DNA of 64,000 nt. It comes from a virus. The stretch is taken from the IMG/VR virus record IMGVR_UViG_3300042359_000621. One strand, given 5' to 3'. Of the stretch, positions 1 through 64,000 are shown one piece after another. How positions within the stretch are numbered: the stretch's first letter is position 1; every line of letters begins with the position of its first letter. The notes below the pieces were generated by a model. The model had not been told where the DNA came from and did no database searches. It was given only the letters and a program-made list of their open reading frames with translations. A program made the position numbers and the translations under genes.

Positions 1-1
1 G

Positions 2-136
2 AGACTCCACACCGGAACCCCCGACAGCTTGAGTAAAACTCCTAACTCGAATCGGGAGTCTTGGAAGGATACGTCAACGGGAATAGTTTATACCGCTTTC
101 AATGGCGGTTGGGTGGCAGGAGGTGGCTCTAGTTGA
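2..136 (+). CDS. 3' end of a CDS that starts upstream of the window (hypothetical)
   Basis: Open frame from the window edge (..GIVYTAFNGGWVAGGGSS*). Its TGA at 134-136 overlaps the ATG at 136 of the next gene. Confidence 0.3.
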   Translation, partial: RLHTGTPDSLSKTPNSNRESWKDTSTGIVYTAFNGGWVAGGGSS

Positions 137-894
137 TGCTTCAATTCACCTGTGGAAGTTCTTTGGCTTTGGATTTGACCCCGTTTGACGGGGTTGTGAT
201 CGGCTATCACTGGCAACCTTTTAATCAAGATGGCACGAAGAACTCTCTGAATTTCCCTAATAAAATCATCCGAGCGCAGTTTTTATATGGCAACAAACAT
301 CACAAACCCTGCCCATTTTCCGGTTGTGATTCAATTATTGAATGGGTGCATAGAAGGGTTGAGAGATTTCCACAGATCACTGAGTGGGTGTTAGTAAATG
401 AGTGGAGCGATGACCTTGGGGTTCCGTATCCCAACTATTCCCTCGATAGTTTAAAGCGTTATTGTGAAGCTGCCTATACTGCTAATCCTAGCGCGCGAAT
501 AATTTTAGGAGATTTCAGACCACATCTTCTGAATAAATGGCGTGCGATCGCTAATATCTGCCACGAACTAGCTAAGGATTTTCCGGTAGAAGTTGGGATT
601 CAAACTCACATCAAAAGCTATAACGCTCCCGTTATTTTGGCTCGTCTCCCTGAAATAATTGGGATGTTTGGCGATATTCCGGTACATTTTATTGAGGCGA
701 GTTTGTGGTATAAGTCGGATCTTGATAAACTCGCCTGTGATTTCTTATGGAGGGAGTTGGAAGCGATCGCAAATAATCACCAAATCAAATCATTTTGTAA
801 TTGGTGGCTGTGTTCTGAGGATGCGGAGGTTGGGCGGCGGATGCCTACTTTTGAAAACTTGCAGTTATATTCAAGCACTTGGTTGATCAATTAA
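133..894 (+). CDS. Putative TIM-barrel glycoside hydrolase (clan GH-A like); possible lysin or polysaccharide depolymerase
   Basis: The ORF has VLVNEW (an NE acid/base-like motif) and a later HFIEASLW (a candidate nucleophile Glu). The true start is probably the ATG at 136. Confidence 0.4.
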   Translation: MMLQFTCGSSLALDLTPFDGVVIGYHWQPFNQDGTKNSLNFPNKIIRAQFLYGNKHHKPCPFSGCDSIIEWVHRRVERFPQITEWVLVNEWSDDLGVPYPNYSLDSLKRYCEAAYTANPSARIILGDFRPHLLNKWRAIANICHELAKDFPVEVGIQTHIKSYNAPVILARLPEIIGMFGDIPVHFIEASLWYKSDLDKLACDFLWRELEAIANNHQIKSFCNWWLCSEDAEVGRRMPTFENLQLYSSTWLIN

Positions 895-2322
895 ACACAT
901 ACCATGGGTAGCGTAATATTCTGGTAATTCAGGCTCAATACTATAGTCCGACAATTCAATAACCCCATTATTACAAGCTATTATTTTATCTACGCTTGGA
1001 TATTCTCCTTCTGTCTTATTACCTAGTATTAATACACTGTTTTTTTGTCCCATTTTAACAATTGAATGTCTCTGTACAATATAATTGTCCATAAAAACAC
1101 TGTCTAATATATTCATTGATTCAATATCTACCAAGTAAATTCTAGCGATATTATAATAATCTCCGGTCACTCCATCTATAAATGGTGCATCTCCACCGTT
1201 TGCAAGAATAAGTAACTGAGTATCATCTTCTATTAAAAAGGTTTGAATATTTTTTGACGTGTTACCAGTAGACGAAGGAAATGTGTCAACAAAGTCCCCT
1301 GAAATTATATTGGCATTTTCATCAATTACTTGAATAAATAGTGTGGAAGTAGTACCACCATCTTGTGGCATGGTTTCTGTTAGCCGAGAAAAGTTATATA
1401 TTAAAATAATTTGACCAGGTTTTTTCTGTATATTAAAATCCATCAAGCCAACGGCGAAAGCATCGCCAGGAAATTCAGGAAACCCTATTTGAAAACTTCT
1501 TAATAATATGGAGTCACTATAAAAAGAATCTTCTGTTTCAATGGTTGAAATATTGTATATATTTGCTAACACATTTACGATCATATACTTTTTAGTGATA
1601 TTATCTTCAGGTATCCATTCCCATACAAGATAAATTTCTGTTCTGATAGCAAGGATATTACCATCATCCAACAATACCTCAAGATGTTTATTGTAAATAC
1701 CACCATCAACATTTTCGGGAACAAAGCTGCGTGTTGAGTTAAAATCTATATCACGGCTTGTAGTAAATTGATAATTGGAATCAAAATATATCAATTTACC
1801 TCTTAATGTTTGATATGATTCACCATTTTTTGTATATCTGTTAAAACCTGAGTTTGGCAACATCAAAAACAATATTGAATTTTGGGAAACAAGATGTGAT
1901 GTACTCGTTCTATAGGCATAAGAAGTTTGACCATTATCTTCCAATCGGACGGGCATAGTAAAACTATCTCCCACTTTTTCAATATTTAATTTTTTTATTT
2001 TTAGAAAAATTCCACGCCAAGTAAATTGTTTCACTACACCATTTTCATCAACTAAGGGTGAATCGTAACATAAAAAGAAATATTCTTTAGACAATTTTAT
2101 AAAATTTATAGGGTAAAAAAGTTCAGTATAGCCAAACGTATCGTGCAACCTAGCATCAGGTAAAGGTATTTTTGATTCTATCTTTATTTTTTTGTCACTT
2201 GATTGATTTATTATCCTTGTTTCTAAAAAAGTATCTTGCTGCATATAGTTATCAAAAAACAATATGATCCTGTGATACCTTAAAGCTGATGTCTTGAATT
2301 TAAAAGCACCATTAATTTTCAT
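871..2322 (-). CDS. Hypothetical protein, AT-rich, N/I/F/Y-rich and probably all-beta
   Basis: 483-aa ORF with a 4-nt overlap to the downstream gene. Noticeably lower GC than its neighbours, and no HIP1 site. Confidence 0.6.
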   Translation of the reverse strand: MKINGAFKFKTSALRYHRIILFFDNYMQQDTFLETRIINQSSDKKIKIESKIPLPDARLHDTFGYTELFYPINFIKLSKEYFFLCYDSPLVDENGVVKQFTWRGIFLKIKKLNIEKVGDSFTMPVRLEDNGQTSYAYRTSTSHLVSQNSILFLMLPNSGFNRYTKNGESYQTLRGKLIYFDSNYQFTTSRDIDFNSTRSFVPENVDGGIYNKHLEVLLDDGNILAIRTEIYLVWEWIPEDNITKKYMIVNVLANIYNISTIETEDSFYSDSILLRSFQIGFPEFPGDAFAVGLMDFNIQKKPGQIILIYNFSRLTETMPQDGGTTSTLFIQVIDENANIISGDFVDTFPSSTGNTSKNIQTFLIEDDTQLLILANGGDAPFIDGVTGDYYNIARIYLVDIESMNILDSVFMDNYIVQRHSIVKMGQKNSVLILGNKTEGEYPSVDKIIACNNGVIELSDYSIEPELPEYYATHGMCLIDQPSA

Positions 2323-3164
2323 ACTACTATTATCTCACTACTGTCAAAATAGATATATGTTTCTATTGTATCATAAGCTGGAGACAAAAAGATTGGGGCT
2401 GTATATCCATGAGCAAAAGCCACTAATGAATCATTGTCTTTGTCAACAGAAAACAAAAATAATATATTAGCTTTATTGTCATCTCCCCCTACATACTGAA
2501 CCCCCGTAGATAACTGCATAGACACCCAAGGAGTAAAAGTGGAGACTGTGTTAACAACCTGGATATTTGTATAGTCAACCGTAGTAACGGATTTAGTTAT
2601 AAGTCCAGATAAAAGGTCGCTAGACTTGGTTAATATAATCCCGTTATCATCTACCACAAACGAAGCTAAAGATTGAGAGGTGACACCAAACCCCGTAAAC
2701 CAATCAACATCCGAACTAAACCATGTCATGCACTCCCTAGAGAAGCAGTCCAAAGGGGGAGCCGTGGTAACATTCCGATCTGTTTTATCGTAATTAGAAA
2801 CGGTTATAATCTCGTTTTGCTCATCTCCAATTCTGAACAAAAACAATGACTTTGCTTTATTAATCTTGTTTTTATCTATCTTAACCGAATCATTATAGCC
2901 AACATAAACGGGGGATGATTCCGGTCGGGTGTAGGCAAAGGGGTTCTTAATTGATATTGTCCCTATAGGTGCTTCTAAAAATTCGGCTTCAGTGTTGAGG
3001 CATAACCATTCTGAGTTAGTTGTTGAATGAAACATGGGGACAATCGTTGATATTCCCAACCCATAACTAGCACTTGAATCCCATTGTTTCTTGGCAACTA
3101 ACTCCAAAAATTCAATCGTTGGCAGTAGAGAAACCGAGCTAACATAATCAGTTGTTGTTGACAT
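2319..3164 (-). CDS. Hypothetical protein, AT-rich, partner of 871..2322
   Basis: 281-aa ORF whose stop overlaps the start of 871..2322 (ATGA-type coupling). Confidence 0.6.
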   Translation of the reverse strand: MSTTTDYVSSVSLLPTIEFLELVAKKQWDSSASYGLGISTIVPMFHSTTNSEWLCLNTEAEFLEAPIGTISIKNPFAYTRPESSPVYVGYNDSVKIDKNKINKAKSLFLFRIGDEQNEIITVSNYDKTDRNVTTAPPLDCFSRECMTWFSSDVDWFTGFGVTSQSLASFVVDDNGIILTKSSDLLSGLITKSVTTVDYTNIQVVNTVSTFTPWVSMQLSTGVQYVGGDDNKANILFLFSVDKDNDSLVAFAHGYTAPIFLSPAYDTIETYIYFDSSEIIVV

Positions 3165-3179
3165 TGCGATCGCCCTCCC

Positions 3180-3455
3180 CTAATTTCTTTTCCACGCTTT
3201 CCTGCAATCTTCAGAAGTGAACTTATATAGCGTTCCGTTGTCACGAGATGCCTCCCCTCCTTTCTGACCTATTTCAGTTATATGGTCTTTGTTCTGAGAT
3301 GTTTTTGTTCCGCCTTCACTGCAATCCTCAGAAGTGAACTTATATAGCGTCCCGTTGTCACGAGATGCCTTCCCGCCTTTGCTAGAAATCTCTCGACGTT
3401 TTTCTGGACTCATAGCAGCAAATCCATATTTCTTTTTCTTATTTTCTGGTTCCAT
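3180..3455 (-). CDS. KGG-repeat stress-induced protein (general stress protein type)
   Basis: Two KGG motifs (SSKGGKASRDNGTLYKFTSEDC and GQKGGEASRDNGTLYKFTSEDC). The internal repeat is also visible at the nucleotide level. Confidence 0.7.
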   Translation of the reverse strand: MEPENKKKKYGFAAMSPEKRREISSKGGKASRDNGTLYKFTSEDCSEGGTKTSQNKDHITEIGQKGGEASRDNGTLYKFTSEDCRKAWKRN

Positions 3456-3576
3456 AATTAATAAATTTAAGTTAATATTATTTTAACACAAATATTTTAT
3501 TATAAAAAAAAGTATCTGAGTTTGTAGAGCATCTCAGATACTTTTAAACAACCACACGCACTAGGAGTAAACAACA

Positions 3577-4128
3577 ATGATTATACAACAACTTTGTCTG
3601 TTTGAAACACAACCATCACTAATTGATTCAAACGAAAATTATACCCCATCTGATTTGATTGATTTAGTCCATAAGTTTTATGGATTTCCTGAATTAGACC
3701 CTTTTAGCTGTGAACAAGCTAATCAAATTATTAAAGCTCAAAAGATATTTACAATTCAAGATGATGGATTTAAACAGAACTGGAGACGGGCTAAAACACT
3801 CTGGTTGAACCCTCCCTACAGCGCGGGATTTATTGAGAAGGTTGTCGATAAATTGATTGCAACATTGAACGAGACTGAAGCGGAAGCATTCTTGTTAACC
3901 AATACCGACAACAGTACGGTTTGGTACAAAAAGGCTTTGAATCGGTGCGATCGCTTCTGCCTACCGTCAACTCGGTTAACTTTTTATTCCCCAAAACGGG
4001 CGCAGGATGGGAAGAAACAAAACCAAAACCGATTCTCCCAAACTCTATTTTATTTTGGATTGCAACCTCAAAGATTTGAGGAAATTTTTGAGGGTTGGGG
4101 AACTGTTTGCCAGACTTCCAAATGGTAA
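3577..4128 (+). CDS. Phage-type DNA N6-adenine methyltransferase (Dam family)
   Basis: NPPYS catalytic motif (WLNPPYS) and an upstream ELDPFSC motif. Size and order are typical of phage Dam. Confidence 0.75.
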   Translation: MIIQQLCLFETQPSLIDSNENYTPSDLIDLVHKFYGFPELDPFSCEQANQIIKAQKIFTIQDDGFKQNWRRAKTLWLNPPYSAGFIEKVVDKLIATLNETEAEAFLLTNTDNSTVWYKKALNRCDRFCLPSTRLTFYSPKRAQDGKKQNQNRFSQTLFYFGLQPQRFEEIFEGWGTVCQTSKW

Positions 4129-4134
4129 AAAATA

Positions 4135-4160
4135 ACCCCTGTAAATTAATTTACAGGGGT
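4135..4160. terminator. Bidirectional hairpin between convergent genes
   Basis: Perfect 13-bp palindrome ACCCCTGTAAATT/AATTTACAGGGGT between the ends of 3577..4128 and 4187..4399, with A/T-rich flanks. Confidence 0.55.
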
Positions 4161-4186
4161 TTAAAGTTTTAGCTATTAATCACTGG

Positions 4187-4399
4187 TTATATATCGCCAC
4201 GACTGACCTCGCGCCGAAGATCCAGGTCTTTATTTAAAACAAATACTCCATCTTGGAGTTCAATCAAATAGCCTGGTTTCAGTGCTTCAAAGATAGATCC
4301 TTGACACCGATCTGCTTTTTTATAATCCCCTGTAGACGCTAACTTGCCTTCCACGAAATTCAGAAAACCATCTTTGTTAAAGATTTTAATATCTCTCAT
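4187..4399 (-). CDS. Hypothetical protein
   Basis: 70-aa ORF in the minus-strand operon. Confidence 0.45.
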   Translation of the reverse strand: MRDIKIFNKDGFLNFVEGKLASTGDYKKADRCQGSIFEALKPGYLIELQDGVFVLNKDLDLRREVSRGDI

Positions 4400-4457
4400 T
4401 TGCTTTGTCCTTTATCAATCATTAATTTAGGGTGCTTTTTATTTGTTGAAACTTAAC

Positions 4458-4655
4458 CTATAAAGTAATCGTTTTTCCTGTTAAAAGATTTTCGAGAGCA
4501 ACTCGATTTTCCATTAGGTGAATGGACTCTCCATCAAGACACTGAGATCCTATCTCGCCCTTTCTAATTTTCAAACAGTGGCTTGTTTTATTTGTCATTA
4601 CCACCACAGGAATAGGGGGATAAGGTGGGGCTACTATGTATGCCGATAATTTCAT
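4458..4655 (-). CDS. Hypothetical protein
   Basis: 65-aa ORF in the minus-strand operon. Confidence 0.35.
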   Translation of the reverse strand: MKLSAYIVAPPYPPIPVVVMTNKTSHCLKIRKGEIGSQCLDGESIHLMENRVALENLLTGKTITL

Positions 4656-4708
4656 AATTATTGATTTAGTCCTCTGCGCTAACTCCTATTATAGTACAAA
4701 TCAAACCC

Positions 4709-5176
4709 TCAATATCTCCGCCTTAAATATTCTGCCAATAATAACGCCTCTGCCCTCCCGTGATGTTTTTCGAGTTTAAGATTGTTAGTTTCACCTGGAA
4801 ACATCTGCAACGCCATCACCCTTGACGCTTTCTTATCTTTTCCTATTAGGCTGTAGTGCTTTTTCCATGCCTGGGGAGTAACAAACTCCATCGGGATTCC
4901 TAGCGTTGCAATAATCCCAAGCCAAATCCCAAAACCCATCCCAAAGTTAAAAGTAGAAGATACCCCTTGCTTGGGCATTGCATGAACATTCTCAATAATT
5001 AGGTGAGTATTGATGGTGATCATTTCCTTCAGTCCAGATGCCATTAATGTCGGGTTGGGGCGTATCTTTCCACTAATCTTAATCACTGGACAGTCGAGAA
5101 ATTTAACCTCACCATTAGAAATCCTACACACTGCCCCCGTCGCTCCGGGGTCAATTCCGATAAATGTTTTAGTCAT
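4709..5176 (-). CDS. RuvC-like Holliday junction resolvase (phage type)
   Basis: N-terminal FIGIDPGATGAV, IIENVHAMPKQG and a C-terminal acidic/His region, with the expected size for this family. Confidence 0.7.
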   Translation of the reverse strand: MTKTFIGIDPGATGAVCRISNGEVKFLDCPVIKISGKIRPNPTLMASGLKEMITINTHLIIENVHAMPKQGVSSTFNFGMGFGIWLGIIATLGIPMEFVTPQAWKKHYSLIGKDKKASRVMALQMFPGETNNLKLEKHHGRAEALLLAEYLRRRY

Positions 5177-5489
5177 TATCCGTTGTTGTTTGTAAATAGT
5201 TGATAACAGATGGGCTATAGTCAGATATTAAAATTCTTTCAATTGCCCAAGAGAAGTTGTATTTATCAATTTTTTCACCAAGTCTTCTGCTTAGAATTTT
5301 AAATATTATTCTGATTTTATCGCCAATATAAGCAGATCCATAATTTAGATTTTTGGCAATCTCAGGATAAGTATTGTCGTTTAATATTCCCTCGAGAATC
5401 TTTCTAGTCAAGCTATCAAGATGTTTTCCGGTCTCGGAAAATACCAAACTATCAACCAACCAGATATATTCTAACTGTTCCCTAGTCAC
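5169..5489 (-). CDS. HTH DNA-binding protein (LuxR / sigma-70 region 4 like)
   Basis: LTRKILEGILNDNTYPEIAKNLNYGSAYIGDKIRIIFKIL resembles a LuxR-type HTH. Confidence 0.4.
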   Translation of the reverse strand: MTREQLEYIWLVDSLVFSETGKHLDSLTRKILEGILNDNTYPEIAKNLNYGSAYIGDKIRIIFKILSRRLGEKIDKYNFSWAIERILISDYSPSVINYLQTTTDND

Positions 5490-5772
5490 CTATAAAATCT
5501 CCCTCCGCATGGTAGATCCCATTATGAATTTTAAAACCTTCAATATTCTCGGTTTCAATATCCGAAAAACTTACCCGTTCACTAACCATCCAGATTAGTA
5601 ATTTTTCTAAAGTGTCAAAAGCTGGAAGGTGTGGCAGTTCAAGCCTTAATCTATCGGGTGTTCCAAAAGCACCTTTAAAGTGAGTGCTGAATTTAAAGAT
5701 AGAATAATGGCGATCGCTTACCCCTCTTGATATTTTTTCCACTTCATCGAGTAGGCATCCTAAGTTTTCCAT
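5482..5772 (-). CDS. Hypothetical protein
   Basis: The track ORF 5482..5814 was trimmed to the ATG at 5772 (MENLGCLL), which lies 1 nt after the upstream stop. Confidence 0.45.
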   Translation of the reverse strand: MENLGCLLDEVEKISRGVSDRHYSIFKFSTHFKGAFGTPDRLRLELPHLPAFDTLEKLLIWMVSERVSFSDIETENIEGFKIHNGIYHAEGDFIGD

Positions 5773-5773
5773 C

Positions 5774-6049
5774 CTAAGTTTTCCATCCTTTCTTAGCACT
5801 GTTGGCATCCGCAAAAGCTATATGATCTCGCGTTACCTGCCACTTGTAACGAGGTCTTAGTCCCTCTCCAATCCTAACACAATCCGAGTCTGTATCAGTC
5901 AAAGGAATCGCGCCGTTCTGATATTTAAACAGGGCTTTTGTTACCCAGTTAATATCAGTTAATTGTTGATTTCCCCCGCGCTTTTTTGCTGTCTCAACAA
6001 CTAATTCCGCGATCTCTGGATAATCTAATTTTAATTTTGCTTTTGCCAT
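5774..6049 (-). CDS. Hypothetical protein
   Basis: 91-aa ORF. Confidence 0.45.
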   Translation of the reverse strand: MAKAKLKLDYPEIAELVVETAKKRGGNQQLTDINWVTKALFKYQNGAIPLTDTDSDCVRIGEGLRPRYKWQVTRDHIAFADANSAKKGWKT

Positions 6050-6212
6050 TAAGACTCCTGTTCGTTATCTATGGTTTTCTTCATTCCTGAGTTAACAGGT
6101 GTTAGTCCCTCTCGCCACGCCAACCATCGGGTTTGCTGGTTTAGTTTGGAGGCGTTATAGTCTTCTAGGGTGATGTTCCAATCCTCAATAGGGGAATAGT
6201 TTTAATTTTTTA

Positions 6213-6581
6213 TTATTTTAGATTGGAAAAAGAAATAGCTAATGTATTTTTTATCCCACCATATAAATCATAAAATTCGACAATTATTGATTCATTTGGT
6301 TTCATCACTCGATAACTTCTATCAAAATATCCTGAACAATAGTCTGTACCGTAATCTTTTTTACAAATAACACGAAAAGGGATATCTGAAGTGATGTTTA
6401 ATTGTTGAGGTATATCTAAAGGATTTTTTATTATGTATTGTGTTTTTTTGTTTTTTGATATAAAAACTAGATAATTTCCTGAACGATTAAATATCGTTCT
6501 ATTTTCATTAGCTAAACATAAATTAGCAAAAGATATGCTCAATAATGTAACAGTCAATAGTGATAAAAACAGTTTTTTCAT
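6213..6581 (-). CDS. Secreted or periplasmic protein of unknown function
   Basis: N-terminal signal peptide (MKKLFLSLLTVTLLSISFANLCLA). Very AT-rich. Last gene of the 8861-to-6213 unit. Confidence 0.55.
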   Translation of the reverse strand: MKKLFLSLLTVTLLSISFANLCLANENRTIFNRSGNYLVFISKNKKTQYIIKNPLDIPQQLNITSDIPFRVICKKDYGTDYCSGYFDRSYRVMKPNESIIVEFYDLYGGIKNTLAISFSNLK

Positions 6582-6625
6582 TATTTTTTCTTGTTTTGTT
6601 TTATTGTAATTTTACCATTATTTTA

Positions 6626-8518
6626 CTACATATCAGGTAAAAAGTTTACACTTCTGAAACCATTAATTTCCTTGATTAGTTTTTGACCTAAACCAAAATT
6701 TTGCAATTCATCAAATATTAACTCAGTATTTTCAGCATTCAAACCGAATTGAGTTCTGAGTGATGACTTGCGGTAACAGTCACGGGCGGGTATAGGTTCA
6801 CCCTTAAATATTTCTTTGATAAAATTAAACACCGCTTGAGCTGATGGTGAAAGTGTTTTATCCGGCAATACTTTATTGGCTGTACCATTCCACGAAGGTT
6901 TATATTTGGCTTGTAATTCAGATTCAAGGCTTAAACGCTTTTGCTCGTCCCAACCTTTTGTAATATAAAAAGCAACCTTCACAGATAGATTACCAACAGA
7001 TTCAAGATGTTTCTTGACGTGATGTTCCCAATCACCTCGATTATTCCAACGCCTCCAAAGGTCTTTAGATTGACCTATATAGAGGGGATTTTGATAGCCG
7101 TCAACAAATACACAGTATACCCCTGCTTCGTGTTGTGGTAGCCACTGTAAACCACTGGGATAATCAATAGATTGCCATGTGTTGCAATCTAATGGGTTTA
7201 TTGATTGCAGTACACTAGGAACATCTTTTTCAATCTTAGGGAGTGAAACCGTCTTAACGTCTATGGGTTTGTTTAAAAAATTAGGATTCAATAAACCTTC
7301 GGGGGCATTGCCTTTTTTCCTATACTCAACATGATGTTTGTGGGTTGGATGTTCGGCGATTTGATGTTGATTTGATCCACAAACAACAACAGGATAGGGA
7401 GCATTTTGGATATATTGAAATTCATGGGTGTCGTGCTTCCATAGATTTTGAATTTCATTCCTAGCACTAGCGCCACAGAGGATTAAAAGGAAATTATTTC
7501 TAAACTTACCATCAATCCCTATGGCTTCAGTATTATGAGATTGCATAAAACCGATTAAACAAATATCAAATTTCCTGGCGTTAGAAAGTTTCCGAATCGC
7601 ATAAGTAAAGGTCTTAACTCTTTTTTCTTTGCTTTGTAATGGTTTGATAATATCTAATTGTGCTAACTCGGACATCGTGTCGTTAATCTCATCTAAACAA
7701 ATTATTATAGAATGCCCGTCTTTTTCTTTCCGGTTTTCAACTTCTTCAATCAACCAGCACAAAATCTGATAAATTGTTTCAACATCTGATTCAATTCTGG
7801 GAAATCCCATCTGTTCCCAAATGGGATTCTTAGAAGCATGAATATCCAAAACAATCACTTCGGCGGGTCTATGTTGAGTCAATTTACCAATCACGAAACC
7901 AGCGCCTAGAGATGTTTTTGCGCTCCCAGAATTTCCCCCGATCAATATTCCCGAAGATTCATCTGCTAATTTATCCCAATTATAAAAGTTTAAGGTATTA
8001 TCAGAGGGAATTTCACAGGGGACGAACGACAATCCATCAGAAGGAATATTATAATTATCTTGATTATATTCTGTAGAAATCTCTCGGTCTAAAACCATTA
8101 ATTGATTCCGGCGAAGATTCCTTTCATTATCTTCTGGTTGGTTTTGTGGCGATGGTGGTGATGGTGGCAATATTTGATTATGGTTTTTGATTGGCGCGAT
8201 CGCCTGTTGGCTTTCGTCTAAATATTTAATATCTCTAATTTTTTCTAATTCATATTCCATACCTAAACGTCGCAAAAATATAGCCTCGGTTTGTTCCTCT
8301 AATTTGGCTTGCAACTTAGATGATTTTTCTGCCTGACACCCCATCACCCAACCCGCAACAGATAACACCGCACCAGCAGATGTTCCAACTATCCCTAATT
8401 GTGGGTTTTTGTTGATTGCCAAAGGTGAGAGAATTGCCAGACTACAGCCAGCAATAGTTAGACCTATTGACCATGTTGACAGGTGAGGATTTTTTAAATG
8501 TTCAGGGGTGTTATTCAT
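6626..8518 (-). CDS. Membrane-anchored P-loop NTPase (FtsK/HerA/TraG-like core) fused to a C-terminal GIY-YIG nuclease domain
   Basis: Two N-terminal TM helices, a Walker-A-like GGNSGSAKTS and a Walker B IIICLDE. The GIY-YIG motifs are GVYCVF..PLYIGQS..RRW..E..N. Confidence 0.7.
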   Translation of the reverse strand: MNNTPEHLKNPHLSTWSIGLTIAGCSLAILSPLAINKNPQLGIVGTSAGAVLSVAGWVMGCQAEKSSKLQAKLEEQTEAIFLRRLGMEYELEKIRDIKYLDESQQAIAPIKNHNQILPPSPPSPQNQPEDNERNLRRNQLMVLDREISTEYNQDNYNIPSDGLSFVPCEIPSDNTLNFYNWDKLADESSGILIGGNSGSAKTSLGAGFVIGKLTQHRPAEVIVLDIHASKNPIWEQMGFPRIESDVETIYQILCWLIEEVENRKEKDGHSIIICLDEINDTMSELAQLDIIKPLQSKEKRVKTFTYAIRKLSNARKFDICLIGFMQSHNTEAIGIDGKFRNNFLLILCGASARNEIQNLWKHDTHEFQYIQNAPYPVVVCGSNQHQIAEHPTHKHHVEYRKKGNAPEGLLNPNFLNKPIDVKTVSLPKIEKDVPSVLQSINPLDCNTWQSIDYPSGLQWLPQHEAGVYCVFVDGYQNPLYIGQSKDLWRRWNNRGDWEHHVKKHLESVGNLSVKVAFYITKGWDEQKRLSLESELQAKYKPSWNGTANKVLPDKTLSPSAQAVFNFIKEIFKGEPIPARDCYRKSSLRTQFGLNAENTELIFDELQNFGLGQKLIKEINGFRSVNFLPDM

Positions 8519-8861
8519 TGTTTCCTTGAGGTAAAGAGAAAAATATCCAACATGAAACCGTTATTGTTAATAATAAAATCCACAATAATAATCTTAAGAC
8601 TATCCAAGATTGTCCTATTCCTAAAGCGTAAAATATGCCAATCAATAAAGATATTGCACCGAATATCAACTCATCAGAATCGGTTGATTGTTGATTCTCT
8701 GATAACAAATAAACTGCCACGCCACCAACAATTGAACCCAGATAAAGACAAATTGATAATACTCTAACCTCTGGATAAGTTAGTGCGAAATGTGACAGTA
8801 AAAAGGAACAAGATAAACCTGTTCCAAAGATTGAAAACTTTTTGACTTTCCATAGTTTCAT
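8511..8861 (-). CDS. Integral membrane protein
   Basis: 116 aa with several hydrophobic helices. Overlaps the start of 6626..8518 by 8 nt. Confidence 0.55.
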   Translation of the reverse strand: MKLWKVKKFSIFGTGLSCSFLLSHFALTYPEVRVLSICLYLGSIVGGVAVYLLSENQQSTDSDELIFGAISLLIGIFYALGIGQSWIVLRLLLWILLLTITVSCWIFFSLPQGNNE

Positions 8862-8863
8862 GT

Positions 8864-8890
8864 TCTGATTGGGGGATGTTTCACCCCCAA
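8864..8890 (-). repeat. Copy 3 of a conserved intergenic hairpin (GGGGGTGAAACATCCCCCAATCAGAA on the minus strand)
   Basis: GGGGG/CCCCC stem with a 7-8 nt loop, immediately upstream of the start at 8861. Related copies lie at 17164-17189 and 17526-17551. Confidence 0.5.
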
Positions 8891-8896
8891 ATAAAT

Positions 8897-9412
8897 TTAC
8901 AGTTTCATTGAGTTTTCAATTTTGTCCAACTGCTTCATCATCGCAACAGCCCCCGCATTTTCGTTAGCATAGTTACCAACAGCTTGCATTAAATATACAG
9001 CTTGAGTGTCAAGTTGTTTCTGAGTATTCAACTTTTCAGTAAAGCGTTTTAGAGAACCTTCAGCCACACCTTTAACATATTGTTGGTCAGCTTCGTACCA
9101 TTCAGTCCGTGCTTTATCAACCTTCAATTGAGCTTCAACAATTATCTTTTTATTGGATGCTGCTTTAATCGCATTCTCGGCGATAATCTTAGCTCCCTTA
9201 GCCTCATTCTCGGAGGGGTTGACTCGGTCGGGAATGTTGAATTGTTGGTCAAAATCATCGGTTCCTGCATAGCTGCGTTCACGGGTATAGGGGGTGATAT
9301 CACCTTTTCCGGTAGGGGTCATCACTTTAGAGAAATTAGCACCCGTGCCAGCTTCTTTGATAATGTTTCCGGTTGAAAATCGACTGCGTAACCCGTCTAG
9401 TTTAGTTGCCAT
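8897..9412 (-). CDS. Hypothetical protein
   Basis: The track ORF was trimmed to the ATG at 9412 (MATKLDGL), just past the stop of 9402..9668. Confidence 0.45.
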   Translation of the reverse strand: MATKLDGLRSRFSTGNIIKEAGTGANFSKVMTPTGKGDITPYTRERSYAGTDDFDQQFNIPDRVNPSENEAKGAKIIAENAIKAASNKKIIVEAQLKVDKARTEWYEADQQYVKGVAEGSLKRFTEKLNTQKQLDTQAVYLMQAVGNYANENAGAVAMMKQLDKIENSMKL

Positions 9413-9668
9413 TGATTTTACTCCACTCATTAAGTAATTGTTTTTTACAACCTTCACCACCTTTAGCTTTTAGGCATTTTTCATACCCTGAAAGATTGGC
9501 TACAGCTACAAACTTCTGAAATTCCTCTGTTGGTTTATTTGTTAATCTGACAACTTCAGAAGTTATCAAGCCAACTAACAATAAACTCAACAGAGCCATT
9601 GACCAATTGAAAACGTGAAACCCTGTTATCTGGGGGGAGGTCTGGGTTTCAGATTGTTGTAAATACAT
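9402..9668 (-). CDS. Small single-pass membrane protein
   Basis: TM segment WSMALLSLLLVGLITSEVV. Confidence 0.45.
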   Translation of the reverse strand: MYLQQSETQTSPQITGFHVFNWSMALLSLLLVGLITSEVVRLTNKPTEEFQKFVAVANLSGYEKCLKAKGGEGCKKQLLNEWSKINGN

Positions 9669-10217
9669 TTAGTTTGTCTCCAATTTCTGACTGTTTGCAT
9701 CTAAATACCCCGCTATCGCACCACCAATAAACCCTGCCAGATGACCTTCCCAACTAATCCCTTGCGCAACCGATGGCAGCATTCCGCCGATTAAACCTTG
9801 AAATATTACCCAAGTGATTGTTGCACATACCAAATTAGGGAAATCCAACCGGAATATAGCTGACAAAAGGCAAAATCCAAAAAATCCATATATCACCCCG
9901 CTTGCTCCTATATGATTTGAACCAGGTTGACCAAAGAACCAAACACCAAAGCCTTCAATTATTGAAATCAGCCAAAAGTTGTAATTAAATTTTCCAGGGG
10001 CTTTGAAAATTGTCAAAGTTGCCAATGGCAAATATCCGACTGTGTTCCCTATCAAGTGTTGGGGATCTCCGTGTAGGAATGGCGAGGTTATAATTCCCAA
10101 CATTCCTATACCTTCCACTCCTGGTCTGATTCCAAAATAATCAAATCCGGGGAAAAACATCTCTAAAGCCCACATTATTCCCAGATAGGTAGCTGCACAC
10201 TTAAAATCTTTCAACAT
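9669..10217 (-). CDS. Rhomboid family intramembrane serine protease
   Basis: FLHGDPQHLIGN (the H..H..N motif), catalytic GASGVIYG (GxSG) and a distal WEGHLAGFIGGAIAG (catalytic His plus GxxxG). Polytopic. Confidence 0.8.
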   Translation of the reverse strand: MLKDFKCAATYLGIMWALEMFFPGFDYFGIRPGVEGIGMLGIITSPFLHGDPQHLIGNTVGYLPLATLTIFKAPGKFNYNFWLISIIEGFGVWFFGQPGSNHIGASGVIYGFFGFCLLSAIFRLDFPNLVCATITWVIFQGLIGGMLPSVAQGISWEGHLAGFIGGAIAGYLDANSQKLETN

Positions 10218-10220
10218 GGA

Positions 10221-10373
10221 TTTACCAGTCTAAAATTATCGAACCCGGTGTTTGATTTTGTGGTGATTGTGTTTGGCGTTGGTTTGGTAAACTTAGTTTT
10301 CCAGAATAGAGGAAAAAAGCCAAGGCAACTAACGCAATACCACCCCAAATTAAATTCTGTTTGTTTTTTTCCA
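10221..10373 (-). CDS. Small membrane protein (50 aa, not in the ORF track)
   Basis: ATG at 10373 preceded by AAGGA. MEKNKQNLIWGGIALVALAFFLY.. contains one TM helix. Confidence 0.4.
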
Positions 10374-10389
10374 TATTTTCCTTTGTTGT

Positions 10390-10530
10390 TTATCTGTTCG
10401 TTTTGAATTGTTCATAATATCGGTTACAAACAATGTTGTTATGGATTGCAACTAACGGGGGAATTGTTAGGTAAATAAAAATTCCAAAAATCATCCATTG
10501 GATAATAAATCTATGGTTTATCGTTATCAC
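10390..10530 (-). CDS. Small membrane protein (46 aa, GTG start uncertain)
   Basis: GTGA overlap with the upstream stop. WMIFGIFIYLTIPPLVAI is a TM segment. Confidence 0.3.
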   Translation of the reverse strand: MITINHRFIIQWMIFGIFIYLTIPPLVAIHNNIVCNRYYEQFKTNR

Positions 10531-10688
10531 AAATCCCCCTCTATATAAGCTCGACAAAAGGCTCCGGTATTGTCTGGGGTGCGATTATCGGTAATATCTG
10601 CACCCCCTCTCTTTAGGCAAATAAAATAAGTTAAGAACCAAACTACTATCCAAAACATCATTTCTTTGCGTGTGTAAAAATTCCACAT
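10527..10688 (-). CDS. Small membrane protein (53 aa, not in the ORF track)
   Basis: ATG at 10688. MMFWIVVWFLTYFICL is a TM segment. Confidence 0.35.
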   Translation of the reverse strand: MWNFYTRKEMMFWIVVWFLTYFICLKRGGADITDNRTPDNTGAFCRAYIEGDL

Positions 10689-10736
10689 TGGTTTCTGTGA
10701 TGTTTCAATTCTTGTTTAAATCAATAATAAAAACCA

Positions 10737-10988
10737 TCAGTTTCGATTATTGATAATCACAGGTGGGGATGGTTGACTAGGACGTTCAACATACCTTGCA
10801 CCCCCCATAACAATCGGAGATATAAAAATCAAAAATATAAATCCTAGTGGTATCCACAAGATATCTGAAGACCAACCCCCAGATTTAATGTTTTGATTGG
10901 GTTGTTGTTGGCAATTATTAAAAGGTTGTTGCTGGTAGTTTTGACCAGGAGCTTCATAATAGTTGACTTCGATTTTTGGCTTACTCAT
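10737..10988 (-). CDS. Small membrane protein with a Q/N-rich N-terminus
   Basis: TM segment ILWIPLGFIFLIFISPIVMGG. Confidence 0.45.
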   Translation of the reverse strand: MSKPKIEVNYYEAPGQNYQQQPFNNCQQQPNQNIKSGGWSSDILWIPLGFIFLIFISPIVMGGARYVERPSQPSPPVIINNRN

Positions 10989-11015
10989 GATTTTCTCCTT
11001 TTAATTATTAAAAAA

Positions 11016-11423
11016 TTAATCGTTTCTGATGTTGTAAACAGTCGGTGCATTTCCTTGAGGAACAGAATAAGCACCTGAAGGCATTGCAGTAGGATTTATT
11101 TGTGGTCTTGCTAAAAAGTTTTGCAAAACTAAGCCTCCAACAATTCCTAAAACTAACCACTGCCAACCTTTTAATTTGTCAAAGATATTGTCTTTCATTG
11201 TTTCATCCTCTCCTAATAGTTCGTTGATTAATGCTAATTTTTCATAATCTTTATCAGAACAAACTTTCTGAGATAAGATTCTTTTTTTCATCTGTTTAAG
11301 CTCAGAAGAACTTAAAGATGATTGTGTTTTGACTCCCGATGTTGAATCTGTAACCTGGTAATCCTGAATCACCGTATCCGCGTTCTGCAATCTCTGGATT
11401 CTGTTGATACTGATGTGGTTCAT
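11016..11423 (-). CDS. C-terminally anchored membrane protein
   Basis: TM segment WQWLVLGIVGGLVLQNFL. The true start is possibly internal, because the N-terminus overlaps 11302..11622. Confidence 0.4.
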   Translation of the reverse strand: MNHISINRIQRLQNADTVIQDYQVTDSTSGVKTQSSLSSSELKQMKKRILSQKVCSDKDYEKLALINELLGEDETMKDNIFDKLKGWQWLVLGIVGGLVLQNFLARPQINPTAMPSGAYSVPQGNAPTVYNIRND

Positions 11424-11622
11424 ATTCTTGAGTTTCTTGAGGTAATGTGTACTCGTATTCTTGGGTTACAGTTCTGCGGTTTCGGCATGGACTTTGTGGC
11501 ATGGTTTCTGTTTGCAAATAAGCATCTTGGTAGGTATACCCTTGGGGTAATTCAGATGCCATAGCTTGACCTGTCACGGATGTGACCAAGCACAAGACAA
11601 GGCTTGTGCCAAGTTGTGCCAT
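11302..11622 (-). CDS. Secreted protein with a signal peptide
   Basis: Trimmed to MAQLGTSLVLCLVTSVTGQAMA, a signal peptide with an AxA cleavage site. Confidence 0.4.
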   Translation of the reverse strand: MAQLGTSLVLCLVTSVTGQAMASELPQGYTYQDAYLQTETMPQSPCRNRRTVTQEYEYTLPQETQEYEPHQYQQNPEIAERGYGDSGLPGYRFNIGSQNTIIFKFF

Positions 11623-11690
11623 GTTTTTTACCGGAATCACCGTACCACATGACAGGTTGTCGTGAACCAACGGGAGAAGAATTGTATCCA

Positions 11691-11885
11691 TCATTTTGAG
11701 TCCTTTTCAATGAGATTAATAAACTGGTTTCTTGCAGAGAGTAGACTGCAAATCCCGTTAGCATTTGCTTGAATCATCCAGAGGGCTAACCCGCCACCAA
11801 TACCTGTTCCAATTATCAAGAGTATGATTGTATTTATCATTGATTTCTTGATGTTGTTTGCTGTTTTTACGATAGATGACACCAT
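11691..11885 (-). CDS. Small membrane protein
   Basis: TM segment INTIILLIIGTGIGGGLALWMI. Confidence 0.45.
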   Translation of the reverse strand: MVSSIVKTANNIKKSMINTIILLIIGTGIGGGLALWMIQANANGICSLLSARNQFINLIEKDSK

Positions 11886-11964
11886 GATTAAACCCTGATT
11901 ATTGAACTAACAAATCCCTCCGTGCATAAGAAAAACTACTTCGGGATATTGTTTTTTAATTGGT

Positions 11965-12510
11965 TTATTTGCCCTCCGGCAATGCAAAGTAACCGAGTAC
12001 GTTTTCACTTCCGGTAAGTTGAAATCGATCTGCTCTTTCGACCTCTCGAATCTCGGCATCAATAATCATTCCCACCTGATTGAAACAGGTTGTTACTTTT
12101 GCAAATTCAAAGCCTTGGGCAAAATGTTCTAAGACTTTATCCTGTAGTTTTTCCGCAGCCAGTTCAACAACCTTGGGGGCTATTTGTTCGGCTAGATTGT
12201 CAGCCATTTTGTCGATTGTTTCAGCCATTGATCCAGCCGCGTGTTCGGCTTTTCCGCCCGTTTTCTTTTGCTGTGATTGCAGGTCTTTAACGTACTTTTC
12301 AACAGCTTGGGAGACAGATAACGAGTGAGTTTGTTGTATCGCGATGATTGAGGAAAGAATCGCTACCATCCCATTTTGAGGAACATTTGTTGCGTCAAAA
12401 TGGAAATTTTCTACCAGAGAGGAAATGATTAATCTAGCTCTTTCTGGTTTGACTTTAACCGCAGAGGCGATCGCGTCAAGGTCGTAGTTTTGTTGAGTTT
12501 GTGCTGTCAT
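11965..12510 (-). CDS. Hypothetical protein
   Basis: 181-aa ORF with a 4-nt overlap to the upstream gene. Confidence 0.5.
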   Translation of the reverse strand: MTAQTQQNYDLDAIASAVKVKPERARLIISSLVENFHFDATNVPQNGMVAILSSIIAIQQTHSLSVSQAVEKYVKDLQSQQKKTGGKAEHAAGSMAETIDKMADNLAEQIAPKVVELAAEKLQDKVLEHFAQGFEFAKVTTCFNQVGMIIDAEIREVERADRFQLTGSENVLGYFALPEGK

Positions 12511-12764
12511 AGTCCTCTTAATTTAATGTCGTTTAAAATCCGTTCACGGGTTCGAGTTCTTGCCCTGTTTTTGTACTCGATTAACTTGCTTGCAGCATCA
12601 GCCGAAATCATGCCGTCATTGGGTTGAAAATCAAATTCCTCTGGGCTTAAAACGCCTCGGAGGTCTTGACATAGGGTTCGGAGATAATTAACCGAAACTC
12701 CTAAACTCTCGGCTACCTGCTCACGGGTAAAATGGGTAATTTCCTCAATACTTGCGCTCCGCAT
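12507..12764 (-). CDS. HTH DNA-binding protein
   Basis: FTREQVAESLGVSVNYLRTL is HTH-like. Confidence 0.45.
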   Translation of the reverse strand: MRSASIEEITHFTREQVAESLGVSVNYLRTLCQDLRGVLSPEEFDFQPNDGMISADAASKLIEYKNRARTRTRERILNDIKLRGL

Positions 12765-12887
12765 AAATGATTACAAATCGTTTGGTTTCTGTTTGTTAAG
12801 CGAAATGAAACGCTTGACTAACAACAACAATAAACCCCCTACAGAGAGGGGGTCAATGTCATTTCGTCACTGGATGTCATTCTGTCA

Positions 12888-13103
12888 CTAATTACTCATT
12901 GTTTGAGCTAACAAAGATAGGTGACGACGGAAAACAACGTATTTAGGAGCGTTGTTATTGGAGTTGTTTTGATGTCTAAAAACCGTTCTCCGGTCGGCTC
13001 CTGTCTGAATGCAAATCCAATCAATAGATTTATTGTATTTGCTTACAAATTCCTGAACCGATAGTTCGGTTGATGTTTGATATACCATTGTAATAGCCTC
13101 CAA
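12888..13103 (-). CDS. Small putative DNA-binding protein
   Basis: 71-aa ORF. WICIQTGADRRTVFRH is HTH-like. Confidence 0.35.
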   Translation of the reverse strand: MEAITMVYQTSTELSVQEFVSKYNKSIDWICIQTGADRRTVFRHQNNSNNNAPKYVVFRRHLSLLAQTMSN

Positions 13104-13169
13104 GTTGTGCTTAGTCGTGAACTTGTGGGTGGGATTGATCGGCTGTTATCCGATCAATCCCCTTTAAGT

Positions 13170-13439
13170 TTAAATTCGTGAATTTCGCCACGCTTCTATG
13201 CTTTCCCAACCGATAGGGATCAATGGGATTAAGTTGCTTGGTTTATAGCATTTCTCATGAATCCGTCCAGCCTCTATACTGAATGACCTGGTACTCGGCG
13301 GGATCTCTTTTCCACACTCTACACAAACAACAGACTCGGGTTTGTAAGCAGTGGGATTCATTAGGTCTTTAAGCTCCTCTGGAGATGGGGTATATTCGTC
13401 GATATCCCATTCATCATCGCTATAGTTATCCATGTTCAT
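13170..13439 (-). CDS. Small zinc-ribbon-like protein
   Basis: The track ORF was trimmed to MNMDNYSDDEW. It has CVECGK...HEKC. The longer N-terminal extension would overlap the opposite-strand RHH gene. Confidence 0.4.
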   Translation of the reverse strand: MNMDNYSDDEWDIDEYTPSPEELKDLMNPTAYKPESVVCVECGKEIPPSTRSFSIEAGRIHEKCYKPSNLIPLIPIGWESIEAWRNSRI

Positions 13440-13551
13440 TTGACTTGTTTTAAGGTGGGGTTGGGATTGAGGTGAGAGGGGTTGGAGCCTTCTCGCCTCT
13501 TTTAGCGTGATTAAAATATTGTACACTGAACAGTAACAATAATGGAACAAT

Positions 13552-13782
13552 ATGGCAAGCGACAAGAAAAACAGAATTAACTCAACGCTCCCGGAATTCC
13601 ATCGGAAATGGTTAAAGGTATGGGCTTTCCTGAAGTGCACCACGCCGACCGCATTGGCTGGCAATATTCTCCAGGCTAGGATCGAAGCTAACCTAGACTT
13701 GATTAGTCGGATGTTAGCAGAAAGGTCTGAAGATTTGGGGATATCTTCAGACGAGTTAATCAATCGGATTTTGGATGAATAG
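13552..13782 (+). CDS. Ribbon-helix-helix (Arc/CopG-like) DNA-binding protein
   Basis: INSTLPEFHRKWLKVWAF..ALAGNILQARIE fits the RHH beta-alpha-alpha pattern. It is the only plus-strand gene inside the early-left operon. Confidence 0.5.
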   Translation: MASDKKNRINSTLPEFHRKWLKVWAFLKCTTPTALAGNILQARIEANLDLISRMLAERSEDLGISSDELINRILDE

Positions 13783-14115
13783 CTAAAACAAACTTAATTG
13801 ACCCTCATTAGCAACCGCTTTACGTTTTGGATTGTTCCACGATTCCCCACGACTGTTGACACAGTTTCGCCAGTCGGGATAGGTTCTGAATGGTTGTTTC
13901 AGAGCCACAAATTTCGGAACGAGTTTCAATTCCTCAAGCCAGATTTTATAAGGGGAATATTCTCTGGCTCCGAATGGATACCGCGCATTGACATATTCCC
14001 GTGCGTCTTGTGGGTTAATTTCTTGACCGAGGCAAGCGCATTGTGCTTCATATTCAAGGAGGGAGTTTGCAATCTTTGATATTGAACAATCGCGCCAAGA
14101 CATTGATTTTTTCAT
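13783..14115 (-). CDS. Hypothetical protein
   Basis: 110-aa ORF. Confidence 0.45.
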   Translation of the reverse strand: MKKSMSWRDCSISKIANSLLEYEAQCACLGQEINPQDAREYVNARYPFGAREYSPYKIWLEELKLVPKFVALKQPFRTYPDWRNCVNSRGESWNNPKRKAVANEGQLSLF

Positions 14116-14408
14116 TACTTAACAAGTGTGGGACTAAAATCAACCTCACAATCCAAGTCCCAAAATAGATTGGCAGAGGTTCTATATAGGCAAAAAACAC
14201 GGTCACTCTCAAGATCAATTAAGTAACATTCTTGCCTTTTGTCTTCCTGGTTCCAATGTTCGCCCGTTGATTGGCAGTCATTGGGGTCAATTAATTGACT
14301 TTCTAATTTGCGACGATCCTCTATTCTTAACATCCGAGAATCAAACCCTCGTTTTTCAACAGATGACAGCCAATTGTATAATCGTCGAGACCCAGTAACT
14401 TTAATCAT
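14115..14408 (-). CDS. Hypothetical protein
   Basis: 97-aa ORF with a 1-nt overlap to the next gene. Confidence 0.45.
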   Translation of the reverse strand: MIKVTGSRRLYNWLSSVEKRGFDSRMLRIEDRRKLESQLIDPNDCQSTGEHWNQEDKRQECYLIDLESDRVFCLYRTSANLFWDLDCEVDFSPTLVK

Positions 14409-14561
14409 TTAATTACCCTCCGAACTAGGATAGTTAAGCCAATACCAAAACGTGATTAATTGATAGTTGGCTGGGTTTCTGTGGCGGATAATATTACGCC
14501 ATAGTCTGAAGTTAGTCTTGTAGTCATGTGACCCGTCGCGCCATAAGTTAATTAGATTCAT
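14409..14561 (-). CDS. Small hypothetical protein (50 aa, not in the track)
   Basis: ATG at 14561. The stop directly abuts the ATG at 14408. Confidence 0.3.
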   Translation of the reverse strand: MNLINLWRDGSHDYKTNFRLWRNIIRHRNPANYQLITFWYWLNYPSSEGN

Positions 14562-14569
14562 GCTGTCCT

Positions 14570-14830
14570 TTACTTTCTAGGGTTTAGCGATCGCCTATAA
14601 ATTGCCATCGCTCTAATGTGGTTTGGATCATTGATATTTTCATGACACTGAATCCAATTTCTTATCAGCGTCAAATTGTACAAATATCCCGCCCGATTCC
14701 CGCCAGGGCGTTTGTAATAATGAATTTTGTCAATCCATTTTTTACGATAATGTTTGACGGAATCGGCACTCCTCAGTCCCAAGAGTTGGGCGGCTTCCGT
14801 CTTGGAGCCAAATTCGTAGGCTGCAATCAT
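14570..14830 (-). CDS. Excisionase-type/MerR-like HTH DNA-binding protein
   Basis: TEAAQLLGLRSADSVKHYRKKW..YLYNLTLIRNWI matches the HTH_17/Xis-like pattern. Confidence 0.45.
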   Translation of the reverse strand: MIAAYEFGSKTEAAQLLGLRSADSVKHYRKKWIDKIHYYKRPGGNRAGYLYNLTLIRNWIQCHENINDPNHIRAMAIYRRSLNPRK

Positions 14831-15258
14831 AAACCTTGAATCCTTAACTGAATAGGAACCTCGTTAATCTCCAACAATCCTTTTTTAGAAAGTTTTGCCA
14901 ATTCAACCTGAACATCTTGCACGTCGAATTTAATTTCTTTCTCCTTCCCCAATGGAGTTACGCCAGAACAGTCAAGTATTGTGATCAGATTTTCTGGTGT
15001 AACTTCTAAATCTTTATTGCAGCCATAAAGAAGACGAAGCATATAGAGAATGTAGACAGATTTGTTTATTCCCCCTGCTATTAAATCCGATTGCAAATTA
15101 TAAACAGATTGGACTAATTTACCCTGTTCATTCATCACTGTCCCCATATTTTTCTCTGGGAATTGGACAATATTTTCTTCCGTCGCCTCTGCATTTCCTA
15201 GCGAATACTCTCCCACAAACATGGTTTTCCTCCTATTTAGTAAATGCAATCTTGGCAT
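14827..15258 (-). CDS. Hypothetical protein
   Basis: 143-aa ORF with a 4-nt overlap. Confidence 0.45.
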   Translation of the reverse strand: MPRLHLLNRRKTMFVGEYSLGNAEATEENIVQFPEKNMGTVMNEQGKLVQSVYNLQSDLIAGGINKSVYILYMLRLLYGCNKDLEVTPENLITILDCSGVTPLGKEKEIKFDVQDVQVELAKLSKKGLLEINEVPIQLRIQGL

Positions 15259-15523
15259 CCCAGAGGGTTTGAAGCCACTGGTTTTGAGTTGGCATTAAGT
15301 GTTCGTTATTTTTGAATGGATAGGGGAATATTCTCCTTGCTATTTTAGACGCTAGGATCGCGTCTTTTTTAGAGTGAAAATACCCTGGGAAACATCGCCC
15401 CGATGCCAAGTGAGTGACACCCCAATAATCGTCATCAAGTCGGTTAACGGCTAACCATTTACGGACTGTTGCCTTTATTTTCCAGCGCCCATAAATAGTA
15501 TGGGTTACAATCGTTTTTCTCAT
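15233..15523 (-). CDS. Hypothetical protein
   Basis: 96-aa ORF. Confidence 0.4.
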   Translation of the reverse strand: MRKTIVTHTIYGRWKIKATVRKWLAVNRLDDDYWGVTHLASGRCFPGYFHSKKDAILASKIARRIFPYPFKNNEHLMPTQNQWLQTLWDAKIAFTK

Positions 15524-15711
15524 GACTCAACCCTTGTTCTTGTGATAACTGAAACGGGAACTCCGTCCCAATCTTCCTGGATATAGTATCTACCAGTGCC
15601 AGATTTGTTCATTTCCTCGCACTTTTTCCGAGCTTGATTAAATCTCGGATAAGACGCGATAATAACGCCTTTTCCTAGTTCCCAAATCGCGTAGCCCTTC
15701 TGTTTACTCAT
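15520..15711 (-). CDS. Hypothetical protein
   Basis: 63-aa ORF with a 4-nt overlap. Confidence 0.4.
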   Translation of the reverse strand: MSKQKGYAIWELGKGVIIASYPRFNQARKKCEEMNKSGTGRYYIQEDWDGVPVSVITRTRVES

Positions 15712-16057
15712 TACCTTTCTGTATTCGTCTTAGTGTTAATTTGGCATATTCAATGGCAAAAAATATGCCCCCCTCATACTGTTCTATGAGGTGTTCTGCA
15801 AACTCCTGATTTAGAGTTGGCAATTTGCAAAACAATTGTTGATAAATTTCCTCCGGTTGTGAGGTTTTTTTTGCTGACCGGAATGATGGGGCGACCCTAC
15901 CGTAATCGGCAGGGAGTTCCCCGACTCGCTTCCACTGGAAAAGCGTGGCTCTCCCTATCCCAAGATTTCGAGATATCTCCGTCAGGCTTTTGCCCGACTT
16001 AATAGCTTCGTAAGCTATTTTCCTAATTTCTGGAGAATAACGCTTCGTACTTGACAT
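15704..16057 (-). CDS. Homeodomain-like HTH protein
   Basis: IKSGKSLTEISRNLGIGRATLFQWKR is a classic HTH. Confidence 0.5.
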   Translation of the reverse strand: MSSTKRYSPEIRKIAYEAIKSGKSLTEISRNLGIGRATLFQWKRVGELPADYGRVAPSFRSAKKTSQPEEIYQQLFCKLPTLNQEFAEHLIEQYEGGIFFAIEYAKLTLRRIQKGNE

Positions 16058-16192
16058 CTGGTTTCTGGTTAATGGTTATTGGGTTAAAAAAAGGGTGTAA
16101 CTAGAGGGCTTTCCACCCCAGGAGATTCTTACTTACAAACACAATTAAATGATCTTTGTCTGGACATCACCTCCTTTCTGTCTTAAATTTAT

Positions 16193-16627
16193 TCAACACT
16201 CTGAAATATAGGTATAAGCATCATTTTGAAACTGCTCATTTTCCCGCAAAGATTGATGGTACTCTCCCATCTTTTTCAATGCGTGACCAAAATGTTTTAA
16301 TGTCCCTCCCTCAAGTTTTATTAAATAAGATCCATTGTTGTTGAAATAATTAGGAAATCTCGATGAAATTGGACTATACCAATACAAATACATTTCATCA
16401 TCTCCAATGAGCAGACCGATGTCACCTTGAAACATTTTTTCATCTTCATCAGAAAAGTCTTCAACCTTTTCTAATGTTTCGGATTTGATCGTGTGACACA
16501 AAAACGTAACGTCCGATACTATACTTGTGTCAATCTCTATGTCTAAAATGCCTGTTGTGGCTTCTAATGTCAGGTTGCTTCCCTGACTTAATAAATTTAT
16601 TAAAACCTGTAATTGTGGTGTTAGCAT
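16193..16627 (-). CDS. Hypothetical acidic protein
   Basis: 144-aa ORF. Confidence 0.45.
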   Translation of the reverse strand: MLTPQLQVLINLLSQGSNLTLEATTGILDIEIDTSIVSDVTFLCHTIKSETLEKVEDFSDEDEKMFQGDIGLLIGDDEMYLYWYSPISSRFPNYFNNNGSYLIKLEGGTLKHFGHALKKMGEYHQSLRENEQFQNDAYTYISEC

Positions 16628-16899
16628 ACATCTCCAAGTGATAAAACATAAACTTCTGTCCCTTGTTCAATTGTTCCTTCGCTCCATTCAGGCTTGGGGA
16701 TTCCCTTAGAGATTCCCAACAATTCAACAGTTATCGAGGGGACGCTGTTGCCGTATCCGTTGGTAAATCGGATATGGGTTAGTGGCTTATTGAATCGGGA
16801 TTGATAGTAAGGTTTAATCTCCCGATATTCCTCTAGCTTCACGCCGGAGGCTATCATGTCAAACCACTTTTTCTTGATGGCTAGAGTTAAGGTTTTCAT
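16621..16899 (-). CDS. ASCH domain protein
   Basis: LAIKKKWFDMIASGVKLEEYREIKPYY is typical of the ASCH N-terminus. Confidence 0.65.
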   Translation of the reverse strand: MKTLTLAIKKKWFDMIASGVKLEEYREIKPYYQSRFNKPLTHIRFTNGYGNSVPSITVELLGISKGIPKPEWSEGTIEQGTEVYVLSLGDVC

Positions 16900-17141
16900 A
16901 ACCCTTTTCCTGCTCTCATAAGTTCATTGATCCAGCGAGTGCGATCGCGCCCCGCTTGTTGACCATCTTCATAACACCCTTGATCAAGGTGTGCTATTAC
17001 TTCATCCCCTTTCAGGAGCCACCATTTCCGGTGATAAGGGACAGAACCCGTAGCGGTTCCCCAGAGTTCAACGCCTTCGGGCATCGCGTAATAATCTTTG
17101 TCGTAATTTGAAGCCACCCGTCTAATTTCTGATGCGTTCAT
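16896..17141 (-). CDS. Hypothetical protein
   Basis: 81-aa ORF. Confidence 0.45.
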   Translation of the reverse strand: MNASEIRRVASNYDKDYYAMPEGVELWGTATGSVPYHRKWWLLKGDEVIAHLDQGCYEDGQQAGRDRTRWINELMRAGKGL

Positions 17142-17163
17142 AATTCTCTTATTTATGCTGGGT

Positions 17164-17189
17164 TTTGAATTGGGGGAATTTCACCCCCT
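17164..17189 (-). repeat. Copy 1 of the conserved intergenic hairpin (minus strand GGGGGTGAAATTCCCCCAATTCAAA)
   Basis: Nearly identical to 17526-17551. Lies between the stop at 17232 and the start at 17141. Confidence 0.55.
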
Positions 17190-17231
17190 GAGTTAATCAG
17201 TCAAGAACCAAGGCAATTGTTAACCTGAGTT

Positions 17232-17495
17232 TTAGTCTTCGATAATTTTGATGCCGAAGTATTTCTCAAAATTTTCGTAGTCGTCAGATTCGCGGATATA
17301 AATATCTAATCCGTTACCGTTTTGGACAAAACCTCGGATATCCTTTGTTCCTTCTGGTAGATCATCCTCACCACCCAATAGGCAGGAATATCGGATTTCC
17401 TCTATATATTCGTCTTCGGTTAATTCAGCACCTTTACTTGATTGATATTCCCCATCTGTTGATGTAGGAGTAATTGAGTAGAAATATTTCGGCAT
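17232..17495 (-). CDS. Hypothetical protein
   Basis: Trimmed to the ATG at 17495 (MPKYFYS), so that the conserved hairpin is intergenic as in the other copies. Confidence 0.4.
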   Translation of the reverse strand: MPKYFYSITPTSTDGEYQSSKGAELTEDEYIEEIRYSCLLGGEDDLPEGTKDIRGFVQNGNGLDIYIRESDDYENFEKYFGIKIIED

Positions 17496-17525
17496 AACTT
17501 TCCTGGTTTCTTTTGTGTAGAGTGG

Positions 17526-17551
17526 TTTGAATTGGGGGAATTTCACCCCCA
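17526..17551 (-). repeat. Copy 2 of the conserved intergenic hairpin
   Basis: TTTGAATTGGGGGAATTTCACCCCC on the plus strand, the same as at 17164-17189. Confidence 0.55.
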
Positions 17552-17559
17552 GGAGTTGT

Positions 17560-18408
17560 TTAGAAATCAATACCCGCAGCCGCCAATGCCTCTAAGTCAC
17601 TAACAGGGGGTAATGCTGCCATAATTTGATCGGGTTGGATCAATGGGCGTTTAGGCTGTAACCCTTGCCAGGTAAATTCTTTAGCCCGTGCATTGTACCC
17701 AACAAAATAGTTTTTCCAGGTTTCTAATGTTGGGTTTTCAAATCCTGCAACTTTACAAGCGGGGGATTTTGTTTCATCGCCTGCCATCTCGCGTTTAACC
17801 TCAAAAGCAAAAACGCATAAACTCTTGAATGTCATCGCTTTTTCACTAGCAGGAATTTGGTTTTCAATGGCATGACAAGATGTAATTGCCGTTATGAATT
17901 TTCCCCATTCAACAGAAAAGGTCGCTTGAGCAGCACCAGTAAGTTTTAGGCTCAAGGGAATTTGGTGCAGAGGAATGTTTTTTGCATCCAAAAGAAATAC
18001 ATCAAACGCTTGAAAATTAGTGAAGTCTTTATTAGCTTTATGGATATTTTTTTTATAATATCCATCAAAAACATTCGTTTGCTGTTCTTTTGTCGCAGTT
18101 TTATTGAGTGCCAAAACCGGAGTCCGAGGACACACTAACATCCGCATCTTTTTAAACGACAAACCTTGTTCAGTCTCACCGCTTGCAAAAACATATTCAA
18201 TTAAATCTTTTTTGTCAAAATTATTCCATCCGGCTTTTGCGGCTTGGTTAATTTCGATAAAATACCCGCACTGTTTGGGGTCTTCTCCGCGTAAGGCTTG
18301 AATCCGGGGAAGCCGTGCATTAGGGTCTAAATATTCCTCGGATGCAAATTCATCGCGTTGAACTTGCATTAATTGATCTTGGTCAACATGGTCAATAGTT
18401 GAAGTCAT
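17560..18408 (-). CDS. Hypothetical protein (large early protein; a DNA-metabolism role is possible but unsupported)
   Basis: 282-aa ORF. Confidence 0.5.
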   Translation of the reverse strand: MTSTIDHVDQDQLMQVQRDEFASEEYLDPNARLPRIQALRGEDPKQCGYFIEINQAAKAGWNNFDKKDLIEYVFASGETEQGLSFKKMRMLVCPRTPVLALNKTATKEQQTNVFDGYYKKNIHKANKDFTNFQAFDVFLLDAKNIPLHQIPLSLKLTGAAQATFSVEWGKFITAITSCHAIENQIPASEKAMTFKSLCVFAFEVKREMAGDETKSPACKVAGFENPTLETWKNYFVGYNARAKEFTWQGLQPKRPLIQPDQIMAALPPVSDLEALAAAGIDF

Positions 18409-18499
18409 TGTTTTAACTTGATTTCTGTGGGTTTATTCGGGCTTAATCGCACCGCCCCAACGCCTCACAATCGCACTATGAAGCGTAAGGGAAAAACGA

Positions 18500-18736
18500 T
18501 TACTGATTACGCTCTTTGTACATATCAAAAGGATAAAAGTCGTCATCCGGCATTTCGGGAAAGAAGCCGTCGCTACCATCGGCAAATAGAATAATTCCCC
18601 CTGAGTTGTTGGGGTTCTTGATAAAAATGTCCCCTTCTGGATTTGAGAAATAATCCAGACTTAAACTAGATCCACGATCAGATCCAATCTCATAGGCTCT
18701 ATCTAAATTTTTTCTGTCCATGTTAGTTTTCTCCAA
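18500..18736 (-). CDS. Hypothetical protein
   Basis: 78-aa ORF. Confidence 0.4.
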   Translation of the reverse strand: MEKTNMDRKNLDRAYEIGSDRGSSLSLDYFSNPEGDIFIKNPNNSGGIILFADGSDGFFPEMPDDDFYPFDMYKERNQ

Positions 18737-18926
18737 GAATCGAATTAATTAATTCGTTAAACTCATTCATCGTTCCACGGGGAACCTGTGAGATGACTAA
18801 AGGAATTAGCTTGTCGTCAATCTCCACACACCGGGCATTTGTTCCCTGTTTGTGAAAAGGGATCGAATCCCTTTCTTTAATTAATCTGGCAAATTCTTCA
18901 GCTAACTGCTTAACATCCACATCCAT
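18723..18926 (-). CDS. Hypothetical protein
   Basis: 67-aa ORF. Confidence 0.4.
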   Translation of the reverse strand: MDVDVKQLAEEFARLIKERDSIPFHKQGTNARCVEIDDKLIPLVISQVPRGTMNEFNELINSILGEN

Positions 18927-19447
18927 TACGCCACCTCCTCGTCAACCCAAGACTGTTCAACCAAAGCATCAACAGCCAACTGAAAACTCCCATGTCGGGA
19001 TTGGGAATATTGAAACCCTTTCCCGTGTACCAACATCTCAGAAACCGCATAATAATCAGATTTGTAGTTCACTACATAGCCCAGTTTGCAGCCGGTTTCA
19101 TAGATGGCTGTACCTTTTGATTTTGCTAAGGAAACAATCATTTCTTGAGTTGGTTGATTCGCGTCGATTAATTCCCGTTTTTGGGAACAGATTAGCTCCC
19201 AATAGAATGAGAACTGATCCGCACCAATCAGAATCGCGCCACCATCTGCTAACACAAATTTCAAGATGTCGTGATTGGTAAAGATACCTGTTATCTGTTC
19301 GGGCGTGGGATTGATTTGTCCGAATGTATCCCAAGCAATGACTTGGGCAGCGATGGTCTTGTCTAGTGCTAACGCCATGATTTCCCCTGAAATCAGAGGG
19401 GCGGGCGCTGTCTGAACTTGACTTGTTTGGACGGTTGTTGCTATCAT
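18926..19447 (-). CDS. Hypothetical protein, first gene after the early-left promoter
   Basis: 173-aa ORF. Confidence 0.5.
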   Translation of the reverse strand: MIATTVQTSQVQTAPAPLISGEIMALALDKTIAAQVIAWDTFGQINPTPEQITGIFTNHDILKFVLADGGAILIGADQFSFYWELICSQKRELIDANQPTQEMIVSLAKSKGTAIYETGCKLGYVVNYKSDYYAVSEMLVHGKGFQYSQSRHGSFQLAVDALVEQSWVDEEVA

Positions 19448-19529
19448 GGTTTAGTTGGGTTTTGACCCGTAAGGCGGTTGGCACTGATGTTGTAGTCGGG
19501 TGCTGACCGCTTTTGGCTTTGTACCTACA

Positions 19530-19558
19530 ATCTTATAGTAATCTAATTACTATGTCAA
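19530..19558 (-). promoter_or_regulatory. Sigma-70-type early-left promoter with a palindromic operator in the spacer
   Basis: The minus strand reads TTGACA, then 17 nt (TAGTAATTAGATTACTA), then TAAGAT. The spacer is a 7-bp inverted repeat, TAGTAAT/ATTACTA. Confidence 0.55.
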
Positions 19559-19666
19559 GGGGTTTCGGAAAAATTCTTGTTACTACACAAAAAGAAGTTT
19601 AGGTATTGGCGGCAAGGCTTGTACAGAAAGGCATTTAGCTTATGCGGTTACAATCGACAATCACTC

Positions 19667-19999
19667 TCATCGCTTCTGACTAAAGGACTTGATTGTCACG
19701 GTAGGGAACAGGTCTCGGATATCAGCACCGAGGGTCTTTAAAACAAAATCCAATCTTTCACGACTAACAGATGCAACTTTTCCCTGTTCCCATTTGAGGA
19801 TTGTGTCAAAGGAAACCGTTGGCTCCGTAAGGGTTGCAAGTTTTTTTTGCGATATGTTTTTGGCATTTCTTACATCTTGCAATCTAGTCCCAACGTCCTT
19901 ATCCCAAGCAATTTGGACAATACAGTTATATGGAATCATAATCTCCTCTTCTTGATCTTTCGGTATAGTATTGACATTACTACCTTTTTGTTCTAACAT
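19667..19999 (-). CDS. XRE-family HTH transcriptional regulator (candidate phage repressor)
   Basis: NISQKKLATLTEPTVSFDTILKWEQGK is a Cro/C1-type HTH. The track ORF was trimmed to the ATG at 19999. Confidence 0.6.
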   Translation of the reverse strand: MLEQKGSNVNTIPKDQEEEIMIPYNCIVQIAWDKDVGTRLQDVRNAKNISQKKLATLTEPTVSFDTILKWEQGKVASVSRERLDFVLKTLGADIRDLFPTVTIKSFSQKR

Positions 20000-20381
20000 A
20001 GCAATATTGTAGGAATCTGGCAAGACCAAATCACCAGATTCCTGCACCCCCTGAAACAACAAGCCTTGGATCGGCTTTGTAAATCGTAAGGGGAAAAACC
20101 CGAAAAGGAAAATGCCTATGGGATGAAACTGAACGGGCAGATTGTAGAACACCTAAATACCAGAGGGAAGATTCAAGCATTCCCTTTGGTTTCCTAAATA
20201 ATGAAATGAAAAAAATAGCGATAGCGATTGCGATTGCGATTTTTGCAGTCATAAATTGTTTATTAATTTTCTGTGATGATTCGCAGAAAATCGGGGAAAA
20301 TTCCCCGTCGGAAGAGCAACCCAAACGGGGAGATGGTCGAAGAAGCTGATCATCATTTTCCCTAAAAATTTTGAGGAAAAT

Positions 20382-20660
20382 ATGAAGATTTCAATTTCAG
20401 AAGAATTGGATGACATTGGAATGTCCGCCGAAGCATTCCGAGTCTATTTTGCGATCGTTTGCCATATTGCAAATCACGAGACGTTTCCAACGGTTGATCA
20501 AATCACATCAAAATGTTTTTCCAGACGACGCGCGTCTGGAAAAACGCAGACAAGGCTTGCGTTGCGCGAGCTAATTAAGCTCGGTTTAATTAGCGGTGAT
20601 ATCGAAACGGAAAACTATACCTTAGTTCATCCCAGTAAGTGGGAAGTGGGGGCTGTATGA
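20382..20660 (+). CDS. Winged-helix DNA-binding protein, first gene of the rightward replication operon
   Basis: 92-aa ORF. FRVYFAIVCH...TRLALRELIKLGLI is wHTH-like. Confidence 0.45.
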   Translation: MKISISEELDDIGMSAEAFRVYFAIVCHIANHETFPTVDQITSKCFSRRRASGKTQTRLALRELIKLGLISGDIETENYTLVHPSKWEVGAV

Positions 20661-21832
20661 AACCATCTATTCTAGCCGCCTTTGCAGAAGCCGTCCCCTA
20701 TATCCCCGGACTCAGACAGCAAACAGGGAGCGTAGTAGCCACGATTCTTATGATGCAACTTGAGTATCGTTTCGCAAAGTATCCAGACGGGTTTTATAAG
20801 TTTTTAGAACCCCCTCAAAACGGACATCAGGACTACAGGCTTGGGGATAGTTGGGTTGAGGAACTCGCTTTTTCTAAAGAAGAATTTAGGACTGGGTTTG
20901 ACAAGATTGGAGTCCGTTACAACTCCAAAACCCAGTATGACGAAGCAAAATCTAGCGGATCGGAATTTGGTTGTAATTACTACTGTTCTTACGTTGACCG
21001 GAGGTCGGGGTTAACTTTCTACTTTCGGAATCACAGCAAGGTAGATGAGCTAATTTCCGATATCGAACCCAGGCAAAAATCAGTGGGTTTTCGCCCACGG
21101 AAAACTAGACCCCAAATGGTAGATCCCAATCTACAGGAAATCGGGAATCCCAATTTACTGAATATGGTAAATCCCAATTTACCATCATCGGGAATCCCAA
21201 TTTACCAGAGTGGTGAATCCCAATTTCCTATTCCTTATATAGATATTTCAGAAAAGACTTCAGAAAAGACTCCAGAAAATACCCCCCTTACCCCCCAAGG
21301 GGAATCGGAGGAGGGGGGGATTCAGAACGAAGCCGTTTTGATTTCAAACGAAGACCAGGGGAAAGAGCTTACCGAGGACTCTGCTACACAGCAAAGTCAA
21401 AAAGAGAATCACCGACCTGAACAAAATCTTAATCCGGTGATCAGACATTCCGCCGCCGTCGAGTCCGATCCTCGATTTCTACCAACGGACGCAACAGCAG
21501 ACAATATGAAAACTTGGAACGCAATTGTGGCGACCGGAGCCATGAGAGGTGAGCGATCGCCCGACCCTGAGTTTTTGGAATATTACAGGGGGCTATTAAG
21601 CAAATGCACTCATTACAGGGGCAAAGACTGTAATTCAAACCATGCCAAATCTTCCCTTGCTCAGAAATGGAAATCCGAGCCACTAAAAATCCTTGCCGAT
21701 GCCGAGTCGTGGTTGAAATCAAAAGCCAAGTTTAGCGGTGGCAAATCAACCCAGACCCGCAATATCAGCGAACTTTCTAGGGATGAACGCCTCGCCATCC
21801 TGAGAGCCAAACGCGAACAAAAAGGAGCCTAA
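20639..21832 (+). CDS. Putative replication initiator (lambda O-like organisation, with iterons inside the gene)
   Basis: Position upstream of DnaB, with five phased iterons inside the coding sequence. Confidence 0.5.
   Translation: MGSGGCMKPSILAAFAEAVPYIPGLRQQTGSVVATILMMQLEYRFAKYPDGFYKFLEPPQNGHQDYRLGDSWVEELAFSKEEFRTGFDKIGVRYNSKTQYDEAKSSGSEFGCNYYCSYVDRRSGLTFYFRNHSKVDELISDIEPRQKSVGFRPRKTRPQMVDPNLQEIGNPNLLNMVNPNLPSSGIPIYQSGESQFPIPYIDISEKTSEKTPENTPLTPQGESEEGGIQNEAVLISNEDQGKELTEDSATQQSQKENHRPEQNLNPVIRHSAAVESDPRFLPTDATADNMKTWNAIVATGAMRGERSPDPEFLEYYRGLLSKCTHYRGKDCNSNHAKSSLAQKWKSEPLKILADAESWLKSKAKFSGGKSTQTRNISELSRDERLAILRAKREQKGA
21122..21227 (+). repeat. Five iterons (G)AATCCCAATTTAC spaced 22-24 bp apart; candidate replication origin
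   Basis: Copies start at 21122, 21145, 21169, 21192 and 21214. They are followed by an A/T-rich stretch with CAGAAAAGACT twice. Confidence 0.6.
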
Positions 21833-21834
21833 CC

Positions 21835-22422
21835 ATGACCGAGCTTAACGATGAAATCTTTGATCAGGGAATTGAAAACCTGAAAGAAAATTTTTCCGAC
21901 GCGATTTTCACCGAACTCAAATATGAAATTTGGTTCGACAAACTCTCTCAGGAGTTATCAGCTGAAGAATTTGAGACTGCAATCCGTGAGGCAATTTTCA
22001 ACCTTAGCAAGTGTCCCACGGGAAAAGAGCTTGTAAGCCTCGTTAAAGAATCCGAACGTGAGTTAGTAAGTAACTGTTGGTCAAGATGCCTAGAATCGCT
22101 TGCTAAACGCCTCCCGTTGAATAATTTAGACGATGCGAGTCAATATGCAATCGTTCAACTCGGAGGGATGTCTCACCTTGGGTCGATTGAAAGTACCCAA
22201 CTCAACTACCTGAGCAACGATTTCAAGACTCATTGGCAAGCCTACCGAAAAGCCCCGCGAGAATTTGAGCGTCCCACGCAGGTCATCCCCCGTGAGCAAA
22301 TCGAGTTCAAGCCCAATGGACTCAAGCCACAGATTTCAGAGGAACAGAAGTTAAAAAATCAGGAATTTCTAAATAACCTGATCGCCACAAAAATGAATAA
22401 AAACTTAAATGGAGCGAAATAA
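21835..22422 (+). CDS. Hypothetical replication-module protein (a helicase-loader role is possible)
   Basis: 195-aa ORF between the initiator and DnaB, joined to DnaB by a TAATG overlap. Confidence 0.4.
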   Translation: MTELNDEIFDQGIENLKENFSDAIFTELKYEIWFDKLSQELSAEEFETAIREAIFNLSKCPTGKELVSLVKESERELVSNCWSRCLESLAKRLPLNNLDDASQYAIVQLGGMSHLGSIESTQLNYLSNDFKTHWQAYRKAPREFERPTQVIPREQIEFKPNGLKPQISEEQKLKNQEFLNNLIATKMNKNLNGAK

Positions 22423-23735
22423 TGGAAACAATAATCATGCAAAACGTTGAGGCAGAACAAGCCGTTTTGGGAGCGATTCTCTTAGACCCCGAAGCTATGG
22501 GGCGAGTTGCGGAAACGCTAACTGCTAAATCTTTTTCCCTGCGATCGCATCAAACAATCTACAAAGCAGCTTTAGCATTACATTCCGAGGGAATAACCAC
22601 GGATTTAATGACCGTCACTACCTGGTTATCCGATCAGAAATTACTTGAGAAAGCCGGGGGACAATTAGGATTAACCCAATTATTAGACCGCACAGTTTCA
22701 GCAGTTAACATTGATCAATACGGGCTGTTAATTGCCGATAAGCAAACTCGAAGAAACCTAATTGAATCTGCCCATAAAATTATTGAATTGGCAGAAGATA
22801 CCAGTCAACCTTTAGAGACAATTCTCCAAAAGTCAGAGGAACAAATTGCTAATATTTCCCAATCAAAATCACAACAGGATTTAGTTTCGATTGGTGAAAC
22901 TTTAATTGATACCTTTCAAGAAATTGAAGATCGGAGCGAAAGCAAGATTCCCCCCGGTGTCCCCTCTGGATTTTATGACCTCGATGCTATGACTGGAGGA
23001 TTCCAACACACCGACTTAATTATTGTGGCAGGAAGACCTGCAATGGGCAAATCGAGTTTGGCTTTAAATTTTGGATATAACATTGCCAAAAAAGGGTTAC
23101 CCGTCGCGGTCTTCAGTTTAGAAATGTCCAAAGGTCAATTAGTCCAAAGACTATTATCGAGCGAAACCAAAATTGAAAGTACCCGCATTCGTTCGGGAAA
23201 CATTCAGCAAGAGGAATGGGAACCTTTGACAACCGCAATTAGTTCCTTAGCAGAATTACCGATTTTTATTGACGACACCTCGAATCCAACAGTTAACGAA
23301 ATCAAGAAAAAAGCCCAAAAATTGCAAGCCGAAAACGATGGAAAATTAGGATTAATCCTAATAGATTATCTGCAATTAATGGACGGAGGAAGTGATAATC
23401 GGGTGCAAGAATTGTCAAGAATTACACGGGGATTAAAGGGAATGGCAAAAGATTTAAACGTTCCTGTAGTTGCCTTATCTCAGTTGAGTCGTGCCGTTGA
23501 ACAGCGCACTAATAAACGCCCAATGTTATCGGATTTGAGGGAGTCGGGAAGTATTGAGATGGATGCGGATTTAGTAATGATGATCTATCGAGATGATTAT
23601 TATAATCCTAACACTTCGGACGAGGGAATTGCAGAGTTAATTTTAGCCAAACATCGCAACGGCCCCACCGGAACGGTCAAGTTATTATTTGATTCTCAAT
23701 TTACCCAATTTAAAAATTTAGCGAGGTCTAACTAG
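22422..23735 (+). CDS. dnaB: Replicative DNA helicase DnaB
   Basis: N-terminal VEAEQAVLGAILLDP, Walker A GRPAMGKSS, IDYLQLM and a SQLSR..E motif. Confidence 0.9.
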   Translation: METIIMQNVEAEQAVLGAILLDPEAMGRVAETLTAKSFSLRSHQTIYKAALALHSEGITTDLMTVTTWLSDQKLLEKAGGQLGLTQLLDRTVSAVNIDQYGLLIADKQTRRNLIESAHKIIELAEDTSQPLETILQKSEEQIANISQSKSQQDLVSIGETLIDTFQEIEDRSESKIPPGVPSGFYDLDAMTGGFQHTDLIIVAGRPAMGKSSLALNFGYNIAKKGLPVAVFSLEMSKGQLVQRLLSSETKIESTRIRSGNIQQEEWEPLTTAISSLAELPIFIDDTSNPTVNEIKKKAQKLQAENDGKLGLILIDYLQLMDGGSDNRVQELSRITRGLKGMAKDLNVPVVALSQLSRAVEQRTNKRPMLSDLRESGSIEMDADLVMMIYRDDYYNPNTSDEGIAELILAKHRNGPTGTVKLLFDSQFTQFKNLARSN

Positions 23736-23744
23736 GAGAGTTAA

Positions 23745-24023
23745 ATGGAAAATTCAACAAAACGAGATGAGTTGATTGCATTTCTTGAATTCCATGTACC
23801 ACTACAACTTTATGAATTAAAATTGCGCGAACTCGAGCCAGGGACATCCAGATTTAACAAAGAGTTGCGCGAGTGTGGTCAGGTAGTTTCCGAAAAAGGT
23901 GACACCATTCTTTTTCACACCAAAGAAACAGCGAAAAACGTTGTTAAATTATCCAAAGCAATAGCAATGTTACTACTAATAAACAAGGAAGTAACAGTTT
24001 TCGGTACAACCTTTAAACTCTGA
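23745..24023 (+). CDS. Hypothetical protein
   Basis: 92-aa ORF. Confidence 0.45.
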   Translation: MENSTKRDELIAFLEFHVPLQLYELKLRELEPGTSRFNKELRECGQVVSEKGDTILFHTKETAKNVVKLSKAIAMLLLINKEVTVFGTTFKL

Positions 24024-24029
24024 CGACTA

Positions 24030-24458
24030 ATGGATAGACTTGGTTGGGAAGACTTAGGAAGTATTATCAATTGGTTTTACGAACAACAGAGACAAGGCAA
24101 AACTTCCTTTAAAGTTCAAGAAATGCGCGATAAGTTTAATTTGAATATTCCAAACGCAAACACCAGAATAAAACGGTTTCTTAAGTTTGAAATCATTAAG
24201 CCACTAACTTATGGCAGATACAAAATCGAACCACTGTCGGAAGAAAGAATCCAGGAGATTAAAGACAAAATCATCCCCCCTAATCCCATTTTTAAAACCT
24301 ATTATTTCAGGGGAAGACAACATACCGTTGAATGGATTTACCAAAACCAAAACCCCCCGATGACCCTCCAATATTTTGCTCAAAGACTTCAACGGGGTTG
24401 GTCACTAAAGAAAGCATTAGAAACACCGACCCGAAAATACAAAAAAGAGGTTAATTAA
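24030..24458 (+). CDS. Hypothetical protein
   Basis: 142-aa ORF. Confidence 0.45.
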   Translation: MDRLGWEDLGSIINWFYEQQRQGKTSFKVQEMRDKFNLNIPNANTRIKRFLKFEIIKPLTYGRYKIEPLSEERIQEIKDKIIPPNPIFKTYYFRGRQHTVEWIYQNQNPPMTLQYFAQRLQRGWSLKKALETPTRKYKKEVN

Positions 24459-24462
24459 CGCC

Positions 24463-25041
24463 ATGACCGCAGCAACCAAGAAGATAATTGAAAGAGTCTT
24501 AAAAATTGGTGAGTGGGTAGAGATTGACCCTCACAAACACCGCTCAAACTATTTAATTAAGGGAACAGCTTGGCGGGTTGAGGGATTTAATTCAATAAAA
24601 CAAACCTGTCAAATAACTAACGAAAAAACAGGGAATTTACATAGATCGGAAACCCTAGATTTTGAGGAAGTTTCCGATTCAAGTCCATTCAAAAAAACTG
24701 ATATTGTCCAACTTAAAAGCGACCATCGATATGTTGGGCGGGTTGTTAATTGTCGAAGAAATAAAATAACAATTGAATGGGCATGGGGTGGAGTCCGAGA
24801 ATCCCTAGACTCGGACAAAATAAAGTTATTTGTTCGGATGGTCATGGGGGAACAAATATTGTTGGGTGATTATGCTTTTAAAGAAGGCGATCGCGTTCAC
24901 ACCAGTGATAAGAATTTTGGCAATGTGATTCTAACTGTTCGGGAGTGTTTACCTTCTGGGATGGTGGTTTTAAGTTCATCAAATGATCCTAACTTATTAC
25001 TCCCCGGCTGTGGCTTAACGATTGTTGAGGAGGATTTCTAA
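24463..25041 (+). CDS. Hypothetical protein with three short SH3/Tudor-like repeats (weak)
   Basis: 192-aa ORF. Confidence 0.45.
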   Translation: MTAATKKIIERVLKIGEWVEIDPHKHRSNYLIKGTAWRVEGFNSIKQTCQITNEKTGNLHRSETLDFEEVSDSSPFKKTDIVQLKSDHRYVGRVVNCRRNKITIEWAWGGVRESLDSDKIKLFVRMVMGEQILLGDYAFKEGDRVHTSDKNFGNVILTVRECLPSGMVVLSSSNDPNLLLPGCGLTIVEEDF

Positions 25042-26072
25042 TGTTAACATTTGCAACATTATTTACAGGCGGTGGCGGTGCAGATTTAGGCCTAGAGTCA
25101 GCAGGATTTAAGTCTATCTGGGGAGTTGAGCGAGATCCTAAAATTGCTAAAGTTGCCCAAGTAAATCTCCCTAATACTAAAATATTTAATTCTTGCGTCG
25201 GTGAAATTCGCACTCATCTCATGGAACGGGTTGATTTGCTTTGGATGAGTCCCCCATGTCAGCAATATTCAATGGCGCGGCGTGGTGATATTCCCGATCA
25301 CAAAGACAAAGATGCGGGGTTGTATTGTCGGGACTATATAGCTACATTAAACCCTCGATGGGTGGTTCTTGAGAATGTACCAGGATATGCTAAGTCGCCG
25401 ACATTTGAGGCGATATTGCGATCGCTGATTGATTGCGGATATCGCTACCATTGGTTAATTCTTGACGCGGCGGATTATGGGGTTCCGCAGAACCGGAAAC
25501 GATTAATCATGTGGGCAGTCAAAAACTCAGAACCCCTCCCATATTTTCCCGAATCAAAGCCTAGAAAGGGATGGTATCAAGCTATTAGTGATTTAATCCC
25601 TGAGATGAGTGATTGTGAGCTTGCAGACTGGCAGATTAAGCGACTGAATGAATTGGGTTATTTGCCAGAAAAAGCCTTGATTGATATTAGTAAGAATCGA
25701 CATAAACCAGCTACGGCCAGAGATGGGAACGATCCGAGTTTTACCCTATTAACCGATCATAGTGGCTACCATTCACCCGTTTTATTAGTCCCCCGTGCAG
25801 GCGCTTGTATCAAAAATATCCTCCCAACCCCCTCGGACAAACCCTGCCCAACAATTCGAGCTATGAAGGATGTTTCGACCCATTGGGCGGACATTGTAGA
25901 GGGAAGTCAAATTAAACGAATTAGTCAAAAAGCGACGGCACGGCTTCAGACTTTCCCCGACTCCTGTCAATTCCCAGAATCCAAATCTTTAAGCCAACAA
26001 ATAATAGGAAACGCCGTGCCTCCGTTATTGGCTAAAGAATTAGGTTTAGCAATCTTAAAATCAATTAACTAA
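25041..26072 (+). CDS. dcm: DNA (cytosine-5)-methyltransferase
   Basis: The canonical C5-MTase motif set: LFTGGGGADLG (I), PPCQQYS (IV), ENVPG (VI), QNRKRL (VIII) and GNAVPP (X). Confidence 0.9.
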   Translation: MLTFATLFTGGGGADLGLESAGFKSIWGVERDPKIAKVAQVNLPNTKIFNSCVGEIRTHLMERVDLLWMSPPCQQYSMARRGDIPDHKDKDAGLYCRDYIATLNPRWVVLENVPGYAKSPTFEAILRSLIDCGYRYHWLILDAADYGVPQNRKRLIMWAVKNSEPLPYFPESKPRKGWYQAISDLIPEMSDCELADWQIKRLNELGYLPEKALIDISKNRHKPATARDGNDPSFTLLTDHSGYHSPVLLVPRAGACIKNILPTPSDKPCPTIRAMKDVSTHWADIVEGSQIKRISQKATARLQTFPDSCQFPESKSLSQQIIGNAVPPLLAKELGLAILKSIN

Positions 26073-26074
26073 CC

Positions 26075-26518
26075 ATGAAAACATTAACTAAAGCCAAAAC
26101 CAAACCCGCTAAAAAAGGATTTCAACCCGCCCAAAAAATTCATGCCAACGACCTCCACACATTCTCTTGTGAGTGTCTCTGGTATGATGCTGCCACCGAC
26201 GAGGAACTCCTGACCGAATTGTGGACGATCAAACTCGACAAACGGCGATTCAGAACAGATGTCCGGCAGGCAATTGTTACGGGGTTGATCTATTGTTTCT
26301 TGGAAACCCCCGAAGCAGCAGAGCGACATATTAACCGAGTATTTTTTTGGAATAATAAATCCCGTGCCTATGAGCCATTAGGGGCAGTGTCTGACGCGCC
26401 GATGGACGGATCTAGTCCGGTTGATTTTGAAGCCGATCCGGTGGTGGCTTATGAGCGATTAAAAGCCCTTTGTGTCGAGATCGAAGTTATCAAGGTTGAC
26501 GATTGCTTTTGCTCTTGA
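26075..26518 (+). CDS. Hypothetical protein
   Basis: 147-aa ORF. Confidence 0.45.
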   Translation: MKTLTKAKTKPAKKGFQPAQKIHANDLHTFSCECLWYDAATDEELLTELWTIKLDKRRFRTDVRQAIVTGLIYCFLETPEAAERHINRVFFWNNKSRAYEPLGAVSDAPMDGSSPVDFEADPVVAYERLKALCVEIEVIKVDDCFCS

Positions 26519-26577
26519 CCTTTTAAAAATACACAAATAAACTTGTTTTTTTTGCGTTATTTGTGTATAATGAAAAC

Positions 26578-26829
26578 AGTCAAGAATCAAGGTTTACCAA
26601 TGTAGTTTGTTGGTAAATAGTTAACCAGTCTAAGCTCTTTACTGAGCTACGTTATTGGGAAGTGTTTAAGTTCATACCTTGGGATGCGTTGCCAGTTCCA
26701 AGCTCTATAACTAAGTGATTAAACAGATGTACAGCAATTAAGTCAGTGTCACTTAGATAGTACCGCCCAATAACATTGACGAGGCACACATTACCCGATT
26801 TATCGGAGGCTCGAAAGAGTTATTTTTAA
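26578..26829 (+). ncRNA. Structured leader, candidate omega-RNA-like scaffold upstream of the IscB-type ORF remnant
   Basis: TATAAT at 26566-26571. Nested helices: 26593-26600/26610-26617 (8 bp), 26651-26659/26766-26774 (9 bp, long range) and 26711-26718/26749-26756 (8 bp). A CTC-GAAA-GAG tetraloop sits near the ATG. Confidence 0.35.
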
Positions 26830-27054
26830 ATGTCTAAAGTCTTTGTGATGGATACCGAAAAGCGTCCATTAAATCCAATCTCACCCGCAAAAGCTAGGAT
26901 TCTTTTAACTCAAAAGAAAGCCGCAGTTTTTCGGCATCAACCTTTTACAATCATCCTAAAATATGCTGTCAAATCTTCAACTGAAGACTTGAGGCTAAAG
27001 ATAGATCCTGGTTCTAAATTTACTGGCATTGCCTTGGTAAACGACGACAGTTAA
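26830..27054 (+). pseudogene. Truncated IscB / RRXRR-HNH family N-terminus (PLMP domain plus RuvC-I motif only)
   Basis: VFVMDTEKRPLNPISPAKARILLTQKKAAVFRHQPFTIILKY..LKIDPGSKFTGIALV matches IscB N-termini. The ORF stops after 74 aa, with no bridge helix, HNH or RuvC-II/III downstream in any frame. Confidence 0.6.
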
Positions 27055-27248
27055 CAATTGTCTTGCTTCTTGACTAATTTGATACTCAAGATGGGATGAT
27101 CACCCATTATTGTTGATCCAATATCTGACCAATTCCGAGAGGGATAGATTTCTTGAGGATGCGATCGCCTCTAGCCTTTCCCTCTCGATTTCCGAAAGCC
27201 TTATCCCTATTCGGGTTGAGCAATTTAAAAGTTTTTTCTTTTTAGGGG

Positions 27249-27277
27249 TTGACATATTTCTATTTTGTTAGTACAGT
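27249..27277 (+). promoter_or_regulatory. Promoter, GGGGTTGACA-N17-TACAGT class
   Basis: TTGACA at 27249-27254, a 17-nt spacer, and TACAGT at 27272-27277. Shares flanking similarity with 30582..30610. Confidence 0.45.
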
Positions 27278-27440
27278 TTTAAATGTACAAGATTTTGTAT
27301 GGCTAGGCTACTGAAGCGAAAATCACCCAAAGAAGTAGCACACACAAAGATCGAACTTTGAAAGCGGGGGTGGGCTGGCAGCCGGAAAGACGGCACTTAC
27401 AAACAGAACAGGGACGCCGCCGTCAAATCGGGCGTAAAAG

Positions 27441-28049
27441 ATGAAAAACTCCACAACCACTGTCGCTCAACTTTCTAAAAGAATCGCTCAACTAAATAGC
27501 TTGATTAGCAAGTTCCCCCGCGTCCGAAGCCTGATTCGGAAGTGGGCTTTTGAATTGACTATTCTTGAGGGGCGGTTAGAAGCCCTGAAAGCGGTGGCGG
27601 TTGTGGAGACACCGAGGCAATTAACAATTTGGGATATGCCACAAAAAATTGACTGGTTTTTTCCTCCCCTTGTGGGGTCGGAAAAGCAAATTCAGTGGGC
27701 GGATAAACTCCGCCGTGATTTTGCTGAATATTATTCTTCTCTGGGTGGCGAACCTGGAGGTGGCGAAATCAAAATCAAGAAAGCGGTAGGCATTGCAGTT
27801 TCAGCCAAGTTCTGGATCGAAAACCGCGATTTTTGCGAAAAAATATCTTGGGAAAATATGACCAAGGTTTTGAGGGAATTGGCTGCCTTGGTTAACGAAT
27901 GCCAACCTTGGTATAGCGATTCCGATCAGTCGGAATTTAAACAAATTCTGAAAGATAAAAAATCAATCCTCAGATTATTGAGGATTGACAAAGCAGGGAT
28001 CGTCGCCTGTTGCAATCAACAGAGTCAAAACAGACGCTTCAATGGATAA
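27441..28049 (+). CDS. Hypothetical protein
   Basis: 202-aa ORF. Confidence 0.5.
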   Translation: MKNSTTTVAQLSKRIAQLNSLISKFPRVRSLIRKWAFELTILEGRLEALKAVAVVETPRQLTIWDMPQKIDWFFPPLVGSEKQIQWADKLRRDFAEYYSSLGGEPGGGEIKIKKAVGIAVSAKFWIENRDFCEKISWENMTKVLRELAALVNECQPWYSDSDQSEFKQILKDKKSILRLLRIDKAGIVACCNQQSQNRRFNG

Positions 28050-28111
28050 TTTATGGGCTGGGTGCGATGCCTTAAATCCGCGCAAAAGTTAACGATATAA
28101 AGGTAGGAAAA

Positions 28112-28402
28112 ATGAATAAAAAATTGGTTGATTTGATTAAAATTATGCCTAATCCTAAAGCTACTTGGTTAGCTCTGGAAATGGGATTGCTAAATGATTC
28201 GGATGATAAATTTATTTTAGGGGGCGCGATATTAGAAACCGTCCCCGAAAACAAGCGAGGCAATCCAAAAATTATTTCTGCGATATATGAAATCGCAGAG
28301 ATAGCCTTAGAGCGTTATCAAAGCATTTACAAAGGATTGCCCTCAGAATGGAATAATCATCGCTTACAAGTCAGAAAGTCAGTGTTTGGATGGTTATTAT
28401 GA
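28112..28402 (+). CDS. Hypothetical protein
   Basis: 96-aa ORF. Confidence 0.45.
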   Translation: MNKKLVDLIKIMPNPKATWLALEMGLLNDSDDKFILGGAILETVPENKRGNPKIISAIYEIAEIALERYQSIYKGLPSEWNNHRLQVRKSVFGWLL

Positions 28403-28677
28403 CTCAAAAACTTTTACACGCCCGTTACTGGAAGGCGGACGGTACCGGAGAAAACCGAACATCCTACGACCCCCACGGATTCGGGTTAAAAACCCTAGAA
28501 ACTATGGATGCCCTGATCAATAGCTTAGGCTTAAAACAAGTTGAGGGAGTGTCTTTGAATGGGGTTCTCGTCAATCATCACAAAGGTGATTCCTTTGGGC
28601 ATCAGGTTCACATCGCGGCAACCGCCGAACAGTGGGAAGCTGCGAAACAATATTGGGAATCAGGAGCTTTTGATTAA
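28390..28677 (+). CDS. Hypothetical protein
   Basis: 95-aa ORF. Confidence 0.45.
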   Translation: MVIMTQKLLHARYWKADGTGENRTSYDPHGFGLKTLETMDALINSLGLKQVEGVSLNGVLVNHHKGDSFGHQVHIAATAEQWEAAKQYWESGAFD

Positions 28678-28949
28678 TGTCAAAACATCGATACACAGTT
28701 ACATACGTTCAGTGTGATATTTGTGGAAAAACTTGTGATCATGTTTCTTTTGATTACAACTCGGATTGGAACATTGAACACGGAATAGATATCTGTGATG
28801 AGTGTTCAGAGAATGGAGAGAACGGGGAAGTGTGGGATTATCGTGATGTAGACGATGATATGAAAGCCCCAGAAAGAGAAGACTCCAAAATGGCTTTTAT
28901 GAAAGTCAACCCAGAGGGAGAGGAGTGGAGATTTGCTAAGTGGCTATAG
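28677..28949 (+). CDS. Small zinc-ribbon protein
   Basis: CDICGKTC ... CDECSE cysteine pairs. Confidence 0.45.
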   Translation: MSKHRYTVTYVQCDICGKTCDHVSFDYNSDWNIEHGIDICDECSENGENGEVWDYRDVDDDMKAPEREDSKMAFMKVNPEGEEWRFAKWL

Positions 28950-29031
28950 CTAACAATTGATCAACAATTGGGATCTCAAGTACCCAAACACCCAAAAACC
29001 CCACGATATAAGGGTTTAACTACATTGAATA

Positions 29032-29077
29032 TACCTTGGGGTGGTAGGGGTCGCAGGTTCAAATCCTGTCGCTCCGA
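29032..29077 (+). other. attP core: the 3' 46 nt of a tRNA-Pro(GGG) gene (anticodon arm to discriminator), not a complete tRNA
   Basis: TACC-TTGGGGT-GGTA anticodon arm (anticodon GGG, U33, G37), GGGTC variable loop, GCAGG-TTCAAAT-CCTGT T-arm and CGCTCCG-A acceptor. No matching 5' acceptor or D-arm lies upstream. Confidence 0.7.
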
Positions 29078-29086
29078 TAGACGCAA

Positions 29087-29117
29087 AAGCCAGATTCTAT
29101 AAAGGGTCTGGCTTTTT
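29087..29117 (+). terminator. Rho-independent terminator
   Basis: AAGCCAGA ... TCTGGCTT stem followed by a T-run at 29113-29117. Confidence 0.6.
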
Positions 29118-29142
29118 CCCGTCTGATGGTTGATAATCTTCT

Positions 29143-29180
29143 ATTAGACAAGATTAGACAAAATTAGACAAGATTAGACT
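29143..29180 (+). repeat. Four ATTAGAC(A/T) direct repeats with an exact 10-bp period; candidate integrase arm-type sites
   Basis: Copies at 29143, 29153, 29163 and 29173, 19 nt upstream of the int GTG start. Confidence 0.6.
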
Positions 29181-29198
29181 GATTATTGATCATCAATT

Positions 29199-30335
29199 GT
29201 GACTCAGAAGAAAGCACCCAAGGGAAGCGTACAGGTCAAAACTACCATCAGTTCGGCGGGGGTGGGGTGGCTCCGGCTGGTTTGGAGTCACCAGGGCAAA
29301 AGATATTTTTTGAGCTTAGGATTGGAGGATAATCCCCTAAATCAGATGGTGGCTCAAAGACTCGCGCTACAGATTCAGGGTGACTGCGCCACGGGAAACT
29401 TCGATAGCTCCTTGATTAAATACAAACCGCAATCAGAAATAGAATTGAAACCCGTCACGGTTTCAGTTGTCGGGCTAATTGAACGGTATTTAATTTTCAA
29501 ACAGCAACAAATTGAATCAGAAACGCTATACAAATACAATCATTTCTTGCCTAGAATCCGAGAATATTTTGGTAACAATAGTTTAACTGAAAAATCCGCT
29601 TTTGGCTTTCGTGATTGGCTGCTACAACACAACGAACCCGCCACAGTTAGGGAAAGAATTGTATTCTTAAATGCTGTTTATGAGTGGGGGATTAAGAAGC
29701 AATTAGTTGAGGTCAATCACTGGACTGAAGTATCGGTTAAGGTTCCCCCAAAAAGAAGATTAAAACCATTCTCAATTGAAGAAATAAAACGGATTTTAGA
29801 AGGGTTTGCAACGGATCAATATTATTCCCATTATCTCCCTTATGTTGAGTTTTTACTGGGTACAGGTTGCCGCCCGGGTGAAGCAAACGGGCTACAGTGG
29901 AAACATATATCAGAAGATTGTGGAGAGGTTTTAATTAGCTGTAAATTAACGGTATCCGGTGAGCGGAAATCGACTAAAACTAATCGCGATCGCTTAATTC
30001 CACTTCCCCCTCGCCTTCAAAATATTCTCAAAGCAATCCGTCCGATTGACCCCGACCCGGAGGCTCCGGTTTTTGTCTCCTTGACTGGATTGCCAATTGA
30101 TTCCCACAACTTCAGGAATCGGGCTTGGAAACAGGTTTTAGCTAAGGTTGGCGTGGAATATAGAAAGCCCGGAAACTGCCGTCATACTCTGATTTCCCAC
30201 GGGTTATCGCAAGGGAAAAGCCCTGCTGAAATGGCAGAACTCGCAGGGAACAGAATTGAGACTATTTACAATAATTATGCTGGGAGCGTGATCCACCGAC
30301 CATCATTGCCTGAATTATTCGTCGATGACGAATAA
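29199..30335 (+). CDS. int: Tyrosine-type site-specific integrase
   Basis: GCRPGEANGLQW (catalytic R), CRHTLISH (HxxR) and a distal IYNNY (Tyr). Adjacent to the tRNA fragment. Confidence 0.85.
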   Translation: MTQKKAPKGSVQVKTTISSAGVGWLRLVWSHQGKRYFLSLGLEDNPLNQMVAQRLALQIQGDCATGNFDSSLIKYKPQSEIELKPVTVSVVGLIERYLIFKQQQIESETLYKYNHFLPRIREYFGNNSLTEKSAFGFRDWLLQHNEPATVRERIVFLNAVYEWGIKKQLVEVNHWTEVSVKVPPKRRLKPFSIEEIKRILEGFATDQYYSHYLPYVEFLLGTGCRPGEANGLQWKHISEDCGEVLISCKLTVSGERKSTKTNRDRLIPLPPRLQNILKAIRPIDPDPEAPVFVSLTGLPIDSHNFRNRAWKQVLAKVGVEYRKPGNCRHTLISHGLSQGKSPAEMAELAGNRIETIYNNYAGSVIHRPSLPELFVDDE

Positions 30336-30384
30336 ATTCCATAATCTGTTATAAACTGGTGAATAGTTATATGAGGTTGTTTTT

Positions 30385-30585
30385 ATGGTAAGACCCCACG
30401 AACACAGGCAAGAAATCAAAGCCAGACTCAAACCAGAAGATAGGGAGAAGTTGAAAGCCCTCGTCGTTGGCATGGGTTATCGTTATTGGAGGCAGGACTC
30501 ACCGGAACCCGCATGGACTGAGTTTTTGGAGGCGATCGCAACGGGCGATATAATTCTTTACAAAAAAGTCGGGGGAGGGGGTTGA
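30385..30585 (+). CDS. Hypothetical protein next to int (an excisionase role is not supported by motifs)
   Basis: 66-aa ORF. Confidence 0.4.
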   Translation: MVRPHEHRQEIKARLKPEDREKLKALVVGMGYRYWRQDSPEPAWTEFLEAIATGDIILYKKVGGGG

Positions 30586-30610
30586 CCTTTTGGGATAAGT
30601 GGGGTACAGT
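30582..30610 (+). promoter_or_regulatory. Promoter, GGGGTTGACC-N17-TACAGT class
   Basis: TTGACC at 30582-30587, a 17-nt spacer, and TACAGT at 30605-30610. Confidence 0.45.
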
Positions 30611-30700
30611 TATAAGTGCAGAAGGTTAAAAGTTAAGCAAGTAAGGTGGCTGCCCTACTTGCTCTCAAGTCAATCATTTTAGGTCAATTAGGAGTATACC

Positions 30701-31042
30701 ATGAAAGTTAAAGTCTATTTCAATCTCCATAAGAGATGTTTTTCGGTAGTCGCCCTTGAAGGTGAAAATAAGGGGCGGGTAATAGCCCACGAAACAGAAG
30801 TTAAATTAATAAATGCTACATTCAAAGTTTCTGAAGCCGGACGGCAACGGGTGATCCGAGAGCAGCGTAAAAACGTCCACGCTTGCGTTGTAGGAACATT
30901 GACTGACACAGTGAAAAACTGTGATCAAGCTGTTACTTACAACCCCTACAAATACAACTCATTTGTGTTTAAAAAGGATGAATCCCCTGTGTTGACGGCT
31001 CAAAACGTTTTGCTAATCAACAAGCAAATTTTTATCAACTAA
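30701..31042 (+). CDS. Hypothetical protein
   Basis: 113-aa ORF. Confidence 0.5.
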   Translation: MKVKVYFNLHKRCFSVVALEGENKGRVIAHETEVKLINATFKVSEAGRQRVIREQRKNVHACVVGTLTDTVKNCDQAVTYNPYKYNSFVFKKDESPVLTAQNVLLINKQIFIN

Positions 31043-31055
31043 ACAGGAGGATATT

Positions 31056-31214
31056 ATGATTTATCGCATTACACGGGTCAAAACTGCGCCCAACAAGGCA
31101 AACAGACAAGGGTATTACCTCGAAGCCCTAAATGAACTAGAGGCTTTGACAAGGTTTTATACCCAATTCCCTGATTTTGTAGGGGAAGAATTAGAGTTAG
31201 AGGAATGGAATTAA
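31056..31214 (+). CDS. Small hypothetical protein (52 aa, not in the track)
   Basis: AGGAGG lies 6 nt upstream of the ATG. A terminator follows. Confidence 0.45.
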   Translation: MIYRITRVKTAPNKANRQGYYLEALNELEALTRFYTQFPDFVGEELELEEWN

Positions 31215-31239
31215 AAGACCTCTAATTCAACTTAAAACT

Positions 31240-31268
31240 AACCAGGGAATATAAACCCCTGGTTTTTT
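31240..31268. terminator. Bidirectional rho-independent terminator between convergent genes
   Basis: AACCAGGG ... CCCTGGTT stem with TTTTTT on the plus strand. Confidence 0.6.
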
Positions 31269-31273
31269 GCTGT

Positions 31274-31870
31274 TTATCTAATCACAGGGACAGGAATAAT
31301 CCCCATCAGAATGCCAGATATTTCCTGAGTTATTCGGGTAGTTGTTTGCGTTGCGTTAATCACAATCCAGTTATTCTCCCTCGCCAATTCAAGATATCCA
31401 AACCGAACCCGATCTAAAAAAAGCAAGTCTCGTTCAACCTTGTCCAGAGGTTTGTCGAGATCGCGGCGCACCGCCACCTCAACAGGACAATCGAACAAAA
31501 TCACCATATCGGGATCAATTCCCCCCGTCGCCTCGTGATTTAGCTTCCTTAAATTATCTAAATTAAGCCCGTGCCCATACCCCTGATAAGCAAGAGTTGA
31601 ATCCGTGTATCGATCGCACAATACCAAATCAGAATCTTCTAACAAATATCTAATCGTGGGATTGTGTTTAATCCTATCCTTCAGGATTAATTTAAGCTGC
31701 TGCTCCGGTGTCAAAAGCCCATTCTTTAATTCAAACCGAACGTCATAATCACAGGGTTCTCTTGTGATGTAAAACTTTAACTTTAACGCCGTGAAATGGT
31801 CGCAAAGTTTTCTGATTTGGGTTGTTTTGCCACTGCGGTCAATGCCTTCAAAAGCAATCAATTTACTCAT
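31274..31870 (-). CDS. tmk: Thymidylate (dTMP) kinase
   Basis: P-loop FEGIDRSGKTTQ and DRYTDSTLAYQG. Start set at the ATG at 31870 (MSKLIAFEG). Confidence 0.85.
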   Translation of the reverse strand: MSKLIAFEGIDRSGKTTQIRKLCDHFTALKLKFYITREPCDYDVRFELKNGLLTPEQQLKLILKDRIKHNPTIRYLLEDSDLVLCDRYTDSTLAYQGYGHGLNLDNLRKLNHEATGGIDPDMVILFDCPVEVAVRRDLDKPLDKVERDLLFLDRVRFGYLELARENNWIVINATQTTTRITQEISGILMGIIPVPVIR

Positions 31871-32031
31871 TTCATCCTCATCCAATTTTTAATCAAATCA
31901 TCTTTAATCATATCTTGCCGTACTAATTGAATTATATATTCTCTAGCTTCCTCCAGTGTCAATATATCCACATTACGTTTAATTATCGCAAGTTTAAATT
32001 CTTGCTCCATTGTTAGCTGTGTTGGTTCCAT
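31867..32031 (-). CDS. nblA: NblA-like phycobilisome degradation protein (54 aa, not in the ORF track)
   Basis: MEPTQLTMEQEFKLAIIKRNVDILTLEEAREYIIQLVRQDMIKDDLIKNWMRMK follows the NblA pattern (L-S/T-x-EQ-x-F ... E-A ... L-x-x-Q-x-M). The stop overlaps the tmk ATG (ATGA). Confidence 0.65.
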   Translation of the reverse strand: MEPTQLTMEQEFKLAIIKRNVDILTLEEAREYIIQLVRQDMIKDDLIKNWMRMK

Positions 32032-32340
32032 TTCCGTTGTTATAAGAATATCAACACATAGATTATATCAAAAAATATTTTGATTTTTATATCTCTTTAA
32101 TACAGAATCAAAATATTTTTTTGATTTACCTGTTGCCAATTGCTCCTGATAATGGATTTAATTTGCCAATGCGTATTCTAATATTGCCTGATAATCAGGA
32201 AAGTGATAGGCTATTTGACCCCCAAGGAGTGAGAGTTCTTTTAGTGCGGATGCGTATCTATCCTTTGTTGGTGAATTCATTTTTTATTAATGCTTACTTA
32301 GGTTTAACCCCTCTAAATATTTAGAGGGTTTATTTTTTGA

Positions 32341-32550
32341 TTAGCTCATGCTCAATATAAACGCCTCTTGTTCCTCAATGACTCGCCATTCCTGTCTATC
32401 TTCTTCGAGCCAATTGATATTTTTAGCTAATTCGGCACAGTACATCGCCCGTTTTTGTTCAACAGTCCATCTAGGGAGCGCGAAGGCATCCGTAAACAGA
32501 TCCGCGTCGGATGATAAGGACTGATAAGCTAACAACGCCACGGCTTTCAT
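32341..32550 (-). CDS. Second ORF of cassette copy 1 (homolog of 56612..56950)
   Basis: C-terminal WLEEDRQEWRVIEEQEAF matches WTMEDLQE..DWRVIREQEQF. Homology continues upstream to 32706 in frame, without a start codon. Confidence 0.45.
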   Translation of the reverse strand: MKAVALLAYQSLSSDADLFTDAFALPRWTVEQKRAMYCAELAKNINWLEEDRQEWRVIEEQEAFILSMS

Positions 32551-32706
32551 TTTGCCCTGTTGCGCGGCGTAAATCTTGAGCCGTTGCCAGTCCGAGAGGG
32601 AGATCGTCGTTGCCTTTGTGCCACCGCCGTTGATGGAATCTAGTTCTGCCTCAACCGGTAAGCCGGTATAACCTATACCCTGAAGGGCTTTGAGTGGTAG
32701 AAACCT

Positions 32707-33399
32707 TTATTCCGGTTCGTAGGTTAAAACAATACCCATATCTTGACAATGAGACTCTACCAATAAAATAAAATCTGGACTCGCGCATCCAAAGAAGTGA
32801 ATCCGTTTTTCATGCTCTGGATAATACTTTCCATAACAGAAAACCTGTCCTATAGCTTCTTTCCATCGTTTCCAATCTTTGATCTCGATTAATTGAGTGT
32901 CGGTTAAAATGTCGATTCTCCCAGCTAATGTTGAGACTTCGAGCTTTGCATTGAGTAAAGTTTTTGCCAGTTTCTTCTGTATGATCTTCTCGACTTGATT
33001 AGGGTTTAATGTCTTTTTAATTCGAGGCTCTAACGATGTTGCACGTTCTATCTTTGAGTTTTTTGTTAGTAATCTCATGGCGTCTCTTTTTCCCTCAGAT
33101 GCAGCAAAAGATATTAAGACATCAAAATCTGACTGTGAAAGCGTCTGAGCGCACCGACCACCGCCATTAATACTTTCACATACTACAGGAATAAACTCGC
33201 CCGTATAACCCATTCTTTCTAATGTCTTCGAGGCTTTGCCAACCCTGCTAGTGATCTGAGTCAACCAGTTTTCCGCATACCCTAAAGCCAAACTCGCCCC
33301 AACCATCCCAACTCGGAACTCGCCATTGGGCATCATGTACCCATCAACAGAAATTCCTTCTACATATTCGATAGTTGCCCGTTGTGATTTAATTGTCAT
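32707..33399 (-). CDS. Cassette copy 1: weakly Bro-N/KilA-N-like N-terminal domain fused to a C-terminal PD-(D/E)XK-like nuclease domain
   Basis: Paralog of 55951..56559. The C-terminus STLAGRIDILTDTQLIEIKDWKRWKEAIGQ has a D...ExK arrangement. Confidence 0.55.
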   Translation of the reverse strand: MTIKSQRATIEYVEGISVDGYMMPNGEFRVGMVGASLALGYAENWLTQITSRVGKASKTLERMGYTGEFIPVVCESINGGGRCAQTLSQSDFDVLISFAASEGKRDAMRLLTKNSKIERATSLEPRIKKTLNPNQVEKIIQKKLAKTLLNAKLEVSTLAGRIDILTDTQLIEIKDWKRWKEAIGQVFCYGKYYPEHEKRIHFFGCASPDFILLVESHCQDMGIVLTYEPE

Positions 33400-33428
33400 T
33401 GTGACTATTTCCTTAATTAATGGTTACG

Positions 33429-33481
33429 GCTCCTGGGTGCGACGAACACCGCGAGGAGCATTTCTATTATTAATTATATCA
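33429..33481 (-). promoter_or_regulatory. Extended -10 promoter (TGATATAAT) plus conserved leader hairpin, cassette copy 1
   Basis: The minus strand reads TGATATAATTAATAATA, then GCTCCT-CGC-GGTG-loop-CACC-C-AGGAGC. It covaries with the copy at 55867..55918. Confidence 0.5.
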
Positions 33482-33631
33482 ATATTTTATTAGTTTGTCT
33501 GTTAATTAAGCCACGTCAAACAAACTTAATTGCTTAAATTCCGGTTGTTTTAACTCCATGATTTCTAACTCTGTTTCTGAATATTCCCTGGGTTGGGAGA
33601 TGCGATCGTGTGATACAATATAATCAGATTA

Positions 33632-34288
33632 TTGGGTAACAACACAATGGAATATTATTTTGACACCGAGTTTATTGAAGACGGAAAAACCATTGACTTA
33701 ATTTCTATTGGGATTGTCGCGGCTGATGGTAGAGAATATTATGCAATCAATGAAGACTGTGATTTTTCTAAAGCCCATCCTTGGGTTAAAGAGAATGTAA
33801 TTACTCAACTACCAGAAAAACACCCTCAACCGCCACGGGAAAACGGATCTTCAGATAAGTGGGAAAAATCAAAACTATGGAAACCTAAAAGTCAAATTAA
33901 AGAAGATGTTGCTTTATTCCTTGGTTGTCGCCACTCATTCTACATTCCCAACCCTAAAAACTGGATCGAAAAACAATACTGGAAACTTCCTTTTGTAAAT
34001 ATAGAAACTAAAGTTGAATATATACTAGAAAAAGACACACCTCAACCTGAAATTTGGGCTTATTATGCCGATTATGATTGGGTTGCCTTCTGTCAACTGT
34101 TCGGCACTATGATGGATTTACCAAAAGGGTTTCCCATGTACTGCCGAGATATAAAACAACTCTGTGATGAACTTGGCAATCCAGAAATACCAAAGGACAG
34201 AATAGAACACAATGCCCTAGATGATGCCAGATGGGTTAGAAAAGCCCATTTGTGGTTAAGAGATTATCAAATCAATGGAGTCCGGTGA
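33632..34288 (+). CDS. DEDDh-type 3'-5' exonuclease (DnaQ / RNase T superfamily)
   Basis: Exo I YFDTEF and Exo III HNALDDA. The likely true start is the ATG giving MEYYFDTEF. Confidence 0.7.
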   Translation: MGNNTMEYYFDTEFIEDGKTIDLISIGIVAADGREYYAINEDCDFSKAHPWVKENVITQLPEKHPQPPRENGSSDKWEKSKLWKPKSQIKEDVALFLGCRHSFYIPNPKNWIEKQYWKLPFVNIETKVEYILEKDTPQPEIWAYYADYDWVAFCQLFGTMMDLPKGFPMYCRDIKQLCDELGNPEIPKDRIEHNALDDARWVRKAHLWLRDYQINGVR

Positions 34289-34779
34289 TACAGCAAATAA
34301 CAGGATTCACAAGACAAGAAACAATTCAATTAACTAACTGCACATCCAGTCGGATTGCTTATCTGGAAAAGATGGAGTTAATAATTCCCACTCGGTACGG
34401 GGCAATTGGAGGCAAGCCAACGGTTATATTTAGCTATGGGCAATTGCTAGGGATTCAGGCTATTCGAGAATTAAGACTAGAGGATGTTCCATTGCCAACG
34501 GTAAAAAGACTCATTACCTTTTTGGAAAATGCCAGTTATGCCGATATTTCAAAAGATAAATTATTGATCGCAATGAACGATGATATTTTTTGGACTCAGA
34601 AAGATTGGTCTGATTTTGCCAACAATATGCCAAAAAGCCTCAAGAAAGCCAGTAAGGAGAATAAGAATATTTCTTGGTACATATTGATAGTGATTCCTAT
34701 GGGAGATATTATTGATGAAATTTTTAATACAGCTAAAAAAATCAATTTTCAGGATTTCCAACAGAGAATAACTTGCTAA
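34252..34779 (+). CDS. MerR-like HTH protein
   Basis: FTRQETIQLTNCTSSRIAYLEKMELIIP. The real start may be the GTG at 34285, overlapping the upstream TGA. Confidence 0.45.
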   Translation: MVKRLSNQWSPVIQQITGFTRQETIQLTNCTSSRIAYLEKMELIIPTRYGAIGGKPTVIFSYGQLLGIQAIRELRLEDVPLPTVKRLITFLENASYADISKDKLLIAMNDDIFWTQKDWSDFANNMPKSLKKASKENKNISWYILIVIPMGDIIDEIFNTAKKINFQDFQQRITC

Positions 34780-34953
34780 ACTTCAAAACAATCACCGTGA
34801 ATAATTTGATTAAGCATAATAATATTAATTATTTAGTCTATCAATATTATAATACAAACCCAATATCTTCACCAATAAAAATAACCCAACAATCAATAAG
34901 ATTCCTGGGTTAGTATCGTCCAATTTCAATCAGTGTGCATCATTATTATAACA

Positions 34954-35379
34954 TCATATTTCATAATCAATCATTGCCGAAACCAAAGGTTTTCTTTCTG
35001 GAAATAAATCTTTAATTGACCTGACAGCATCAGTATAACACTGACCGAGATATGTCCCATTATCCGTAAAACTAGCGCGGGTCTCGGCAACAGCCCACCA
35101 TCCAGACCGACTCCTGAACTCAATATACCAATAACCATAGTCGGTATTTTCTCCCGTTGTTTGGGATATTAAATTATTTAATTGTTCCGTTCTTGTTCGC
35201 ATTCGCAACATCATTTCCTCTCTAATTTTCCCTTGAAGTTCCCAGATATCTTTTTTTATCATGTCGTTCATCTGATTAGCTAATCTCATTTTATGCCCTG
35301 AATCCGTAATATCCTCGTATTCGCTTATTAACATTTGCAACAACTCAATATCCATGTCATCCCACCTCAAAAGTAACAA
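34954..35379 (-). CDS. Hypothetical protein
   Basis: 141-aa ORF. Confidence 0.45.
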   Translation of the reverse strand: MLLLRWDDMDIELLQMLISEYEDITDSGHKMRLANQMNDMIKKDIWELQGKIREEMMLRMRTRTEQLNNLISQTTGENTDYGYWYIEFRSRSGWWAVAETRASFTDNGTYLGQCYTDAVRSIKDLFPERKPLVSAMIDYEI

Positions 35380-35572
35380 CGTTCCACTTTAATTCTACCT
35401 GTTCCCCAATCCATTTGTCCATACACGAATTAACAAAAACTTGATAATCTCCCCTAGAATTTAGCCAAAGTTTAGGGTATTTATCCTTCAATTCCTTAAT
35501 CGTGAAAATCTCCTCAGATGCCGTTACCTCCCTGTTGAGTGCTATTAACTTAATTATAGTAGAATTTTTCAT
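35357..35572 (-). CDS. Hypothetical protein
   Basis: 71-aa ORF. Confidence 0.4.
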   Translation of the reverse strand: MKNSTIIKLIALNREVTASEEIFTIKELKDKYPKLWLNSRGDYQVFVNSCMDKWIGEQVELKWNVVTFEVG

Positions 35573-35587
35573 AATAAAAAGGATTCT

Positions 35588-35992
35588 TTATTGGTCAGGA
35601 TGGTGTTTAACACTTTTTTTAAACTTATTAATAACTGCAATAGCTTTTTTATATTCTAAATTCAACTTCTGATTTTTTTCTTGTAATTCAGCTATTTGAT
35701 TACTAATACTTGAATTACTCTGCTCTTGTAATATGGTTAACTTTTCCTTTAAGTTAATATTCTCGGTTTCGATTTTGCGAAGATTGGTTTCTCTGTATTC
35801 AATCTCCCTTTCAAGAGTCTTAATTTTCCCTTGAAGTTCCACAATTATTTTAGCATTTTTAATATCAAAAATTCGATTAATAGCAATCCCGATCACGCTA
35901 CTACCACTCAATAAAATACCAGTGAACCCCAGGACAGTTTGGACGGTTTGGTCTGGTGGTGTGGTTGTAGTAATCTGAAGAAAGGTCAACAT
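35588..35992 (-). CDS. Membrane-anchored coiled-coil protein (possible lysis-module component)
   Basis: N-terminal TM VLGFTGILLSGSSVIGIAI followed by heptad-rich sequence. Confidence 0.45.
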   Translation of the reverse strand: MLTFLQITTTTPPDQTVQTVLGFTGILLSGSSVIGIAINRIFDIKNAKIIVELQGKIKTLEREIEYRETNLRKIETENINLKEKLTILQEQSNSSISNQIAELQEKNQKLNLEYKKAIAVINKFKKSVKHHPDQ

Positions 35993-35993
35993 A

Positions 35994-36497
35994 TTAGGAC
36001 TTATAGGTATACTTTATAGATAACACAATTCCCACAAGAGTTGAGAAAAAATTTCCGCAAATTAAAGCAGAAATATTCCCGTTTTGTTCAATTCCTATGG
36101 CTCCAAAAAAACCGAGAACAAACAACACTGAAAGGATGTGGCAGATATTCAATAGCAAATAGCAAGCCACCCAAACCGGAGAACTAACGTAATGATTTTT
36201 TTTCAACTTATAAACAAATACCCAACAAATCACACCGCTAATCCCCACCCCCAACATAAAGGCGTTCAGGAAGTCGATGCTTTCGTTTACGAAATAAATG
36301 GAAGTTTTTGGCGGGGTAAATATCACCCCAAAAAACCCCAATAAAATCATCACCAAGAAATGATGATTAAAAAACAATGCCTGACCGACATACTTAATCT
36401 TAAAAACTGGTTTACTGTTGTATCTCTCGTATTCAATCAACGTCGGGAAAGTCCTGTTTTTTTCTCTTTCTTTCCTTGAGTTTTTTGTTCCGTTCAT
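35994..36497 (-). CDS. Polytopic membrane protein (holin-like by position only)
   Basis: At least four hydrophobic helices. Confidence 0.45.
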   Translation of the reverse strand: MNGTKNSRKEREKNRTFPTLIEYERYNSKPVFKIKYVGQALFFNHHFLVMILLGFFGVIFTPPKTSIYFVNESIDFLNAFMLGVGISGVICWVFVYKLKKNHYVSSPVWVACYLLLNICHILSVLFVLGFFGAIGIEQNGNISALICGNFFSTLVGIVLSIKYTYKS

Positions 36498-36768
36498 AGT
36501 AATGCTCCCACACCAAAAACAACGATAGAAAACTGATAAAAACCTGAATAACTAAAGTCGAAACTTTGATATATCCAAATTTTTGATAGCCAAATTTATT
36601 TAAACTATCAAATATCAGCATTATACCACTGTTAATCAATAGCGTTGAACTCAAGTATTTATTTAATTTTCTATCATCAAAAAATAAGAAGATGCCATTA
36701 ACAATAGAAATTAGTCCGGCAAAAAATAGCAGGAGAATATAGCCAGAATTGTCGATTGTCAATGGCAT
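36433..36768 (-). CDS. Polytopic membrane protein
   Basis: Three hydrophobic helices. Confidence 0.45.
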   Translation of the reverse strand: MPLTIDNSGYILLLFFAGLISIVNGIFLFFDDRKLNKYLSSTLLINSGIMLIFDSLNKFGYQKFGYIKVSTLVIQVFISFLSLFLVWEHYYERNKKLKERKRKKQDFPDVD

Positions 36769-36772
36769 ATTG

Positions 36773-37087
36773 TTATTGTACTAACGGGTCGTTGTCCATG
36801 GATTCAAGTGCGACTAATTCCGCGTCTAATTTTTCTTGATATTCCTTCTCAAAGGCATCAATGAAAATAGGGACAAAAGCCTCAATAGCATCGTGCAGCC
36901 CTGGATATTTAGCCAACGGAATCCTAATGATTCCGCTTTTATTCGTTGGGATTGTATGACCCGTTTCATCGTCAACCATGACGATTACATAACAGGCTTC
37001 AATATATTCCCTATTAACAATTCCAGTTTGAGGATTTGCAGTTTCAAACTGTTGACGATAGACAATTCTATGCTCTTGGTAACTCAT
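36773..37087 (-). CDS. Hypothetical protein (possible tail-fibre assembly partner by position)
   Basis: 104-aa ORF immediately downstream of the fibre gene. Confidence 0.4.
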   Translation of the reverse strand: MSYQEHRIVYRQQFETANPQTGIVNREYIEACYVIVMVDDETGHTIPTNKSGIIRIPLAKYPGLHDAIEAFVPIFIDAFEKEYQEKLDAELVALESMDNDPLVQ

Positions 37088-37089
37088 TT

Positions 37090-39117
37090 TTATGCTCCTA
37101 TTAATCCGTGAGTTGTCAAATCATCAATCAACGCTTTTACTCTTTCAGCTAATTGTGGAAGAGTTACCGTTGAAGTTGCAAAAGTTGTGCGAGTAGCGGT
37201 TCCCGTAGGGGCAGCCCATCCCGTTCTTCGGGCGGAAACAACTTGATTAGTCCCAACAACAAAAGACGTTGCTTTTGCCGACCCATTAACATCTAATTGT
37301 TGCGATGGGCTAATAGTACCAATTCCTACATTATCATTATCTAAAATAGTGAAGGGTATTGATTTAACAGCATTATTATTATAAGAGTAAATATGAAAAC
37401 CATTTTGCAAGCTCCCCCCCGCATTTGTTGATTTCATATTATAGAGAACGTATGAGGTGCTAAGTCCTGCTTCTGTTTTTCCAAGGTTACTGATTTCGAT
37501 AGCAGCTGTATACTCCAGACTTCGTAACCTTAAAGCACCCGTTACAATACCACCAGCCAAAGGAAGGTATGTGTCGGGAAGTCTGGCAGCACTCAAGGTT
37601 CCGGTTGAAATATTAGAAGCATTTAAACTGGTTAGTCCGGAGCCATTCCCGTTCAACGAACCAGCAAAAATCGCTCCCGTAATCCCCAAACTAGCTGCAC
37701 GAATCGCGCCTGTAGTGGTAGAAGTTGATTCTGCGGTACTATCAGTTGACACAACACCTCTAAGGTAAGTGTTGGTAATATTTGAATCACCAAGCGTAAC
37801 CGTGTTTGAGCCATTCCCTGTGGCGTTAAAACCGAAAACATTTTCATTGGTTGCATTTTGGGTTCCTTTTGTCGATGCACCTATAAAACAAGAGTTGCTT
37901 GATGCCGTGAGACCCGTTACACCATCGGCAATAAAACGCCCTGCACCAACTCCAAAACCTACCAAACTACTCCCTGTTGCATTGCTGAAAAGTGCACCAA
38001 CTCCAACGGCAGTTGAATTATTCCCTGTAGTGTTATTTTGTAAACTCCCAACACCAACGGCAGTCAAGTTGCTCCCACTGGTATTGACACGGAGCGAATC
38101 CAAACCAACGGCAGTTAAACCATTCCCTGTGGTATTAGCTAAAAGCGAATTAACACCAACGGCAGTCAAATTAGCCCCTGTGGTATTAGCTAAAAGCGAA
38201 TTAACACCAAATGCGGAGCAGTTAGTACCTGTGGTATTGGCCTGGAGCGAATTAACACCAAATGCGGAGCAGTTAGTACCTGTGGTATTGGCCTGGAGCG
38301 AACTAGAACCAACAACCGTATTTGAACTTACCCCCCCTGCTCCCCTCCCAACAGGAATTAGATTATAGGAATTTGCGCTAACAGTATTTGCAAAAATCGC
38401 TCCAGTAATCCCTAAACTGGCTGCACGAATCGCGCCTGTAGTGGTACTGGTAGAAGCTGTTGCACTGGTTGAAACCAAGTCACCCGTTACTGTGCCTCCT
38501 GGCAAGGGTAGATAATTATTGTTATCAATCGAATAATTACCATCACCCGTTTTCTTTAAGAATCCCGCAGTATCAGCTAATGCTTGAATGGCAATTAATT
38601 CATTTCCGATGCTGTTAGTTGAAACGGCTGTTATTTGTCCTTTCCCGTTGACAGTAACGACAGGAATTGAACCAGCACCGCCAAACGCACCAACATTACT
38701 ATTAACTGTTGCCAGAGTTATTGCGCTTGAAACATTAGCTGAACCATCAAAACTAACAGAATAAGTAGCATCCCCCGTCGTTGAAATTGTCCGGGCGTTT
38801 GTTAGTTTTAACGCCTCCCCCGCCGTTGCCGAGCTTGATATTTCAACATAAACAGAACCTGACCATCGGTAGGTTTTGTTAGTATCTTCGGTGACATAAA
38901 TTTTGCCAGCATCACCCGCAACCGGAAACGCTGCAAGGTTAGCAAAATTCAAGACATCATCAACATAGGATGGCAAAACCGATGCTGAAATTGTGCCAGA
39001 CGCGGCGTTAACAGCCGTTAAGATTGTGTTGCTAGAAGTTAATGATTTTGTGAAATTTGCCACCGTTGGATCGGTTTCAGCTGTAATCACATTCCTAATT
39101 AATTGTCCAACGCCCAT
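37090..39117 (-). CDS. Tail fibre protein with 17-aa NTTGxNxTAxGVxSLxA repeats
   Basis: About seven tandem 17-aa repeats, a duplicated STSTTTGAIRAASLGITGAIFA segment, and a conserved fibre-type C-terminus (LPQLAERVKALIDDLTTHGLIGA). Confidence 0.75.
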   Translation of the reverse strand: MGVGQLIRNVITAETDPTVANFTKSLTSSNTILTAVNAASGTISASVLPSYVDDVLNFANLAAFPVAGDAGKIYVTEDTNKTYRWSGSVYVEISSSATAGEALKLTNARTISTTGDATYSVSFDGSANVSSAITLATVNSNVGAFGGAGSIPVVTVNGKGQITAVSTNSIGNELIAIQALADTAGFLKKTGDGNYSIDNNNYLPLPGGTVTGDLVSTSATASTSTTTGAIRAASLGITGAIFANTVSANSYNLIPVGRGAGGVSSNTVVGSSSLQANTTGTNCSAFGVNSLQANTTGTNCSAFGVNSLLANTTGANLTAVGVNSLLANTTGNGLTAVGLDSLRVNTSGSNLTAVGVGSLQNNTTGNNSTAVGVGALFSNATGSSLVGFGVGAGRFIADGVTGLTASSNSCFIGASTKGTQNATNENVFGFNATGNGSNTVTLGDSNITNTYLRGVVSTDSTAESTSTTTGAIRAASLGITGAIFAGSLNGNGSGLTSLNASNISTGTLSAARLPDTYLPLAGGIVTGALRLRSLEYTAAIEISNLGKTEAGLSTSYVLYNMKSTNAGGSLQNGFHIYSYNNNAVKSIPFTILDNDNVGIGTISPSQQLDVNGSAKATSFVVGTNQVVSARRTGWAAPTGTATRTTFATSTVTLPQLAERVKALIDDLTTHGLIGA
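38201..38302 (-). repeat. Two perfect 51-nt tandem copies inside the fibre repeat array
   Basis: 38201-38251 equals 38252-38302. Diverged 51-nt units extend upstream to about 37945. Confidence 0.8.
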
Positions 39118-39606
39118 CTAAAACCCCCTTATTAGTTCAACGGATGCCCCTTCTGGAATAACGATTGTGATGGCGGGATGTCGCGCGGGTAAGCATGACT
39201 CCAAATTCACAATGTCGTTTATTCCATTTGTTGCTGTTTTTGTCAGCCCATTAATTGCTACAGTTCCGGTTAAAACAGTCATATAAACATAACAACTACC
39301 TGCGGGAATAGTTGTTGTGCCTGCTGTTAAAATCCTCCAATCTGCTGTTAAGTTGGTCGCGGGCAACTCAACCGGAATCCTGTTATTAGAAAGACTGGGA
39401 ATCTTGGCGTTTACTGCTTCAAGGGTTGTTTCTTTAGCCAAGCCAGAGACATCTGTAGACCCCCCTCCCCCTCCCCCTACGCCTTCACTCGATATAGCAC
39501 GATAAACCTCCCAGTAGGGAAGTGTCTGTGCAGGGTGTTCCAGTGCTTCTATTTGCTCTCTAATTAAAGCAGCCGCATCCGCTTGTTGTGTACTAATATC
39601 AGGCAT
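39118..39606 (-). CDS. Hypothetical virion protein
   Basis: 162-aa ORF abutting the fibre gene. Confidence 0.45.
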   Translation of the reverse strand: MPDISTQQADAAALIREQIEALEHPAQTLPYWEVYRAISSEGVGGGGGGSTDVSGLAKETTLEAVNAKIPSLSNNRIPVELPATNLTADWRILTAGTTTIPAGSCYVYMTVLTGTVAINGLTKTATNGINDIVNLESCLPARHPAITIVIPEGASVELIRGF

Positions 39607-39735
39607 TTTTCATAAAAATAAGTATTTATAAATAATTTTAACCCCTCTTTTATTGATTGCATTTTCAATTTAAGAAATTCCCACAAGAAGTGTGATTAGC
39701 ACTTGACATATAGCGGGTCGGAGTATTTCACGAAA

Positions 39736-41463
39736 TTATCCAAATACTAAAGCGTATTTTTTAGCTGAGTTTTCAATAAAACTCAAAATGTCAGAATCCA
39801 TCTCTAAAATCCCTTGGTGAGAGATGGATGTCACAGTGTTTGTATAATAATATGCGACTGTGATCAAATAACTCCCATTCGCAAAACCTGAAGTCCCACT
39901 GATGGCAGTTACAGAGTCAATTACAGGGCTATACAATCCCAATTCTGAAACAGGAACAGTAGTTGCCACTCCGCCAGATCCAGTTAAAGTAATAGTTTGA
40001 GTCGCTTCGCCTAACTGCACTGGAGTGGTAAACTTATTCCCCCCTACCCAAATCCATATATCTGTAGCATTGAAGTTCCCTTTTGAATTTCCTGCTATGA
40101 CATCAAGATAGTCGGATCTGATATTTGTGGGATGCGTTAATTTAATCTGCAATTGTATTGAAGAGCTTAACGTTACATTCCCTGCCACAATTGCTTTTCC
40201 GCAACCGTTCAATGTCCCGACCTTAGCTCTTAATGTTTGACCCGACCCTAGCTCCGAAACTGCAAAACAAGTCCCATTCCCGTTAATAGCAACGATTTGA
40301 TTGGCAGTGTTGGCAACCAGCCCAAAGACACCACGCTCTCCCACACCAATAAATGATCTGCCATTTACTATTCCCGATCCTGATAAGGCGATCGCACTTA
40401 AACCCGTATCAGGGACAATCCGACGCAGATCCAACCCCGCACTAATCAAATTACCAATGATTGCAGCCACACCCGAATAATAGCCAACACGCTCCCCGAT
40501 TGATAGACTGACTTCTATCTGGGCATTCTCGGCTACTCTCCCCCCTAAACTTGCCACGTCAACCTGAATCTCCACAGCAACTAGATAGGCATATCCCGAT
40601 AGCAAATCTTTTTCTAAAATTAATCCCGAATTGTTGTTGGTATAAGTAATTCTTTGATTAATTCCCGTCATCTCCCCACCTCCAGAGGCGGAGGTATCCA
40701 GAGATCCATCGGTCAATTTGACGTATCCTAAAAATGTCAAATTGACCGCACCCGCACCAAAAAACAGATCAGTTAAGTCTGTATCCCCCCACGATATCCC
40801 TACTGATATGGATCTCCCCGCAAAATAGGGAGATGTCGTTTCGTTTCTTAGCCAAAATTTGACGGGCTCGGAATAACTTCTGTCAACTGCATAATCGGGA
40901 CGGATAATAATTTCTTTTTGCTCATCTGTGAACTCAGAAAGCAACCTATCACAGCCGTTTACCGAACGAGTTGATGTAACTAAGGTTTGGAATTCTTGGG
41001 GATAAACCCTCAGCCACTGACTGTCTTGCCATTCTCTGATTTCTCCCCATTCGTCAACGTAAACCCGCATCCCGTCAATTTTATTAACAGGGATTTGAGA
41101 GGTATTCGCTACGCTTTTTTGGGTAACGAAGTATTCATTTTTGTTAAGTGTTAGCGTCCCAGGTAAAGTATCTGAAGCTGAGTAAGCGGCTATAACATAA
41201 GCAGCTAAATAGGTATTTGTCGGGGAGAATGACAGCACATAGGAGACTGGATCATACCCATCACAATTACAGTCAGGCACAATTACAGTCACGCCTTGAC
41301 CTGTTGTTAAACTAATGGCTGTTGGTGGGGAATACAGGTTAAATCCTTGGCGGTTCCGCATCTGCCAATATAGAGATCCTGCTACCGAACCCGTTAGGCT
41401 TCCCGAAATTACCGAGACAACCGGAGCAGGAATTTGAGAGGGAATACCAGCGTAAGTCAGCAT
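39736..41463 (-). CDS. Putative tail fibre or baseplate structural protein
   Basis: 575 aa, G/S/T/V-rich and beta-rich, in a tail-module context. Confidence 0.5.
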   Translation of the reverse strand: MLTYAGIPSQIPAPVVSVISGSLTGSVAGSLYWQMRNRQGFNLYSPPTAISLTTGQGVTVIVPDCNCDGYDPVSYVLSFSPTNTYLAAYVIAAYSASDTLPGTLTLNKNEYFVTQKSVANTSQIPVNKIDGMRVYVDEWGEIREWQDSQWLRVYPQEFQTLVTSTRSVNGCDRLLSEFTDEQKEIIIRPDYAVDRSYSEPVKFWLRNETTSPYFAGRSISVGISWGDTDLTDLFFGAGAVNLTFLGYVKLTDGSLDTSASGGGEMTGINQRITYTNNNSGLILEKDLLSGYAYLVAVEIQVDVASLGGRVAENAQIEVSLSIGERVGYYSGVAAIIGNLISAGLDLRRIVPDTGLSAIALSGSGIVNGRSFIGVGERGVFGLVANTANQIVAINGNGTCFAVSELGSGQTLRAKVGTLNGCGKAIVAGNVTLSSSIQLQIKLTHPTNIRSDYLDVIAGNSKGNFNATDIWIWVGGNKFTTPVQLGEATQTITLTGSGGVATTVPVSELGLYSPVIDSVTAISGTSGFANGSYLITVAYYYTNTVTSISHQGILEMDSDILSFIENSAKKYALVFG

Positions 41464-41482
41464 ATTTTAACCTTGTACTCAT

Positions 41483-41689
41483 TTAACCTTGTACAACTTG
41501 CCATTTTCCATTGTGTTTAAAGGCGATCGCCTTACCAGTAACCACGCCTTTGGCTACAAAACTTTTACCCATCCCAGAGAATACAGATCCACTACTCCCT
41601 AGGGGGTAAGCCTTGCCAATTAACACTGATTTGTTACGACCATTTAATCTACTTAAAGTCTGAGATGCGATTTGATTTACCGTCGCCAT
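41483..41689 (-). CDS. Hypothetical small virion protein
   Basis: 68-aa ORF. Confidence 0.4.
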   Translation of the reverse strand: MATVNQIASQTLSRLNGRNKSVLIGKAYPLGSSGSVFSGMGKSFVAKGVVTGKAIAFKHNGKWQVVQG

Positions 41690-41852
41690 GCTACTGATTC
41701 CCTTAATGTTCTGGTTTGGTTTGTTGCTGTTACTGTTTTCCCTCTATATCTGCCCGTAATGGAACTTCCTGAAACATTCCAAGTTGGTTGTCCATCAGAT
41801 AATATTTTAAGTAATTTAGCTGCTAATTCTCTTTCTTTTGGGGATGACATTC

Positions 41853-44297
41853 TTAATTTCTCCGACTGGGGACAGTTGGGGGCAAAACCCCTCCTAAAGT
41901 AATTATAGTGGCATTATTGTCTACTTTTGGATCTTCTCCTTGATTATTGTCCGAACCTTCGTTAGACGGGACGGTATCTTTTCTTGTCTCAACACGAATA
42001 GAACGACTTTCCCACAATCCCAGTGTCAACTTCGTGCCGTCCGTTTTGCAGATTGGATCTAATCCATAGGCATTTTGGCTTCCGTCATATTCCAGTGTGT
42101 AGGAAGCCGATAAGACTCTAAATCTCCCCCGAAATCTATCCCCACTGAAAGTGCAAAAATCTCCCCCTTCAATGTTCGGGAAGTGCCAGCTAACTGTCCG
42201 GGTTTCTTGGGTACTTTGAAGGGTGTTAATTGTAAGTTGAGTTTTGGCAGCTTTTTCTGCTTGACTAAGTGTAGAGGCAGCCCCAAAATTTAGACTTTCT
42301 CCCCCTTCTGATGCCCACTCAGGGATTGAATCAGAATAGACAAAGTATCGTTTTGTAACCCTACTTGTTATAACCCTACTTAGTGGCGGTTTTGGTTGTT
42401 GTTGCTCCCATGTTGTTTTCCTGTATTGAGCTTCTGGTGGCCTCCCTTGGATCTCTCGATATCGAATATTCTCAACCCCATCAACAAACCCTGCTCCCGA
42501 TGCGGTTAATTCCACTATCTTCTCGGTTGAATATTCGTCGTTCTTTTTAGTCCAAATTGATTGATAATAGCTCTCCTCACCCGCCACCAAAGCGGGGAGG
42601 GGATCTTCTTCGGTTGAGTCAGGGTGAGCCATTGTTGCAATCGAAGACGCTTGCCTAGATTCTGTCCACACCAGCATTGGCTCTACAAAATCCATGTCGG
42701 CAGTAATTAAGCCCACTTTCAACCTTTGATTAGAACCCTCTCTTGGGGGTGTAACTTTTGAGAACATCATTCGCTGCATCTGCTCGTCCATTTCATCCCA
42801 AAAAACCCACTCAATGCTGTAGGGAACTGCATCCTGTTCATAGTCTGCGCGCATTGATTTTAGATAAAACTTAGTTTCATCCCACCTGTTTATTCTTTGA
42901 AATTTAACTACTTTCCACCAAGGATCAGGGAGTAGCCTTCCTGTCTTGACCAGCCCCCACTGTAGTCTTTCTTGACCTGGTGGGCCAACATAAACCCATC
43001 CCGGTATCATTTCTTCTATCATTCCCTCCCCACCAACAAAAATCATCTCACGGGTATCGGTGTCTCCTCCTATTTCTTCTTGTTGAAATCGGCTTAATTT
43101 CCATCCAGACGTGACAATACTTGTTAAATATTTAGCCTTTGAAGCCTTAAACTTAATCCCATCAAACCCCACACTTTCTACATAATCTTCATAATCTGGA
43201 TGCACAACTAATTCATACTTTATTTCTTGTGTGTTTTGAGGTTTAGCAAGTGTGTAAATCGGTGAAACCACCTCCTGATAATAATAACGAGTTTCCTGAT
43301 ATTCGATTAGCTTCCAGAAGTTTGCCGGATTATAAATTATCAATCCATCGGGCGTTTCCACAAAATCTTTTAAATAATAAGCAAATCCCCACGTCTCGAT
43401 AACCTCTCTGTCTGTTTGCCCGTCAATTGTATAAGTTGTTCTCCTGACTTTCTTGGGGCCGGATTGGTCTAAGTTGCTATCTAAACTCCTTAAAATAGTT
43501 GTTCCTTTTGGTGGGTTTGTTACGTCTTGGTCGTATTCATATTCGGTTTTAAGTTCAGGTTCTTTTTCCTCGAATTCGGGAGGTGAATTTGGGTCAACTT
43601 GCTCTTTGTTACTTTCCCTTGGAGTCCATGTCAACGCGGCTCCATTGTAATAGGGTGCGACTCCTAACTGGTTAGATCCGTCCGCTATTTGTTCTCCCCA
43701 ACTAAAACTATAAGAAGAGCCAGAATTGATATTCTTCAATCCGACAAACTGCCCATAATGGACGTAACAGCCTTGTACTAAGGCATATTCCCCAAGTACG
43801 TCATCCAGGGAAATCATAGAGTCTTCGCCAACTTCATCAATGAAGATGTTAAACCCACCAGACAAATTGACCCCCGCCTTGGATGCCAACCGACTCGCCG
43901 ATAATGTCCCCGTGGCAATATTAACCAAAGGCTTGATTTTCACCGACCGTGAACAGTAAACCTTCCACCATCCTTCTAGGTTGATTGAGACAGTATAAAC
44001 ATTTATTTTCTGGGTTCCTTTATATAAATATCCAGTTCTTTCGTAGCCATAACCGCCATCGGGAGCAACTCTAAATGGAATCCCATCTATGGTGATTCTT
44101 GTATTCCTTGAAGGATCATAAACCTGCTCGTAACTGCTAATATCTTCTTCTGTAATCCCTTCATAGGTAATTGAGGCACTGGGATGATCTTGGAAACTTT
44201 TTGTAACAGTTAATGATCCCAGTTTTATCGGAACTGGAAGGTCAGGGGGATTTTTGACAATATTACTTTTAAATAATGGACGGGAAACAATAGGCAT
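41853..44297 (-). CDS. Large tail structural protein (hub or tail-tip type)
   Basis: 814-aa ORF in the tail module. Confidence 0.5.
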   Translation of the reverse strand: MPIVSRPLFKSNIVKNPPDLPVPIKLGSLTVTKSFQDHPSASITYEGITEEDISSYEQVYDPSRNTRITIDGIPFRVAPDGGYGYERTGYLYKGTQKINVYTVSINLEGWWKVYCSRSVKIKPLVNIATGTLSASRLASKAGVNLSGGFNIFIDEVGEDSMISLDDVLGEYALVQGCYVHYGQFVGLKNINSGSSYSFSWGEQIADGSNQLGVAPYYNGAALTWTPRESNKEQVDPNSPPEFEEKEPELKTEYEYDQDVTNPPKGTTILRSLDSNLDQSGPKKVRRTTYTIDGQTDREVIETWGFAYYLKDFVETPDGLIIYNPANFWKLIEYQETRYYYQEVVSPIYTLAKPQNTQEIKYELVVHPDYEDYVESVGFDGIKFKASKAKYLTSIVTSGWKLSRFQQEEIGGDTDTREMIFVGGEGMIEEMIPGWVYVGPPGQERLQWGLVKTGRLLPDPWWKVVKFQRINRWDETKFYLKSMRADYEQDAVPYSIEWVFWDEMDEQMQRMMFSKVTPPREGSNQRLKVGLITADMDFVEPMLVWTESRQASSIATMAHPDSTEEDPLPALVAGEESYYQSIWTKKNDEYSTEKIVELTASGAGFVDGVENIRYREIQGRPPEAQYRKTTWEQQQPKPPLSRVITSRVTKRYFVYSDSIPEWASEGGESLNFGAASTLSQAEKAAKTQLTINTLQSTQETRTVSWHFPNIEGGDFCTFSGDRFRGRFRVLSASYTLEYDGSQNAYGLDPICKTDGTKLTLGLWESRSIRVETRKDTVPSNEGSDNNQGEDPKVDNNATIITLGGVLPPTVPSRRN

Positions 44298-44301
44298 AAT
44301 A

Positions 44302-45021
44302 TCAAGTGATTAATTTTAAAGATTGAATGGCATCATCCCAGAAAAACTGACCAGGTGTAAATTCTCCCTGTTGCTCAACAAACCGTCTGCCTCTCCATTC
44401 TACATAATCAATAAATCCCAAGTTCTCCCCAATATTAAAAACATTGAGTTGACCAATTAGCTCCTGAGGTGCGGTATATTGCCCTGTCATCTCCAAAGTT
44501 TCCCCTCCTCTAATCCGACAGCAGGAATTAGAGCAATCAATCACAACTCGCTCCCCTACTTGCCCAAAATTAAGAGGGACACCTCTATTTAAAACTTGAG
44601 ACACAATCATTCCTGAAGGAACGGTAACTATCAACTCACACATTACCCTGGGGATAGGGGCGTTAAATTCTATGGTTAAATTAATACTATCAGGAACGGT
44701 ATTAGTCGCAAAATAGACAGTAGTATTTTGTAAATAGAATCTTTGCCCAGTCAATCTATCTGGGTTTGTGGCTTGAATAAAATTGTTTATCCCGACCCGT
44801 AGAACAGCTAAAAAAGGCAGGTTTATTTTATAAAGGGTAAAGACGGCATCAGGGGTTGTTAGCTCTGTTGGGGAAGGGTTAACGCCAGGGTATTTGTGAA
44901 ATGTTTTAGTTTGAAATAAAGGAGCTAATGTCTGATTTCCTTGTGCAGACAAAATAGGAGCCGATAAATTAAATGGACTCAGGATTGTTGCGGGTAAGTT
45001 AGAATTAGAGAGCGTGAACAT
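44302..45021 (-). CDS. Hypothetical tail protein
   Basis: 239-aa ORF. Confidence 0.45.
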   Translation of the reverse strand: MFTLSNSNLPATILSPFNLSAPILSAQGNQTLAPLFQTKTFHKYPGVNPSPTELTTPDAVFTLYKINLPFLAVLRVGINNFIQATNPDRLTGQRFYLQNTTVYFATNTVPDSINLTIEFNAPIPRVMCELIVTVPSGMIVSQVLNRGVPLNFGQVGERVVIDCSNSCCRIRGGETLEMTGQYTAPQELIGQLNVFNIGENLGFIDYVEWRGRRFVEQQGEFTPGQFFWDDAIQSLKLIT

Positions 45022-45052
45022 AAAAAATTAATTTAACTACTAATATTATCCC

Positions 45053-45469
45053 GTGAATTATCGCCAAGAATTAAAACAGACCATAGAATTGTTTGTCCCT
45101 CAAGTTGAACAAGCATTTCTCAAAGCATTCTTTCTAAAAGACCTCGATTTTGGGCGGGATTTAATGGTGGGGGAGCGGACGGGTGCGATAGATTGGTATA
45201 CCTCTGACCTGGGATCTCTTGTAGGAAACGTGATGATTTCGATGGGTTGTAGCTCCCGATTAAATGCCGAGATAGAAAAAGCAACCGAGGCGATTTATGC
45301 CAGACACGGGATATTTTCCATCAACGAGGAGGTTGTTAGAGCCATAGAGCTTTCAACCGCCAAGGTACAGCTAAAAGGGGAAGTTAACGCTACAACAGTG
45401 CAACAAACTTCTTCTCGGCTCTGGGTAGCAATTTCCACGTTTCAAATTGACTGTTTTATTGGGTTGTGA
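45053..45469 (+). CDS. Hypothetical protein on the opposite strand within the structural region
   Basis: 138-aa ORF with a GTG start. Confidence 0.4.
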   Translation: MNYRQELKQTIELFVPQVEQAFLKAFFLKDLDFGRDLMVGERTGAIDWYTSDLGSLVGNVMISMGCSSRLNAEIEKATEAIYARHGIFSINEEVVRAIELSTAKVQLKGEVNATTVQQTSSRLWVAISTFQIDCFIGL

Positions 45470-45470
45470 T

Positions 45471-47075
45471 CTATTTTTTCATCCAATCAGCCAGTCCTTC
45501 TCGGTAAGTTTTAGCAAACGCATAGCATACCGCATCGGCTAAGTTAGGCGATCGCCCGATAATACTCTTAATATCATCTTTTTTGGTAATCATTATTGTT
45601 TTCCCAGACTCCCACCACCGGAATGCACAGAGTTCTTCTTTTAATTGATCATCGGGAGGTAAACAGATCGGGATTTGATTCTTGGGGTCTAATAAGTCTC
45701 GCAGATTCCAGTACCAATAAGTCCGCATATTAGCAAAAGTCAAGAGTCCGCTTTTGTCTTTCAAATACTCGCCGTTTCCATCCTTCGCGGCTTCACTTCC
45801 TTTCAAGGGAATAACGTGCATTTTCATCCCTCGACAGGTATCGTGAACCGCAGCACCCACCCCAATTACGTCAATTTGTACCTTTACCCCAATGTTCGCC
45901 ATACAGGAGGCAATCTGCTGTGCGACAATATTGCTGTCTGGGGTCTGGCTTCCATCAAATTCCCTGAGTCTATCAAGCCAGTTGTCCCATCGCAGAGCCA
46001 ACACTGTCTTATCTATCCCACCCCTCGCCACATCCACACCAATATGGGACATTTTTAAGGTTTGAGGATAGTCAACCCATCGTTGCATCGCCAAAGTGAC
46101 CCAATCCCCAGGAATAACTTGATAGGGGTCTGATTCTGGCTCGATGGTCATGTCGCCATAGAGAAGCTGCGATCGCAAAGGTTCAGGGAGAGATTGCAGC
46201 ACCCCTCTATATCCTGAATCTTTCAGGAAAGGATTGTCGTCTAGTGTCGCTCGAATAAATGTGCGGGATCGGGGTTCTAAGTCTTCGTCTCCAATTCTGA
46301 TCTTTTTAGGCTTGGGATAATAGAGTTTTCCCTCAACCTTTACAGGATCAAGAGAAGAAACCTCGTGGATTTCCTTGCCAATCGTGAGATAAAAGCTATC
46401 AACATCTACTTCTTGGTCTTTCCCGTTTACCCCCACAAACCAGCGCAACTCACCTGGTTCGGCAAGGTGTCTTCCCGTCTGAGATTCATATTTTGGATCA
46501 AGCCAGGGAGCCAGATAACCAATAATCCATCGCCCACTTACTTGACTGGGAGGATTAAACGTAAAGATTACTCGGCATTTTTGATGGGGATCGGGACTTC
46601 TGCACCAACCCGTTAAAAAGAGGAATTGCTCAAGGGAGAATTCTGTCACCTCGTCTACTGCCTTGAGATCGTGTTCAATCCCTCGCCAGTTTTCAATATC
46701 ACTTTCATGTTGCGCCGCGCCAAACTTTAGAGTTCTCCCTCCGGGTATTTTCCTCCACAGCTTTTCGTTACTATTGTAAGTAGCCCCACTCCCCCGTAAT
46801 AATAGCCGTGATTTTTCAATAATATCTAGCAGCCGAGGATACTCTCGCCGGAAAACAATTGATTTCCGGTGTTGTGTCACCGCCATAATCTGAATGATTG
46901 CGGTTTTCCCCCCTCCAGCACTCCCCCCAAACCCAATAATGTCAGCATGGGAAGACAAAGCCATTCTTTGTGGTTCACTTTTGGGTTCCCAAGGGTTCCA
47001 GTTTGCAATACTCTGTCCAGTAAATCCTAATTTGTCTAATACAGAAGGGTAGCCACTATGTCTTTGTTTTGTCAC
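45471..47075 (-). CDS. terL: Terminase large subunit
   Basis: Walker A GFGGSAGGGKT, Walker B LKAVDEV, and the nuclease motif IGVDVARGGIDKTV. Confidence 0.85.
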   Translation of the reverse strand: MTKQRHSGYPSVLDKLGFTGQSIANWNPWEPKSEPQRMALSSHADIIGFGGSAGGGKTAIIQIMAVTQHRKSIVFRREYPRLLDIIEKSRLLLRGSGATYNSNEKLWRKIPGGRTLKFGAAQHESDIENWRGIEHDLKAVDEVTEFSLEQFLFLTGWCRSPDPHQKCRVIFTFNPPSQVSGRWIIGYLAPWLDPKYESQTGRHLAEPGELRWFVGVNGKDQEVDVDSFYLTIGKEIHEVSSLDPVKVEGKLYYPKPKKIRIGDEDLEPRSRTFIRATLDDNPFLKDSGYRGVLQSLPEPLRSQLLYGDMTIEPESDPYQVIPGDWVTLAMQRWVDYPQTLKMSHIGVDVARGGIDKTVLALRWDNWLDRLREFDGSQTPDSNIVAQQIASCMANIGVKVQIDVIGVGAAVHDTCRGMKMHVIPLKGSEAAKDGNGEYLKDKSGLLTFANMRTYWYWNLRDLLDPKNQIPICLPPDDQLKEELCAFRWWESGKTIMITKKDDIKSIIGRSPNLADAVCYAFAKTYREGLADWMKK

Positions 47076-47167
47076 CTATCTTCCCCGTATAACCAATTGT
47101 GATTTTAATTTTTATCCTTCCCTTTGAAGATGGTCTAGTTGCTCTATTTAGAACAATTCTTTCCATA

Positions 47168-47818
47168 TTAAAACTCCGTAGGAACACTTACCCCAAAATT
47201 AATTAACCAGTTATATAACCTAGACCTATCCTTAACAAAATCATCGTCCAATGGTTCGTTTTCTAAGTTTTCATCCCCACCTGTTGTTTCCCCTTTGGCT
47301 AACTCCTCCGCCTGTTTTAGTCTATCATTTGCTTGTTTACATAGCTTTGCCAAATCATCTAAAGAGTAATGATTTTCAAGTCCTCCCACCTTAAATATTA
47401 AGATAGCATCCGCTATAATATCAAGGGCTAAATCTCCCGTTGTAATAAGCTCCTGGGGAAGTAATTTAGAGTCTGTCCCATCTTCGGGATACTTGTAACC
47501 TAATAATTGTTCTAGTAAACTCAATCCTGGGATTAGCTGCTCTCGATAGGTGATTGGCTCCGTTGCTATAAAAAAATGATGGCGTGATTCTTGAGTTAAT
47601 TGGTCAGGATCAAACTCAAAAAAATGAGCTATTTTTAAATAATGATAACGAAACCGAGGGAAAAGGTAATCATCCATTTTCTCTGGGTAAATGTGAAGCC
47701 CTGCAATGGACTTCTTTAAATCCAAAAGATATGCAGATAGTTTCCTAGACTCTCTAATAGCCACAGGGAAAACCAAGATAAAATTCCCAGTCTGATAATT
47801 TAATCGGAAGTGCAACAT
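47168..47818 (-). CDS. Hypothetical protein
   Basis: ATG at 47818 overlapping the upstream TAA (TAATG). Confidence 0.45.
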   Translation of the reverse strand: MLHFRLNYQTGNFILVFPVAIRESRKLSAYLLDLKKSIAGLHIYPEKMDDYLFPRFRYHYLKIAHFFEFDPDQLTQESRHHFFIATEPITYREQLIPGLSLLEQLLGYKYPEDGTDSKLLPQELITTGDLALDIIADAILIFKVGGLENHYSLDDLAKLCKQANDRLKQAEELAKGETTGGDENLENEPLDDDFVKDRSRLYNWLINFGVSVPTEF

Positions 47819-48459
47819 TAAAGCCACTCCTCCTGACTATCTTGCCAATTAACTAACTTGATTCTATTGCCAAATAATGGCTCGAATTCGCATTGTTTTA
47901 ATTCCAAATATCGCCACCTTCGATTTAGGGATTCCCCTTCCTTGAAGACAAGATGGGCATCTAATTTTTCTATGGGTTCCTGTAGCTCTTGGGTCGCTTC
48001 ACGGTAAATCACCTGCGTCCTAATTTTTACCGTTTGCCCAGAAAGATTGGGAGAAGCATAGATTTTCCCGCCTTCTTCAACCACGATTTGAGATTGACCT
48101 GTAATCCTATCTACTAATTCTACTGTTAGAGGCGATTTATTATCGGCATTTGGGAAGTAATAAGCGATCGCCTCGCTATCTGGTTTAGGGATTTTAATAT
48201 CATATTTTGAAGCATTGCCAGAGAGGGATAATTGCCCACTATTCCCCGATAACCTCGCCTCTAAGAGCGTAAAGTCCAGAAATTCAGGGGTAACAGCCCA
48301 TCGTTTTTTCCTGCACAATGCCGCGACTAATGGATGACCAGCTAACTTTAACTCAATTTTATCTTCGTCAACCTTGACAGAAGAAGGCAACACCAAATCA
48401 GGAGGGGTGTACAACTCGCCTCCTGACTCCTTTACCCAAGCTCGGCAAACTTTACGCAT
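47818..48459 (-). CDS. Hypothetical protein
   Basis: The track ORF was trimmed to the ATG at 48459 (MRKVCRAW), which overlaps the end of the upstream gene by 8 nt. Confidence 0.45.
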   Translation of the reverse strand: MRKVCRAWVKESGGELYTPPDLVLPSSVKVDEDKIELKLAGHPLVAALCRKKRWAVTPEFLDFTLLEARLSGNSGQLSLSGNASKYDIKIPKPDSEAIAYYFPNADNKSPLTVELVDRITGQSQIVVEEGGKIYASPNLSGQTVKIRTQVIYREATQELQEPIEKLDAHLVFKEGESLNRRWRYLELKQCEFEPLFGNRIKLVNWQDSQEEWL

Positions 48460-49135
48460 TAACAGAAGCGGAGATCGCCTCCATGCTTGTAGGGTGATTT
48501 GCGAGGGTTTCAGTGCCTGTCCGTGAAACAGTAGGAGGGTTTCCCCCGTCATAAAAAATGGCTTGTGAAACCCCTGCAATATTCCGCCCACCAGAGGGGA
48601 GAATGAAGTACGTTTTTATCTCTCCTATTTTTCGCATTTTTGCGGTTCCCGATGCAGCAGTGGTTTGGGCGACAACAATATTACTAGGCGTGGTAGACCC
48701 ACCTACATCGTAAGTAATTGTTACCCCAGGCAAGTCAGAAGTAAGGGTTAAAACATTGGTCGCTGCCGTTCCTGAAACCAAAGCAGATGCAGAAGGAACT
48801 CCATTAATCTCCTCTAAAAGTCTTGTTGCAATTGTGGTCGCAGTATCACCTGACCTTTGGGTATGGGAGACAATAGCCGAGTTACCCCCGGCAGTGATTC
48901 CTATTAGGTAGTCATCCCCTGTACTCCCTGCTGTGATGGTCATGGTATTCACTTGAGACACCGCGCCACCAAAATCTGCCCAGGCTTCTAACACATCCTT
49001 TACCACCCCCCCTTCAGTAATTTGTGTCCGTACCCTTTTAAAAGGGATTGTTACCGTCAGGTCGGGTTGGGATGCAGGATAACTAATTGAGCCAATTGAA
49101 GAAGTCATTTGTTTTGAGTAATAACTTATTAACAA
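48452..49135 (-). CDS. Hypothetical virion protein
   Basis: 227 aa, T/G/S/A-rich. Confidence 0.45.
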   Translation of the reverse strand: MLISYYSKQMTSSIGSISYPASQPDLTVTIPFKRVRTQITEGGVVKDVLEAWADFGGAVSQVNTMTITAGSTGDDYLIGITAGGNSAIVSHTQRSGDTATTIATRLLEEINGVPSASALVSGTAATNVLTLTSDLPGVTITYDVGGSTTPSNIVVAQTTAASGTAKMRKIGEIKTYFILPSGGRNIAGVSQAIFYDGGNPPTVSRTGTETLANHPTSMEAISASVNA

Positions 49136-49206
49136 TATTATAATTATAATTATGCCTTAAACTCAAAGATAATTCCGCAAAAAAATACCAATAACTTTAT
49201 ATAAAA

Positions 49207-51195
49207 ATGACCGCCCAATCATCCGAGACAACAAAAAAAGAAACCACCACAGAGATTGTGAATCGTTATAGAGAAGACTCTCGTGTCATGATGCAAGCGT
49301 TAGCGGAGAGTGCCGACGCAAGTTCGATGCGAAATCCTCTCCCTGTAACGGGAAGAATCCAGCCTTTCTCTCAACAGCAAGTAGAAAACTGTTTAGCAGA
49401 CGCGATCTTAAAACGAATAGCGTGGAGCCTCCCATCTTCGTCAACTCAAAAGATGTGGCAGTTATCCTTGGGAGATGATTTTTCTAGTAAGACGGGTTCT
49501 AAATTAGTCCGAGATTATTATGCCTATCACGAAAGATTGAAAACCATATCACAATTTAGAAAAGCATTGCAGTTCTCTCGCTCTCATGGTGGGACAGTTA
49601 TTATTCTCAAGATTAACGATGGAAGACATTATTCCGAACCTGTTGATGAAGGCAAGATTAAATCAATCTCTGGGTTAATCGTTCGTCACCGATGGCAAGT
49701 TGCTCCTTCGGTGAGAACGGCTGCTAGTATATTTGACCTTGATGACATTGAACATTATGAAATCCTAACAATTGACCAACAAATAAAACAAAAATTACTA
49801 TTTAACGGAACAAATTCCAAGCAGGATGATCGCCTGATTCATCGGTCAAGAATCCTCCGGTTTAATGGGGCATTAATGCCTGATGATTGGATGATTTCCT
49901 ATAACAATGGATGGGGATTGAGTGTCTTTGACGAGGTTTGGAAATATTATAAAAACTATACAAATGGACTCAATGCAGTAGGCGAATTAATTAAAACCCA
50001 ATCAGTTCTACAGCATTCTTTTGAAGGACTGCGGGAACTGATGATGGCATCTGATGAAGAAAGTATCGCAGCTATTAAGCAAACCATGAAATCAATCCGA
50101 CTAATGTTTGATCTATATGGCATGGTTCTCCACGACTCCCGTGAACAATTCAACTGGAATGCCCGCCCCGTCGTCGGGATGGATTCACTCGTGCAAGTAC
50201 AGAAGGATGGGGTAACAGGAGCCTCTGGGATGCCTCACACGATAGTTTGGGGAGAAAGCCCTGGGGGTTTGGGGCGTGATGGCAAGGAGACCCAAATCAA
50301 CTATGCTAACTCGGTGGCAGAGTACCAAGGAGAGAGCTTAGATCCTAGCGCAGCTATTCTTGATCGTTATATCTTCTTGGCTAAAGACGGCCCCACAAAA
50401 GGCAAAATCCCCGACAACTACCAGAGGCAGTACCCTTCTATCTTGAGGATGACCATCGAGGATCTCCGCTCTGGACGCTCATCTGATATTCAGGCATTGG
50501 CTTCAGGTATTCAAGCCGGATTCATCACGACAGATGAAGCTCGGACAGTGCCTTCTAACTCCGGTTGGTGGCCAGAGCTTAACCTTGATCAAAAAGCATG
50601 GGAAGAAGCCAGGAAAAAAGCAGAAGAACAAGCAAACTTCCTTGGTGGTTTTGATATGGGAGCATTAGGAGGCGAGGAAGCTGCCCCACCCACTGAAGAA
50701 CCCGTCGAAGAAGAATCTATAACTCAAATGGACAGTGCTGTTTACACCCCAATAAAGCGGGTTCTTAATTGGCACGGGCTATCAATTGGGGTCACTCACG
50801 ACAAAGGGGATCTTCGCTATAACAAAACGATGAAGGTAGGGTATGGGCATATTAGACGCAGCTATGGACACGCGGAGGACGCAAAAGCAATCGACGTTTA
50901 TATCAAAAATCCAAACTCACCTAGTCTCTGGAAGGTTCGGCAACTCAACACAACAACAGGGGAGATTGACGAAACAAAGTATTTCTTGGGTTTTGATTCC
51001 CCCAAAGAAGTGCGCGATTGCTATTACTATCATGCCGGATTAGATCGTTTTGGAGGAGTGGAGAAGTGCGATCCTACGGAATTAAACCAATACCGCCAAG
51101 ATGCAGAAGAATTGGAGGGAGTTAATGAAGTTTATCAAAATAAGATATTAACAGATGTAGCAAATAGAATCAATCAACAAACTCAATTAGATTAA
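49207..51195 (+). CDS. Portal protein with a C-terminal extension domain
   Basis: Size and position at the start of the head operon, divergent from the TerL operon. The HRSRILRFNG region is typical of DUF1073-type portals. Confidence 0.6.
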   Translation: MTAQSSETTKKETTTEIVNRYREDSRVMMQALAESADASSMRNPLPVTGRIQPFSQQQVENCLADAILKRIAWSLPSSSTQKMWQLSLGDDFSSKTGSKLVRDYYAYHERLKTISQFRKALQFSRSHGGTVIILKINDGRHYSEPVDEGKIKSISGLIVRHRWQVAPSVRTAASIFDLDDIEHYEILTIDQQIKQKLLFNGTNSKQDDRLIHRSRILRFNGALMPDDWMISYNNGWGLSVFDEVWKYYKNYTNGLNAVGELIKTQSVLQHSFEGLRELMMASDEESIAAIKQTMKSIRLMFDLYGMVLHDSREQFNWNARPVVGMDSLVQVQKDGVTGASGMPHTIVWGESPGGLGRDGKETQINYANSVAEYQGESLDPSAAILDRYIFLAKDGPTKGKIPDNYQRQYPSILRMTIEDLRSGRSSDIQALASGIQAGFITTDEARTVPSNSGWWPELNLDQKAWEEARKKAEEQANFLGGFDMGALGGEEAAPPTEEPVEEESITQMDSAVYTPIKRVLNWHGLSIGVTHDKGDLRYNKTMKVGYGHIRRSYGHAEDAKAIDVYIKNPNSPSLWKVRQLNTTTGEIDETKYFLGFDSPKEVRDCYYYHAGLDRFGGVEKCDPTELNQYRQDAEELEGVNEVYQNKILTDVANRINQQTQLD

Positions 51196-51441
51196 TTTTA
51201 AATTAATTGGTTTTTGAATGCAACTTAGTCAACCCATTTTATTTCACTAGGGTTGGCTAAGTTGTCTAAACTGTTACATCAAATCTTTGTCGGTTCCTGA
51301 TTTACGGGCTGCGTAAATCTATGTATAGGTTAAGGTAGTTTGGCAACAATTGGCACTTCGGACAGTAAGGACACCCCAGACCCACTGCAACGGTCTGTCT
51401 CCCGCCTATTCACCAAGAAATCAATACAATAAAAAAGGTGT

Positions 51442-51466
51442 GATTTTCTTATATAGAAATTATTTT
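51442..51466 (+). promoter_or_regulatory. 25-nt motif GATTTTCTTATATAGAAATTATTTT (copy 1), candidate late promoter or regulator site
   Basis: Identical to 60778-60802. Contains a TTTCT-TATAT-AGAAA inverted repeat. Lies 74 nt upstream of the ATG at 51540. Confidence 0.5.
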
Positions 51467-51539
51467 GTAAAGTCCTGTTGATCTATAAGAATTTAACCTT
51501 AAAATTATAGTGATAACTTCTGATCAGAAGGGTTTTATC

Positions 51540-51932
51540 ATGCCAATTCCTGTTAGTTTTTTCAATCTTACAAGAGCCGGAAAGGTTTACGCCTTCAAGC
51601 CCGAAGACATCTCGTTTGGGGACGACGACACTCTTGAGGTTAAATTAAATCAAGGGGGAGATATAGCGGTCATCCCTCTTGTAAAAAAATCCGTGACATT
51701 AACAATTCAGGGTGCTGTTGACACTGATCTTGATACGTTTGAAACCGAGAGAACCCAAAATGTCCAAAACTTAATTGACAATCAGCCGGTTGGCGCAAAC
51801 ATGGCTTTTGCAAACTATATTATTTACAGTGCTTACTTGCGAAAAGTAACCCCCACTGCCCCAATTACCGTGTCAGGGAAGACCTTGTTTGACACGATTG
51901 AACTAGAGTTTGCCTCTCGCGTTTACGTTTAA
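51540..51932 (+). CDS. Hypothetical head-module protein
   Basis: The track ORF was trimmed to the ATG at 51540 (MPIPVSFF), which has GAAGGG upstream. Confidence 0.45.
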   Translation: MPIPVSFFNLTRAGKVYAFKPEDISFGDDDTLEVKLNQGGDIAVIPLVKKSVTLTIQGAVDTDLDTFETERTQNVQNLIDNQPVGANMAFANYIIYSAYLRKVTPTAPITVSGKTLFDTIELEFASRVYV

Positions 51933-51994
51933 ATTTATACTGCCTAAGCCAATCAAGGTTTAGGTAGTAGCCCCTAAAATCTATGTATAAAAAG

Positions 51995-52111
51995 ATGACA
52001 TTTATACTTTATAGACAAAGATTAAGATTTGATGCTCCGCCAACAGAAATCCAAGCGAAGTTAGCGATCGCCAAAGTACATCTCAATATTGGCAAAAGTG
52101 AACTTAATTAA
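51995..52111 (+). pseudogene. 38-aa fragment of the N-terminal module of the head-module paralog family
   Basis: RLRFDAPPTEIQAKLAIA matches LLRFDA(A/V)PTE(V/E)QMKLAI at the N-termini of 52428, 53585 and 57083. Confidence 0.5.
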
Positions 52112-52160
52112 GCAAAAACAAAGTACAATAGACTCATCGCATTAAAAAGGAAAATCAATT

Positions 52161-52385
52161 ATGAAAGCTAAAAAAACTGCTGTTGAAGGACAGAAGAAAA
52201 TTAAAACCGTTCCCCCTGCTGTTGTAGATGAAGATGAGGATGTTTTAGGGGAAGGGGAGACATTGCAGGAATTTGACAAGAGAATGGAGAAAAAATATCC
52301 GAAAAGAAGTTATGACGATTTGACAGAAGAAGAAAAACGCGAACGTGCCAAACGTTTTGTAGCTCAAGGGCCGGAAGACTGGTAA
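52161..52385 (+). CDS. Hypothetical charged protein
   Basis: 74-aa ORF with AGGAAAA upstream. Confidence 0.45.
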   Translation: MKAKKTAVEGQKKIKTVPPAVVDEDEDVLGEGETLQEFDKRMEKKYPKRSYDDLTEEEKRERAKRFVAQGPEDW

Positions 52386-52427
52386 GTTTGCAATCCGCAC
52401 CCGTACAGAAAGATTTAACTCAAAACA

Positions 52428-53516
52428 ATGGTCACCACCTTAAACCGTCAAAATCTCCTTCGCTTTGATGCTGTTCCTACCAAGGAACAGATGCGGTTGG
52501 CGATCGCTCAAACACTATCCCTCCCCTCAATTTATAATTCTCCAGTTATCATACTGGACTTTGAAGTGGGTGATGATGGTAAAATTACGGGGCGGTTTAA
52601 GGATGCTGATCGTCCTCGTGTGTTTAGCTTCGAGATTTTGGACGATATCCGTTTTAGCCCTTTTAAGTCTGGGCGACTGGACAATGAGGAGGAATGGGAG
52701 GATTTTTCCCTTGGTTATAGCTTTCGCTTTGATACACCCGGAGGGGCTAAAAAAAAGCCGCAGTGCGTGAAACCCACGTCTTATAATTGTGGTAAATCTT
52801 GCATAAATATTAAGAAAAATTGCAGGTGCAATCCCGATGATGCTCAGTCAAAAGATAGAATAGATAAATTAAAGTCTCTGGCGAAGGATTTTAAAAAGGG
52901 GCAAGAAGGGGGAGGAAAGCAGAAGGAATCAAAAGTTTCTGAATCAAAGGACAAGAAACTTTCTTACTCTAATTTTGAGAGTGACTTTGAAGACCTTTAT
53001 TTTGAGGAGAAAAGGAAACAAGAGTTAAAAGGTGTTGTAGCAATTAAACGCCGACAGATGTTAGATATTGCCGAAGGAAAGTACAATGTTCCCCGTGAAC
53101 AGTTAGAGGATTATTTCGAGAAGTTAAAAGATAATAAAAAAATATTCTCAGTAATAGAGAAAGGGGAAGAATTATTATCTTGGGTTGGAGGACAGACACC
53201 CAAAAAGCAGGGAAAACAACCTAAAGCCAAATCTTCTAAAACAAAAGACTTAGTTGCAGGACAAAAAGCAATCAAGGAAAAACAGATATCTTATGCTAAA
53301 TTCGAGAAAGACTTTAAAGAATTCTATAACGAAGAAAAAAGAAAGCAGGAACTACAGGGGGTTGTAGCAATTAAACGCAATAAGTTGTTAGATGATTATG
53401 CTAAAAAAAATGGGATTTCTCGACAGCAATTAGATAATCATTTTGAAAGTCTTAAAACCAATGGTAAGATATTCTCTGTCAAAGAGAAAGGGGAGGAGTT
53501 GTTTCAGTGGAACTAG
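52428..53516 (+). CDS. Head-module paralog 1: shared N-terminal module plus two 75-aa tandem repeats
   Basis: The N-terminal 160 aa are homologous to 53585 and 57083, including C-x7-C-x3-C-x6-C. Repeats span aa 178-252 and 287-361. Confidence 0.6.
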   Translation: MVTTLNRQNLLRFDAVPTKEQMRLAIAQTLSLPSIYNSPVIILDFEVGDDGKITGRFKDADRPRVFSFEILDDIRFSPFKSGRLDNEEEWEDFSLGYSFRFDTPGGAKKKPQCVKPTSYNCGKSCINIKKNCRCNPDDAQSKDRIDKLKSLAKDFKKGQEGGGKQKESKVSESKDKKLSYSNFESDFEDLYFEEKRKQELKGVVAIKRRQMLDIAEGKYNVPREQLEDYFEKLKDNKKIFSVIEKGEELLSWVGGQTPKKQGKQPKAKSSKTKDLVAGQKAIKEKQISYAKFEKDFKEFYNEEKRKQELQGVVAIKRNKLLDDYAKKNGISRQQLDNHFESLKTNGKIFSVKEKGEELFQWN

Positions 53517-53584
53517 GTTAGTATTTTAAAAGCAAGCTAAAACAGATCCAAGTAAAAAAATTAGAATTAATTAAATTTTAAAAT

Positions 53585-55816
53585 ATGGTCACAATTTCAA
53601 GTTATCAAAATCTCCTTCGCTTTGATGCTGCTCCTACGGAAGTGCAGATGAAACTTGGTATTTCTCAAGTTTTGTCGATGCCATTTGCCTACAACTCTCC
53701 GGTTATCGTTCTGGACTTTGAAGTAGGCAATAAAAACATCATCAAGGGACGGTTTAAGGATGCCATTAGATCCCGTGTTTTTGAGTTTGAGATTGGGGAT
53801 TCTATCACGTTCAAGCCGTTCACCTGGAGGCGAACGGATAGCGACGTTGACCCGATGGCGTGGGAAGACTTCTCTAAAGGGTATTGCTACCGATTCGATG
53901 CAGTTAAGACCGTCAGAAAGGAAAAACCTAAGTGTGGCAATACCTCCTATAACTGCGGCAAAGCCTGCATTGGCTTAAACAAGAATTGCAAATCAGATCC
54001 CCCCGATAAACCGTCCCAGGAGAAAGTCGATAAACTCAGAGCCGCAGCAGGGGAGTTTAAAGCTGTTCAGGGCGATCCAACCAAGAAGCAAGAGGATAAT
54101 AAGTTAACGCCAAAACCACAGGAAGTTAAGGCGGTTAAGACCAAAACTGCTAAGGGCGCGATCGCTAAATCAGAAACACCACCAAAAACACCCAAGACAA
54201 CTAGACCCAAGGTAGGGACAAAGCAGTATGACGAATGGCTAGAAACCGAATCTCAAAAACTCAAGGGTAAAGATGGGGAATATGTAATTAAAACCCGTTC
54301 GGGGGATGAGACGGTCAAAGGAACCGTTTATGGCAATGGATTGGGGATTAATCCAAATAAAGGGTCTTTGTACAACACTCACAGCGTTACGCACATCGGC
54401 AGTGGCAGATCGTTGGGTGATTTTGATGATGAAGTTCAGGCTAAAAAGGCATTAGTTGAGTTGAACCGATCCGGCGTTAATTGGAGCGAACAAGACTTAA
54501 CAAAAATTCCAGGGATAGAGAAGAAAATAGTCAAAGTTAAGGGCTTGATAGATAATGCCAAAGACTCGGACTTAAGGGTTAAACGGGATGCTAAAAGGAA
54601 GGTGATAGAGGAAAAACGAGCTAAAGACGATGCCAAAATTGAGGCTGGTATGCAAAGGTTTAGAGAGGAAGAAGCTAAGAAAAAACAACAGGCTGAAATA
54701 GACAGAAAAATACAAGAGGAAAAAAATAAGGTAGAGCGTGAAAAGCAAGTTGAGGCTATGAAAAAGATGGCAGAAGATCAAGCAAAAGTTTATCAAGATT
54801 ATGAGATCAATAGAACAAATCAACTGATCGGAGAATTGAAATCATCCTTTGATGTTAAGTCATTGGAGTCTGAAGTTAGCGTGCTGGAATCGAGGCTAAA
54901 GACGGAATCATCTCCCAAGGCAAAAAAAGAGTTAAACCAACGATTAAATAATGCAAACATCAAACTAAAGGAGGTTAAAACATTTTTATCTCAGGACAAA
55001 CTTGAAACCTATCCCGCTTTTTTGAAATCCAGAGTAAAGGGAATGGCTAATACTGTTGGGATTGAAAAAACCAGGGAGATTTTACAGGAGCAAATTGACA
55101 ATTACAAGAAACAAGTAAAGGAGGAGCCAAAGCAAAAAACAATAAAAGTTCAAGGGGAGCGATCGCAAGAACAAGAATCCCCTCTAATTCCGAAAGAAGA
55201 AATAGTTAAAGAGGCTCCTAAGCGAATTGGGGATGGAACCCAAAAAAGCTCCCCTCTTAATGCTCAGGAATACCACAAAATGATGGTTGAGAGAGGGAAT
55301 AATATCTCAATAGAAGAAGCTGAGGAAACTGTTAAATCAATCGTGTCGTGGAAACTTAGAAACGATGCCATAAGAGGAGATCAGCAACAAGGAAAGCCCA
55401 ATAAAGATGCAGATAACATTGATAACTTTATCAAAAACTCTACACCTTATGAGGGAATGGTCGCTAGAGGGCTTAAGTTTTTCAGTAAAGAGGAAGCAGC
55501 AAACTTTATCAAAGGGGATGAGAATGGGATATTAAATAACCAGTCTGCTCATGCTTCATGGACTTCTGATTTTGATCAAGCTAAGAGGTTTGCTGATGTA
55601 GAGTCAAAAACAAATCCCTACTGGAAGGAATATTCTGAAAATCTTTATCCTGTGATTGTCCTTGCCAAAAATAAAACAGGTGTTCCAGCCCAAAATACAG
55701 GAGATGGATTACATAGTAACGAAGCCGAGGTTATTGTTTCAAAGAATACAAGGCATAAAGTTGTTAGGGTGATAGATAGAGATGGAATTATTTTAGTGGA
55801 AACCGAAGAAGTGTAA
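53585..55816 (+). CDS. Head-module paralog 2: shared N-terminal module, K/E-rich coiled coil and a C-terminal ADP-ribosyltransferase-like domain
   Basis: N-terminal module as above. The C-terminus has VARG (R), ASWTSD (S-x-S) and NEAEVIV (E-x-E) with spacing typical of R-S-E ARTs. Confidence 0.6.
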   Translation: MVTISSYQNLLRFDAAPTEVQMKLGISQVLSMPFAYNSPVIVLDFEVGNKNIIKGRFKDAIRSRVFEFEIGDSITFKPFTWRRTDSDVDPMAWEDFSKGYCYRFDAVKTVRKEKPKCGNTSYNCGKACIGLNKNCKSDPPDKPSQEKVDKLRAAAGEFKAVQGDPTKKQEDNKLTPKPQEVKAVKTKTAKGAIAKSETPPKTPKTTRPKVGTKQYDEWLETESQKLKGKDGEYVIKTRSGDETVKGTVYGNGLGINPNKGSLYNTHSVTHIGSGRSLGDFDDEVQAKKALVELNRSGVNWSEQDLTKIPGIEKKIVKVKGLIDNAKDSDLRVKRDAKRKVIEEKRAKDDAKIEAGMQRFREEEAKKKQQAEIDRKIQEEKNKVEREKQVEAMKKMAEDQAKVYQDYEINRTNQLIGELKSSFDVKSLESEVSVLESRLKTESSPKAKKELNQRLNNANIKLKEVKTFLSQDKLETYPAFLKSRVKGMANTVGIEKTREILQEQIDNYKKQVKEEPKQKTIKVQGERSQEQESPLIPKEEIVKEAPKRIGDGTQKSSPLNAQEYHKMMVERGNNISIEEAEETVKSIVSWKLRNDAIRGDQQQGKPNKDADNIDNFIKNSTPYEGMVARGLKFFSKEEAANFIKGDENGILNNQSAHASWTSDFDQAKRFADVESKTNPYWKEYSENLYPVIVLAKNKTGVPAQNTGDGLHSNEAEVIVSKNTRHKVVRVIDRDGIILVETEEV

Positions 55817-55866
55817 CAAGTTAAAAAAATAGTGAATTTATCCTCTGTTTTGCCCAAAATAAAAAT

Positions 55867-55918
55867 GTTATAATTAATAATAACAAACGCCTCTCGCGGT
55901 GCGCTAACACCCAGAGGC
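55867..55918 (+). promoter_or_regulatory. Extended -10 promoter (TGTTATAAT) plus conserved leader hairpin, cassette copy 2
   Basis: TGTTATAATTAATAATA, then GCCTCT-CGC-GGTG-loop-CACC-C-AGAGGC at 55889-55918. Confidence 0.5.
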
Positions 55919-55950
55919 AGTAAACCTAAAACTTAAAACAGAGGTTCACC

Positions 55951-56559
55951 ATGTCGGATATTGTAAGATCAATCCGTGCCGAATTGGAACTAGGCAACAG
56001 AAGTATTGACTGCTATCTATTCCCAGATGGGGAGAAACGGATCGGAATTGGTGGCGCGAGTATTGCCATCGGACGGAGTAAAGAGTATTTGGGTCGCTTA
56101 TTGAAAAGCGAATCAGAGGATCTCGGAAAACTCAAAATCATGGGATTCTGTGGAAAAATTGTCGAAACGGAGTTTCTGTTTGGGAGAGGATCTACTCGCT
56201 CCAAAACTATTTCTTTGGCTGATTTTGATATTCTGATGATGTTTTTTGTTGACTTGCGGATGAAAAAAGAAAAGAAAAATCCTGAAGGTATTGTTAGGGA
56301 TAAGTTATTAGAACAGTCAGGGGGATCTAAAGAGGTTTCTACATTGGCAGGAAAGATAGACATATTAACCCCATCGCAAATAATAGAAGTAAAACAGGTT
56401 AATGGATGGAAAGGGGCTTTAGGACAAGTTTTAGTCTATGGATATTATTACCCGTCTCATCAGAAAAGGATTCATTTGTTTGGAGAGTGCCATAGTAGCT
56501 ATCTCGATATTATCCAAAAACATTGTCAAGAATTTGATGTTATTGTTACATGGGAATAA
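55951..56559 (+). CDS. Cassette copy 2: weakly Bro-N/KilA-N-like N-terminal domain fused to a PD-(D/E)XK-like nuclease domain
   Basis: Paralog of 32707..33399. C-terminus STLAGKIDILTPSQIIEVKQVNGWKGALGQ. Confidence 0.55.
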   Translation: MSDIVRSIRAELELGNRSIDCYLFPDGEKRIGIGGASIAIGRSKEYLGRLLKSESEDLGKLKIMGFCGKIVETEFLFGRGSTRSKTISLADFDILMMFFVDLRMKKEKKNPEGIVRDKLLEQSGGSKEVSTLAGKIDILTPSQIIEVKQVNGWKGALGQVLVYGYYYPSHQKRIHLFGECHSSYLDIIQKHCQEFDVIVTWE

Positions 56560-56611
56560 GATTTACCAGGTCGGCTAAACGGAGTCTAAAGCCCTCAAAG
56601 AGCTACAGGGT

Positions 56612-56950
56612 ATGGGTTTCACAGGTCGCACAAAAGACACTGAGGTTAAGATAGCCAGAGGTGCGACACGAAGCAAGACCATCTCATCCAGAGACTTTAC
56701 GAAGTTAATCACATGGGATGCGGTAGTCAATAATAATCAAGATTCCATTATTTTGTTGGCTGCGTTTGCCGAGACGGGGTTGGATGACATATTGGAAAAA
56801 GTCTTCACACGGCAATCGTTGGACTTTCTGTTAGAAAAAATAGTCCACTATAGCAAATGGACTATGGAAGACTTACAAGAAGCCCTCGATGCAAATAACG
56901 ATGATTGGAGAGTGATCAGGGAACAAGAGCAGTTTTTATTAGAGGGCTAA
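56612..56950 (+). CDS. Second ORF of cassette copy 2
   Basis: The N-terminus MGFTGRTKDTEV..TRSKTISSRDF repeats the mid-region of 55951..56559. The C-terminus matches 32341..32550. Confidence 0.5.
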   Translation: MGFTGRTKDTEVKIARGATRSKTISSRDFTKLITWDAVVNNNQDSIILLAAFAETGLDDILEKVFTRQSLDFLLEKIVHYSKWTMEDLQEALDANNDDWRVIREQEQFLLEG

Positions 56951-57002
56951 ACATCAAATTTGTTTAACAGGTTAGTATGGGATATATGCTACTCTTAACC
57001 CC

Positions 57003-57047
57003 ATGCTAACTCTAAAATTCGTTGCTAACGGCTCCAAAGATTGGTAA
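57003..57047 (+). pseudogene. Duplicated 5' end of the gpG-like gene (14 codons, MLTLKFVANGSKDW)
   Basis: 56981-57029 is a near copy of 59953-60001, which contains the true start (MLSLKFVAN). Confidence 0.5.
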
Positions 57048-57082
57048 ACTAAGAAGATTAGCAAATTAAATTAATTCATATT

Positions 57083-59890
57083 ATGATTACAACTCCCGTC
57101 ATCAAAGCAAACCAATCTAACATGGCTCCCACCGAAGTTCAGATGAAGTTAGCGATCGCGCAAGTCCTATCCCTTCCATTTGCCTACAACTCCCCCGTAA
57201 TTGTCGTTGATTTTGAGGCAGGTAACGGGAATGTGATCAAGGGTAGATTTAAGGATGCCTCCCGACCCCGTATATTTGAATTTAAGATTGATGACTCCAT
57301 AAGTTTTAAGTCATTTACCTGGAAAAGAATAGACAGCGCGGATATCGATCCAGTGGTGTGGGAAGAATTTTCTAAAGGGTACACCTATCGGTATGACGCA
57401 GTTAAAACCAAGAGGAAGGAAAAACCTAAGTGTGGCAATACCTCCTACAATTGTGGCAAAGCCTGTATTGGGTTGAATAAAAACTGCAAATCAGATATAC
57501 CGGATAAACCCTCCCAAGAAAAAGTCGATAAACTCAGAGCCGCAGCAGGGAAATTTAAAGCCGTTCAGGATGATCCAATCAAGAAGCAAGAAGATAATAA
57601 ATTAACGCCAAAACCACCGGAAACAAAACCGACACTAGCGAACGAAGATAAAATGCGCGATACACTAAAGAAAGCTATCGCGGAAAATGAGTTGAATAAA
57701 AGTTTAGCAGAAACAGCTTATCAAAAATACCACCAGTATCAAAACGGACTAAAAAATGAAGCAGAAGGTTTATCATCTCGGTCTATCGCTAGTTTATATC
57801 AAATCCCCCACGCCACTGCTGTAGCTAGAATTAACGGACTTAGAGAAGCTGTTGGACTAGGAGGGTCTAATGCTGTATCTGTTGACAAAGAATTAGGGGG
57901 AAGAATTAACGACCTTTTAAATAATGGGAAACAAATTAAAATTAATTCGTCAGGCGGTCAACTAAAAGATCGGAAAAAAGAACCAAGTCAAACAACAATT
58001 AATGCTGACAAAAAATGGTCTGACTTTTTAGAATCTAAAAATGTTACAGAGAAAGGACTTAGAAAACTAGACCCTGAGACTAGAAAGAAAATTACAGAAG
58101 AATTTGAAAATACTCGGATTGAAGAAAGGGCTCAGGAGTCAAGCAAAAGGAAAGGTCTATCACTACCTGAAGACCCCAAACCATCCCCAAATTCAACAGG
58201 GGTTAAGGGTGCGGGGGGTAAGACACTTGACCTAAAAGATTTGTGGCAACAGACAGCCGACGCTGCTTATTCTAAAAATAAAGATGGGGTCTCAAAAAAT
58301 CTTGAGCAATGGAAAGAAGTTGTTAAAAAACTAGAGTCAGGGGAGGGAATTTCTAAAGATGTTAACTTAAACGAATACGAAAAGTTGATGGATAATTTAG
58401 AAAGAAAATTAGTCCTTAACCCAAAAGATCCGTCTAATGTCGAGTTTAAAAAAATTACTGGGTCTATTTATAGAACTCTTGACAAGGCTGTAAGATACGA
58501 TCCGTTAACTCAGGAAGATTTAGAAAAAGCTCACCCCAACTTTAGACCCATCATGCAACGGATGAAAAAAACCGTTACCAAGGTAAACGAATTATCCGGT
58601 AAAAAACAGCAATTACAAAAGGAATTAGACACATTAAAACACAGACAATCTTATAACGAGCTTATAGTCAAATCTAATTCAAGGCAATTTCGTGAAACGG
58701 CGATTGACAATAATTATAATGAGCTTAGGCTCCTTACGATGCGAAACCCGAATGACATGATAGAAGTCAGAAATCCAGTATCTAATCTCCCAGAAAGGAC
58801 AGTATCCATCCCGACAAGGATTAATGAGATCAACAAAGATATTAGAGATTTGGCAGACGATAAAAAGGCTGTGGAGTCTTCAGATCGTGCTAAGGGCGAA
58901 ATAGCTAAATTACAGACCAAAATTAAAGATGCTGAAAGTCGGGCAACTTCCTTAGATGGTGAAATTAAGGCGTTAAGAGAATCGAGAGGAACGGGATCTG
59001 TTTTATCAGAACCTAAGTCAGCCCCTATTCCTGCTGTAGCACAAAGAGCGATCGCTAAAACCAAGACTGACAAACCCCCTGTTAAATCGGTTGATCAACA
59101 ATACAAGGATATTATTGCCAGTTCTAAAGATCCAAAAGGAACAGAGGAGGCTTTGTCATCGGCACTCAGAGGCGGTATAGGTGACTTCGAGAGAAAGAAT
59201 TATAACGAGTATTTAACTGCGATAGCTTCTGGGACAGTCCCAAAAGGAATGGGAGACTATTATCAAAAGCAAATTGATAAATATAAGCCCGTTATTGATG
59301 CCGAAAACTTCATAAACGAGAGACGGCAAAAGGCAAAAGCAGGTGATTATGAAACAGAATCAGAAGCAGGGGTTTATATTCTTGATAAACTAAAACAAAA
59401 AGGCTACAAAGAGCATGAATATTATGATAGTCCAGACTATAAAATGGATTATGACAAATTAAAAACCGTAATGAAGTCTATGGAATTACCTCCCCCTCTG
59501 TCTGGTAATATTCCTAGTAAGGAATTAAAACAGACACTAACTCAGGGGGATAAATTGCTAGTTAAAGAAAGCACTTATTCTATGATGGGAGGAAGTTCCC
59601 CTGCGGGTTATCGAATTGTTGACGGTGGCGAAGTTCTAAAAGTTAATGTCAAGAATGTTAAAACAAGAGTCCAGGGCGAGTATATGGGGAAACCTTATAA
59701 AAATGAGCCATCCCTTGCCCTTGATACAGTTACCCACGTCATCCGAGATGGTAAACGTTACAAAGTAGATGATTCTGATAGTTCCCCTAACGACTTAAAG
59801 CCTGAAGTTACTCAACCCCAGAAGGCAGTAAAACAAAAGTCAATAAAACAAAAGGCGATAAAAGTTCAAGAGGTGCGATCGCAAGGTTAG
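57083..59890 (+). CDS. Head-module paralog 3: shared N-terminal module plus a long C-terminal region of unknown function
   Basis: The N-terminal 165 aa are about 80 percent identical by eye to paralog 2. The remainder is unrelated to it. Confidence 0.6.
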   Translation: MITTPVIKANQSNMAPTEVQMKLAIAQVLSLPFAYNSPVIVVDFEAGNGNVIKGRFKDASRPRIFEFKIDDSISFKSFTWKRIDSADIDPVVWEEFSKGYTYRYDAVKTKRKEKPKCGNTSYNCGKACIGLNKNCKSDIPDKPSQEKVDKLRAAAGKFKAVQDDPIKKQEDNKLTPKPPETKPTLANEDKMRDTLKKAIAENELNKSLAETAYQKYHQYQNGLKNEAEGLSSRSIASLYQIPHATAVARINGLREAVGLGGSNAVSVDKELGGRINDLLNNGKQIKINSSGGQLKDRKKEPSQTTINADKKWSDFLESKNVTEKGLRKLDPETRKKITEEFENTRIEERAQESSKRKGLSLPEDPKPSPNSTGVKGAGGKTLDLKDLWQQTADAAYSKNKDGVSKNLEQWKEVVKKLESGEGISKDVNLNEYEKLMDNLERKLVLNPKDPSNVEFKKITGSIYRTLDKAVRYDPLTQEDLEKAHPNFRPIMQRMKKTVTKVNELSGKKQQLQKELDTLKHRQSYNELIVKSNSRQFRETAIDNNYNELRLLTMRNPNDMIEVRNPVSNLPERTVSIPTRINEINKDIRDLADDKKAVESSDRAKGEIAKLQTKIKDAESRATSLDGEIKALRESRGTGSVLSEPKSAPIPAVAQRAIAKTKTDKPPVKSVDQQYKDIIASSKDPKGTEEALSSALRGGIGDFERKNYNEYLTAIASGTVPKGMGDYYQKQIDKYKPVIDAENFINERRQKAKAGDYETESEAGVYILDKLKQKGYKEHEYYDSPDYKMDYDKLKTVMKSMELPPPLSGNIPSKELKQTLTQGDKLLVKESTYSMMGGSSPAGYRIVDGGEVLKVNVKNVKTRVQGEYMGKPYKNEPSLALDTVTHVIRDGKRYKVDDSDSSPNDLKPEVTQPQKAVKQKSIKQKAIKVQEVRSQG

Positions 59891-59974
59891 TAGATGTTTC
59901 GGACGTTTCCATGTGTTAAAGCCTCCTTTTTTGTTTCGTTATACTGAAGTCAGATATATTCTACTCTTAACCCC

Positions 59975-60394
59975 ATGCTATCCCTAAAATTCGTTGCCAA
60001 CCAAGCCCAAAATTACCTCAATAAATTAATCAGAAAGTTTCAGAACCTCACACCTGAACTGCATAAAGTCGGGCAGTTTATGGTGGCATCAACCGACGAG
60101 AACTTTCAAAAGGAACAGAGTCCTTACGGGGAGAAATGGGAACACCTAGCCCCATCAACCCTCAAATACAAGGCAAGTCGGGGTTTTATTATGCAAATAT
60201 TACAACGCCAAGGATTGTTGCGATCTTCTATTCGGTATCGGATTGAAAAAGGAAGGGTTGAGGTAGGGAGTCCATTGCCCTATGCCTCCTATTTACAAGA
60301 AGGCACTAAGAAAATGCCTAAACGTCAATTTTTAGGAGTAAGTCAACGCGATCGCAGGGAGATTATCGCTATTCTAAAGGGTTCTCTTCGTTGA
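59975..60394 (+). CDS. Virion morphogenesis protein (phage Mu gpG-like)
   Basis: ENFQKEQSPYGEKWEHLAPSTLKYK...LLRSSI...PYASYLQEGTKKMPKRQFLG matches the gpG family pattern. Confidence 0.6.
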   Translation: MLSLKFVANQAQNYLNKLIRKFQNLTPELHKVGQFMVASTDENFQKEQSPYGEKWEHLAPSTLKYKASRGFIMQILQRQGLLRSSIRYRIEKGRVEVGSPLPYASYLQEGTKKMPKRQFLGVSQRDRREIIAILKGSLR

Positions 60395-60743
60395 TCTCGA
60401 CAAGTTTATCAATAAGACCTGGGTTGATTTCTTGAGGGATTTCTTGCTCAATAATCTTTAAAGTTTCCTTAGTCCAAGCAAGGATCAATCGTTCTGCCTC
60501 CGATTGATCCTCAGAAATTAACGAAGCGATAATCAATAGTTCTACGAAATCCGTCCGCCGCTCCCCCATTAAAATCCGTCGAATTGTCTGCCAATCCCAT
60601 CCACTTTTTTCACTAAATTCCATCATCCCAAAATTTGCATTTATAAGATCCCGTCGAATTGACCGACCAAGAGCGCGATAGGGAGCCAACGCACCAGATC
60701 CTAGTGTCTTCTTAGAAGGATACTCTCTTTTGATAGTAGTCAT
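60369..60743 (-). CDS. Opposite-strand putative HTH protein embedded in the head module
   Basis: 124-aa ORF. SGWDWQTIRRILMGERR is HTH-like. Its 3' end overlaps the 3' end of the gpG-like gene by 26 nt. Confidence 0.45.
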   Translation of the reverse strand: MTTIKREYPSKKTLGSGALAPYRALGRSIRRDLINANFGMMEFSEKSGWDWQTIRRILMGERRTDFVELLIIASLISEDQSEAERLILAWTKETLKIIEQEIPQEINPGLIDKLVEINEENPLE

Positions 60744-60777
60744 TATTTATATCTAAATCATTGGTTTAATTTTAGTC

Positions 60778-60802
60778 GATTTTCTTATATAGAAATTATT
60801 TT
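60778..60802 (+). promoter_or_regulatory. 25-nt motif GATTTTCTTATATAGAAATTATTTT (copy 2)
   Basis: Identical to 51442-51466. Lies 72 nt upstream of the ATG at 60874. Confidence 0.5.
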
Positions 60803-60873
60803 TTTACACCATCTTTAAATGACTGATAAGGTGCGTTATTCTTTAACAAGAATTATTTTTTTTGTATTGAGAA

Positions 60874-62391
60874 ATGGTTGAAATCAGGCTTGATGCTCCA
60901 GCTAAATTTAGGGTAATCAGAACTGATGATGGTCGCCTCCATTGTGAGGGGTCTTTTTGTCGTGATGGGGTGTTGGAATATCGTCAGCCTGATGGCTCCA
61001 TAGTCCACGAACTCAGGAGACCGGAAACCAATGCAGAACTAGCCACAGTGGAGAGTTTTAAGCTCCTCCCCCTGGTAATTGAACATCCCCATGTTGGGCT
61101 TCTTAATAGCGAAAGTTATAAGGATTACGCAGTCGGGATGACTGATTCTTCTGCTTATTACAACAAGGCTGAAGGGGTGATCGAAGGCTTGGTGTCGTTT
61201 TTTGATGCTAAAGCGATCGCCCTAATTGATTCAAGGGAAAAGGAACAGTTGTCTGCGGGATATACCTGCGATATCAAACAAGGGGCAGGGGTATGGAATG
61301 GTCAACACTACGACAGAGAACAGATTAATGTTCGTGCTAACCATTTGGCTTTAACGAGCCGAGGAAGGGCAGGAGAAGATGCCCGTCTCCGATTAGATAG
61401 TGCTGCGGGGATTGGGCAAGCTATTGTAGGGCAAGCTGTTGAAAACCCTAGTAACCCCAACAAAACCAAAGATAATGGAGATAATGAACAGCGCATGGCA
61501 ATAATTAGATGCGATGGAGTCGAATATTCAGGAATCCCTGAAGTTTTCGCTTCTATTAGTGGTACTCGATTCCGTGAATTAAAAGAATTAAAGGAACGCC
61601 ACGATTCGCTTGTTACACGGTTTGACGCTACGATTCGGGAGAATCGGAAGCTAGAAGCCGCACAAGAGAACTACCAGTTTCGGTTAGATAACCTGGAAAT
61701 CATTGTGGACAATGCTGACAATGTCCTTGGTGAGTTAGGTTATTACCGGAACGACATGGGGCAATACGTCCGTGTTGATGGGGGCAAAAAGAAAATGATG
61801 TCTTTTGTTCCCGAAGATGAAGAAATGATGGAAGATGAGGACAATGAAGATGAAGAAATGATGGAAGATGAGGATGTTATGGAAGAAAAAGAAACCATGA
61901 CTTCCAGAAAGAAAAAAAAGTCCAAACCTCGTGCTGATGGCGACGATGAAGGCGAGAGTGATTACCGGGGTGATTCAATCGGGGATCTGTTGGCGATTTG
62001 GAAGGAAGCCGACAGTTTGTTACCAGGGTTCTCTGACACTCGGTTTGATAGTGGCTTCTCCACTAGCGATATCAAGCGCACTTTGTTGGCTGAAATCGAA
62101 CCCAATATGGATTTGACGTTCCGATCCGATTCTTATGTAGACGGGGTTTTTGCCTACATTCAGGAGAATTATGATTCCTCCCCCACCGATCCAGGTGACG
62201 AAGAAGAAGGGGATGAGGAGGAGGAAGACGATGGAGACTCGGAGGAGTTTTCCCATCGCCTTGATTCGGTACTCAAAAGACCTGCTCAATCTACCTACGG
62301 AGATGAACTCACCGAATGGGAAAGACGACGGGTAGATGCCTATAAGCAGCCTTTAACGATAGGAAAAACACGCACGGGGTTTACTAGATAA
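60874..62391 (+). CDS. Prohead scaffold/protease-like protein (DUF2213-type N-terminus, acidic C-terminal half)
   Basis: N-terminus GVLEYRQPDG..ELRRPE..LPLVIEHP..LSAGYTCD. The C-terminus has long D/E/M runs typical of scaffolds. Confidence 0.55.
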   Translation: MVEIRLDAPAKFRVIRTDDGRLHCEGSFCRDGVLEYRQPDGSIVHELRRPETNAELATVESFKLLPLVIEHPHVGLLNSESYKDYAVGMTDSSAYYNKAEGVIEGLVSFFDAKAIALIDSREKEQLSAGYTCDIKQGAGVWNGQHYDREQINVRANHLALTSRGRAGEDARLRLDSAAGIGQAIVGQAVENPSNPNKTKDNGDNEQRMAIIRCDGVEYSGIPEVFASISGTRFRELKELKERHDSLVTRFDATIRENRKLEAAQENYQFRLDNLEIIVDNADNVLGELGYYRNDMGQYVRVDGGKKKMMSFVPEDEEMMEDEDNEDEEMMEDEDVMEEKETMTSRKKKKSKPRADGDDEGESDYRGDSIGDLLAIWKEADSLLPGFSDTRFDSGFSTSDIKRTLLAEIEPNMDLTFRSDSYVDGVFAYIQENYDSSPTDPGDEEEGDEEEEDDGDSEEFSHRLDSVLKRPAQSTYGDELTEWERRRVDAYKQPLTIGKTRTGFTR

Positions 62392-63221
62392 TGCGGTACA
62401 ATTACAATCTTCAATTTGATCGGGCGACTCCTGGCATGGGCGAGGGATCTATTAATTTTCCGAGGGTCAAAGCCCTTGTTTCTGTCAAGAATGCTGTTAA
62501 AGAGGTCTGGACTCTGGCGGTTCCTGCCTCCCCCACTTCTAGCACTACATATACCGTCAAATTAAACAACGGACTAGGTACGGCACGTTTTACAACCGAC
62601 GCTAGTGCCACTCAAGCGGAACTGCAAGCTGGTTTATTGAATGCAATCCGAATAAACCCTGCTTTTGGGCGACGAGGGATTGCTGCTGTTAGTGGGAATA
62701 ATGTGTTGTTTACAGCACTGGAATATGGTATCGAAAATATCCTAACAGTTACTGGTGCTAGTTTAACAGCAACTAAGACTACGGCGATGACCATACCTCT
62801 TCCTGTCCCATTCGGTCGGTTTGTCGCCAGAGCAAACACTGAAACCGATCCCAAAGTTGCAGGGCTTCCTACTGCTACTACTGACGTAATCCTGGGCATT
62901 ACTCGAATCGTCAAAGATATCGAAATGCAGCCTTTGATAAATCAAGGTGCAAGTTACGGTGGAACGACTTACCCATATCAAGATGTGATGGACGTGGTTG
63001 ACCGGACAGGAGAATCGTCAGGGATCTGGGTTGAATGTGTCGAGACGGATATCACAATTAATGATGCCGTCTACGTCTCTATTGCTGCGGGACACGAGGG
63101 GAAAGCAACAAAGGTGACAAGTGGCACGATTAATATCTCCACGAAGGCTGAGTTCAAGTGTTCCCCCGTAGTCACTAGCACTGGTGCGGTGTGCGTTTTG
63201 ATCGGCTTCAATGTTCCCTAA
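62391..63221 (+). CDS. Hypothetical head structural protein
   Basis: 276-aa ORF between the scaffold and capsid genes, with an ATGA-type overlap. Confidence 0.45.
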   Translation: MRYNYNLQFDRATPGMGEGSINFPRVKALVSVKNAVKEVWTLAVPASPTSSTTYTVKLNNGLGTARFTTDASATQAELQAGLLNAIRINPAFGRRGIAAVSGNNVLFTALEYGIENILTVTGASLTATKTTAMTIPLPVPFGRFVARANTETDPKVAGLPTATTDVILGITRIVKDIEMQPLINQGASYGGTTYPYQDVMDVVDRTGESSGIWVECVETDITINDAVYVSIAAGHEGKATKVTSGTINISTKAEFKCSPVVTSTGAVCVLIGFNVP

Positions 63222-63246
63222 TTTGTATAGAAAGAATTTATAAACT

Positions 63247-64000
63247 ATGATGAACTTTTCTGGGACTACAAGGTTAGATGCTGATGAAATCGGGACGTTC
63301 TTTGGCTCTCTGATGGATTTAGAGGCTCAGATAGATAAGGAATTTGACCTTGCGGACTATCCTTTCGCTGCTGGAGTCATTTGCCCTCTGAATATCCAAA
63401 ACAAGCCCTGGGCAAAAACCTGGGGGTATCGGTGGCTCCGCCACGTTGGGCAGTTCAAGTTAATCCGAAACTACACCACAGACCTTCCCGAAGTGGAACT
63501 GGTCTATGGCGAGATGAAGATGCCGATTCATAAATGGGGACAAGGCTATAGCGTCTCTGAGGATGATATCGCGGCTGTTAGTCGGATGGGCGAGAGTATT
63601 GAAGAAGACAAAATCTGGACAATTCAAGAAGCCGCACAACAAAAAATCAATCAGTTGGTGGCAAACGGGGATTTAGAAACCGGAATGCCCGGTTTCTTGA
63701 ATCATCCCCAAGCACTGCGATCTTATGCTCCCTTCCCTTTGAACGGGTCAGCAACATCACAGCAAAAACTGAGTGTATTAAATGATTGTGTTAATGCTCC
63801 GACTCGGCTGACCAATAACCGAGAGAAGCCGGACACATTGTTGATGGATTCGGAAACTTACGAACACCTCTCCTCGGATATTATTCAAATCGGCACATCC
63901 GCATTGGATCGTACGGTGTTAGAGCATTTCTTAAAAGTCAACCCCAATATCAAAGAAGTCGGCGTTGTGTCCGAGATGGCTCCTGACTATTTAGAGTCGA
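63247..64000 (+). CDS. Major capsid protein (partial, runs off the window)
   Basis: Open frame from the ATG at 63247 to the window end. It follows the scaffold, and the sequence resembles DUF2184/HK97-fold capsid proteins. Confidence 0.55.
   Translation, partial: MMNFSGTTRLDADEIGTFFGSLMDLEAQIDKEFDLADYPFAAGVICPLNIQNKPWAKTWGYRWLRHVGQFKLIRNYTTDLPEVELVYGEMKMPIHKWGQGYSVSEDDIAAVSRMGESIEEDKIWTIQEAAQQKINQLVANGDLETGMPGFLNHPQALRSYAPFPLNGSATSQQKLSVLNDCVNAPTRLTNNREKPDTLLMDSETYEHLSSDIIQIGTSALDRTVLEHFLKVNPNIKEVGVVSEMAPDYLES

Follow-up and report, generated by a model that had tools for sequence, protein, structure and literature searches.

The window analysed here, a stretch of 64,000 nucleotides, belongs to a temperate cyanophage of Planktothrix. 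Three ORFs on its minus strand, encoding proteins of 116, 630 and 122 aa, had been described in the original prediction as a unit centred on a membrane-anchored P-loop NTPase fused to a GIY-YIG nuclease. These and the flanking features considered below are as follows, with the basis for each in brackets.

6626 to 8518, minus strand: 630-aa multidomain protein with TM hairpin, charged helix, P/Q/N-rich linker, FtsK/HerA-type NTPase, GIY-YIG domain and winged helix (ORF, 77 homologs, alignment, motif positions)
8336 to 8476, minus strand: membrane hairpin, residues 15-61, two hydrophobic helices and a 4-5-residue loop (hydropathy; strongly conserved in full-length homologs)
7994 to 8335, minus strand: residues 62-175, helical and charged at 62-100, with a low-complexity P/Q/N-rich linker after it (composition)
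7268 to 7993, minus strand: FtsK/HerA-type P-loop NTPase core, residues 176-417 (AF2, Foldseek, profile search, Pfam)
7226 to 8164, minus strand: exchangeable cassette, residues ~119-431 (blastn, per-segment identities, hhalign)
6884 to 7141, minus strand: UvrC-type GIY-YIG nuclease domain, residues ~460-545 (Pfam, NCBIfam, hhalign, invariant residues, AF2)
6629 to 6856, minus strand: C-terminal winged-helix domain, residues ~555-630 (AF2, Foldseek, hhalign)
8511 to 8861, minus strand: Y, 116-aa polytopic membrane protein, conserved partner (ORF, hydropathy, synteny)
8897 to 9460, minus strand: X, soluble helical protein of 187 aa (start codon uncertain) that contains KGDITP and lies upstream of Y as a positional partner (synteny)
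6213 to 6581, minus strand: 122-aa exported protein, accessory (ORF, hydropathy, GC)
9402 to 10217, minus strand: 88-aa single-TM protein and 182-aa rhomboid protease (Pfam Rhomboid E=4e-17; synteny)

The proposed three-gene unit stands for its upstream gene but not for its downstream one. The end of Y, with its stop codon, and the start of the 630-aa gene share 8 nt (ATGAATAA), and hydropathy gives Y 3-4 hydrophobic stretches, in agreement with the predicted overlap with a polytopic membrane protein. Y stands ahead of the NTPase gene at loci of both the phage and the plasmid type, with the same arrangement in more than 20 loci and a match between phage and plasmid versions (hhalign 88%); it is a conserved, translationally coupled partner of the 630-aa protein. 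X is syntenic in all phage loci, and on plasmids a similar-sized protein with KGDISP lies ahead of Y, although the match between the two is weak (hhalign 14%). The downstream gene was rightly called very AT-rich (24.9% GC vs 40.6% for the window) and its product has the expected signal-like N-terminus by hydropathy, but it occurs in only about half of the related phage contigs and is accessory. Homology of its product to the Cys-pair protein encoded downstream on plasmids was considered and rejected (hhalign 0.2%). The upstream genes (116-aa, 187-aa, 88-aa and rhomboid) are syntenic in every related phage contig; tblastn matches to the 88-aa and rhomboid genes came from phage-type loci alone, these genes being absent from plasmid-type loci. 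The operon that contains the 630-aa gene is long, with terminator-like hairpins at its bounds, and a promoter/terminator scan delimited no separate transcription unit for the 116-, 630- and 122-aa genes.

Layout and motor core of the 630-aa protein

As a single sequence the 630-aa protein gives weak Pfam calls (GIY-YIG, E=0.004; FtsK_SpoIIIE, E=0.023; both under gathering scores); the domain assignments are made solid by its 77 homologs and by structure models. These show that the domain architecture had been read correctly, and the motifs quoted for it were all located: GGNSGSAKTS (194-203), IIICLDE (271-277), GVYCVF (466-471), LYIGQSKDLWRRW (479-491) and YKPSWN (539-544). The catalytic positions are all invariant in 13 aligned proteins. 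Hydropathy places the two predicted N-terminal TM helices at residues 15-36 and 41-61, with the linker NKNPQ between them, and the predicted P-rich linker is, by composition, a P/Q/N-rich low-complexity stretch. In the alignment of homologs this linker is variable and residues 62-105 are conserved. Since the hairpin loop is short and a charged segment follows the second helix, we infer that both ends of the hairpin are cytoplasmic. The 'helical tail' of the original prediction is present, but AF2 and Foldseek identify it as a winged helix.

The AF2 model of the NTPase core (pLDDT 86.9) has a predicted fold closest to FtsK-clade structures, which bears out the FtsK/HerA-like assignment. Foldseek against the PDB placed TcpA (6o1x, E=9e-7) and FtsK (6t8g, E=3e-6) on top (TMq about 0.5), with EssC/EccC and STIV2 B204 behind them; against BFVD the top matches were phage FtsK-like and A32-like ATPases, and a core profile searched against PDB sequences likewise ranked TcpA and FtsK first. 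The FtsK hits cover the core with TMt about 0.37, so that much of FtsK is unmatched; the FtsK alpha domain was not found, the core being only ~240 aa. FtsK_SpoIIIE is the commonest Pfam match in the family (9/12 members), with the window protein scoring 14.6-16.5 bits against a cut-off of 24, and distant relatives match DUF87 (E=7.5e-8) and FtsK_SpoIIIE (E=3.4e-6). Walker A lies at 7910-7939 and Walker B at 7688-7708 on the minus strand; an Arg-Lys pair is conserved family-wide after Walker B, and an HPTHxHH motif occupies residues 390-396. Ala replaces the last Gly of Walker A in the window copy, where relatives have GSGKT, while G198, K201, T202 and D276 do not vary among the three cassette types that we distinguish in the family.

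These three types are only ~20% identical to one another and lie inside genes that are otherwise 82-89% identical. Over the cassette region, blastn finds no DNA similarity between the window gene and that of a related locus (L045), the two being 82-89% identical elsewhere. The types are nonetheless homologous (hhalign 96%), and the window cassette is 71-72% identical in nucleotides and 78% in amino acids to genes on Planktothrix plasmids. On these sequence comparisons the NTPase core is a swappable cassette, of which one of the three types was captured from plasmids.

TcpA of pCW3, one of the FtsK-like type IV coupling proteins of Firmicutes, is the best match by both structure and sequence profile. 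Like the 630-aa protein, it carries an FtsK-type NTPase behind two TM helices at the N-terminus. The likeness is limited by TM-scores of only ~0.5 and an identity of 13-16%; TcpA lacks a nuclease and a C-terminal wHTH, and the T4SS partners and relaxase expected of a coupling protein were found neither among the scanned ORFs of the window nor in the annotation of the plasmids. With FtsK/SpoIIIE the protein shares its order of parts (membrane anchor, low-complexity linker, RecA-like core, and a winged helix corresponding to FtsK gamma). It differs in having two TM helices rather than four, no alpha domain, an inserted nuclease, a mobile-element origin and a below-threshold match to Pfam FtsK_SpoIIIE. 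A match to a conjugation or packaging ATPase with its usual partners would have told against the original prediction, and no such pairing emerged. No VirB4-type ATPase, relaxase or mating-pair gene turned up in the ORFs of the window that were compared with Pfam and PHROGs. The window encodes its own TerL (45471-47075) and portal (49207-51195), and a separate terminase implies that the 630-aa protein is not the packaging ATPase, a candidate that we reject also on the grounds of its membrane anchor and of its closest relatives being on plasmids.

The appearance of EssC/EccC among the structural matches brings in other membrane roles for the protein, namely anchoring of replicating or recombining phage DNA, EssC/EccC-like export of a substrate, or release of the nuclease under control of the rhomboid. 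An active-looking rhomboid is always nearby in the phage loci, a RuvC-like resolvase and a Dam methylase are encoded in the same region of the window, and the module abuts a replicase in plasmids. We nevertheless consider roles of this sort improbable: TcpA and FtsK outscore EssC/EccC, a winged helix of DNA-binding type together with a DNase domain argues for DNA as the substrate, no evidence links the rhomboid to the 630-aa protein, and the plasmids carry separate ParA and Rep functions.

The GIY-YIG domain, the winged-helix tail and the plasmid relatives

The predicted GIY-YIG domain is upheld by Pfam matches in 11/11 family members, just under the gathering score (PF01541, 17.8-19.6 bits vs 22.6), and by its catalytic set. 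G466/Y468, Y480/G482, R490, E532 and N544 do not vary in the 13 aligned homologs, so that the refutation which the original prediction had offered, a lack of conservation at these residues, does not arise. They align to the UvrC-type signature (hhalign to the UvrC N-domain; NCBIfam UvrC positions 8-86), and the domain shares with UvrC and I-TevI both motif set and secondary-structure order, UvrC-type being closest by profile. With an approximate I-TevI catalytic-domain query, hhalign aligned the GIY-YIG hairpin alone. AF2 models this part at low confidence (pLDDT 50-70) and with the expected beta-beta-alpha-alpha-beta-alpha order. Foldseek on the model of nuclease plus tail recovered the winged helix alone and no GIY-YIG match, the corresponding profile gave no meaningful match among PDB sequences, and a homolog search with the C-terminal half alone returned 3 near-identical fragments and nothing further.

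The tail itself is modelled with a pLDDT of about 90 and matches MarR/ArsR, Zalpha and ScpA C-WHD structures (TMt 0.6-0.73). It is homologous to the 'type 1' tail of plasmid NTPases (hhalign 93.7%), that is, to the native tail of nuclease-free translocases, and the winged helix was therefore not brought in by the nuclease. The GIY-YIG domain is inserted between motor and winged helix in this phage lineage. Nuclease and effector domains are absent from the family at large, and other long-tailed members carry linkers and small helical domains.

The nuclease-free homologs are backbone genes on Planktothrix, Annamia and Pseudanabaena plasmids, where they adjoin CyRepA1 replicases and have X-Y partners as in the phage; a gene related to the window cassette is present on nearly all Planktothrix plasmids. 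These plasmids are typed as non-mobilizable, with no relaxase or T4SS partners annotated. At nuclease-free plasmid loci, 4-7 direct repeats of 7-8 bp start at the stop codon, with inverted copies behind them. Arrays of this kind stand at the 3' end of the gene in 11/21 such loci by a strict criterion, against a null expectation of 0-1 per 64 kb. The convergent layout recalls the polar KOPS sites that converge on dif in the FtsK system. Among plasmid loci the array motif differs with the type of winged-helix tail, and by analogy with TraB and clt we propose that the plasmid tail may read the adjacent array; as tail and array are adjacent, the covariation may reflect physical linkage only. An NTPase with a wHTH that serves as a plasmid backbone gene with a cis array points to an ancestry in transfer or segregation of element DNA rather than in defence, as does the lack of nuclease or effector domains in the wider family. 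Transfer or segregation of DNA was thus the probable ancestral role, which the phage copy may retain.

Arrays are missing at the 3' end of the gene in all 6 nuclease-associated loci (5 phage-type and plasmid AP017993, in which a free-standing T5orf172-like nuclease with the same tail follows a truncated translocase gene). Beside the window gene there is no clt-like array, and clusters of the plasmid motifs are likewise lacking throughout the 64 kb of the window. The stretch 14116-14826, at first suspected to be non-coding, proved to be full of small ORFs and to contain no array. Should the tail guide the nuclease to arrays, their absence from nuclease-bearing loci is what self-avoidance would require; against a strict form of this stands a TGTCATG cluster 3 kb from the gene in one phage-type locus (L001), since TGTCATG is the motif that goes with the most similar plasmid tail. 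As a separate observation, GTCATG appears to be depleted in the phage loci, where CATG-containing words may be depleted for unrelated reasons.

Homing endonucleases of this class classically have a catalytic GIY-YIG domain ahead of a DNA-binding domain at the C-terminus. The nuclease and winged helix might then be a selfish, homing-like module that targeted the 3' array, inserted there and became fused in frame, with little or no benefit to the phage. The module does occupy the site of the array in nuclease-free relatives, and no locus with a nuclease module, AP017993 included, has an array there. It is also found in 25/25 related phage loci, so not sporadically, and at 64-92% identity it is conserved like the rest of the protein; in-frame fusion between the motor and a winged helix native to nuclease-free translocases likewise speaks against this origin, which we regard as improbable. 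A free-standing GIY-YIG homing endonuclease is rejected on the same grounds of fusion and 25/25 occurrence, AP017993 being the one place where a separate relative is encoded.

Possible functions of the putative translocase-nuclease

In 25/25 related phage loci the 630-aa gene belongs to the syntenic core, a status unlike that of typical variable defence morons. The original prediction knew of no described system with this combination of domains, and none was found in PADLOC, Pfam, NCBIfam or the literature searched. PADLOC 2.0 gave no match at E<=0.1 for the 116-, 630- or 122-aa protein, and a known defence system is therefore rejected; the 630-aa combination corresponds to no Pfam or NCBIfam family, and tblastn against annotated phage genomes returned no relative.

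A known system that closely resembles the family in organisation is TraB/clt/Spd of Streptomyces conjugative plasmids. [quoted passage not shown] Both occur in multicellular, filamentous hosts (the family was found in cyanobacteria alone, and mainly in filamentous species), with related genes on plasmids and phages. The likeness is one of organisation; the family core of ~240 aa lacks the FtsK alpha domain, and the window copy has no adjoining array and carries a GIY-YIG nuclease that TraB lacks. On the strength of the shared features, the 630-aa protein might handle the phage's own DNA in the manner of TraB or FtsK and pump the genome through a septum or membrane, either in segregation at division or in cell-to-cell spread along the filament, with the GIY-YIG domain as a processing nickase or lineariser and X, Y, the 88-aa protein and the rhomboid as a Spd-like membrane apparatus. 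What favours such a role is that the gene is a core gene in a fixed neighbourhood of several membrane-protein genes at every phage locus, and that actinophages carry SpdB2 homologues, which the cited work proposes to spread phage DNA. The missing array and unclustered plasmid motifs of the window speak against it, and TraB moves unprocessed dsDNA with no need of a nuclease (cited work); nor is the hypervariable motor cassette obviously explained. We judge a role in own-DNA handling to be rather unlikely, yet a serious competitor of the reading that follows.

Our preferred reading, held tentatively and with a probability of roughly 0.38, is that a plasmid-type DNA translocase has been turned into a membrane-tethered translocase-nuclease for inter-element conflict. 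As we infer ring formation, DNA pumping, cleavage, target and biological role, the 630-aa protein would reside together with the 116-aa protein in the cytoplasmic membrane, its catalytic domains all on the cytoplasmic side, would oligomerise into a ring ATPase and engage double-stranded DNA through the winged helix, and its GIY-YIG domain would cut the DNA while the motor pumps. Its likely use would be the cutting of non-self DNA, be it of co-resident plasmids, array-bearing related elements or incoming phages. A conflict or exclusion role, of the kind suggested in the original prediction, is plausible by analogy, and gains precedent from the 'HerA/FtsK capture' counter-invader systems such as DndH, in which a nuclease and a wHTH are combined with captured FtsK-type motors, some from mobile elements (PMC10853773). 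Common to those systems and the present one is a conserved frame of nuclease and wHTH with repeatedly exchanged motors (here the three ~20%-identical cassettes). Those systems differ, however, in using REase-type nucleases, in being large, soluble, multi-domain or multi-gene systems of cellular defence loci, and in having neither membrane anchor nor GIY-YIG domain, whereas here we deal with a syntenic phage core gene. A further paper on conflict systems (eLife 2020) brings up FtsK effector domains only in inactive form and in a different architecture.

The translocation and conflict ideas can also be joined. T4SS-independent dsDNA translocation of the TraB/clt/Spd kind may be common to plasmids and temperate phages of filamentous cyanobacteria, built from a membrane-anchored FtsK-like ring, an element-specific array read by the winged helix and small membrane partners, with element DNA moved between cells of a filament or between filaments, and with the phage lineage armed with GIY-YIG against array-bearing replicons; plasmid motor cassettes would be captured by break-induced recombination. 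This broader scheme, again an analogy, we consider unlikely as a whole.

Implications for plasmids and phages of filamentous cyanobacteria

Many plasmids of filamentous cyanobacteria, including Planktothrix, are typed as non-mobilizable. The family described here adds an uncharacterised plasmid backbone module consisting of a membrane-anchored FtsK-like motor, a winged helix, an element-specific array and small membrane partners, in which a second lineage of multicellular bacteria would have a candidate system for transferring or segregating DNA. In the phage variant, insertion of a nuclease and a swap of the motor would have rebuilt this machine into a possible weapon, located at the membrane, against competing DNA. 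Should the conflict role hold, phages would encode an exclusion system of a new type; should the transfer role hold, it would bear on gene flow, including that of toxin gene clusters, in bloom-forming cyanobacteria. Under either role, the repeat arrays and their matching tails may provide parts for cyanobacterial genetic tools.

Domain architecture of the 630-aa protein

The three minus-strand reading frames of the original prediction lie where it had placed them, the first two share 8 nt (ATGAATAA) as claimed, and all of the motifs that it quoted were located in the 630-aa protein:

8511-8861, minus strand: 116-aa protein
6626-8518, minus strand: 630-aa protein
6213-6581, minus strand: 122-aa protein
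Residues 194-203 of the 630-aa protein: Walker A, GGNSGSAKTS
Residues 271-277: Walker B, IIICLDE
Residues 466-471: GVYCVF
Residues 479-491: LYIGQSKDLWRRW
Residues 539-544: YKPSWN

Hydropathy agrees with the membrane features proposed for all three products: a tight hydrophobic hairpin at the N-terminus of the 630-aa protein (helices 15-36 and 41-61, loop NKNPQ), three to four hydrophobic helices in the polytopic 116-aa protein, and an N-terminus resembling a signal peptide in the 122-aa protein, whose gene is indeed very AT-rich (GC 24.9% versus 40.6% for the window). Single-sequence Pfam scores for the 630-aa protein are weak, with both GIY-YIG (E=0.004) and FtsK_SpoIIIE (E=0.023) below their gathering scores, and PADLOC returned zero matches for the three proteins.

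A search of 5.8 billion proteins yielded 77 homologues, from Planktothrix and related filamentous cyanobacteria. The AlphaFold2 model of residues 165-440, made from a 12-sequence alignment, is confident (pLDDT 86.9, pTM 0.85). Its best match among solved structures is TcpA of pCW3, a conjugative coupling protein of FtsK type (E=9e-7, TMq 0.49), followed by the motor domain of FtsK (E=3e-6, TMq 0.51) and, at lower rank, by RecA/DnaB/Rho, EssC/EccC and the STIV2 FtsK/HerA packaging ATPase. TcpA and FtsK also come out on top, weakly (E=0.011 and 0.019), when the core profile is compared with PDB sequences; FtsK_SpoIIIE is the most frequent Pfam match (9 of 12 family members); and the neighbours among predicted viral structures are phage 'DNA translocase FtsK', A32-like packaging ATPases and a Nodularia cyanophage protein. 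On these grounds the core can be placed in the FtsK/HerA superfamily with good support, but not in FtsK proper, whose characteristic alpha domain is missing here. Directly after the core stands an HPTH(G/K)H(H/Y) motif (residues 390-396, ~7331-7351), nearly invariant in the family sharing this core type (type A; 145 distant representatives), which may bind a metal or mediate an interaction.

The Pfam GIY-YIG model matches 11 of 11 family members, each time slightly below the cut-off, and positions 8-86 of the NCBIfam UvrC model align with residues 460-544 (E=0.0074). In a profile comparison with a UvrC N-domain, the GVY, YIG and Arg elements align and LESELQAKYKPSWN pairs with LEANLIKKYRPKYN. 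AlphaFold2 models this part with low confidence, the order of elements being as expected. Conservation of the nuclease residues, whose absence would have counted against the original prediction, proved complete: G466, Y468, Y480, G482, R490, E532 and N544 are invariant in 13 of 13 full-length homologues. The predicted helical tail exists (residues ~555-630), but its confidently modelled fold of three helices and a beta-hairpin is that of a winged helix. It matches winged-helix DNA-binding domains at TMt 0.6-0.73 over ~70 residues with weak E-values, as is usual for domains as small as this.

The phage and its gene neighbourhood

The window represents a temperate cyanophage or prophage and encodes a C5 methylase, a thymidylate kinase and virion proteins, together with:

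19667-20152: cI-like HTH protein
22422-23735: DnaB
29199-30335: tyrosine integrase
45471-47075: TerL
49207-51195, plus strand: portal

Identity with a packaging ATPase, raised as a possible refutation in the original prediction, was ruled out for the 630-aa protein because TerL and the portal are encoded separately.

Several further features were seen. At its C-terminus the portal protein (Phage_portal_3) bears an InPase domain (PF18823, E=5e-26), an unusual fusion. Five copies of a 23-bp unit (ATCCCAATTTACCAAAATCGGGA) at 21123-21226, within a 397-aa frame preceding DnaB, are iteron-like and may mark the phage replication origin. Four copies of ATTAGACAAG at 10-bp spacing (29143-29179), ~20 bp upstream of the integrase gene, may be arm-type or regulatory sites. 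Two 67-nt direct repeats (3197-3263 and 3314-3380; 91% identical, 117 nt apart) occupy the gap between a 281-aa gene and a Dam methylase gene, and 51-nt tandem repeats (~3 copies, 38049-38312) lie within the frame at 37090-39117 (minus strand), which encodes a 675-aa virion protein matching head-decoration and tail-spike PHROGs.

The 630-aa gene belongs to a long operon on the minus strand, which also holds several small membrane proteins, a RuvC-like resolvase and a rhomboid protease; terminator-like hairpins lie near 12,850 and 4,134-4,161, and the Dam methylase is nearby on the opposite strand. Upstream synteny is without exception in 25 related phage-like contigs from IMG/VR, JGI and Logan, and covers the 116-aa membrane protein, a 187-aa protein, an 88-aa protein, the rhomboid and other genes. 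Only about half of these contigs have the 122-aa gene, an AT-rich accessory outside any fixed unit. The proposed three-gene unit thus stands as regards the 116-aa gene and falls as regards the 122-aa gene. The rhomboid (182 aa, 9669-10217, minus strand; Pfam Rhomboid E=4e-17) has visible GASG and HxxGxxxG motifs and a weak NCBIfam similarity to rhombosortase; it is kept in all phage-type loci, those with the nuclease fusion, and absent from the plasmid-type loci, whose NTPases are nuclease-free. The transmembrane hairpin of the 630-aa protein is a candidate substrate.

Plasmid relatives, repeat arrays and motor exchange

The type-A core recurs at 73-82% amino acid identity in nuclease-free plasmid proteins of ~480 aa, with their own two-helix membrane anchor, charged helix, Pro-rich linker and small C-terminal domain; BBD57186 of AP017994 is one of these plasmid homologues. 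Their genes are found on 13 PLSDB plasmids of Planktothrix, Annamia and Pseudanabaena, all typed as non-mobilizable, in a constant backbone of X - Y - NTPase - D - small ORFs - CyRepA1/DUF3987 replicase, ParA/CopG being separate genes. Phage-type and plasmid-type loci share the order X (~160-190 aa), Y (a membrane protein of 75-121 aa whose stop overlaps the NTPase start), NTPase, even where core identity is as low as 27%. By profile comparison, the Y proteins of the two sets are probably homologues (hhalign 88%); the value for X is 14%, and the genes downstream of the NTPase are unrelated.

When 1.84 billion cluster representatives were searched exhaustively with a profile, 696 relatives came up at E<=1e-3 and 87 at E<=1e-30; most have a length of 400-500 aa, a hydrophobic anchor at the N-terminus and a C-terminal extension of 50-150 aa. 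Named members are all cyanobacterial and mostly filamentous (Halotia, Nostoc, Calothrix, Symploca, Lyngbya, Okeania). Among 73 relatives, Pfam matched P-loop models only (HerA DUF87, 11; FtsK_SpoIIIE, 2; AAA_10, 1; Zot, 1) and found no nuclease domains. Since the wider family lacks the nuclease, the GIY-YIG insertion is specific to this Planktothrix phage lineage. The insertion site would fit a selfish homing-type module, yet the universal presence and conservation of the insertion do not, and we regard this explanation as improbable. Plasmid AP017993 (AP017993.1 plasmid2, locus L004, 8653-10779) carries a truncated NTPase gene followed by a separate 242-aa gene, whose product combines a T5orf172-like domain (GIY-YIG superfamily, different from that of the window), a LESELQ helix remnant and a window-type winged-helix tail (55% identity over residues 524-630). 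No repeat array accompanies these genes, and the locus looks like a recombinant of plasmid-type and phage-type genes.

At plasmid-type loci, four to seven direct repeats of 7-8 bp, spaced by 9-11 bp, begin at the NTPase stop codon and are followed after 20-40 bp by one to four inverted copies. The repeat motif goes with the type of C-terminal tail:

Tail types and repeats at plasmid-type loci
Tail ...ETIWLE[AS]PTPS: CGTCGTAA (seven loci)
Tail ...EINGSFTFTP: TGTCATG / TGACATG (L048, L049)
Tail ...VQVIFIPS: CTAGGAT x3 (L029, L031)
Tail ...VTPPK: (G)ACACCT (L035, x7; L034, x3)
Pseudanabaena 12.5-kb plasmid (L005): TGTCTTG x4
Array positions: L006, 10072-10195; L030, 9067-9179; L035, 3352-3448; L049, 3579-3691; L046-L051, directly past the NTPase stop

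By a strict criterion (at least four exact 7-mers within 130 bp), arrays stand at the stop codon in 11 of 21 plasmid-type loci versus none of five phage-type loci; Markov-shuffled 64-kb sequences contain zero to one anywhere. The arrays are candidate cis sites, putatively clt- or centromere-like, of cyanobacterial plasmids, and the covariation with the tail could reflect linkage alone because the two are adjacent. Profile comparison shows the phage tail to be a homologue of the plasmid tail of 'type 1' (hhalign 93.7%, 42% identity). Neither an array beside the 630-aa gene nor clustering of any plasmid motif was found in the 64-kb window. One phage-type locus, L001, has four intergenic TGTCATG/CATGACA copies (6839-6919), 3 kb upstream of the translocase-nuclease gene and of the motif paired with the plasmid tail most like that of the phage; the window and the remaining phage loci showed nothing comparable.

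Full-length homologues are 65-90% identical to the window protein over the N-terminal 105 residues and 58-97% over the C-terminal 190, and most show only ~20% identity in between. This central segment falls into three cassette types, mutually homologous (hhalign ~96%) and all with both Walker motifs. The window shares type A with 20 loci, L001 and L045 have type B, and four loci have type C. Aligned as DNA, the window and L045 show 82-89% identity as far as position 8164 and once more from 7225; across the 940 bp in between, no similarity is detectable, and this stretch of the window is 71-72% identical to Planktothrix plasmid genes. There is precedent in DndH and related 'HerA/FtsK capture' counter-invader systems, in which divergent FtsK/HerA domains have repeatedly been captured into a constant nuclease/wHTH frame (PMC10853773).

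A probable translocase family and its nuclease-bearing derivative

Literature searches returned no description of the NTPase family or of its GIY-YIG fusion, in line with the original remark that no described system was known to join a membrane-tethered translocase-like ATPase to this nuclease; database annotations of family members read 'hypothetical', 'ATP-binding' or 'DUF87'. Every component is nonetheless of a known kind: FtsK/HerA motors, GIY-YIG, wHTH and motor-nuclease defence proteins. Taken together, the comparisons are best explained if the family consists of FtsK-type DNA translocases, anchored in the membrane and encoded by cyanobacterial mobile elements, whose C-terminal winged helix would read an element-specific site. 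In the protein of this window, a derived form, a UvrC-type nuclease stands between motor and winged helix, the motor is exchangeable, and the gene has no array beside it.

We favour, at a probability of roughly 0.38, a role in conflict, in which the membrane-tethered translocase-nuclease would cut non-self DNA. To our knowledge, other proteins that join motor and nuclease in this way serve in restriction or defence; the cassette capture resembles that of DndH-type systems; and the array is missing precisely where the nuclease is present, as self-avoidance would need. Family ancestry, and the core, syntenic position of the gene, speak instead for moving or segregating the phage's own DNA, a serious rival that we consider less likely, and other membrane roles are improbable.

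A plasmid-type NTPase gene with an array at its stop codon shows the same defining arrangement as Streptomyces TraB with its clt repeats, and the small coupled membrane partner genes match the spd genes, likewise translationally coupled and with small membrane-associated products; actinophages, too, carry SpdB2 homologues. By this analogy the family is best understood as TraB/FtsK-like in its working, membership of the TraB or FtsK families not being implied. Of more interest than the fusion itself is what the analysis yielded beside it, the TraB/clt-like module on cyanobacterial plasmids.

What the first reader, a model, noticed from the sequence alone, without database searches (positions are those of the whole stretch)
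32341..33399. Two inverted paralogous two-ORF cassettes ending in a PD-(D/E)XK-like domain, each with an internal segment duplicated into the second ORF
Copy 1 (32707-33399 plus 32341-32706, minus strand) and copy 2 (55951-56559 plus 56612-56950, plus strand) have the same architecture. ORF A has an N-terminal domain (..PxGExRxGxxGASxAxG.., weakly Bro-N/KilA-N-like). It continues with a mid segment (MG(Y/F)xG...GG..(T/S)(L/I)S..DF..L). It ends in a C-terminal domain with GxIDILTxxQxIE(I/V)K...GQ, which fits a D...ExK nuclease core. ORF B begins by repeating the mid segment of ORF A and ends with W..ED.QE..DWRVI.EQE.F. In copy 1 the two ORFs are in the same frame, separated by a single TAA. There is no ATG, GTG or TTG in the 52 codons before the annotated Met. 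This looks like an ancestral gene split by insertion of a nuclease module with target duplication (homing-endonuclease-like behaviour). Alternatively it is a deliberate two-protein system whose members share an interaction segment. One copy sits between head-module paralogs 2 and 3, a sign of mobility.
Basis: partly seen in the sequence, partly recalled or inferred. Interest (0 to 1): 0.7.

Follow-up and report, generated by a model that had tools for sequence, protein, structure and literature searches.

The report
Mobile in-frame nuclease cassette splitting phage genes
Two genes of this Planktothrix cyanophage have each been split by a roughly 500-base mobile cassette that fuses a restriction-enzyme-like nuclease onto the front of the gene and leaves the rest of the gene stranded downstream; it behaves like a homing endonuclease, but with an unusual in-frame design.

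Summary
The window is a relative of Planktothrix phage PaV-LD. It has two inverted two-ORF cassettes with the architecture described, and the repeated "mid" segment is significant (E 7e-12 and 1e-10).

- **What the host gene is:** both cassettes are split versions of a 172-178-aa gene family, phrog_32599.
- **Empty-site alleles exist:** uninterrupted alleles occur at the same loci in related phages. For copy 1, window 32697-33264 (568 nt) replaces 31 nt, with flanks 97% identical. For copy 2, window 56094-56576 (483 nt) replaces 11 nt, with the right flank 98.5% identical.
- **What the insert encodes:** its own diverged copy of the second half of the host N-terminal domain (mid*), a linker, a ~100-aa nuclease domain and a stop codon. 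The N-terminal domain looks KilA-N/Bro-N-like by structure only. The nuclease domain has an alpha-beta-beta-beta-alpha-beta core and invariant D...ExK.
- **Evidence of mobility:** the insert and the host gene have incongruent histories, and the insert is under purifying selection.
- **The repeat:** it is not a fresh target duplication, because mid* travels with the nuclease.
- **Readthrough:** TAA readthrough is not conserved.
- **ORF B:** it is most likely the displaced 3' part of the resident gene.

Self-promoted homing is inferred, not shown.

The parts
33473..33501 (-). Sigma-70-like promoter of copy 1 (CAGACA, 17 nt, TG-TATAAT)
   Evidence: The -10 box followed by 'TAATAATA' is conserved upstream of family members in other loci.
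33429..33459 (-). Conserved leader stem-loop of copy 1 (GCTCCTCGCGGTG...CACCCAGGAGC), immediately after the -10 box
   Evidence: The motif occurs only twice in the window, once before each cassette. It lies upstream of family genes in 15 loci. RNAalifold predicts 11 pairs, 9 of them with compensatory changes.
33265..33399 (-). Resident 5' part of the host gene (codons 1-45 of ORF A, copy 1)
   Evidence: Part of the left flank (window 33265-33608) that is 97.1% identical to the empty-site allele L009/L010. Protein identical to intact P0009 through 'AENWL'.
32697..33264 (-). Inserted cassette of copy 1 (568 nt): co-converted stretch, its own LKALQG-like motif, mid*, linker, nuclease domain, TAA and a 12-nt spacer. 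It replaces 31 nt of the intact allele.
   Evidence: blastn against the intact alleles L009/L010 and L007. Boundaries are ambiguous by about 2 nt.
33067..33234 (-). mid* of copy 1 (ORF A residues 56-111). This is the insert-borne second half of the N-terminal domain.
   Evidence: 45% identical to the resident mid, E 7e-12. 70% identical to mid* of L003, while the resident mids of the two loci are 55% identical. The mid* sequences form a clade. dN/dS 0.10-0.17.
32710..33006 (-). PD-(D/E)XK-type nuclease domain of copy 1 (ORF A residues 132-230). Catalytic D163 and E172-x-K174.
   Evidence: AF2 model pLDDT 95.3 with topology alpha-beta-beta-beta-alpha-beta-alpha-beta. Invariant D, ExK and GQ, and nearly invariant E, in 47 diverse homologs. 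Foldseek hits to nuclease folds. 1670 homologous clusters. dN/dS 0.07-0.11.
32341..32696 (-). Displaced resident 3' part of the host gene, copy 1 (mid' plus C-tail, 'ORF B'). The first canonical start is the ATG at 32550. The stop is 32341-32343.
   Evidence: Part of the right flank (window 32177-32696) that is 97.3% identical to the corresponding part of intact L009/L010. Matches phrog_32599 positions 59-175, E 3.9e-34. No ATG, GTG or TTG in the first 52 codons.
32309..32328 (.). Palindromic terminator-like hairpin after copy 1
   Evidence: Conserved in L007.
55889..55918 (+). Conserved leader stem-loop of copy 2 (GCCTCTCGCGGTG...CACCCAGAGGC), preceded by TATAAT
55951..56093 (+). Resident 5' part of the host gene, copy 2 (P0177-like allele)
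   Evidence: Part of a left flank that is 83% identical to intact L041. N-terminal protein sequence matches that of P0177. The same insert sits behind a P0170-like N part in L025/L043.
56094..56576 (+). Inserted cassette of copy 2 (483 nt): mid* (56101-56265), nuclease domain (56266-56556), TAA (56557-56559) and a spacer. It replaces 11 nt of the intact allele.
   Evidence: blastn against intact L041. tblastn by segment.
56577..56950 (+). Displaced resident 3' part, copy 2 (frame open from 56579; ATG at 56612; 'ORF B')
   Evidence: Part of a right flank that is 98.5% identical to intact L041. 99% identical to residues 53-175 of the intact 175-aa P0170.

Best explanation
Each cassette is a resident phage gene of the phrog_32599 family. 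The family protein has a roughly 110-aa N-terminal domain with a KilA-N/Bro-N-like predicted fold, followed by a roughly 60-aa helical tail. A mobile nuclease cassette has invaded each gene.

**What is shown**
- The cassette sits at a fixed point, just 5' of the codons for the conserved LKALQGxG(F/Y)TG motif, after about codon 46-56.
- It reads in frame with the host gene.
- It carries its own diverged copy of the second half of the N-terminal domain (mid*), a roughly 20-aa linker, a roughly 100-aa PD-(D/E)XK nuclease domain, and a stop codon.
- ORF A therefore uses the host gene's promoter, leader hairpin, start codon and first half-domain.
- The resident 3' two-thirds (mid' plus tail) is displaced downstream as ORF B, without a dedicated start.
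- The cassette moves between alleles and paralogs of the gene, with variable leftward co-conversion.
- Its coding sequence is under purifying selection.

**What is inferred**
- The fusion protein is an active, DNA-targeted nuclease.
- It cleaves uninterrupted alleles near the insertion point during co-infection, so that repair from the cassette-bearing genome copies the cassette in. This would be intron-less homing, as for the T4 seg and mob genes.
- ORF B is mainly a by-product. It may retain some function, or serve as a template for restoring the intact gene.
For: **Split of one gene**
- One PHROG profile of 178 positions covers ORF A residues 1-114 (profile positions 3-116) and ORF B (positions 59-175).
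- Intact genes exist: PaV-LD ORF028L and ORF068R, P0009 and relatives, and P0170 and relatives.

**Clean presence/absence polymorphism**
- Copy 1: 568 nt vs 31 nt, with flanks 97.1% and 97.3% identical to L009/L010.
- Copy 2: 483 nt vs 11 nt, with the right flank 98.5% identical.
- Seven intact loci (L036-L042) against two further split loci (L025/L043) at the copy 2 position.

**Incongruent histories**
- c1 vs L003: N 50%, mid* 70%, nuclease 75%, resident mid 55%, tail 47%.
- L003 vs L024: N 83%, mid* 50%, nuclease 63%, resident mid 71%, tail 61%.
- The same copy 2 insert sits behind two different N alleles.
- The mid* sequences form their own clade.

**Insertion point and co-conversion**
- The left switch point varies. 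P0002 and P0015 are identical through KTLKALQ. P0003 and P0010 are identical apart from one residue through KALKALQG. The window and P0009 are identical through AENWL.
- The right junction is always just upstream of the LKALQ motif in the window copies, L003, L023, L024 and L054.

**Nuclease**
- AF2 pLDDT 95 with an alpha-beta-beta-beta-alpha-beta-alpha-beta topology.
- D39, E48, K50 and Q61 are invariant, and E13 is nearly invariant (at least 90%), in 47 homologs.
- Foldseek best hits are Cdn1, Avs4, CdiA-CT, MUS81-EME1 and EcoP15I, with probabilities 0.75-0.98 where listed.
- A weak Cas4 HMM hit.
- dN/dS 0.07-0.11.

**Family context**
- 1670 homologous clusters. The nuclease domain is almost always C-terminal, behind an N-terminal domain of about 105 aa.
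- Of 122 representatives, 45 carry the phrog_32599-type N-terminal domain and 23 carry Pfam KilA-N.

**N-terminal domain fold**
- BFVD top hits are KilA-N proteins (E 8.5e-11), followed by many BRO-N and Ant-N proteins.
Against: - No cleavage, target site or homing has been tested. Passive recombination at the conserved motif could give the same polymorphism and mosaicism.
- The resident LKALQG-coding sequence persists downstream of the insert. A recognition site centred on it would not be destroyed by insertion.
- Homologous KilA-N-nuclease genes sit at one conserved chromosomal position in Kamptonema, Microcoleus and Oscillatoriaceae genomes. There they look like ordinary host genes rather than selfish elements.
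- Foldseek E-values against solved structures are weak (best 8e-3). No Pfam, NCBIfam or PDB sequence match supports the nuclease assignment.
- ORF B is intact in every split locus examined. That would also fit a function for it.
Confidence: 0.58

Rival explanations
1. Passive modular exchange. ORF A-type genes (an N-terminal DNA-binding domain plus the nuclease) are an ordinary, useful gene family of cyanobacteria and their phages. Possible roles are degrading host or competitor DNA, or exclusion of other phages. General phage recombination at the conserved LKALQG-coding motif pasted the 3' part of such a gene into the related resident gene. The displaced 3' end was left behind, much like orphan modules in polymorphic-toxin loci. 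The nuclease plays no part in its own spread.
For: - 45 of 122 representative nuclease proteins carry the same type of N-terminal domain, so the ORF A architecture is an established family.
- Chromosomal KilA-N-nuclease homologs sit at a conserved syntenic position in Oscillatoriales genomes.
- Other scars of allele replacement occur at the same locus without any nuclease. In L044-L047 and L050, a 34-codon N-terminal remnant lies upstream of a complete different allele.
- Short in-register direct repeats flank the inserts and could mediate exchange.
Against: - The right-hand insertion point lies within the same ~15-codon stretch just 5' of the LKALQG motif in five diverged lineages.
- The cassette has repeatedly entered different alleles while staying under strong purifying selection.
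- None of this excludes the rival.
Confidence: 0.28
2. A deliberate two-protein system. ORF A (nuclease) and ORF B (mid' plus tail) interact or compete through the shared mid segment. ORF B could act as an inhibitor or immunity factor, or as a partner that restores the function of the original protein. The precedent would be the split NrdA of phage Aeh1.
For: - ORF B frames are open in every split locus seen: window c1 and c2, L003, L023, L024 and L054.
- In Nostoc and Komarekiella, a nuclease gene is followed by a gene that repeats its whole N-terminal domain (53% over 110 aa, E 3e-37).
- A precedent exists for a phage gene split by a homing endonuclease whose pieces reassemble (PMC3045599).
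Against: - There is no conserved start for ORF B. Copy 1 and L023 have the first canonical start only after mid'. L003 uses a TTG Leu codon. Copy 2 uses a naturally occurring internal Met.
- ORF A occurs without ORF B in L005 and L053 with its catalytic residues intact.
- Near-identical intact alleles exist for both window copies. The insertions are therefore recent, and an open ORF B carries little weight.
Confidence: 0.1
3. Recoding. The TAA of copy 1 is read through to make one long N-mid*-nuclease-mid'-tail protein.
For: In copy 1, ORF A and the downstream frame are in phase and separated by a single TAA.
Against: - In copy 2 and in L003 the two ORFs are in different frames (offsets of 661 and 733 nt, each 1 mod 3).
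- In-phase arrangement by chance has probability 1/3.
- The 12 nt after the TAA are spacer, not conserved coding sequence.
Confidence: 0.02

Closest known systems
Free-standing homing endonucleases of T-even phages (seg and mob genes), including mobE splitting nrdA in Aeromonas phage Aeh1 (PMC2988022, PMC2790892, PMC3045599)
   Same: - A phage-borne nuclease gene inserted in or next to a conserved gene.
- Presence/absence polymorphism between related phages.
- Co-conversion of flanking DNA.
- The host gene can be left as two ORFs.
   Different: - The nuclease here is PD-(D/E)XK-type, not GIY-YIG or HNH.
- It has no promoter or start of its own.
- It is translationally fused to the first ~50 codons of the target gene.
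- It brings a replacement for the rest of that domain.
- Cleavage and homing have not been tested.
PD-(D/E)XK homing endonucleases I-Ssp6803I (PF11645, PDB 2OST) and the Vsr-like intron endonucleases (catalogued in PMC3424549)
   Same: The restriction-endonuclease-like fold is used by a selfish homing element. I-Ssp6803I is cyanobacterial.
   Different: - Those are encoded in group I introns.
- No sequence match was found to any PDB chain.
- 2OST is not among the top Foldseek hits.
- No intron RNA was found in the window.
KilA-N / Bro-N proteins with shuffled C-terminal modules. The concept is from Iyer, Koonin and Aravind 2002, cited from my own knowledge. Structural matches are to giant-virus KilA-N proteins.
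   Same: - An N-terminal KilA-N/Bro-N-like fold followed by a variable effector domain.
- BFVD top hits align over both domains (231 columns, E 8.5e-11).
- Some members of the nuclease family carry a true Pfam KilA-N domain.
   Different: - The N-terminal domain here does not reach Pfam KilA-N or Bro-N.
- It does not reach a KilA-N profile by hhalign (probability 0.5%).
- The insertion mechanism that leaves a displaced half-gene has, to my knowledge, not been described for that group.
Orphan C-terminal modules in polymorphic toxin loci (CdiA-CT and Rhs), cited from my own knowledge
   Same: - An incoming 3' cassette carries a piece of the conserved upstream region.
- It replaces the functional 3' end.
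- It leaves the former 3' end as a start-less orphan downstream that begins at a conserved motif.
   Different: - No immunity gene and no secretion system are involved.
- The host gene is a small intracellular phage gene.
- The incoming module is a nuclease that may promote its own transfer.
Fractured genes with split inteins and an inserted endonuclease (PMC2677866)
   Same: A conserved gene is broken in two with an endonuclease gene at the break.
   Different: - There are no intein motifs.
- ORF A ends in a stop codon.
- The two pieces overlap in sequence content (mid* and mid') rather than abutting.

Membership tests
phrog_32599 (host gene family) | Match to the family profile HMM | tested here: met
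   ORF A copy 1 E 2.3e-32 (profile positions 3-116). ORF B copy 1 E 3.9e-34 (positions 59-175). Copy 2 E 6.8e-19 and 2.7e-16.
PD-(D/E)XK (restriction endonuclease-like) superfamily | Core alpha-beta-beta-beta-alpha-beta fold | tested here: met
   AF2 model of the domain, pLDDT 95.3. Elements: H9-23, E28-33, E36-41, E45-51, H52-66, E73-79, H84-96, E100-104.
PD-(D/E)XK (restriction endonuclease-like) superfamily | Conserved acidic residue on strand 2 and (D/E)xK on strand 3 | tested here: met
   D39 (IDIL, strand E36-41) and E48-x-K50 (IEIK, strand E45-51) are invariant in 47 diverse homologs, as is Q61. E13 is nearly invariant. Both window copies keep all of them.
PD-(D/E)XK (restriction endonuclease-like) superfamily | Significant similarity to a known member (sequence or structure) | tested here: inconclusive
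   Foldseek top hits are nuclease-fold proteins: Cdn1 (probability 0.98, E 8e-3), Avs4 (0.92), CdiA-CT 4g6v (0.75), MUS81-EME1 and EcoP15I. No hit has E <= 1e-3. PADLOC Cas4a2 E 0.005. No Pfam, NCBIfam or PDB sequence hit.
PD-(D/E)XK (restriction endonuclease-like) superfamily | Metal-dependent phosphodiesterase activity | not testable with these tools
   Needs biochemistry.
Homing endonuclease gene | Presence/absence polymorphism at one site of a conserved gene in otherwise similar genomes | tested here: met
   Flanks are 97-98.5% identical, apart from the copy 2 left flank at 83%. Inserts are 568 and 483 nt.
Homing endonuclease gene | Element history incongruent with host gene history; flanking co-conversion | tested here: met
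   Segment identities and the mid tree. Variable left switch points. The copy 2 left flank is 83% and the right flank 98.5% identical to the same intact allele.
Homing endonuclease gene | Site-specific cleavage of the element-less allele, and a recognition site disrupted by insertion | not testable with these tools
   Needs in vitro cleavage and mixed-infection experiments.
KilA-N / Bro-N domain | Match to Pfam KilA-N (PF04383) or Bro-N (PF02498), or a profile-profile match | tested here: not met
   No Pfam hit at E <= 1. hhalign of the N+mid alignment against a KilA-N alignment gives probability 0.5%.
KilA-N / Bro-N domain | Structural similarity to KilA-N or Bro-N proteins | tested here: met
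   BFVD Foldseek: Megavirus KilA-N protein E 8.5e-11, four further proteins named KilA-N, and many BRO-N or Ant-N proteins at E 1e-4 to 1e-2. Caveats: the query model has pLDDT 77, and the top hits align over both domains, so part of the score comes from the nuclease domain.
Programmed stop-codon readthrough | The two ORFs are in the same frame in related loci | tested here: not met
   In frame only in copy 1. Copy 2 and L003 are offset by +1.
Toxin-immunity / two-gene system | Obligate co-occurrence and a conserved translational start for the second gene | tested here: not met
   ORF A occurs without ORF B in L005 and L053. ORF B start positions differ in every lineage.
Group I/II intron or intein | Intron RNA structure, or intein splicing blocks with an uninterrupted frame | tested here: not met
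   The only Rfam gathering-level hit in the window is HEARO at 26579-26794. ORF A ends in a stop codon, and no intein or Hint Pfam hit was found.

The most novel reading that the evidence does not exclude
A previously undescribed type of homing element: a promoter-less, start-less PD-(D/E)XK cassette.

- It inserts in frame into genes for KilA-N-like DNA-binding proteins.
- It hijacks their expression signals and the first half of their DNA-binding domain.
- It supplies its own matching second half, so that it assembles a targeting domain related to the product of the gene it invades.
- The displaced half-gene is kept as a template for restoring the intact allele, or as a modulator.

The same logic, a nuclease fused to a copy of its neighbour's N-terminal domain, recurs in Nostoc and Komarekiella chromosomes and in a very divergent metagenomic lineage (L054). 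It could therefore be a general strategy of this roughly 1700-cluster nuclease family.
Probability: 0.3. Interest if true: 0.75.

Novelty: new variant of a known kind. Interest (0 to 1): 0.6.

Why it matters
- **A different route for selfish nucleases.** Homing endonucleases are usually self-contained genes in introns, inteins or intergenic gaps. Here a nuclease module appears to spread as an in-frame half-gene that borrows the promoter, leader, start codon and half a domain from its target. That would explain how domain-shuffled KilA-N/Bro-N-type proteins arise in viruses.
- **A large unannotated family.** The nuclease family has about 1670 clusters at 50% identity. It is common in filamentous cyanobacteria and their phages, and has structural relatives in giant viruses.
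- **Naturally paired alleles for experiments.** Bloom-forming Planktothrix phage populations contain cassette-plus and cassette-minus alleles, including in the same lake samples. Cleavage and mixed-infection experiments are therefore feasible.
- **If wrong.** If the homing inference fails, the finding is still a clean example of modular gene replacement that leaves orphan fragments.

Tried and rejected
- **Sequence annotation of the nuclease and N-terminal domains.** Pfam, NCBIfam and PADLOC gave nothing significant. HMM searches of PDB sequences with the ORF A and nuclease-domain profiles also gave nothing.
- **Foldseek of the two-domain model against PDB.** It was uninformative. The domain-only model was needed.
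- **hhalign of the N+mid domain against KilA-N.** It was negative.
- **Fresh target duplication.** Rejected. Within-cassette mid*/mid' identity is not clearly above between-cassette identity, and mid* groups with other mid* sequences.
- **Readthrough.** Rejected because the frames differ in other loci.
- **dN/dS on the displaced part, as a test of ORF B function.** Not informative. Synonymous sites are saturated for most pairs. The only close pair compares a split allele with an intact one.
- **The search for related loci with the broad nuclease alignment.** It failed because no stretch was conserved enough.
- **Literature searches.** They found no description of this family or arrangement.
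Full report
**1. Observation**

The window is a relative of Planktothrix phage PaV-LD. The flanks of copy 1 are 95.8% identical to NC_016564.

Copy 1 lies on the minus strand. ORF A is 32707-33399 (230 aa). A TAA follows, and the same frame stays open to 32341. The 52 codons before the first ATG (32550) contain no ATG, GTG or TTG.

Copy 2 lies on the plus strand. ORF A is 55951-56559 (202 aa) and ORF B is 56612-56950 (112 aa).

The pairwise similarities are significant:
- A1 vs A2: 36% identity, E 3e-43.
- B1 vs B2: 31%, E 4e-12.
- Mid of A vs start of B, copy 1: 45% over 58 aa, E 7e-12.
- Mid of A vs start of B, copy 2: 48% over 46 aa, E 1e-10.

The same split cassettes occur in independent assemblies. 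These are L011 (99.2% over the whole cassette), L012, L051, L052, and L025/L043.

**2. One gene, interrupted**

A single PHROG profile, phrog_32599 (178 positions), matches ORF A residues 1-114 at profile positions 3-116. It matches the ORF B frame at positions 59-175.

PaV-LD itself carries uninterrupted versions. ORF028L (172 aa) sits at the position of copy 1, and ORF068R is 178 aa.

Database searches returned intact 172-173-aa proteins whose N-terminus equals that of copy 1 ORF A, and whose remainder equals the ORF B frame (P0009, P0010 and others). They also returned intact 175-aa proteins that are 99% identical to copy 2 ORF B (P0170).

At the DNA level:
- The empty-site allele L009/L010 matches the window at 97.1% on the left (33608-33265) and 97.3% on the right (32696-32177).
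- Window 32697-33264 (568 nt) stands in place of 31 nt (consistent with L007).
- For copy 2, window 56094-56576 (483 nt) replaces 11 nt of L041. The right flank is 98.5% identical and the left flank 83%.
- At the copy 2 locus, seven viral contigs are intact (L036-L042) and two further loci (L025/L043) are split.

**3. What the insert is**

It encodes, in frame with the first 46-56 codons of the host gene:
- its own L(K/E)ALQGxG(F/Y)-type motif and "mid*" segment (about 56 aa);
- a linker that is disordered in the model;
- a domain of about 100 aa;
- a stop codon and a short spacer (12 nt in copy 1).

*Structure of ORF A.* The AF2 model of ORF A (pLDDT 77) has two domains, residues 1-111 and 133-230.

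*The C-terminal domain.* Modelled alone with 47 homologs, it reaches pLDDT 95.3, with topology alpha-beta-beta-beta-alpha-beta-alpha-beta.
- D (IDIL, strand 2), E-x-K (IE[IV]K, strand 3) and a downstream GQ are invariant, and a Glu in helix 1 is nearly invariant (at least 90%), across the 47 sequences.
- Foldseek against PDB gives weak E-values (best 8e-3).
- The highest-probability hits are nuclease-fold proteins: Cdn1 0.98 and 0.96, Avs4 0.92, CdiA-CT 4g6v 0.75, MUS81-EME1, FANCM-FAAP24 and EcoP15I.
- PADLOC gives a weak Cas4 hit.
- Pfam, NCBIfam and PDB sequence searches are negative.
- I conclude it is a PD-(D/E)XK-type nuclease domain of an unannotated family. Activity is inferred.

*Size and distribution of the family.* There are 1670 clusters at E <= 1e-3 among 1.84 billion representatives.
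- The domain is nearly always C-terminal, behind an N-terminal region with a median of 105 aa.
- Of 122 representatives with an N-terminal extension of more than 70 aa, 45 have the phrog_32599-type N+mid domain and 23 have Pfam KilA-N.
- Genomic hits are in Kamptonema, Microcoleus, Oscillatoriaceae, Snowella, Merismopediaceae, Nostoc and Komarekiella.

*The N-terminal domain.* N+mid does not match Pfam KilA-N or Bro-N, nor a KilA-N profile by hhalign. The ORF A model does hit giant-virus KilA-N proteins (E 8.5e-11, aligned over both domains) and many BRO-N and Ant-N proteins in BFVD. The KilA-N/Bro-N resemblance is therefore structural only.

**4. The repeat is not a fresh duplication**

- Within-cassette mid* vs resident mid identity is 41-52%. 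Cross-cassette identity is 29-50%.
- In a tree of mid segments, the mid* sequences of the copy 1-type inserts (P0001-P0007) form a clade. That clade is sister to the GGG-type resident mids.
- Copy 2's mid* groups with another nuclease-fused protein, P0042.
- mid* therefore belongs to the insert and travels with the nuclease.
- Each insert lineage is nonetheless closest to the class of resident mid that it invades. This fits an ancient capture, or co-evolution.

**5. Mobility**

Segment identities show that insert and host gene have different histories:

| Pair | N | mid* | nuclease | resident mid | tail |
|---|---|---|---|---|---|
| c1 vs L003 | 50% | 70% | 75% | 55% | 47% |
| L003 vs L024 | 83% | 50% | 63% | 71% | 61% |

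- The identical copy 2 insert lies behind a P0177-like N part in the window and a P0170-like N part in L025/L043.
- The left switch point varies. P0002 and P0015 are identical through KTLKALQ. P0003 and P0010 are identical apart from one residue through KALKALQG. The window and P0009 are identical only through AENWL. In L005, DNA identity to the intact allele ends just before the LKALQ codons.
- The right junction is always just upstream of the resident LKALQGxGFTG codons. This holds in the window copies, L003, L023, L024 and the very divergent L054.
- Short in-register direct repeats flank the inserts.
- Where synonymous sites are not saturated, dN/dS is 0.07-0.11 for the nuclease and 0.10-0.17 for mid*.
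- Taken together: a fixed insertion point, variable one-sided co-conversion, presence/absence polymorphism, incongruent trees and a constrained nuclease. This is the pattern expected of a homing endonuclease gene. No cleavage has been tested.

**6. ORF B**

- The same-frame TAA is peculiar to copy 1. Copy 2 and L003 have the ORFs in different frames, so readthrough is rejected.
- ORF B has no conserved start. Copy 1 and L023 have the first canonical start only after mid'. L003 uses a TTG that is simply a Leu codon of the motif. Copy 2 uses the natural Met of QGMGFTG.
- ORF A occurs without ORF B in L005 and L053, where a KilA-N gene with the same leader follows instead.
- Because near-identical intact alleles exist, the insertions are recent. 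An open ORF B frame therefore says little.
- I regard ORF B as the displaced resident 3' end. A residual role is not excluded.

**7. A wider pattern**

- In Nostoc sp. UCD121 and Komarekiella, a nuclease gene with an unrelated N-terminal domain is followed by a gene that repeats that whole domain (53% over 110 aa, E 3e-37).
- L003 carries a second nuclease gene with yet another N-terminal domain, next to the split gene.
- L044-L047 and L050 carry a 34-codon remnant of one allele upstream of a complete different allele. Replacement scars also arise at this locus without a nuclease, which keeps the passive-recombination rival alive.
- KilA-N-nuclease genes at one syntenic chromosomal position in Oscillatoriales look like ordinary host genes.

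**8. Comparison with known systems**

The closest known systems are:
- the free-standing homing endonucleases of T-even phages, including mobE, which splits nrdA in Aeh1 (PMC2988022, PMC3045599);
- PD-(D/E)XK homing endonucleases such as I-Ssp6803I (PMC3424549);
- the shuffled KilA-N/Bro-N proteins of DNA viruses;
- formally, the orphan C-terminal modules of CdiA and Rhs loci.

The differences here are the in-frame, promoter-less design, the insert-borne replacement of half a domain, and the overlapping displaced half-gene. I rate it a new variant of a known kind.

**9. Verdict**

- The structural and evolutionary reading is well supported: a mobile nuclease cassette inserted into an intact gene, with ORF B as the displaced remainder.
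- Nuclease-driven homing is the most likely mechanism but remains an inference.
- Interest is 0.6.

Noticed in passing
window 26579-26794 (+): Full-length match to Rfam HEARO RNA (RF02033; 126.9 bits, E 6.7e-26). This is the RNA associated with HNH-endonuclease (IscB-type) mobile elements. It is a second, unrelated mobile element in the window.
   Followed up: no
window 33429-33459 (-) and 55889-55918 (+); also L001, L002, L005 (twice), L007-L014, L020, L048, L049: A conserved leader lies upstream of every phrog_32599-family gene, and of a KilA-N gene in L005. It consists of TATAAT(T)AATAATA, then a stem-loop GCyCCTCGCGGTG...CACCCAGrGGC, then GTAAC. The stem-loop has 11 predicted pairs, 9 with compensatory changes. 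There is no Rfam match. It could be a 5'-terminal mRNA hairpin or a palindromic operator.
   Followed up: partly
L044-L047 about 2430-2531 (2338-2439 in L044); L050 1620-1721: A 34-codon remnant of the P0170-type N-terminus lies about 280 nt upstream of a complete P0173-type allele. This is a scar of allele replacement at the same locus, without any nuclease.
   Followed up: partly
L034 2117-3636 (Nostoc sp. UCD121); L035 2213-3362 (Komarekiella): A chromosomal nuclease gene of the same family has a different N-terminal domain. That domain is repeated (53% over 110 aa) at the start of the next gene. The theme of a nuclease fused to a copy of its neighbour's N-terminal domain therefore recurs outside phages.
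   Followed up: partly
L003 5143-5805 (-), also L004 1764-2426 (-): A second nuclease-family gene (220 aa) lies convergent to the split gene. It has an unrelated N-terminal domain and a nuclease domain 62% identical to that of copy 2.
   Followed up: no
window 32176/32177 vs L009 2841-4654: The related contigs L009 and L010 carry about 1.8 kb of extra DNA between the family gene and the NblA/thymidylate kinase genes. This DNA is absent from the window, so it is another indel polymorphism next to the cassette.
   Followed up: no
window 53585-55816 and 57083-59890 (+): The two large ORFs flanking copy 2 (743 and 935 aa) share a nearly identical N-terminal ~150 aa. The number of such paralogs differs between related contigs. 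For example, in L025 the cassette is followed directly by a different gene.
   Followed up: no
L024 about 2040-2110: The ORF B frame of L024 has an extra upstream fragment that begins with a second 'GFTG'. It may be a remnant of an older or nested insertion.
   Followed up: no
P0026 (158 aa): This protein begins exactly at the 'MGF' of the mid motif and consists of mid* plus the nuclease domain only. It is either a free-standing form of the cassette or a truncated gene call. Its context could not be looked up.
   Followed up: no

Follow-up and report, generated by a model that had tools for sequence, protein, structure and literature searches.

What are the proteins encoded just beyond the portal gene of this cyanophage, three of which begin alike and end differently? 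The stretch of viral DNA analysed here (the window, 64,000 nt) comes from a close relative of the Planktothrix phage PaV-LD. In it, three ORFs on the + strand encode proteins of 362 aa (A, 52428-53516), 743 aa (B, 53585-55816) and 935 aa (C, 57083-59890), which the original prediction took to be one N-terminal module fitted with interchangeable payloads. We lean towards the answer that they are paralogous members of a basic, polymorphic protein family, in which the module would serve incorporation into the virion and the variable C-termini would be cargo acting on the host.

Judged by its alignment with PaV-LD, the locus appears to be a hypervariable island (52428-59950) among the head genes of a Planktothrix cyanophage of PaV-LD type. 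The island is mosaic with respect to PaV-LD although the flanking DNA is 97-99% identical at the nucleotide level (left flank, 49207-52111, 99%; right flank, 59956-64000, 97.9%), and it starts 1.2 kb 3′ of the portal gene, with the genes for A, B and C clustered with the head genes and on the same (+) strand. The left flank holds the gene for the portal protein (49207-51195, +; Pfam Phage_portal_3, E 2.4e-44), which has a C-terminal InPase domain (E 5.2e-26), and that for a 140-aa protein (51510-51932, +; phrog_35535, E 2e-82) homologous to PaV-LD ORF058R and to ORF_030 of cyanophage CL131, the latter a virion protein by LC-MS/MS that resembles PaV-LD YP_004957331. A conserved 74-aa ORF (52161-52385, +; 99% aa identity to PaV-LD ORF060R) bounds the variable island on its left and served as the flank marker when island architectures were compared; in the right flank, 59975-60394 (+) encodes a neck or tail-completion protein (Pfam Phage_tail_S, E 2.9e-22). 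Between B and C lie two ORFs of 202 and 112 aa (55951-56950, +), a split homologue of PaV-LD ORF068R that contains additional inserted sequence. This split gene in the window, like a KilA-N gene in PaV-LD, is an unrelated insert in the island.

The shared N-terminus measures ~165 aa, and in BLASTP comparisons its E values run from 1e-44 (A against C) through 1e-52 (A against B, 51% identity) to 2e-93 (B against C). B and C are ~78% identical up to aa 190, and A stays similar to both until about aa 165-178. The sequence motifs by which the module had been recognised are present, except that the LLRFDA stretch is absent from C and from its PaV-LD orthologue. The cysteine knot is found in all three proteins, as C-x6-C-x3-C-x6-C at aa 117-135 of B and C and as C-x7-C-x3-C-x6-C at aa 113-132 of A (CVKPTSYNCGKSCINIKKNC, nt 52764-52823, +); its four Cys and one Gly (C-x6/7-C-G-x2-C-x6-C) are invariant among 78 homologues and are followed by a basic helix. 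In B, the module (aa 1-165) occupies 53585-54079 (+; Cys knot, nt 53933-53989) and shares 91% aa identity with that of PaV-LD ORF061R; in C, it occupies 57083-57577 (+; aa 1-165; Cys knot, nt 57431-57487), with 86% aa identity to PaV-LD ORF065R over aa 1-180. The module consists of two halves, one beta-rich and one made of the Cys knot plus a helix, which are also found separately from each other. In the predicted fold, which is only moderately confident (pLDDT 74.7), the first half would be a helix with a four-stranded beta meander and the second a four-Cys knuckle that probably binds metal and leads into a long helix. In profile searches no Pfam model matched the module or its Cys knot, the LPD and DarA-N families included, and the module profile found nothing among PDB sequences; the predicted structure had no match in the PDB at E <= 0.001, and its matches in BFVD at that threshold were family members only.

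Beyond the module the three proteins diverge, as had been claimed; the accompanying idea of effector domains throughout fared less well, only one of the three payloads in the window being a recognisable enzyme. Protein A (module aa 1-165), which has no counterpart in PaV-LD and an identical copy in IMG/VR contig L002, ends in a tandem repeat pair (aa 174-252, nt 52947-53183; aa 283-361, nt 53274-53510; 47 of 79 positions identical). This pair had been anticipated, with a unit of 75 aa that proved to be 79 aa, and it weakly matches the winged-helix region of BirA (E 0.045). Protein B contains a cassette, b1 (aa 215-301, nt 54227-54487, +), that in PaV-LD lies within ORF065R behind the other module type, then a charged helical stretch (43% K/R/D/E across aa 330-505), then a conserved linker (KVQGERSQEQESPL..., 55106-55219, +) common to C, PaV-LD ORF061R and the family member P0009, which on sequence grounds is a putative recombination junction, and finally the ART-like domain expected there (aa 546-743, nt 55220-55816, +). 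The motifs of this domain follow one another as R628 (YEGMVARG), S658-x-x-S661 (SWTS) and E713-A-E715. A profile of the domain, built from seven relatives, matched the Vis ADP-ribosyltransferase in the PDB (4xzj, E 0.0013), and the alignment placed the motif regions of B opposite YRG, STS and EAE of Vis. The domain of B itself has no Pfam match; among its relatives, PaV-LD ORF079R scores above the cut-off of PF01129 (24.2 versus 22.3 bits) and a module protein of contig L041 above that of PF03496 (27.8 versus 23.4 bits). We regard aa 546-743 of B as a predicted ADP-ribosyltransferase bearing the motifs of the R-S-E clade (C3 / Vis / Alt-VIP2-like). Protein C carries cassettes c1 (aa 379-623, nt 58217-58951, +), common to PaV-LD ORF065R, and c2 (aa 660-934, nt 59060-59890, +), which in PaV-LD lies within ORF061R behind a B-type module and which terminates at a KVQEVRSQG linker, where relatives run on into an ART domain. 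In agreement with the original prediction, ~750 aa of C are without a family match, and a search of this payload against PDB sequences found nothing.

A further trace of the module lies at 51983-52111 (+), a 42-aa ORF equivalent to PaV-LD ORF059R (82% aa identical). A decayed fourth copy had been proposed here; the fragment is real, but just a stub of ~28 aa (LRFDAPPTEIQAKLAIA...) resembles the N-terminus of the module (E values of 9e-6 to 1e-3 against a small database; about 65-70% nucleotide identity, judged by eye from the alignment). We considered a whole decayed module continuing through 52112-52430, where there is a weak collinear HMM match in the same frame (E 4.6), and rejected it: in Smith-Waterman comparison with the three modules, 558-1313 of 2000 shuffled sequences reached the score of the real one, and control frames did no differently.

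The payloads are indeed interchangeable. Some cassettes that follow one module copy in the window follow another in PaV-LD, and are thus shuffled between paralogues. Across related cyanophages, the same N-terminal module precedes differing C-termini, with 14 island architectures in 15 contigs and arrays of up to seven module or Cys-knot genes; a scan of genome contigs yielded four MAG contigs of PaV-LD type. When module and payload were compared pairwise among 56 related ORFs, 54 of the 172 pairs with a module identity of 85% or higher shared <30% of the payload, and 30 of 40 similarity break points between related contigs, likewise taken from pairwise comparison, fell 420-510 nt from the module start. 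The pairwise approach replaced single-linkage clustering of payload segments, an uninformative exercise in which mosaicism and K/E-rich stretches merged 186 of 267 segments into a single component. HIP1 palindromes, considered as recombination sites, coincide with the cassette junctions of the window but showed no enrichment at the 40 break points, and were discarded. The island is among the fastest-changing parts of PaV-LD-type genomes, the hosts of which are the toxic bloom-former Planktothrix, and its payloads are for this reason candidate host-range and anti-defence determinants.

The family reaches well beyond this phage group. Searched with a profile, 1.84 billion representatives yielded 154 proteins, which means a minimum of 154 clusters at 50% identity, so far only in cyanophage-type contigs. 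Of 134 full-module matches, 105 have the module start at residue 40 or earlier; several giant proteins contain two or three modules, and in P0103, P0105 and CL131 gp048 module and payload alternate. The majority of payloads have no Pfam match; those that do comprise InPase (9), GNAT (5), ADPrib_exo_Tox (5), ART (4), ParB_N (3) and kinase (2), as well as LPD1, esterase and LRAT, with MuF absent. Polyvalent proteins of the phage type, which are predicted to be head-packaged, have the same domain repertoire (PMC5512222; PMC9503650). The position next to the portal gene, pointed out for the window, recurs in an unrelated lineage: L041, a 110-kb viral contig, has the order portal, module-ART, InPase-module, module-X, module-ParB_N, the array beginning immediately behind the portal gene. 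InPase, the C-terminal domain of the portal protein in the window, is elsewhere found N-terminal to the module, and InPase-portal fusions have been described in work on polyvalent proteins (PMC5512222). PaV-LD has a second cluster of module-family genes after its head-completion genes, and in both PaV-LD and CL131 the second module or Cys-knot cluster lies between these and the tape-measure gene. Members of the second cluster are partly located where tail or ejection genes are expected, and a tail-lumen or structural role would fit them equally well.

Are such proteins ever part of a particle? In purified CL131 virions, LC-MS/MS detected gp044, gp045, gp047 and gp048 (SI Table 5, PMC6293099), with 123 PSMs for gp045 and 175 for gp048 (PMC6293099). 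Of these, gp045 carries a complete module, all four Cys included; the other three have Cys knots, those of gp048 being interleaved with lipase/esterase domains. Distant homologues of the module proteins do occur in virions, distant in that their local HMM E values are 2e-10 to 7e-7 in a one-genome search; their genes belong to the second cluster, close to that for the tape measure and away from the portal. A separate candidate, that gp045 is the missing major tail protein of CL131, which would turn the module into a component of the tail tube, we consider unlikely in view of its pI of 9.66, its C-terminus, an Ala/Lys-rich basic repeat, and the lack of a tail-tube match in BFVD. The portal-InPase-MuF fusion of CL131 did not reveal a module within it by HMM search, and hhalign gave 26% probability over 53 columns only.

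How might these observations fit together? We propose that the module incorporates its protein into the virion, the likeliest route being that it docks within the prohead near the portal, the scaffold or the DNA. The cargo would then act on the host at infection, B as an ADP-ribosyltransferase, A through its small repeat pair and C through its unassigned domains. New combinations would arise by recombination inside the module, immediately behind it, and at brief conserved linkers (for example KVQxxRSQ), with the consequence that related phages carry differing cocktails. What the data show directly is paralogy, a module in two parts, mosaicism, a broad family with its range of payloads, an association with portal genes and the presence of distant homologues in virions; we infer that the module is an incorporation signal and that A, B and C are packaged into the particle, and we surmise, more speculatively still, that they are ejected. 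More tentatively than the general scheme, we suggest that the module is a previously undescribed incorporation domain without a known structural relative, which functionally replaces MuF in the phages of filamentous bloom-forming cyanobacteria and enables each phage to load up to ~10 different, recombining effectors into the head for delivery at infection.

Let us suppose instead that the module works mainly as a zinc knuckle for binding nucleic acid, so that the shared part confers DNA binding instead of capsid targeting, and that the proteins are basic, DNA-associated factors that coat or condense the phage genome or act, once synthesised, on DNA of host or phage, their presence in virions resulting from riding on the DNA or from a general affinity for the capsid interior. 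The four invariant Cys and Gly followed by a basic helix would suit such a role, as would the pI of 9.1-9.4 of A, B and C (the CL131 virion proteins are basic too), the Ala/Lys-rich basic repeat that ends the abundant virion protein gp045, the ParB_N payloads in the family and the weak resemblance of the A repeats to the BirA winged helix. In tailed phages, however, proteins cannot be threaded through the portal along with the DNA, and DNA-bound proteins would hence still need a docking step in the prohead to be incorporated. The module matched no DNA-binding family in Pfam or the PDB. We consider this scenario rather unlikely as the principal function of the module; it overlaps with the incorporation model instead of excluding it.

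A role outside the capsid appears less probable again. The module might anchor variable domains to the tail or the virion surface, as part of a tape-measure/tail-lumen complex or of decoration fibres, with payloads serving adsorption or envelope penetration rather than acting as intracellular effectors. The location of the second cluster in PaV-LD and CL131 speaks for this, together with the CL131 record, which calls gp047 similar to a tape-measure-domain protein, the lipase/esterase domains of gp048, the fact that no protein of CL131 was ever assigned as its major tail protein, and the long charged helical stretches in B and C. Yet ART, GNAT, kinase, ParB_N and InPase payloads have cytoplasmic targets, the first cluster lies directly 3′ of the portal, the typical MuF position, the basic, Ala/Lys-rich gp045 is unlike tail-tube proteins, and none of the BFVD matches at E <= 0.001 was named tail-tube or fibre.

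We find it very improbable that the proteins are non-virion products, late or early, with an oligomerisation or regulatory domain at the N-terminus and a location among head genes that is incidental to a recombination hot spot. The island does gather unrelated inserts, but the portal-adjacent position is kept in a separate lineage, InPase is common to portal and module proteins, the strand and the cluster are shared with the head genes, and the CL131 homologues were detected in virions. Hardly credible, finally, is the view that the module is a strongly diverged MuF (SPP1 gp7) domain and the proteins ordinary MuF-type polymorphic toxins: the gene position is the same and phrog_16619, matched by the module, is labelled ‘minor head protein,’ but this phrog matches paralogues in PaV-LD over most of their length (ORF079R, 880 bits; ORF085R, 551 bits), so that MuF membership may not be what the label stands for, PF04233 is absent from the window proteins and the 78 homologues, profile and structure searches with the module gave no MuF-like match in Pfam, the PDB or BFVD, and CL131 has, besides its module proteins, a portal-fused bona fide MuF (PF04233, E 4.5e-12) without similarity to the window or to the 32-80 kb part of PaV-LD. 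That the module is unlike MuF had been part of the original prediction.

To return to incorporation by the module, head-packaged effectors are already a recognised phage strategy, exemplified by T4 Alt, MuF toxins and polyvalent proteins, although phages of cyanobacteria have been reported to lack them almost entirely (PMC5512222). The module family suggests that cyanophages use a different, unannotated adaptor for such effectors, and this adaptor offers a search handle for a large set of uncharacterised cyanophage effectors. If the module is indeed a packaging tag, it could become a portable tool to load foreign cargo into capsids.

Constant delivery parts with changeable ends are familiar from several systems. 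In the Rhs and CDI polymorphic toxin loci, a constant N-terminal delivery part carries variable C-terminal tips that recombine at conserved junctions, and truncated ‘orphan’ fragments beside the full genes recall the stub at 51983-52111; unlike these secretion systems, the module system is viral and virion-based, no immunity-like neighbour was noticed beside its genes, and many of its payloads are non-enzymatic or unassigned. Alt (summarised in PMC9503650) and other basic internal proteins of T4 are loaded into the prohead by an N-terminal targeting element and co-injected with the DNA, the targeting sequence being ~10 residues long and cut off by the prohead protease. The T4 internal proteins are abundant and basic, like CL131 gp045, but the shared part here is a predicted folded module of ~165 aa in place of a short peptide.

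Polyvalent proteins share ART, InPase, ParB-N, GNAT, kinase, LPD1 and esterase domains with the module family (Iyer, Burroughs, Anand, de Souza, Aravind 2017; PMC5512222), and the phages that encode either package their DNA by a portal-terminase system. In cyanobacteria, polyvalent proteins have been reported to be scarce (PMC5512222). Their multi-domain character has a counterpart in the giants of the family, which alternate module and payload; in the window, by contrast, the content is divided among separate genes with the module at the head of each, and only B has one recognisable effector domain. Unlike polyvalent proteins, the module proteins yielded no processing peptidase domain.

Close parallels exist with the MuF toxins (SPP1 gp7 / Mu gp30; PMC5512222, PMC9503650), which, like the module genes, are portal-adjacent members of the head-morphogenesis cluster. 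Both combine a constant N-terminus with highly variable enzymatic C-termini, ARTs being prominent among them, and for both it is presumed that the head carries them and that they reach the host together with the DNA. The module proteins differ in that the MuF domain is replaced by a two-half module with an invariant four-Cys knot and in that, unlike the single-gene MuF arrangement, several paralogues are present per genome, in two clusters.

The proteins encoded at 52428-53516 (A, 362 aa), 53585-55816 (B, 743 aa) and 57083-59890 (C, 935 aa), all on the plus strand, align over their first ~165 residues with a similarity far above chance (pairwise BLASTP E values of 1e-52, 1e-44 and 2e-93) and then diverge, as the original prediction had proposed. 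The four-cysteine pattern falls at residues 113-132 in A and 117-135 in B and C, and all three proteins are basic (pI 9.1-9.4). Past this module, A carries two 79-aa repeats that are 59% identical, B a charged helical stretch, earlier taken for a coiled coil, and a C-terminal ART-like domain, and C ~750 aa without a family match. The supposed decayed fourth copy does exist as a fragment, a plus-strand 42-aa ORF at 51983-52111, and is smaller than that description implies: it matches no more than the first ~28 residues of the module, and a shuffle test detected no further module remnant downstream.

The three genes occupy a variable island between conserved flanks. On its left side, the gene of the portal protein (49207-51195, plus strand), which ends in a C-terminal InPase domain of the type I pyrophosphatase-like kind, precedes a 140-aa ORF (51510-51932, plus strand), the module stub and, at the island edge, a 74-aa ORF (52161-52385, plus strand). 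On its right side are a neck/tail-completion protein (59975-60394) and a DUF2213 head protease (60874-62391); these, the portal and a minor capsid protein were identified in the flanks by Pfam. The 74-aa ORF terminates in RFVAQGPEDW, and ORF067R of the related Planktothrix phage PaV-LD (44 aa; 13617-13751 of PaV-LD locus L001), directly after the second ART gene of that phage, terminates in RFVANGPEDW; the two form a small, conserved pair of paralogues. A minus-strand 124-aa ORF between the neck and protease genes (60369-60743), without a family match, is the counterpart of PaV-LD ORF070L by position and size. The two small plus-strand ORFs between B and C (55951-56559 and 56612-56950) jointly make up a split homologue of PaV-LD ORF068R (phrog_32599), with a 33-aa segment duplicated at the split point; the first has ~100 additional C-terminal residues (KIDILTPSQIIEVKQ...) that resemble a nuclease-type D..EVK motif and have no Pfam match. 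This extra sequence may be a selfish element inserted into the island.

The window is collinear with PaV-LD at ~93% nucleotide identity, with 99% in the left flank (49207-52111) and 97.9% in the right flank (59956-64000), and the island itself matches only piecewise, at 70-90%. In the same slot PaV-LD has two module genes, ORF061R and ORF065R, followed by the short ART ORFs 062R and 066R, respectively. The module of B is of the ORF061R type (91% identity) and that of C of the ORF065R type (86%); A is without a counterpart in PaV-LD. The variable C-terminal parts, or cassettes, do not keep to these module types: c2, the last 275 aa of C, is found within ORF061R, and b1 of B within ORF065R, as is c1 of C, so that c2 and b1 stand behind the other module types, which indicates exchange. 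A conserved linker (KVQGERSQEQESPL...) lies N-terminal of the ART domain in B, in ORF061R and in a metagenomic family member, P0009. The C-terminal end of C is exactly this ART-preceding linker (KVQEVRSQG), and C thus appears to have lost an ART domain. In PaV-LD, ORF061R and 062R are a single gene split by one extra base, a T (CCTTAAA versus CCTAAA in relatives; L001 8860-8960, PaV-LD 40859-40959), without which they would encode one module-to-ART protein of ~1000 aa, like P0009. A sequencing error, a genuine split or a frameshift site could each account for the extra T.

Related contigs, in which module and payload are decoupled, rule out a recent tandem duplication that left the payloads unexchanged. 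An IMG/VR scan gave 33 loci, whose ORFs were then searched by local HMM, and module and payload were compared pairwise among 56 complete, non-identical module ORFs. Of the 172 pairs whose modules are 85% identical or more, 54 have under 30% of the payload in common, often none of it; conversely, 34 pairs with modules under 60% identical share more than half of the payload. Similarity collapses 420-510 nt from the module start, where the module ends, in 30 of 40 informative pairs, and the 15 contigs that keep both conserved flanks present 14 island architectures (1.8-8.0 kb, one to three module genes, the window having the most). The cyanobacterial HIP1 palindrome GCGATCGC occurs at 30 sites in the window versus 0.19 expected; those in the island (52064, 52500, 54158, 55159, 57152, 59048 and 59875) lie in the LAIAQ codons of the module and at or near four cassette junctions. 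By a crude test, HIP1 is not enriched at the 40 pairwise break points in related contigs (2.5% versus 2.2%).

When 1.84 billion representatives were searched exhaustively with HMMER, 154 proteins reached E ≤ 1e-3, and 94 of these also E ≤ 1e-10; tblastn with a divergent module against 50,697 deposited phage genomes found PaV-LD only. The module starts within the first 40 residues in 105 of 134 full-module matches, follows an extension of up to ~200 aa in 14 and is internal in 15; in P0048, the one member checked, this extension is an InPase domain, and several giant proteins have two or three modules. Four cysteines, a glycine after the second of them and an upstream aspartate are invariant in a 78-sequence alignment. 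HMM matches within the window are A, B and C only, and the window ends ahead of a second module cluster, found with the same HMM after the head-completion genes. This larger cluster lies before the tape-measure gene (PaV-LD 52141-60205; 142-8206 of locus L035). There, ORF078R and 079R have the full module, ORF080R, 081R and 085R the Cys-knot half only and ORF083R the first half only; the module therefore consists of two halves able to occur apart. ART-type domains are also present in ORF079R, which has two, and in ORF085R, and in related contigs (loci L028-L032) as many as 7 such genes stand in an array.

Pfam searches of 78 family members left the bulk of payload sequence without a match and identified InPase in nine, GNAT and ADPrib_exo_Tox in five each, ART in four, ParB_N in three, protein kinase in two, and pentapeptide repeats, LPD1, DUF676 esterase, LRAT and PARP in one each. 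This is the domain vocabulary of the phage-type polyvalent proteins, for which Iyer et al. predict packaging into the head and injection (PMC5512222; PMC9503650). The ART-like domain of B by itself falls below every Pfam threshold. An alignment of seven relatives retains Y-x-G-x-x-x-R-G, A-H-A-S-W-[TS]-S and E-V-I-V, and the profile built from it matches Vis, an arginine ADP-ribosyltransferase (4xzj; E 0.0013), whose YRG, STS and EAE lie opposite these motif regions.

For the module itself, no Pfam or NCBIfam model matches and a profile search of PDB sequences was empty. An AlphaFold2 model from a 67-sequence alignment (pLDDT 74.7) predicts helices at 19-30, 90-101 and 142-162, strands at 40-78 and small hairpins across the Cys knot at 121-137. 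With this model Foldseek found nothing in the PDB (best E 0.16, TM ≤ 0.26), and in BFVD only the PaV-LD paralogues, gp048 of cyanophage CL131 and two Nodularia phage proteins.

Several observations bear on where in the virion these proteins would be located. Immediately behind the portal gene of L041, an unrelated viral contig of 110 kb, come module-ART, InPase-module, module-X and divergent module-ParB_N genes, so the portal-adjacent position is conserved across lineages. InPase sits at the C-terminus of the portal, the end turned towards the capsid interior, in the window, PaV-LD and CL131; in P0048 and in L041 (9995-11566) it is N-terminal in a module protein, and in CL131 a single 1393-aa protein has it flanked by the portal and MuF domains. 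This alternation points, through guilt by association, to an internal location of the module proteins. CL131 has many structural genes in common with PaV-LD; its gp045 contains a collinear full module with all four cysteines (local E 2e-10), and Cys knots are present in gp044, gp047 and gp048. All four were detected in purified virions by LC-MS/MS, gp045 with 123 and gp048 with 175 PSMs compared to 86 for the major capsid protein (SI Table 5 of PMC6293099). In gp048, a 1811-aa virion protein (37706-40000 of locus L036), three Cys knots alternate with alpha/beta-hydrolase (lipase/esterase) domains, an architecture of the polyvalent type, here in a phage for which proteomic evidence exists.

The build of these proteins and the exchange of their cassettes are demonstrated. 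From genomic context, the fusions and the distant homologues, we infer packaging and delivery of A, B and C, and we lean, with modest confidence, towards the island encoding polymorphic virion proteins, in which the common module would secure incorporation into the particle and the C-terminal cassettes would be exchangeable cargo. A DNA-binding knuckle, which would overlap with this reading, seems to us unlikely. We are more doubtful still of a tail or surface anchor: the authors of CL131 were unable to identify its major tail protein (PMC6293099), but gp045, being basic with an Ala/Lys-rich repeat tail, better fits an abundant internal protein than a tail tube. That the proteins are not virion components at all we consider quite improbable. 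A divergent MuF is scarcely credible: within the reach of these tools MuF is excluded, with no PF04233 hit among 78 homologues and no match to the genuine CL131 MuF either in the window or in 32-80 kb of PaV-LD. The sole PHROG matches of the module are phrog_16619 and phrog_33618, and the label "minor head protein" of the former may not reflect a MuF member, because most of the length of the PaV-LD paralogues matches it (880 and 551 bits).

Polymorphic virion proteins with an incorporation module and exchangeable cargo would follow the logic already known from MuF polymorphic toxins and polyvalent proteins. What sets this family apart from those systems is a different, undescribed adaptor module, built of two halves with a Cys knot and carried by many separately encoded paralogues in two clusters, and its presence in cyanophages, for which a scarcity of such systems has been reported (PMC5512222).
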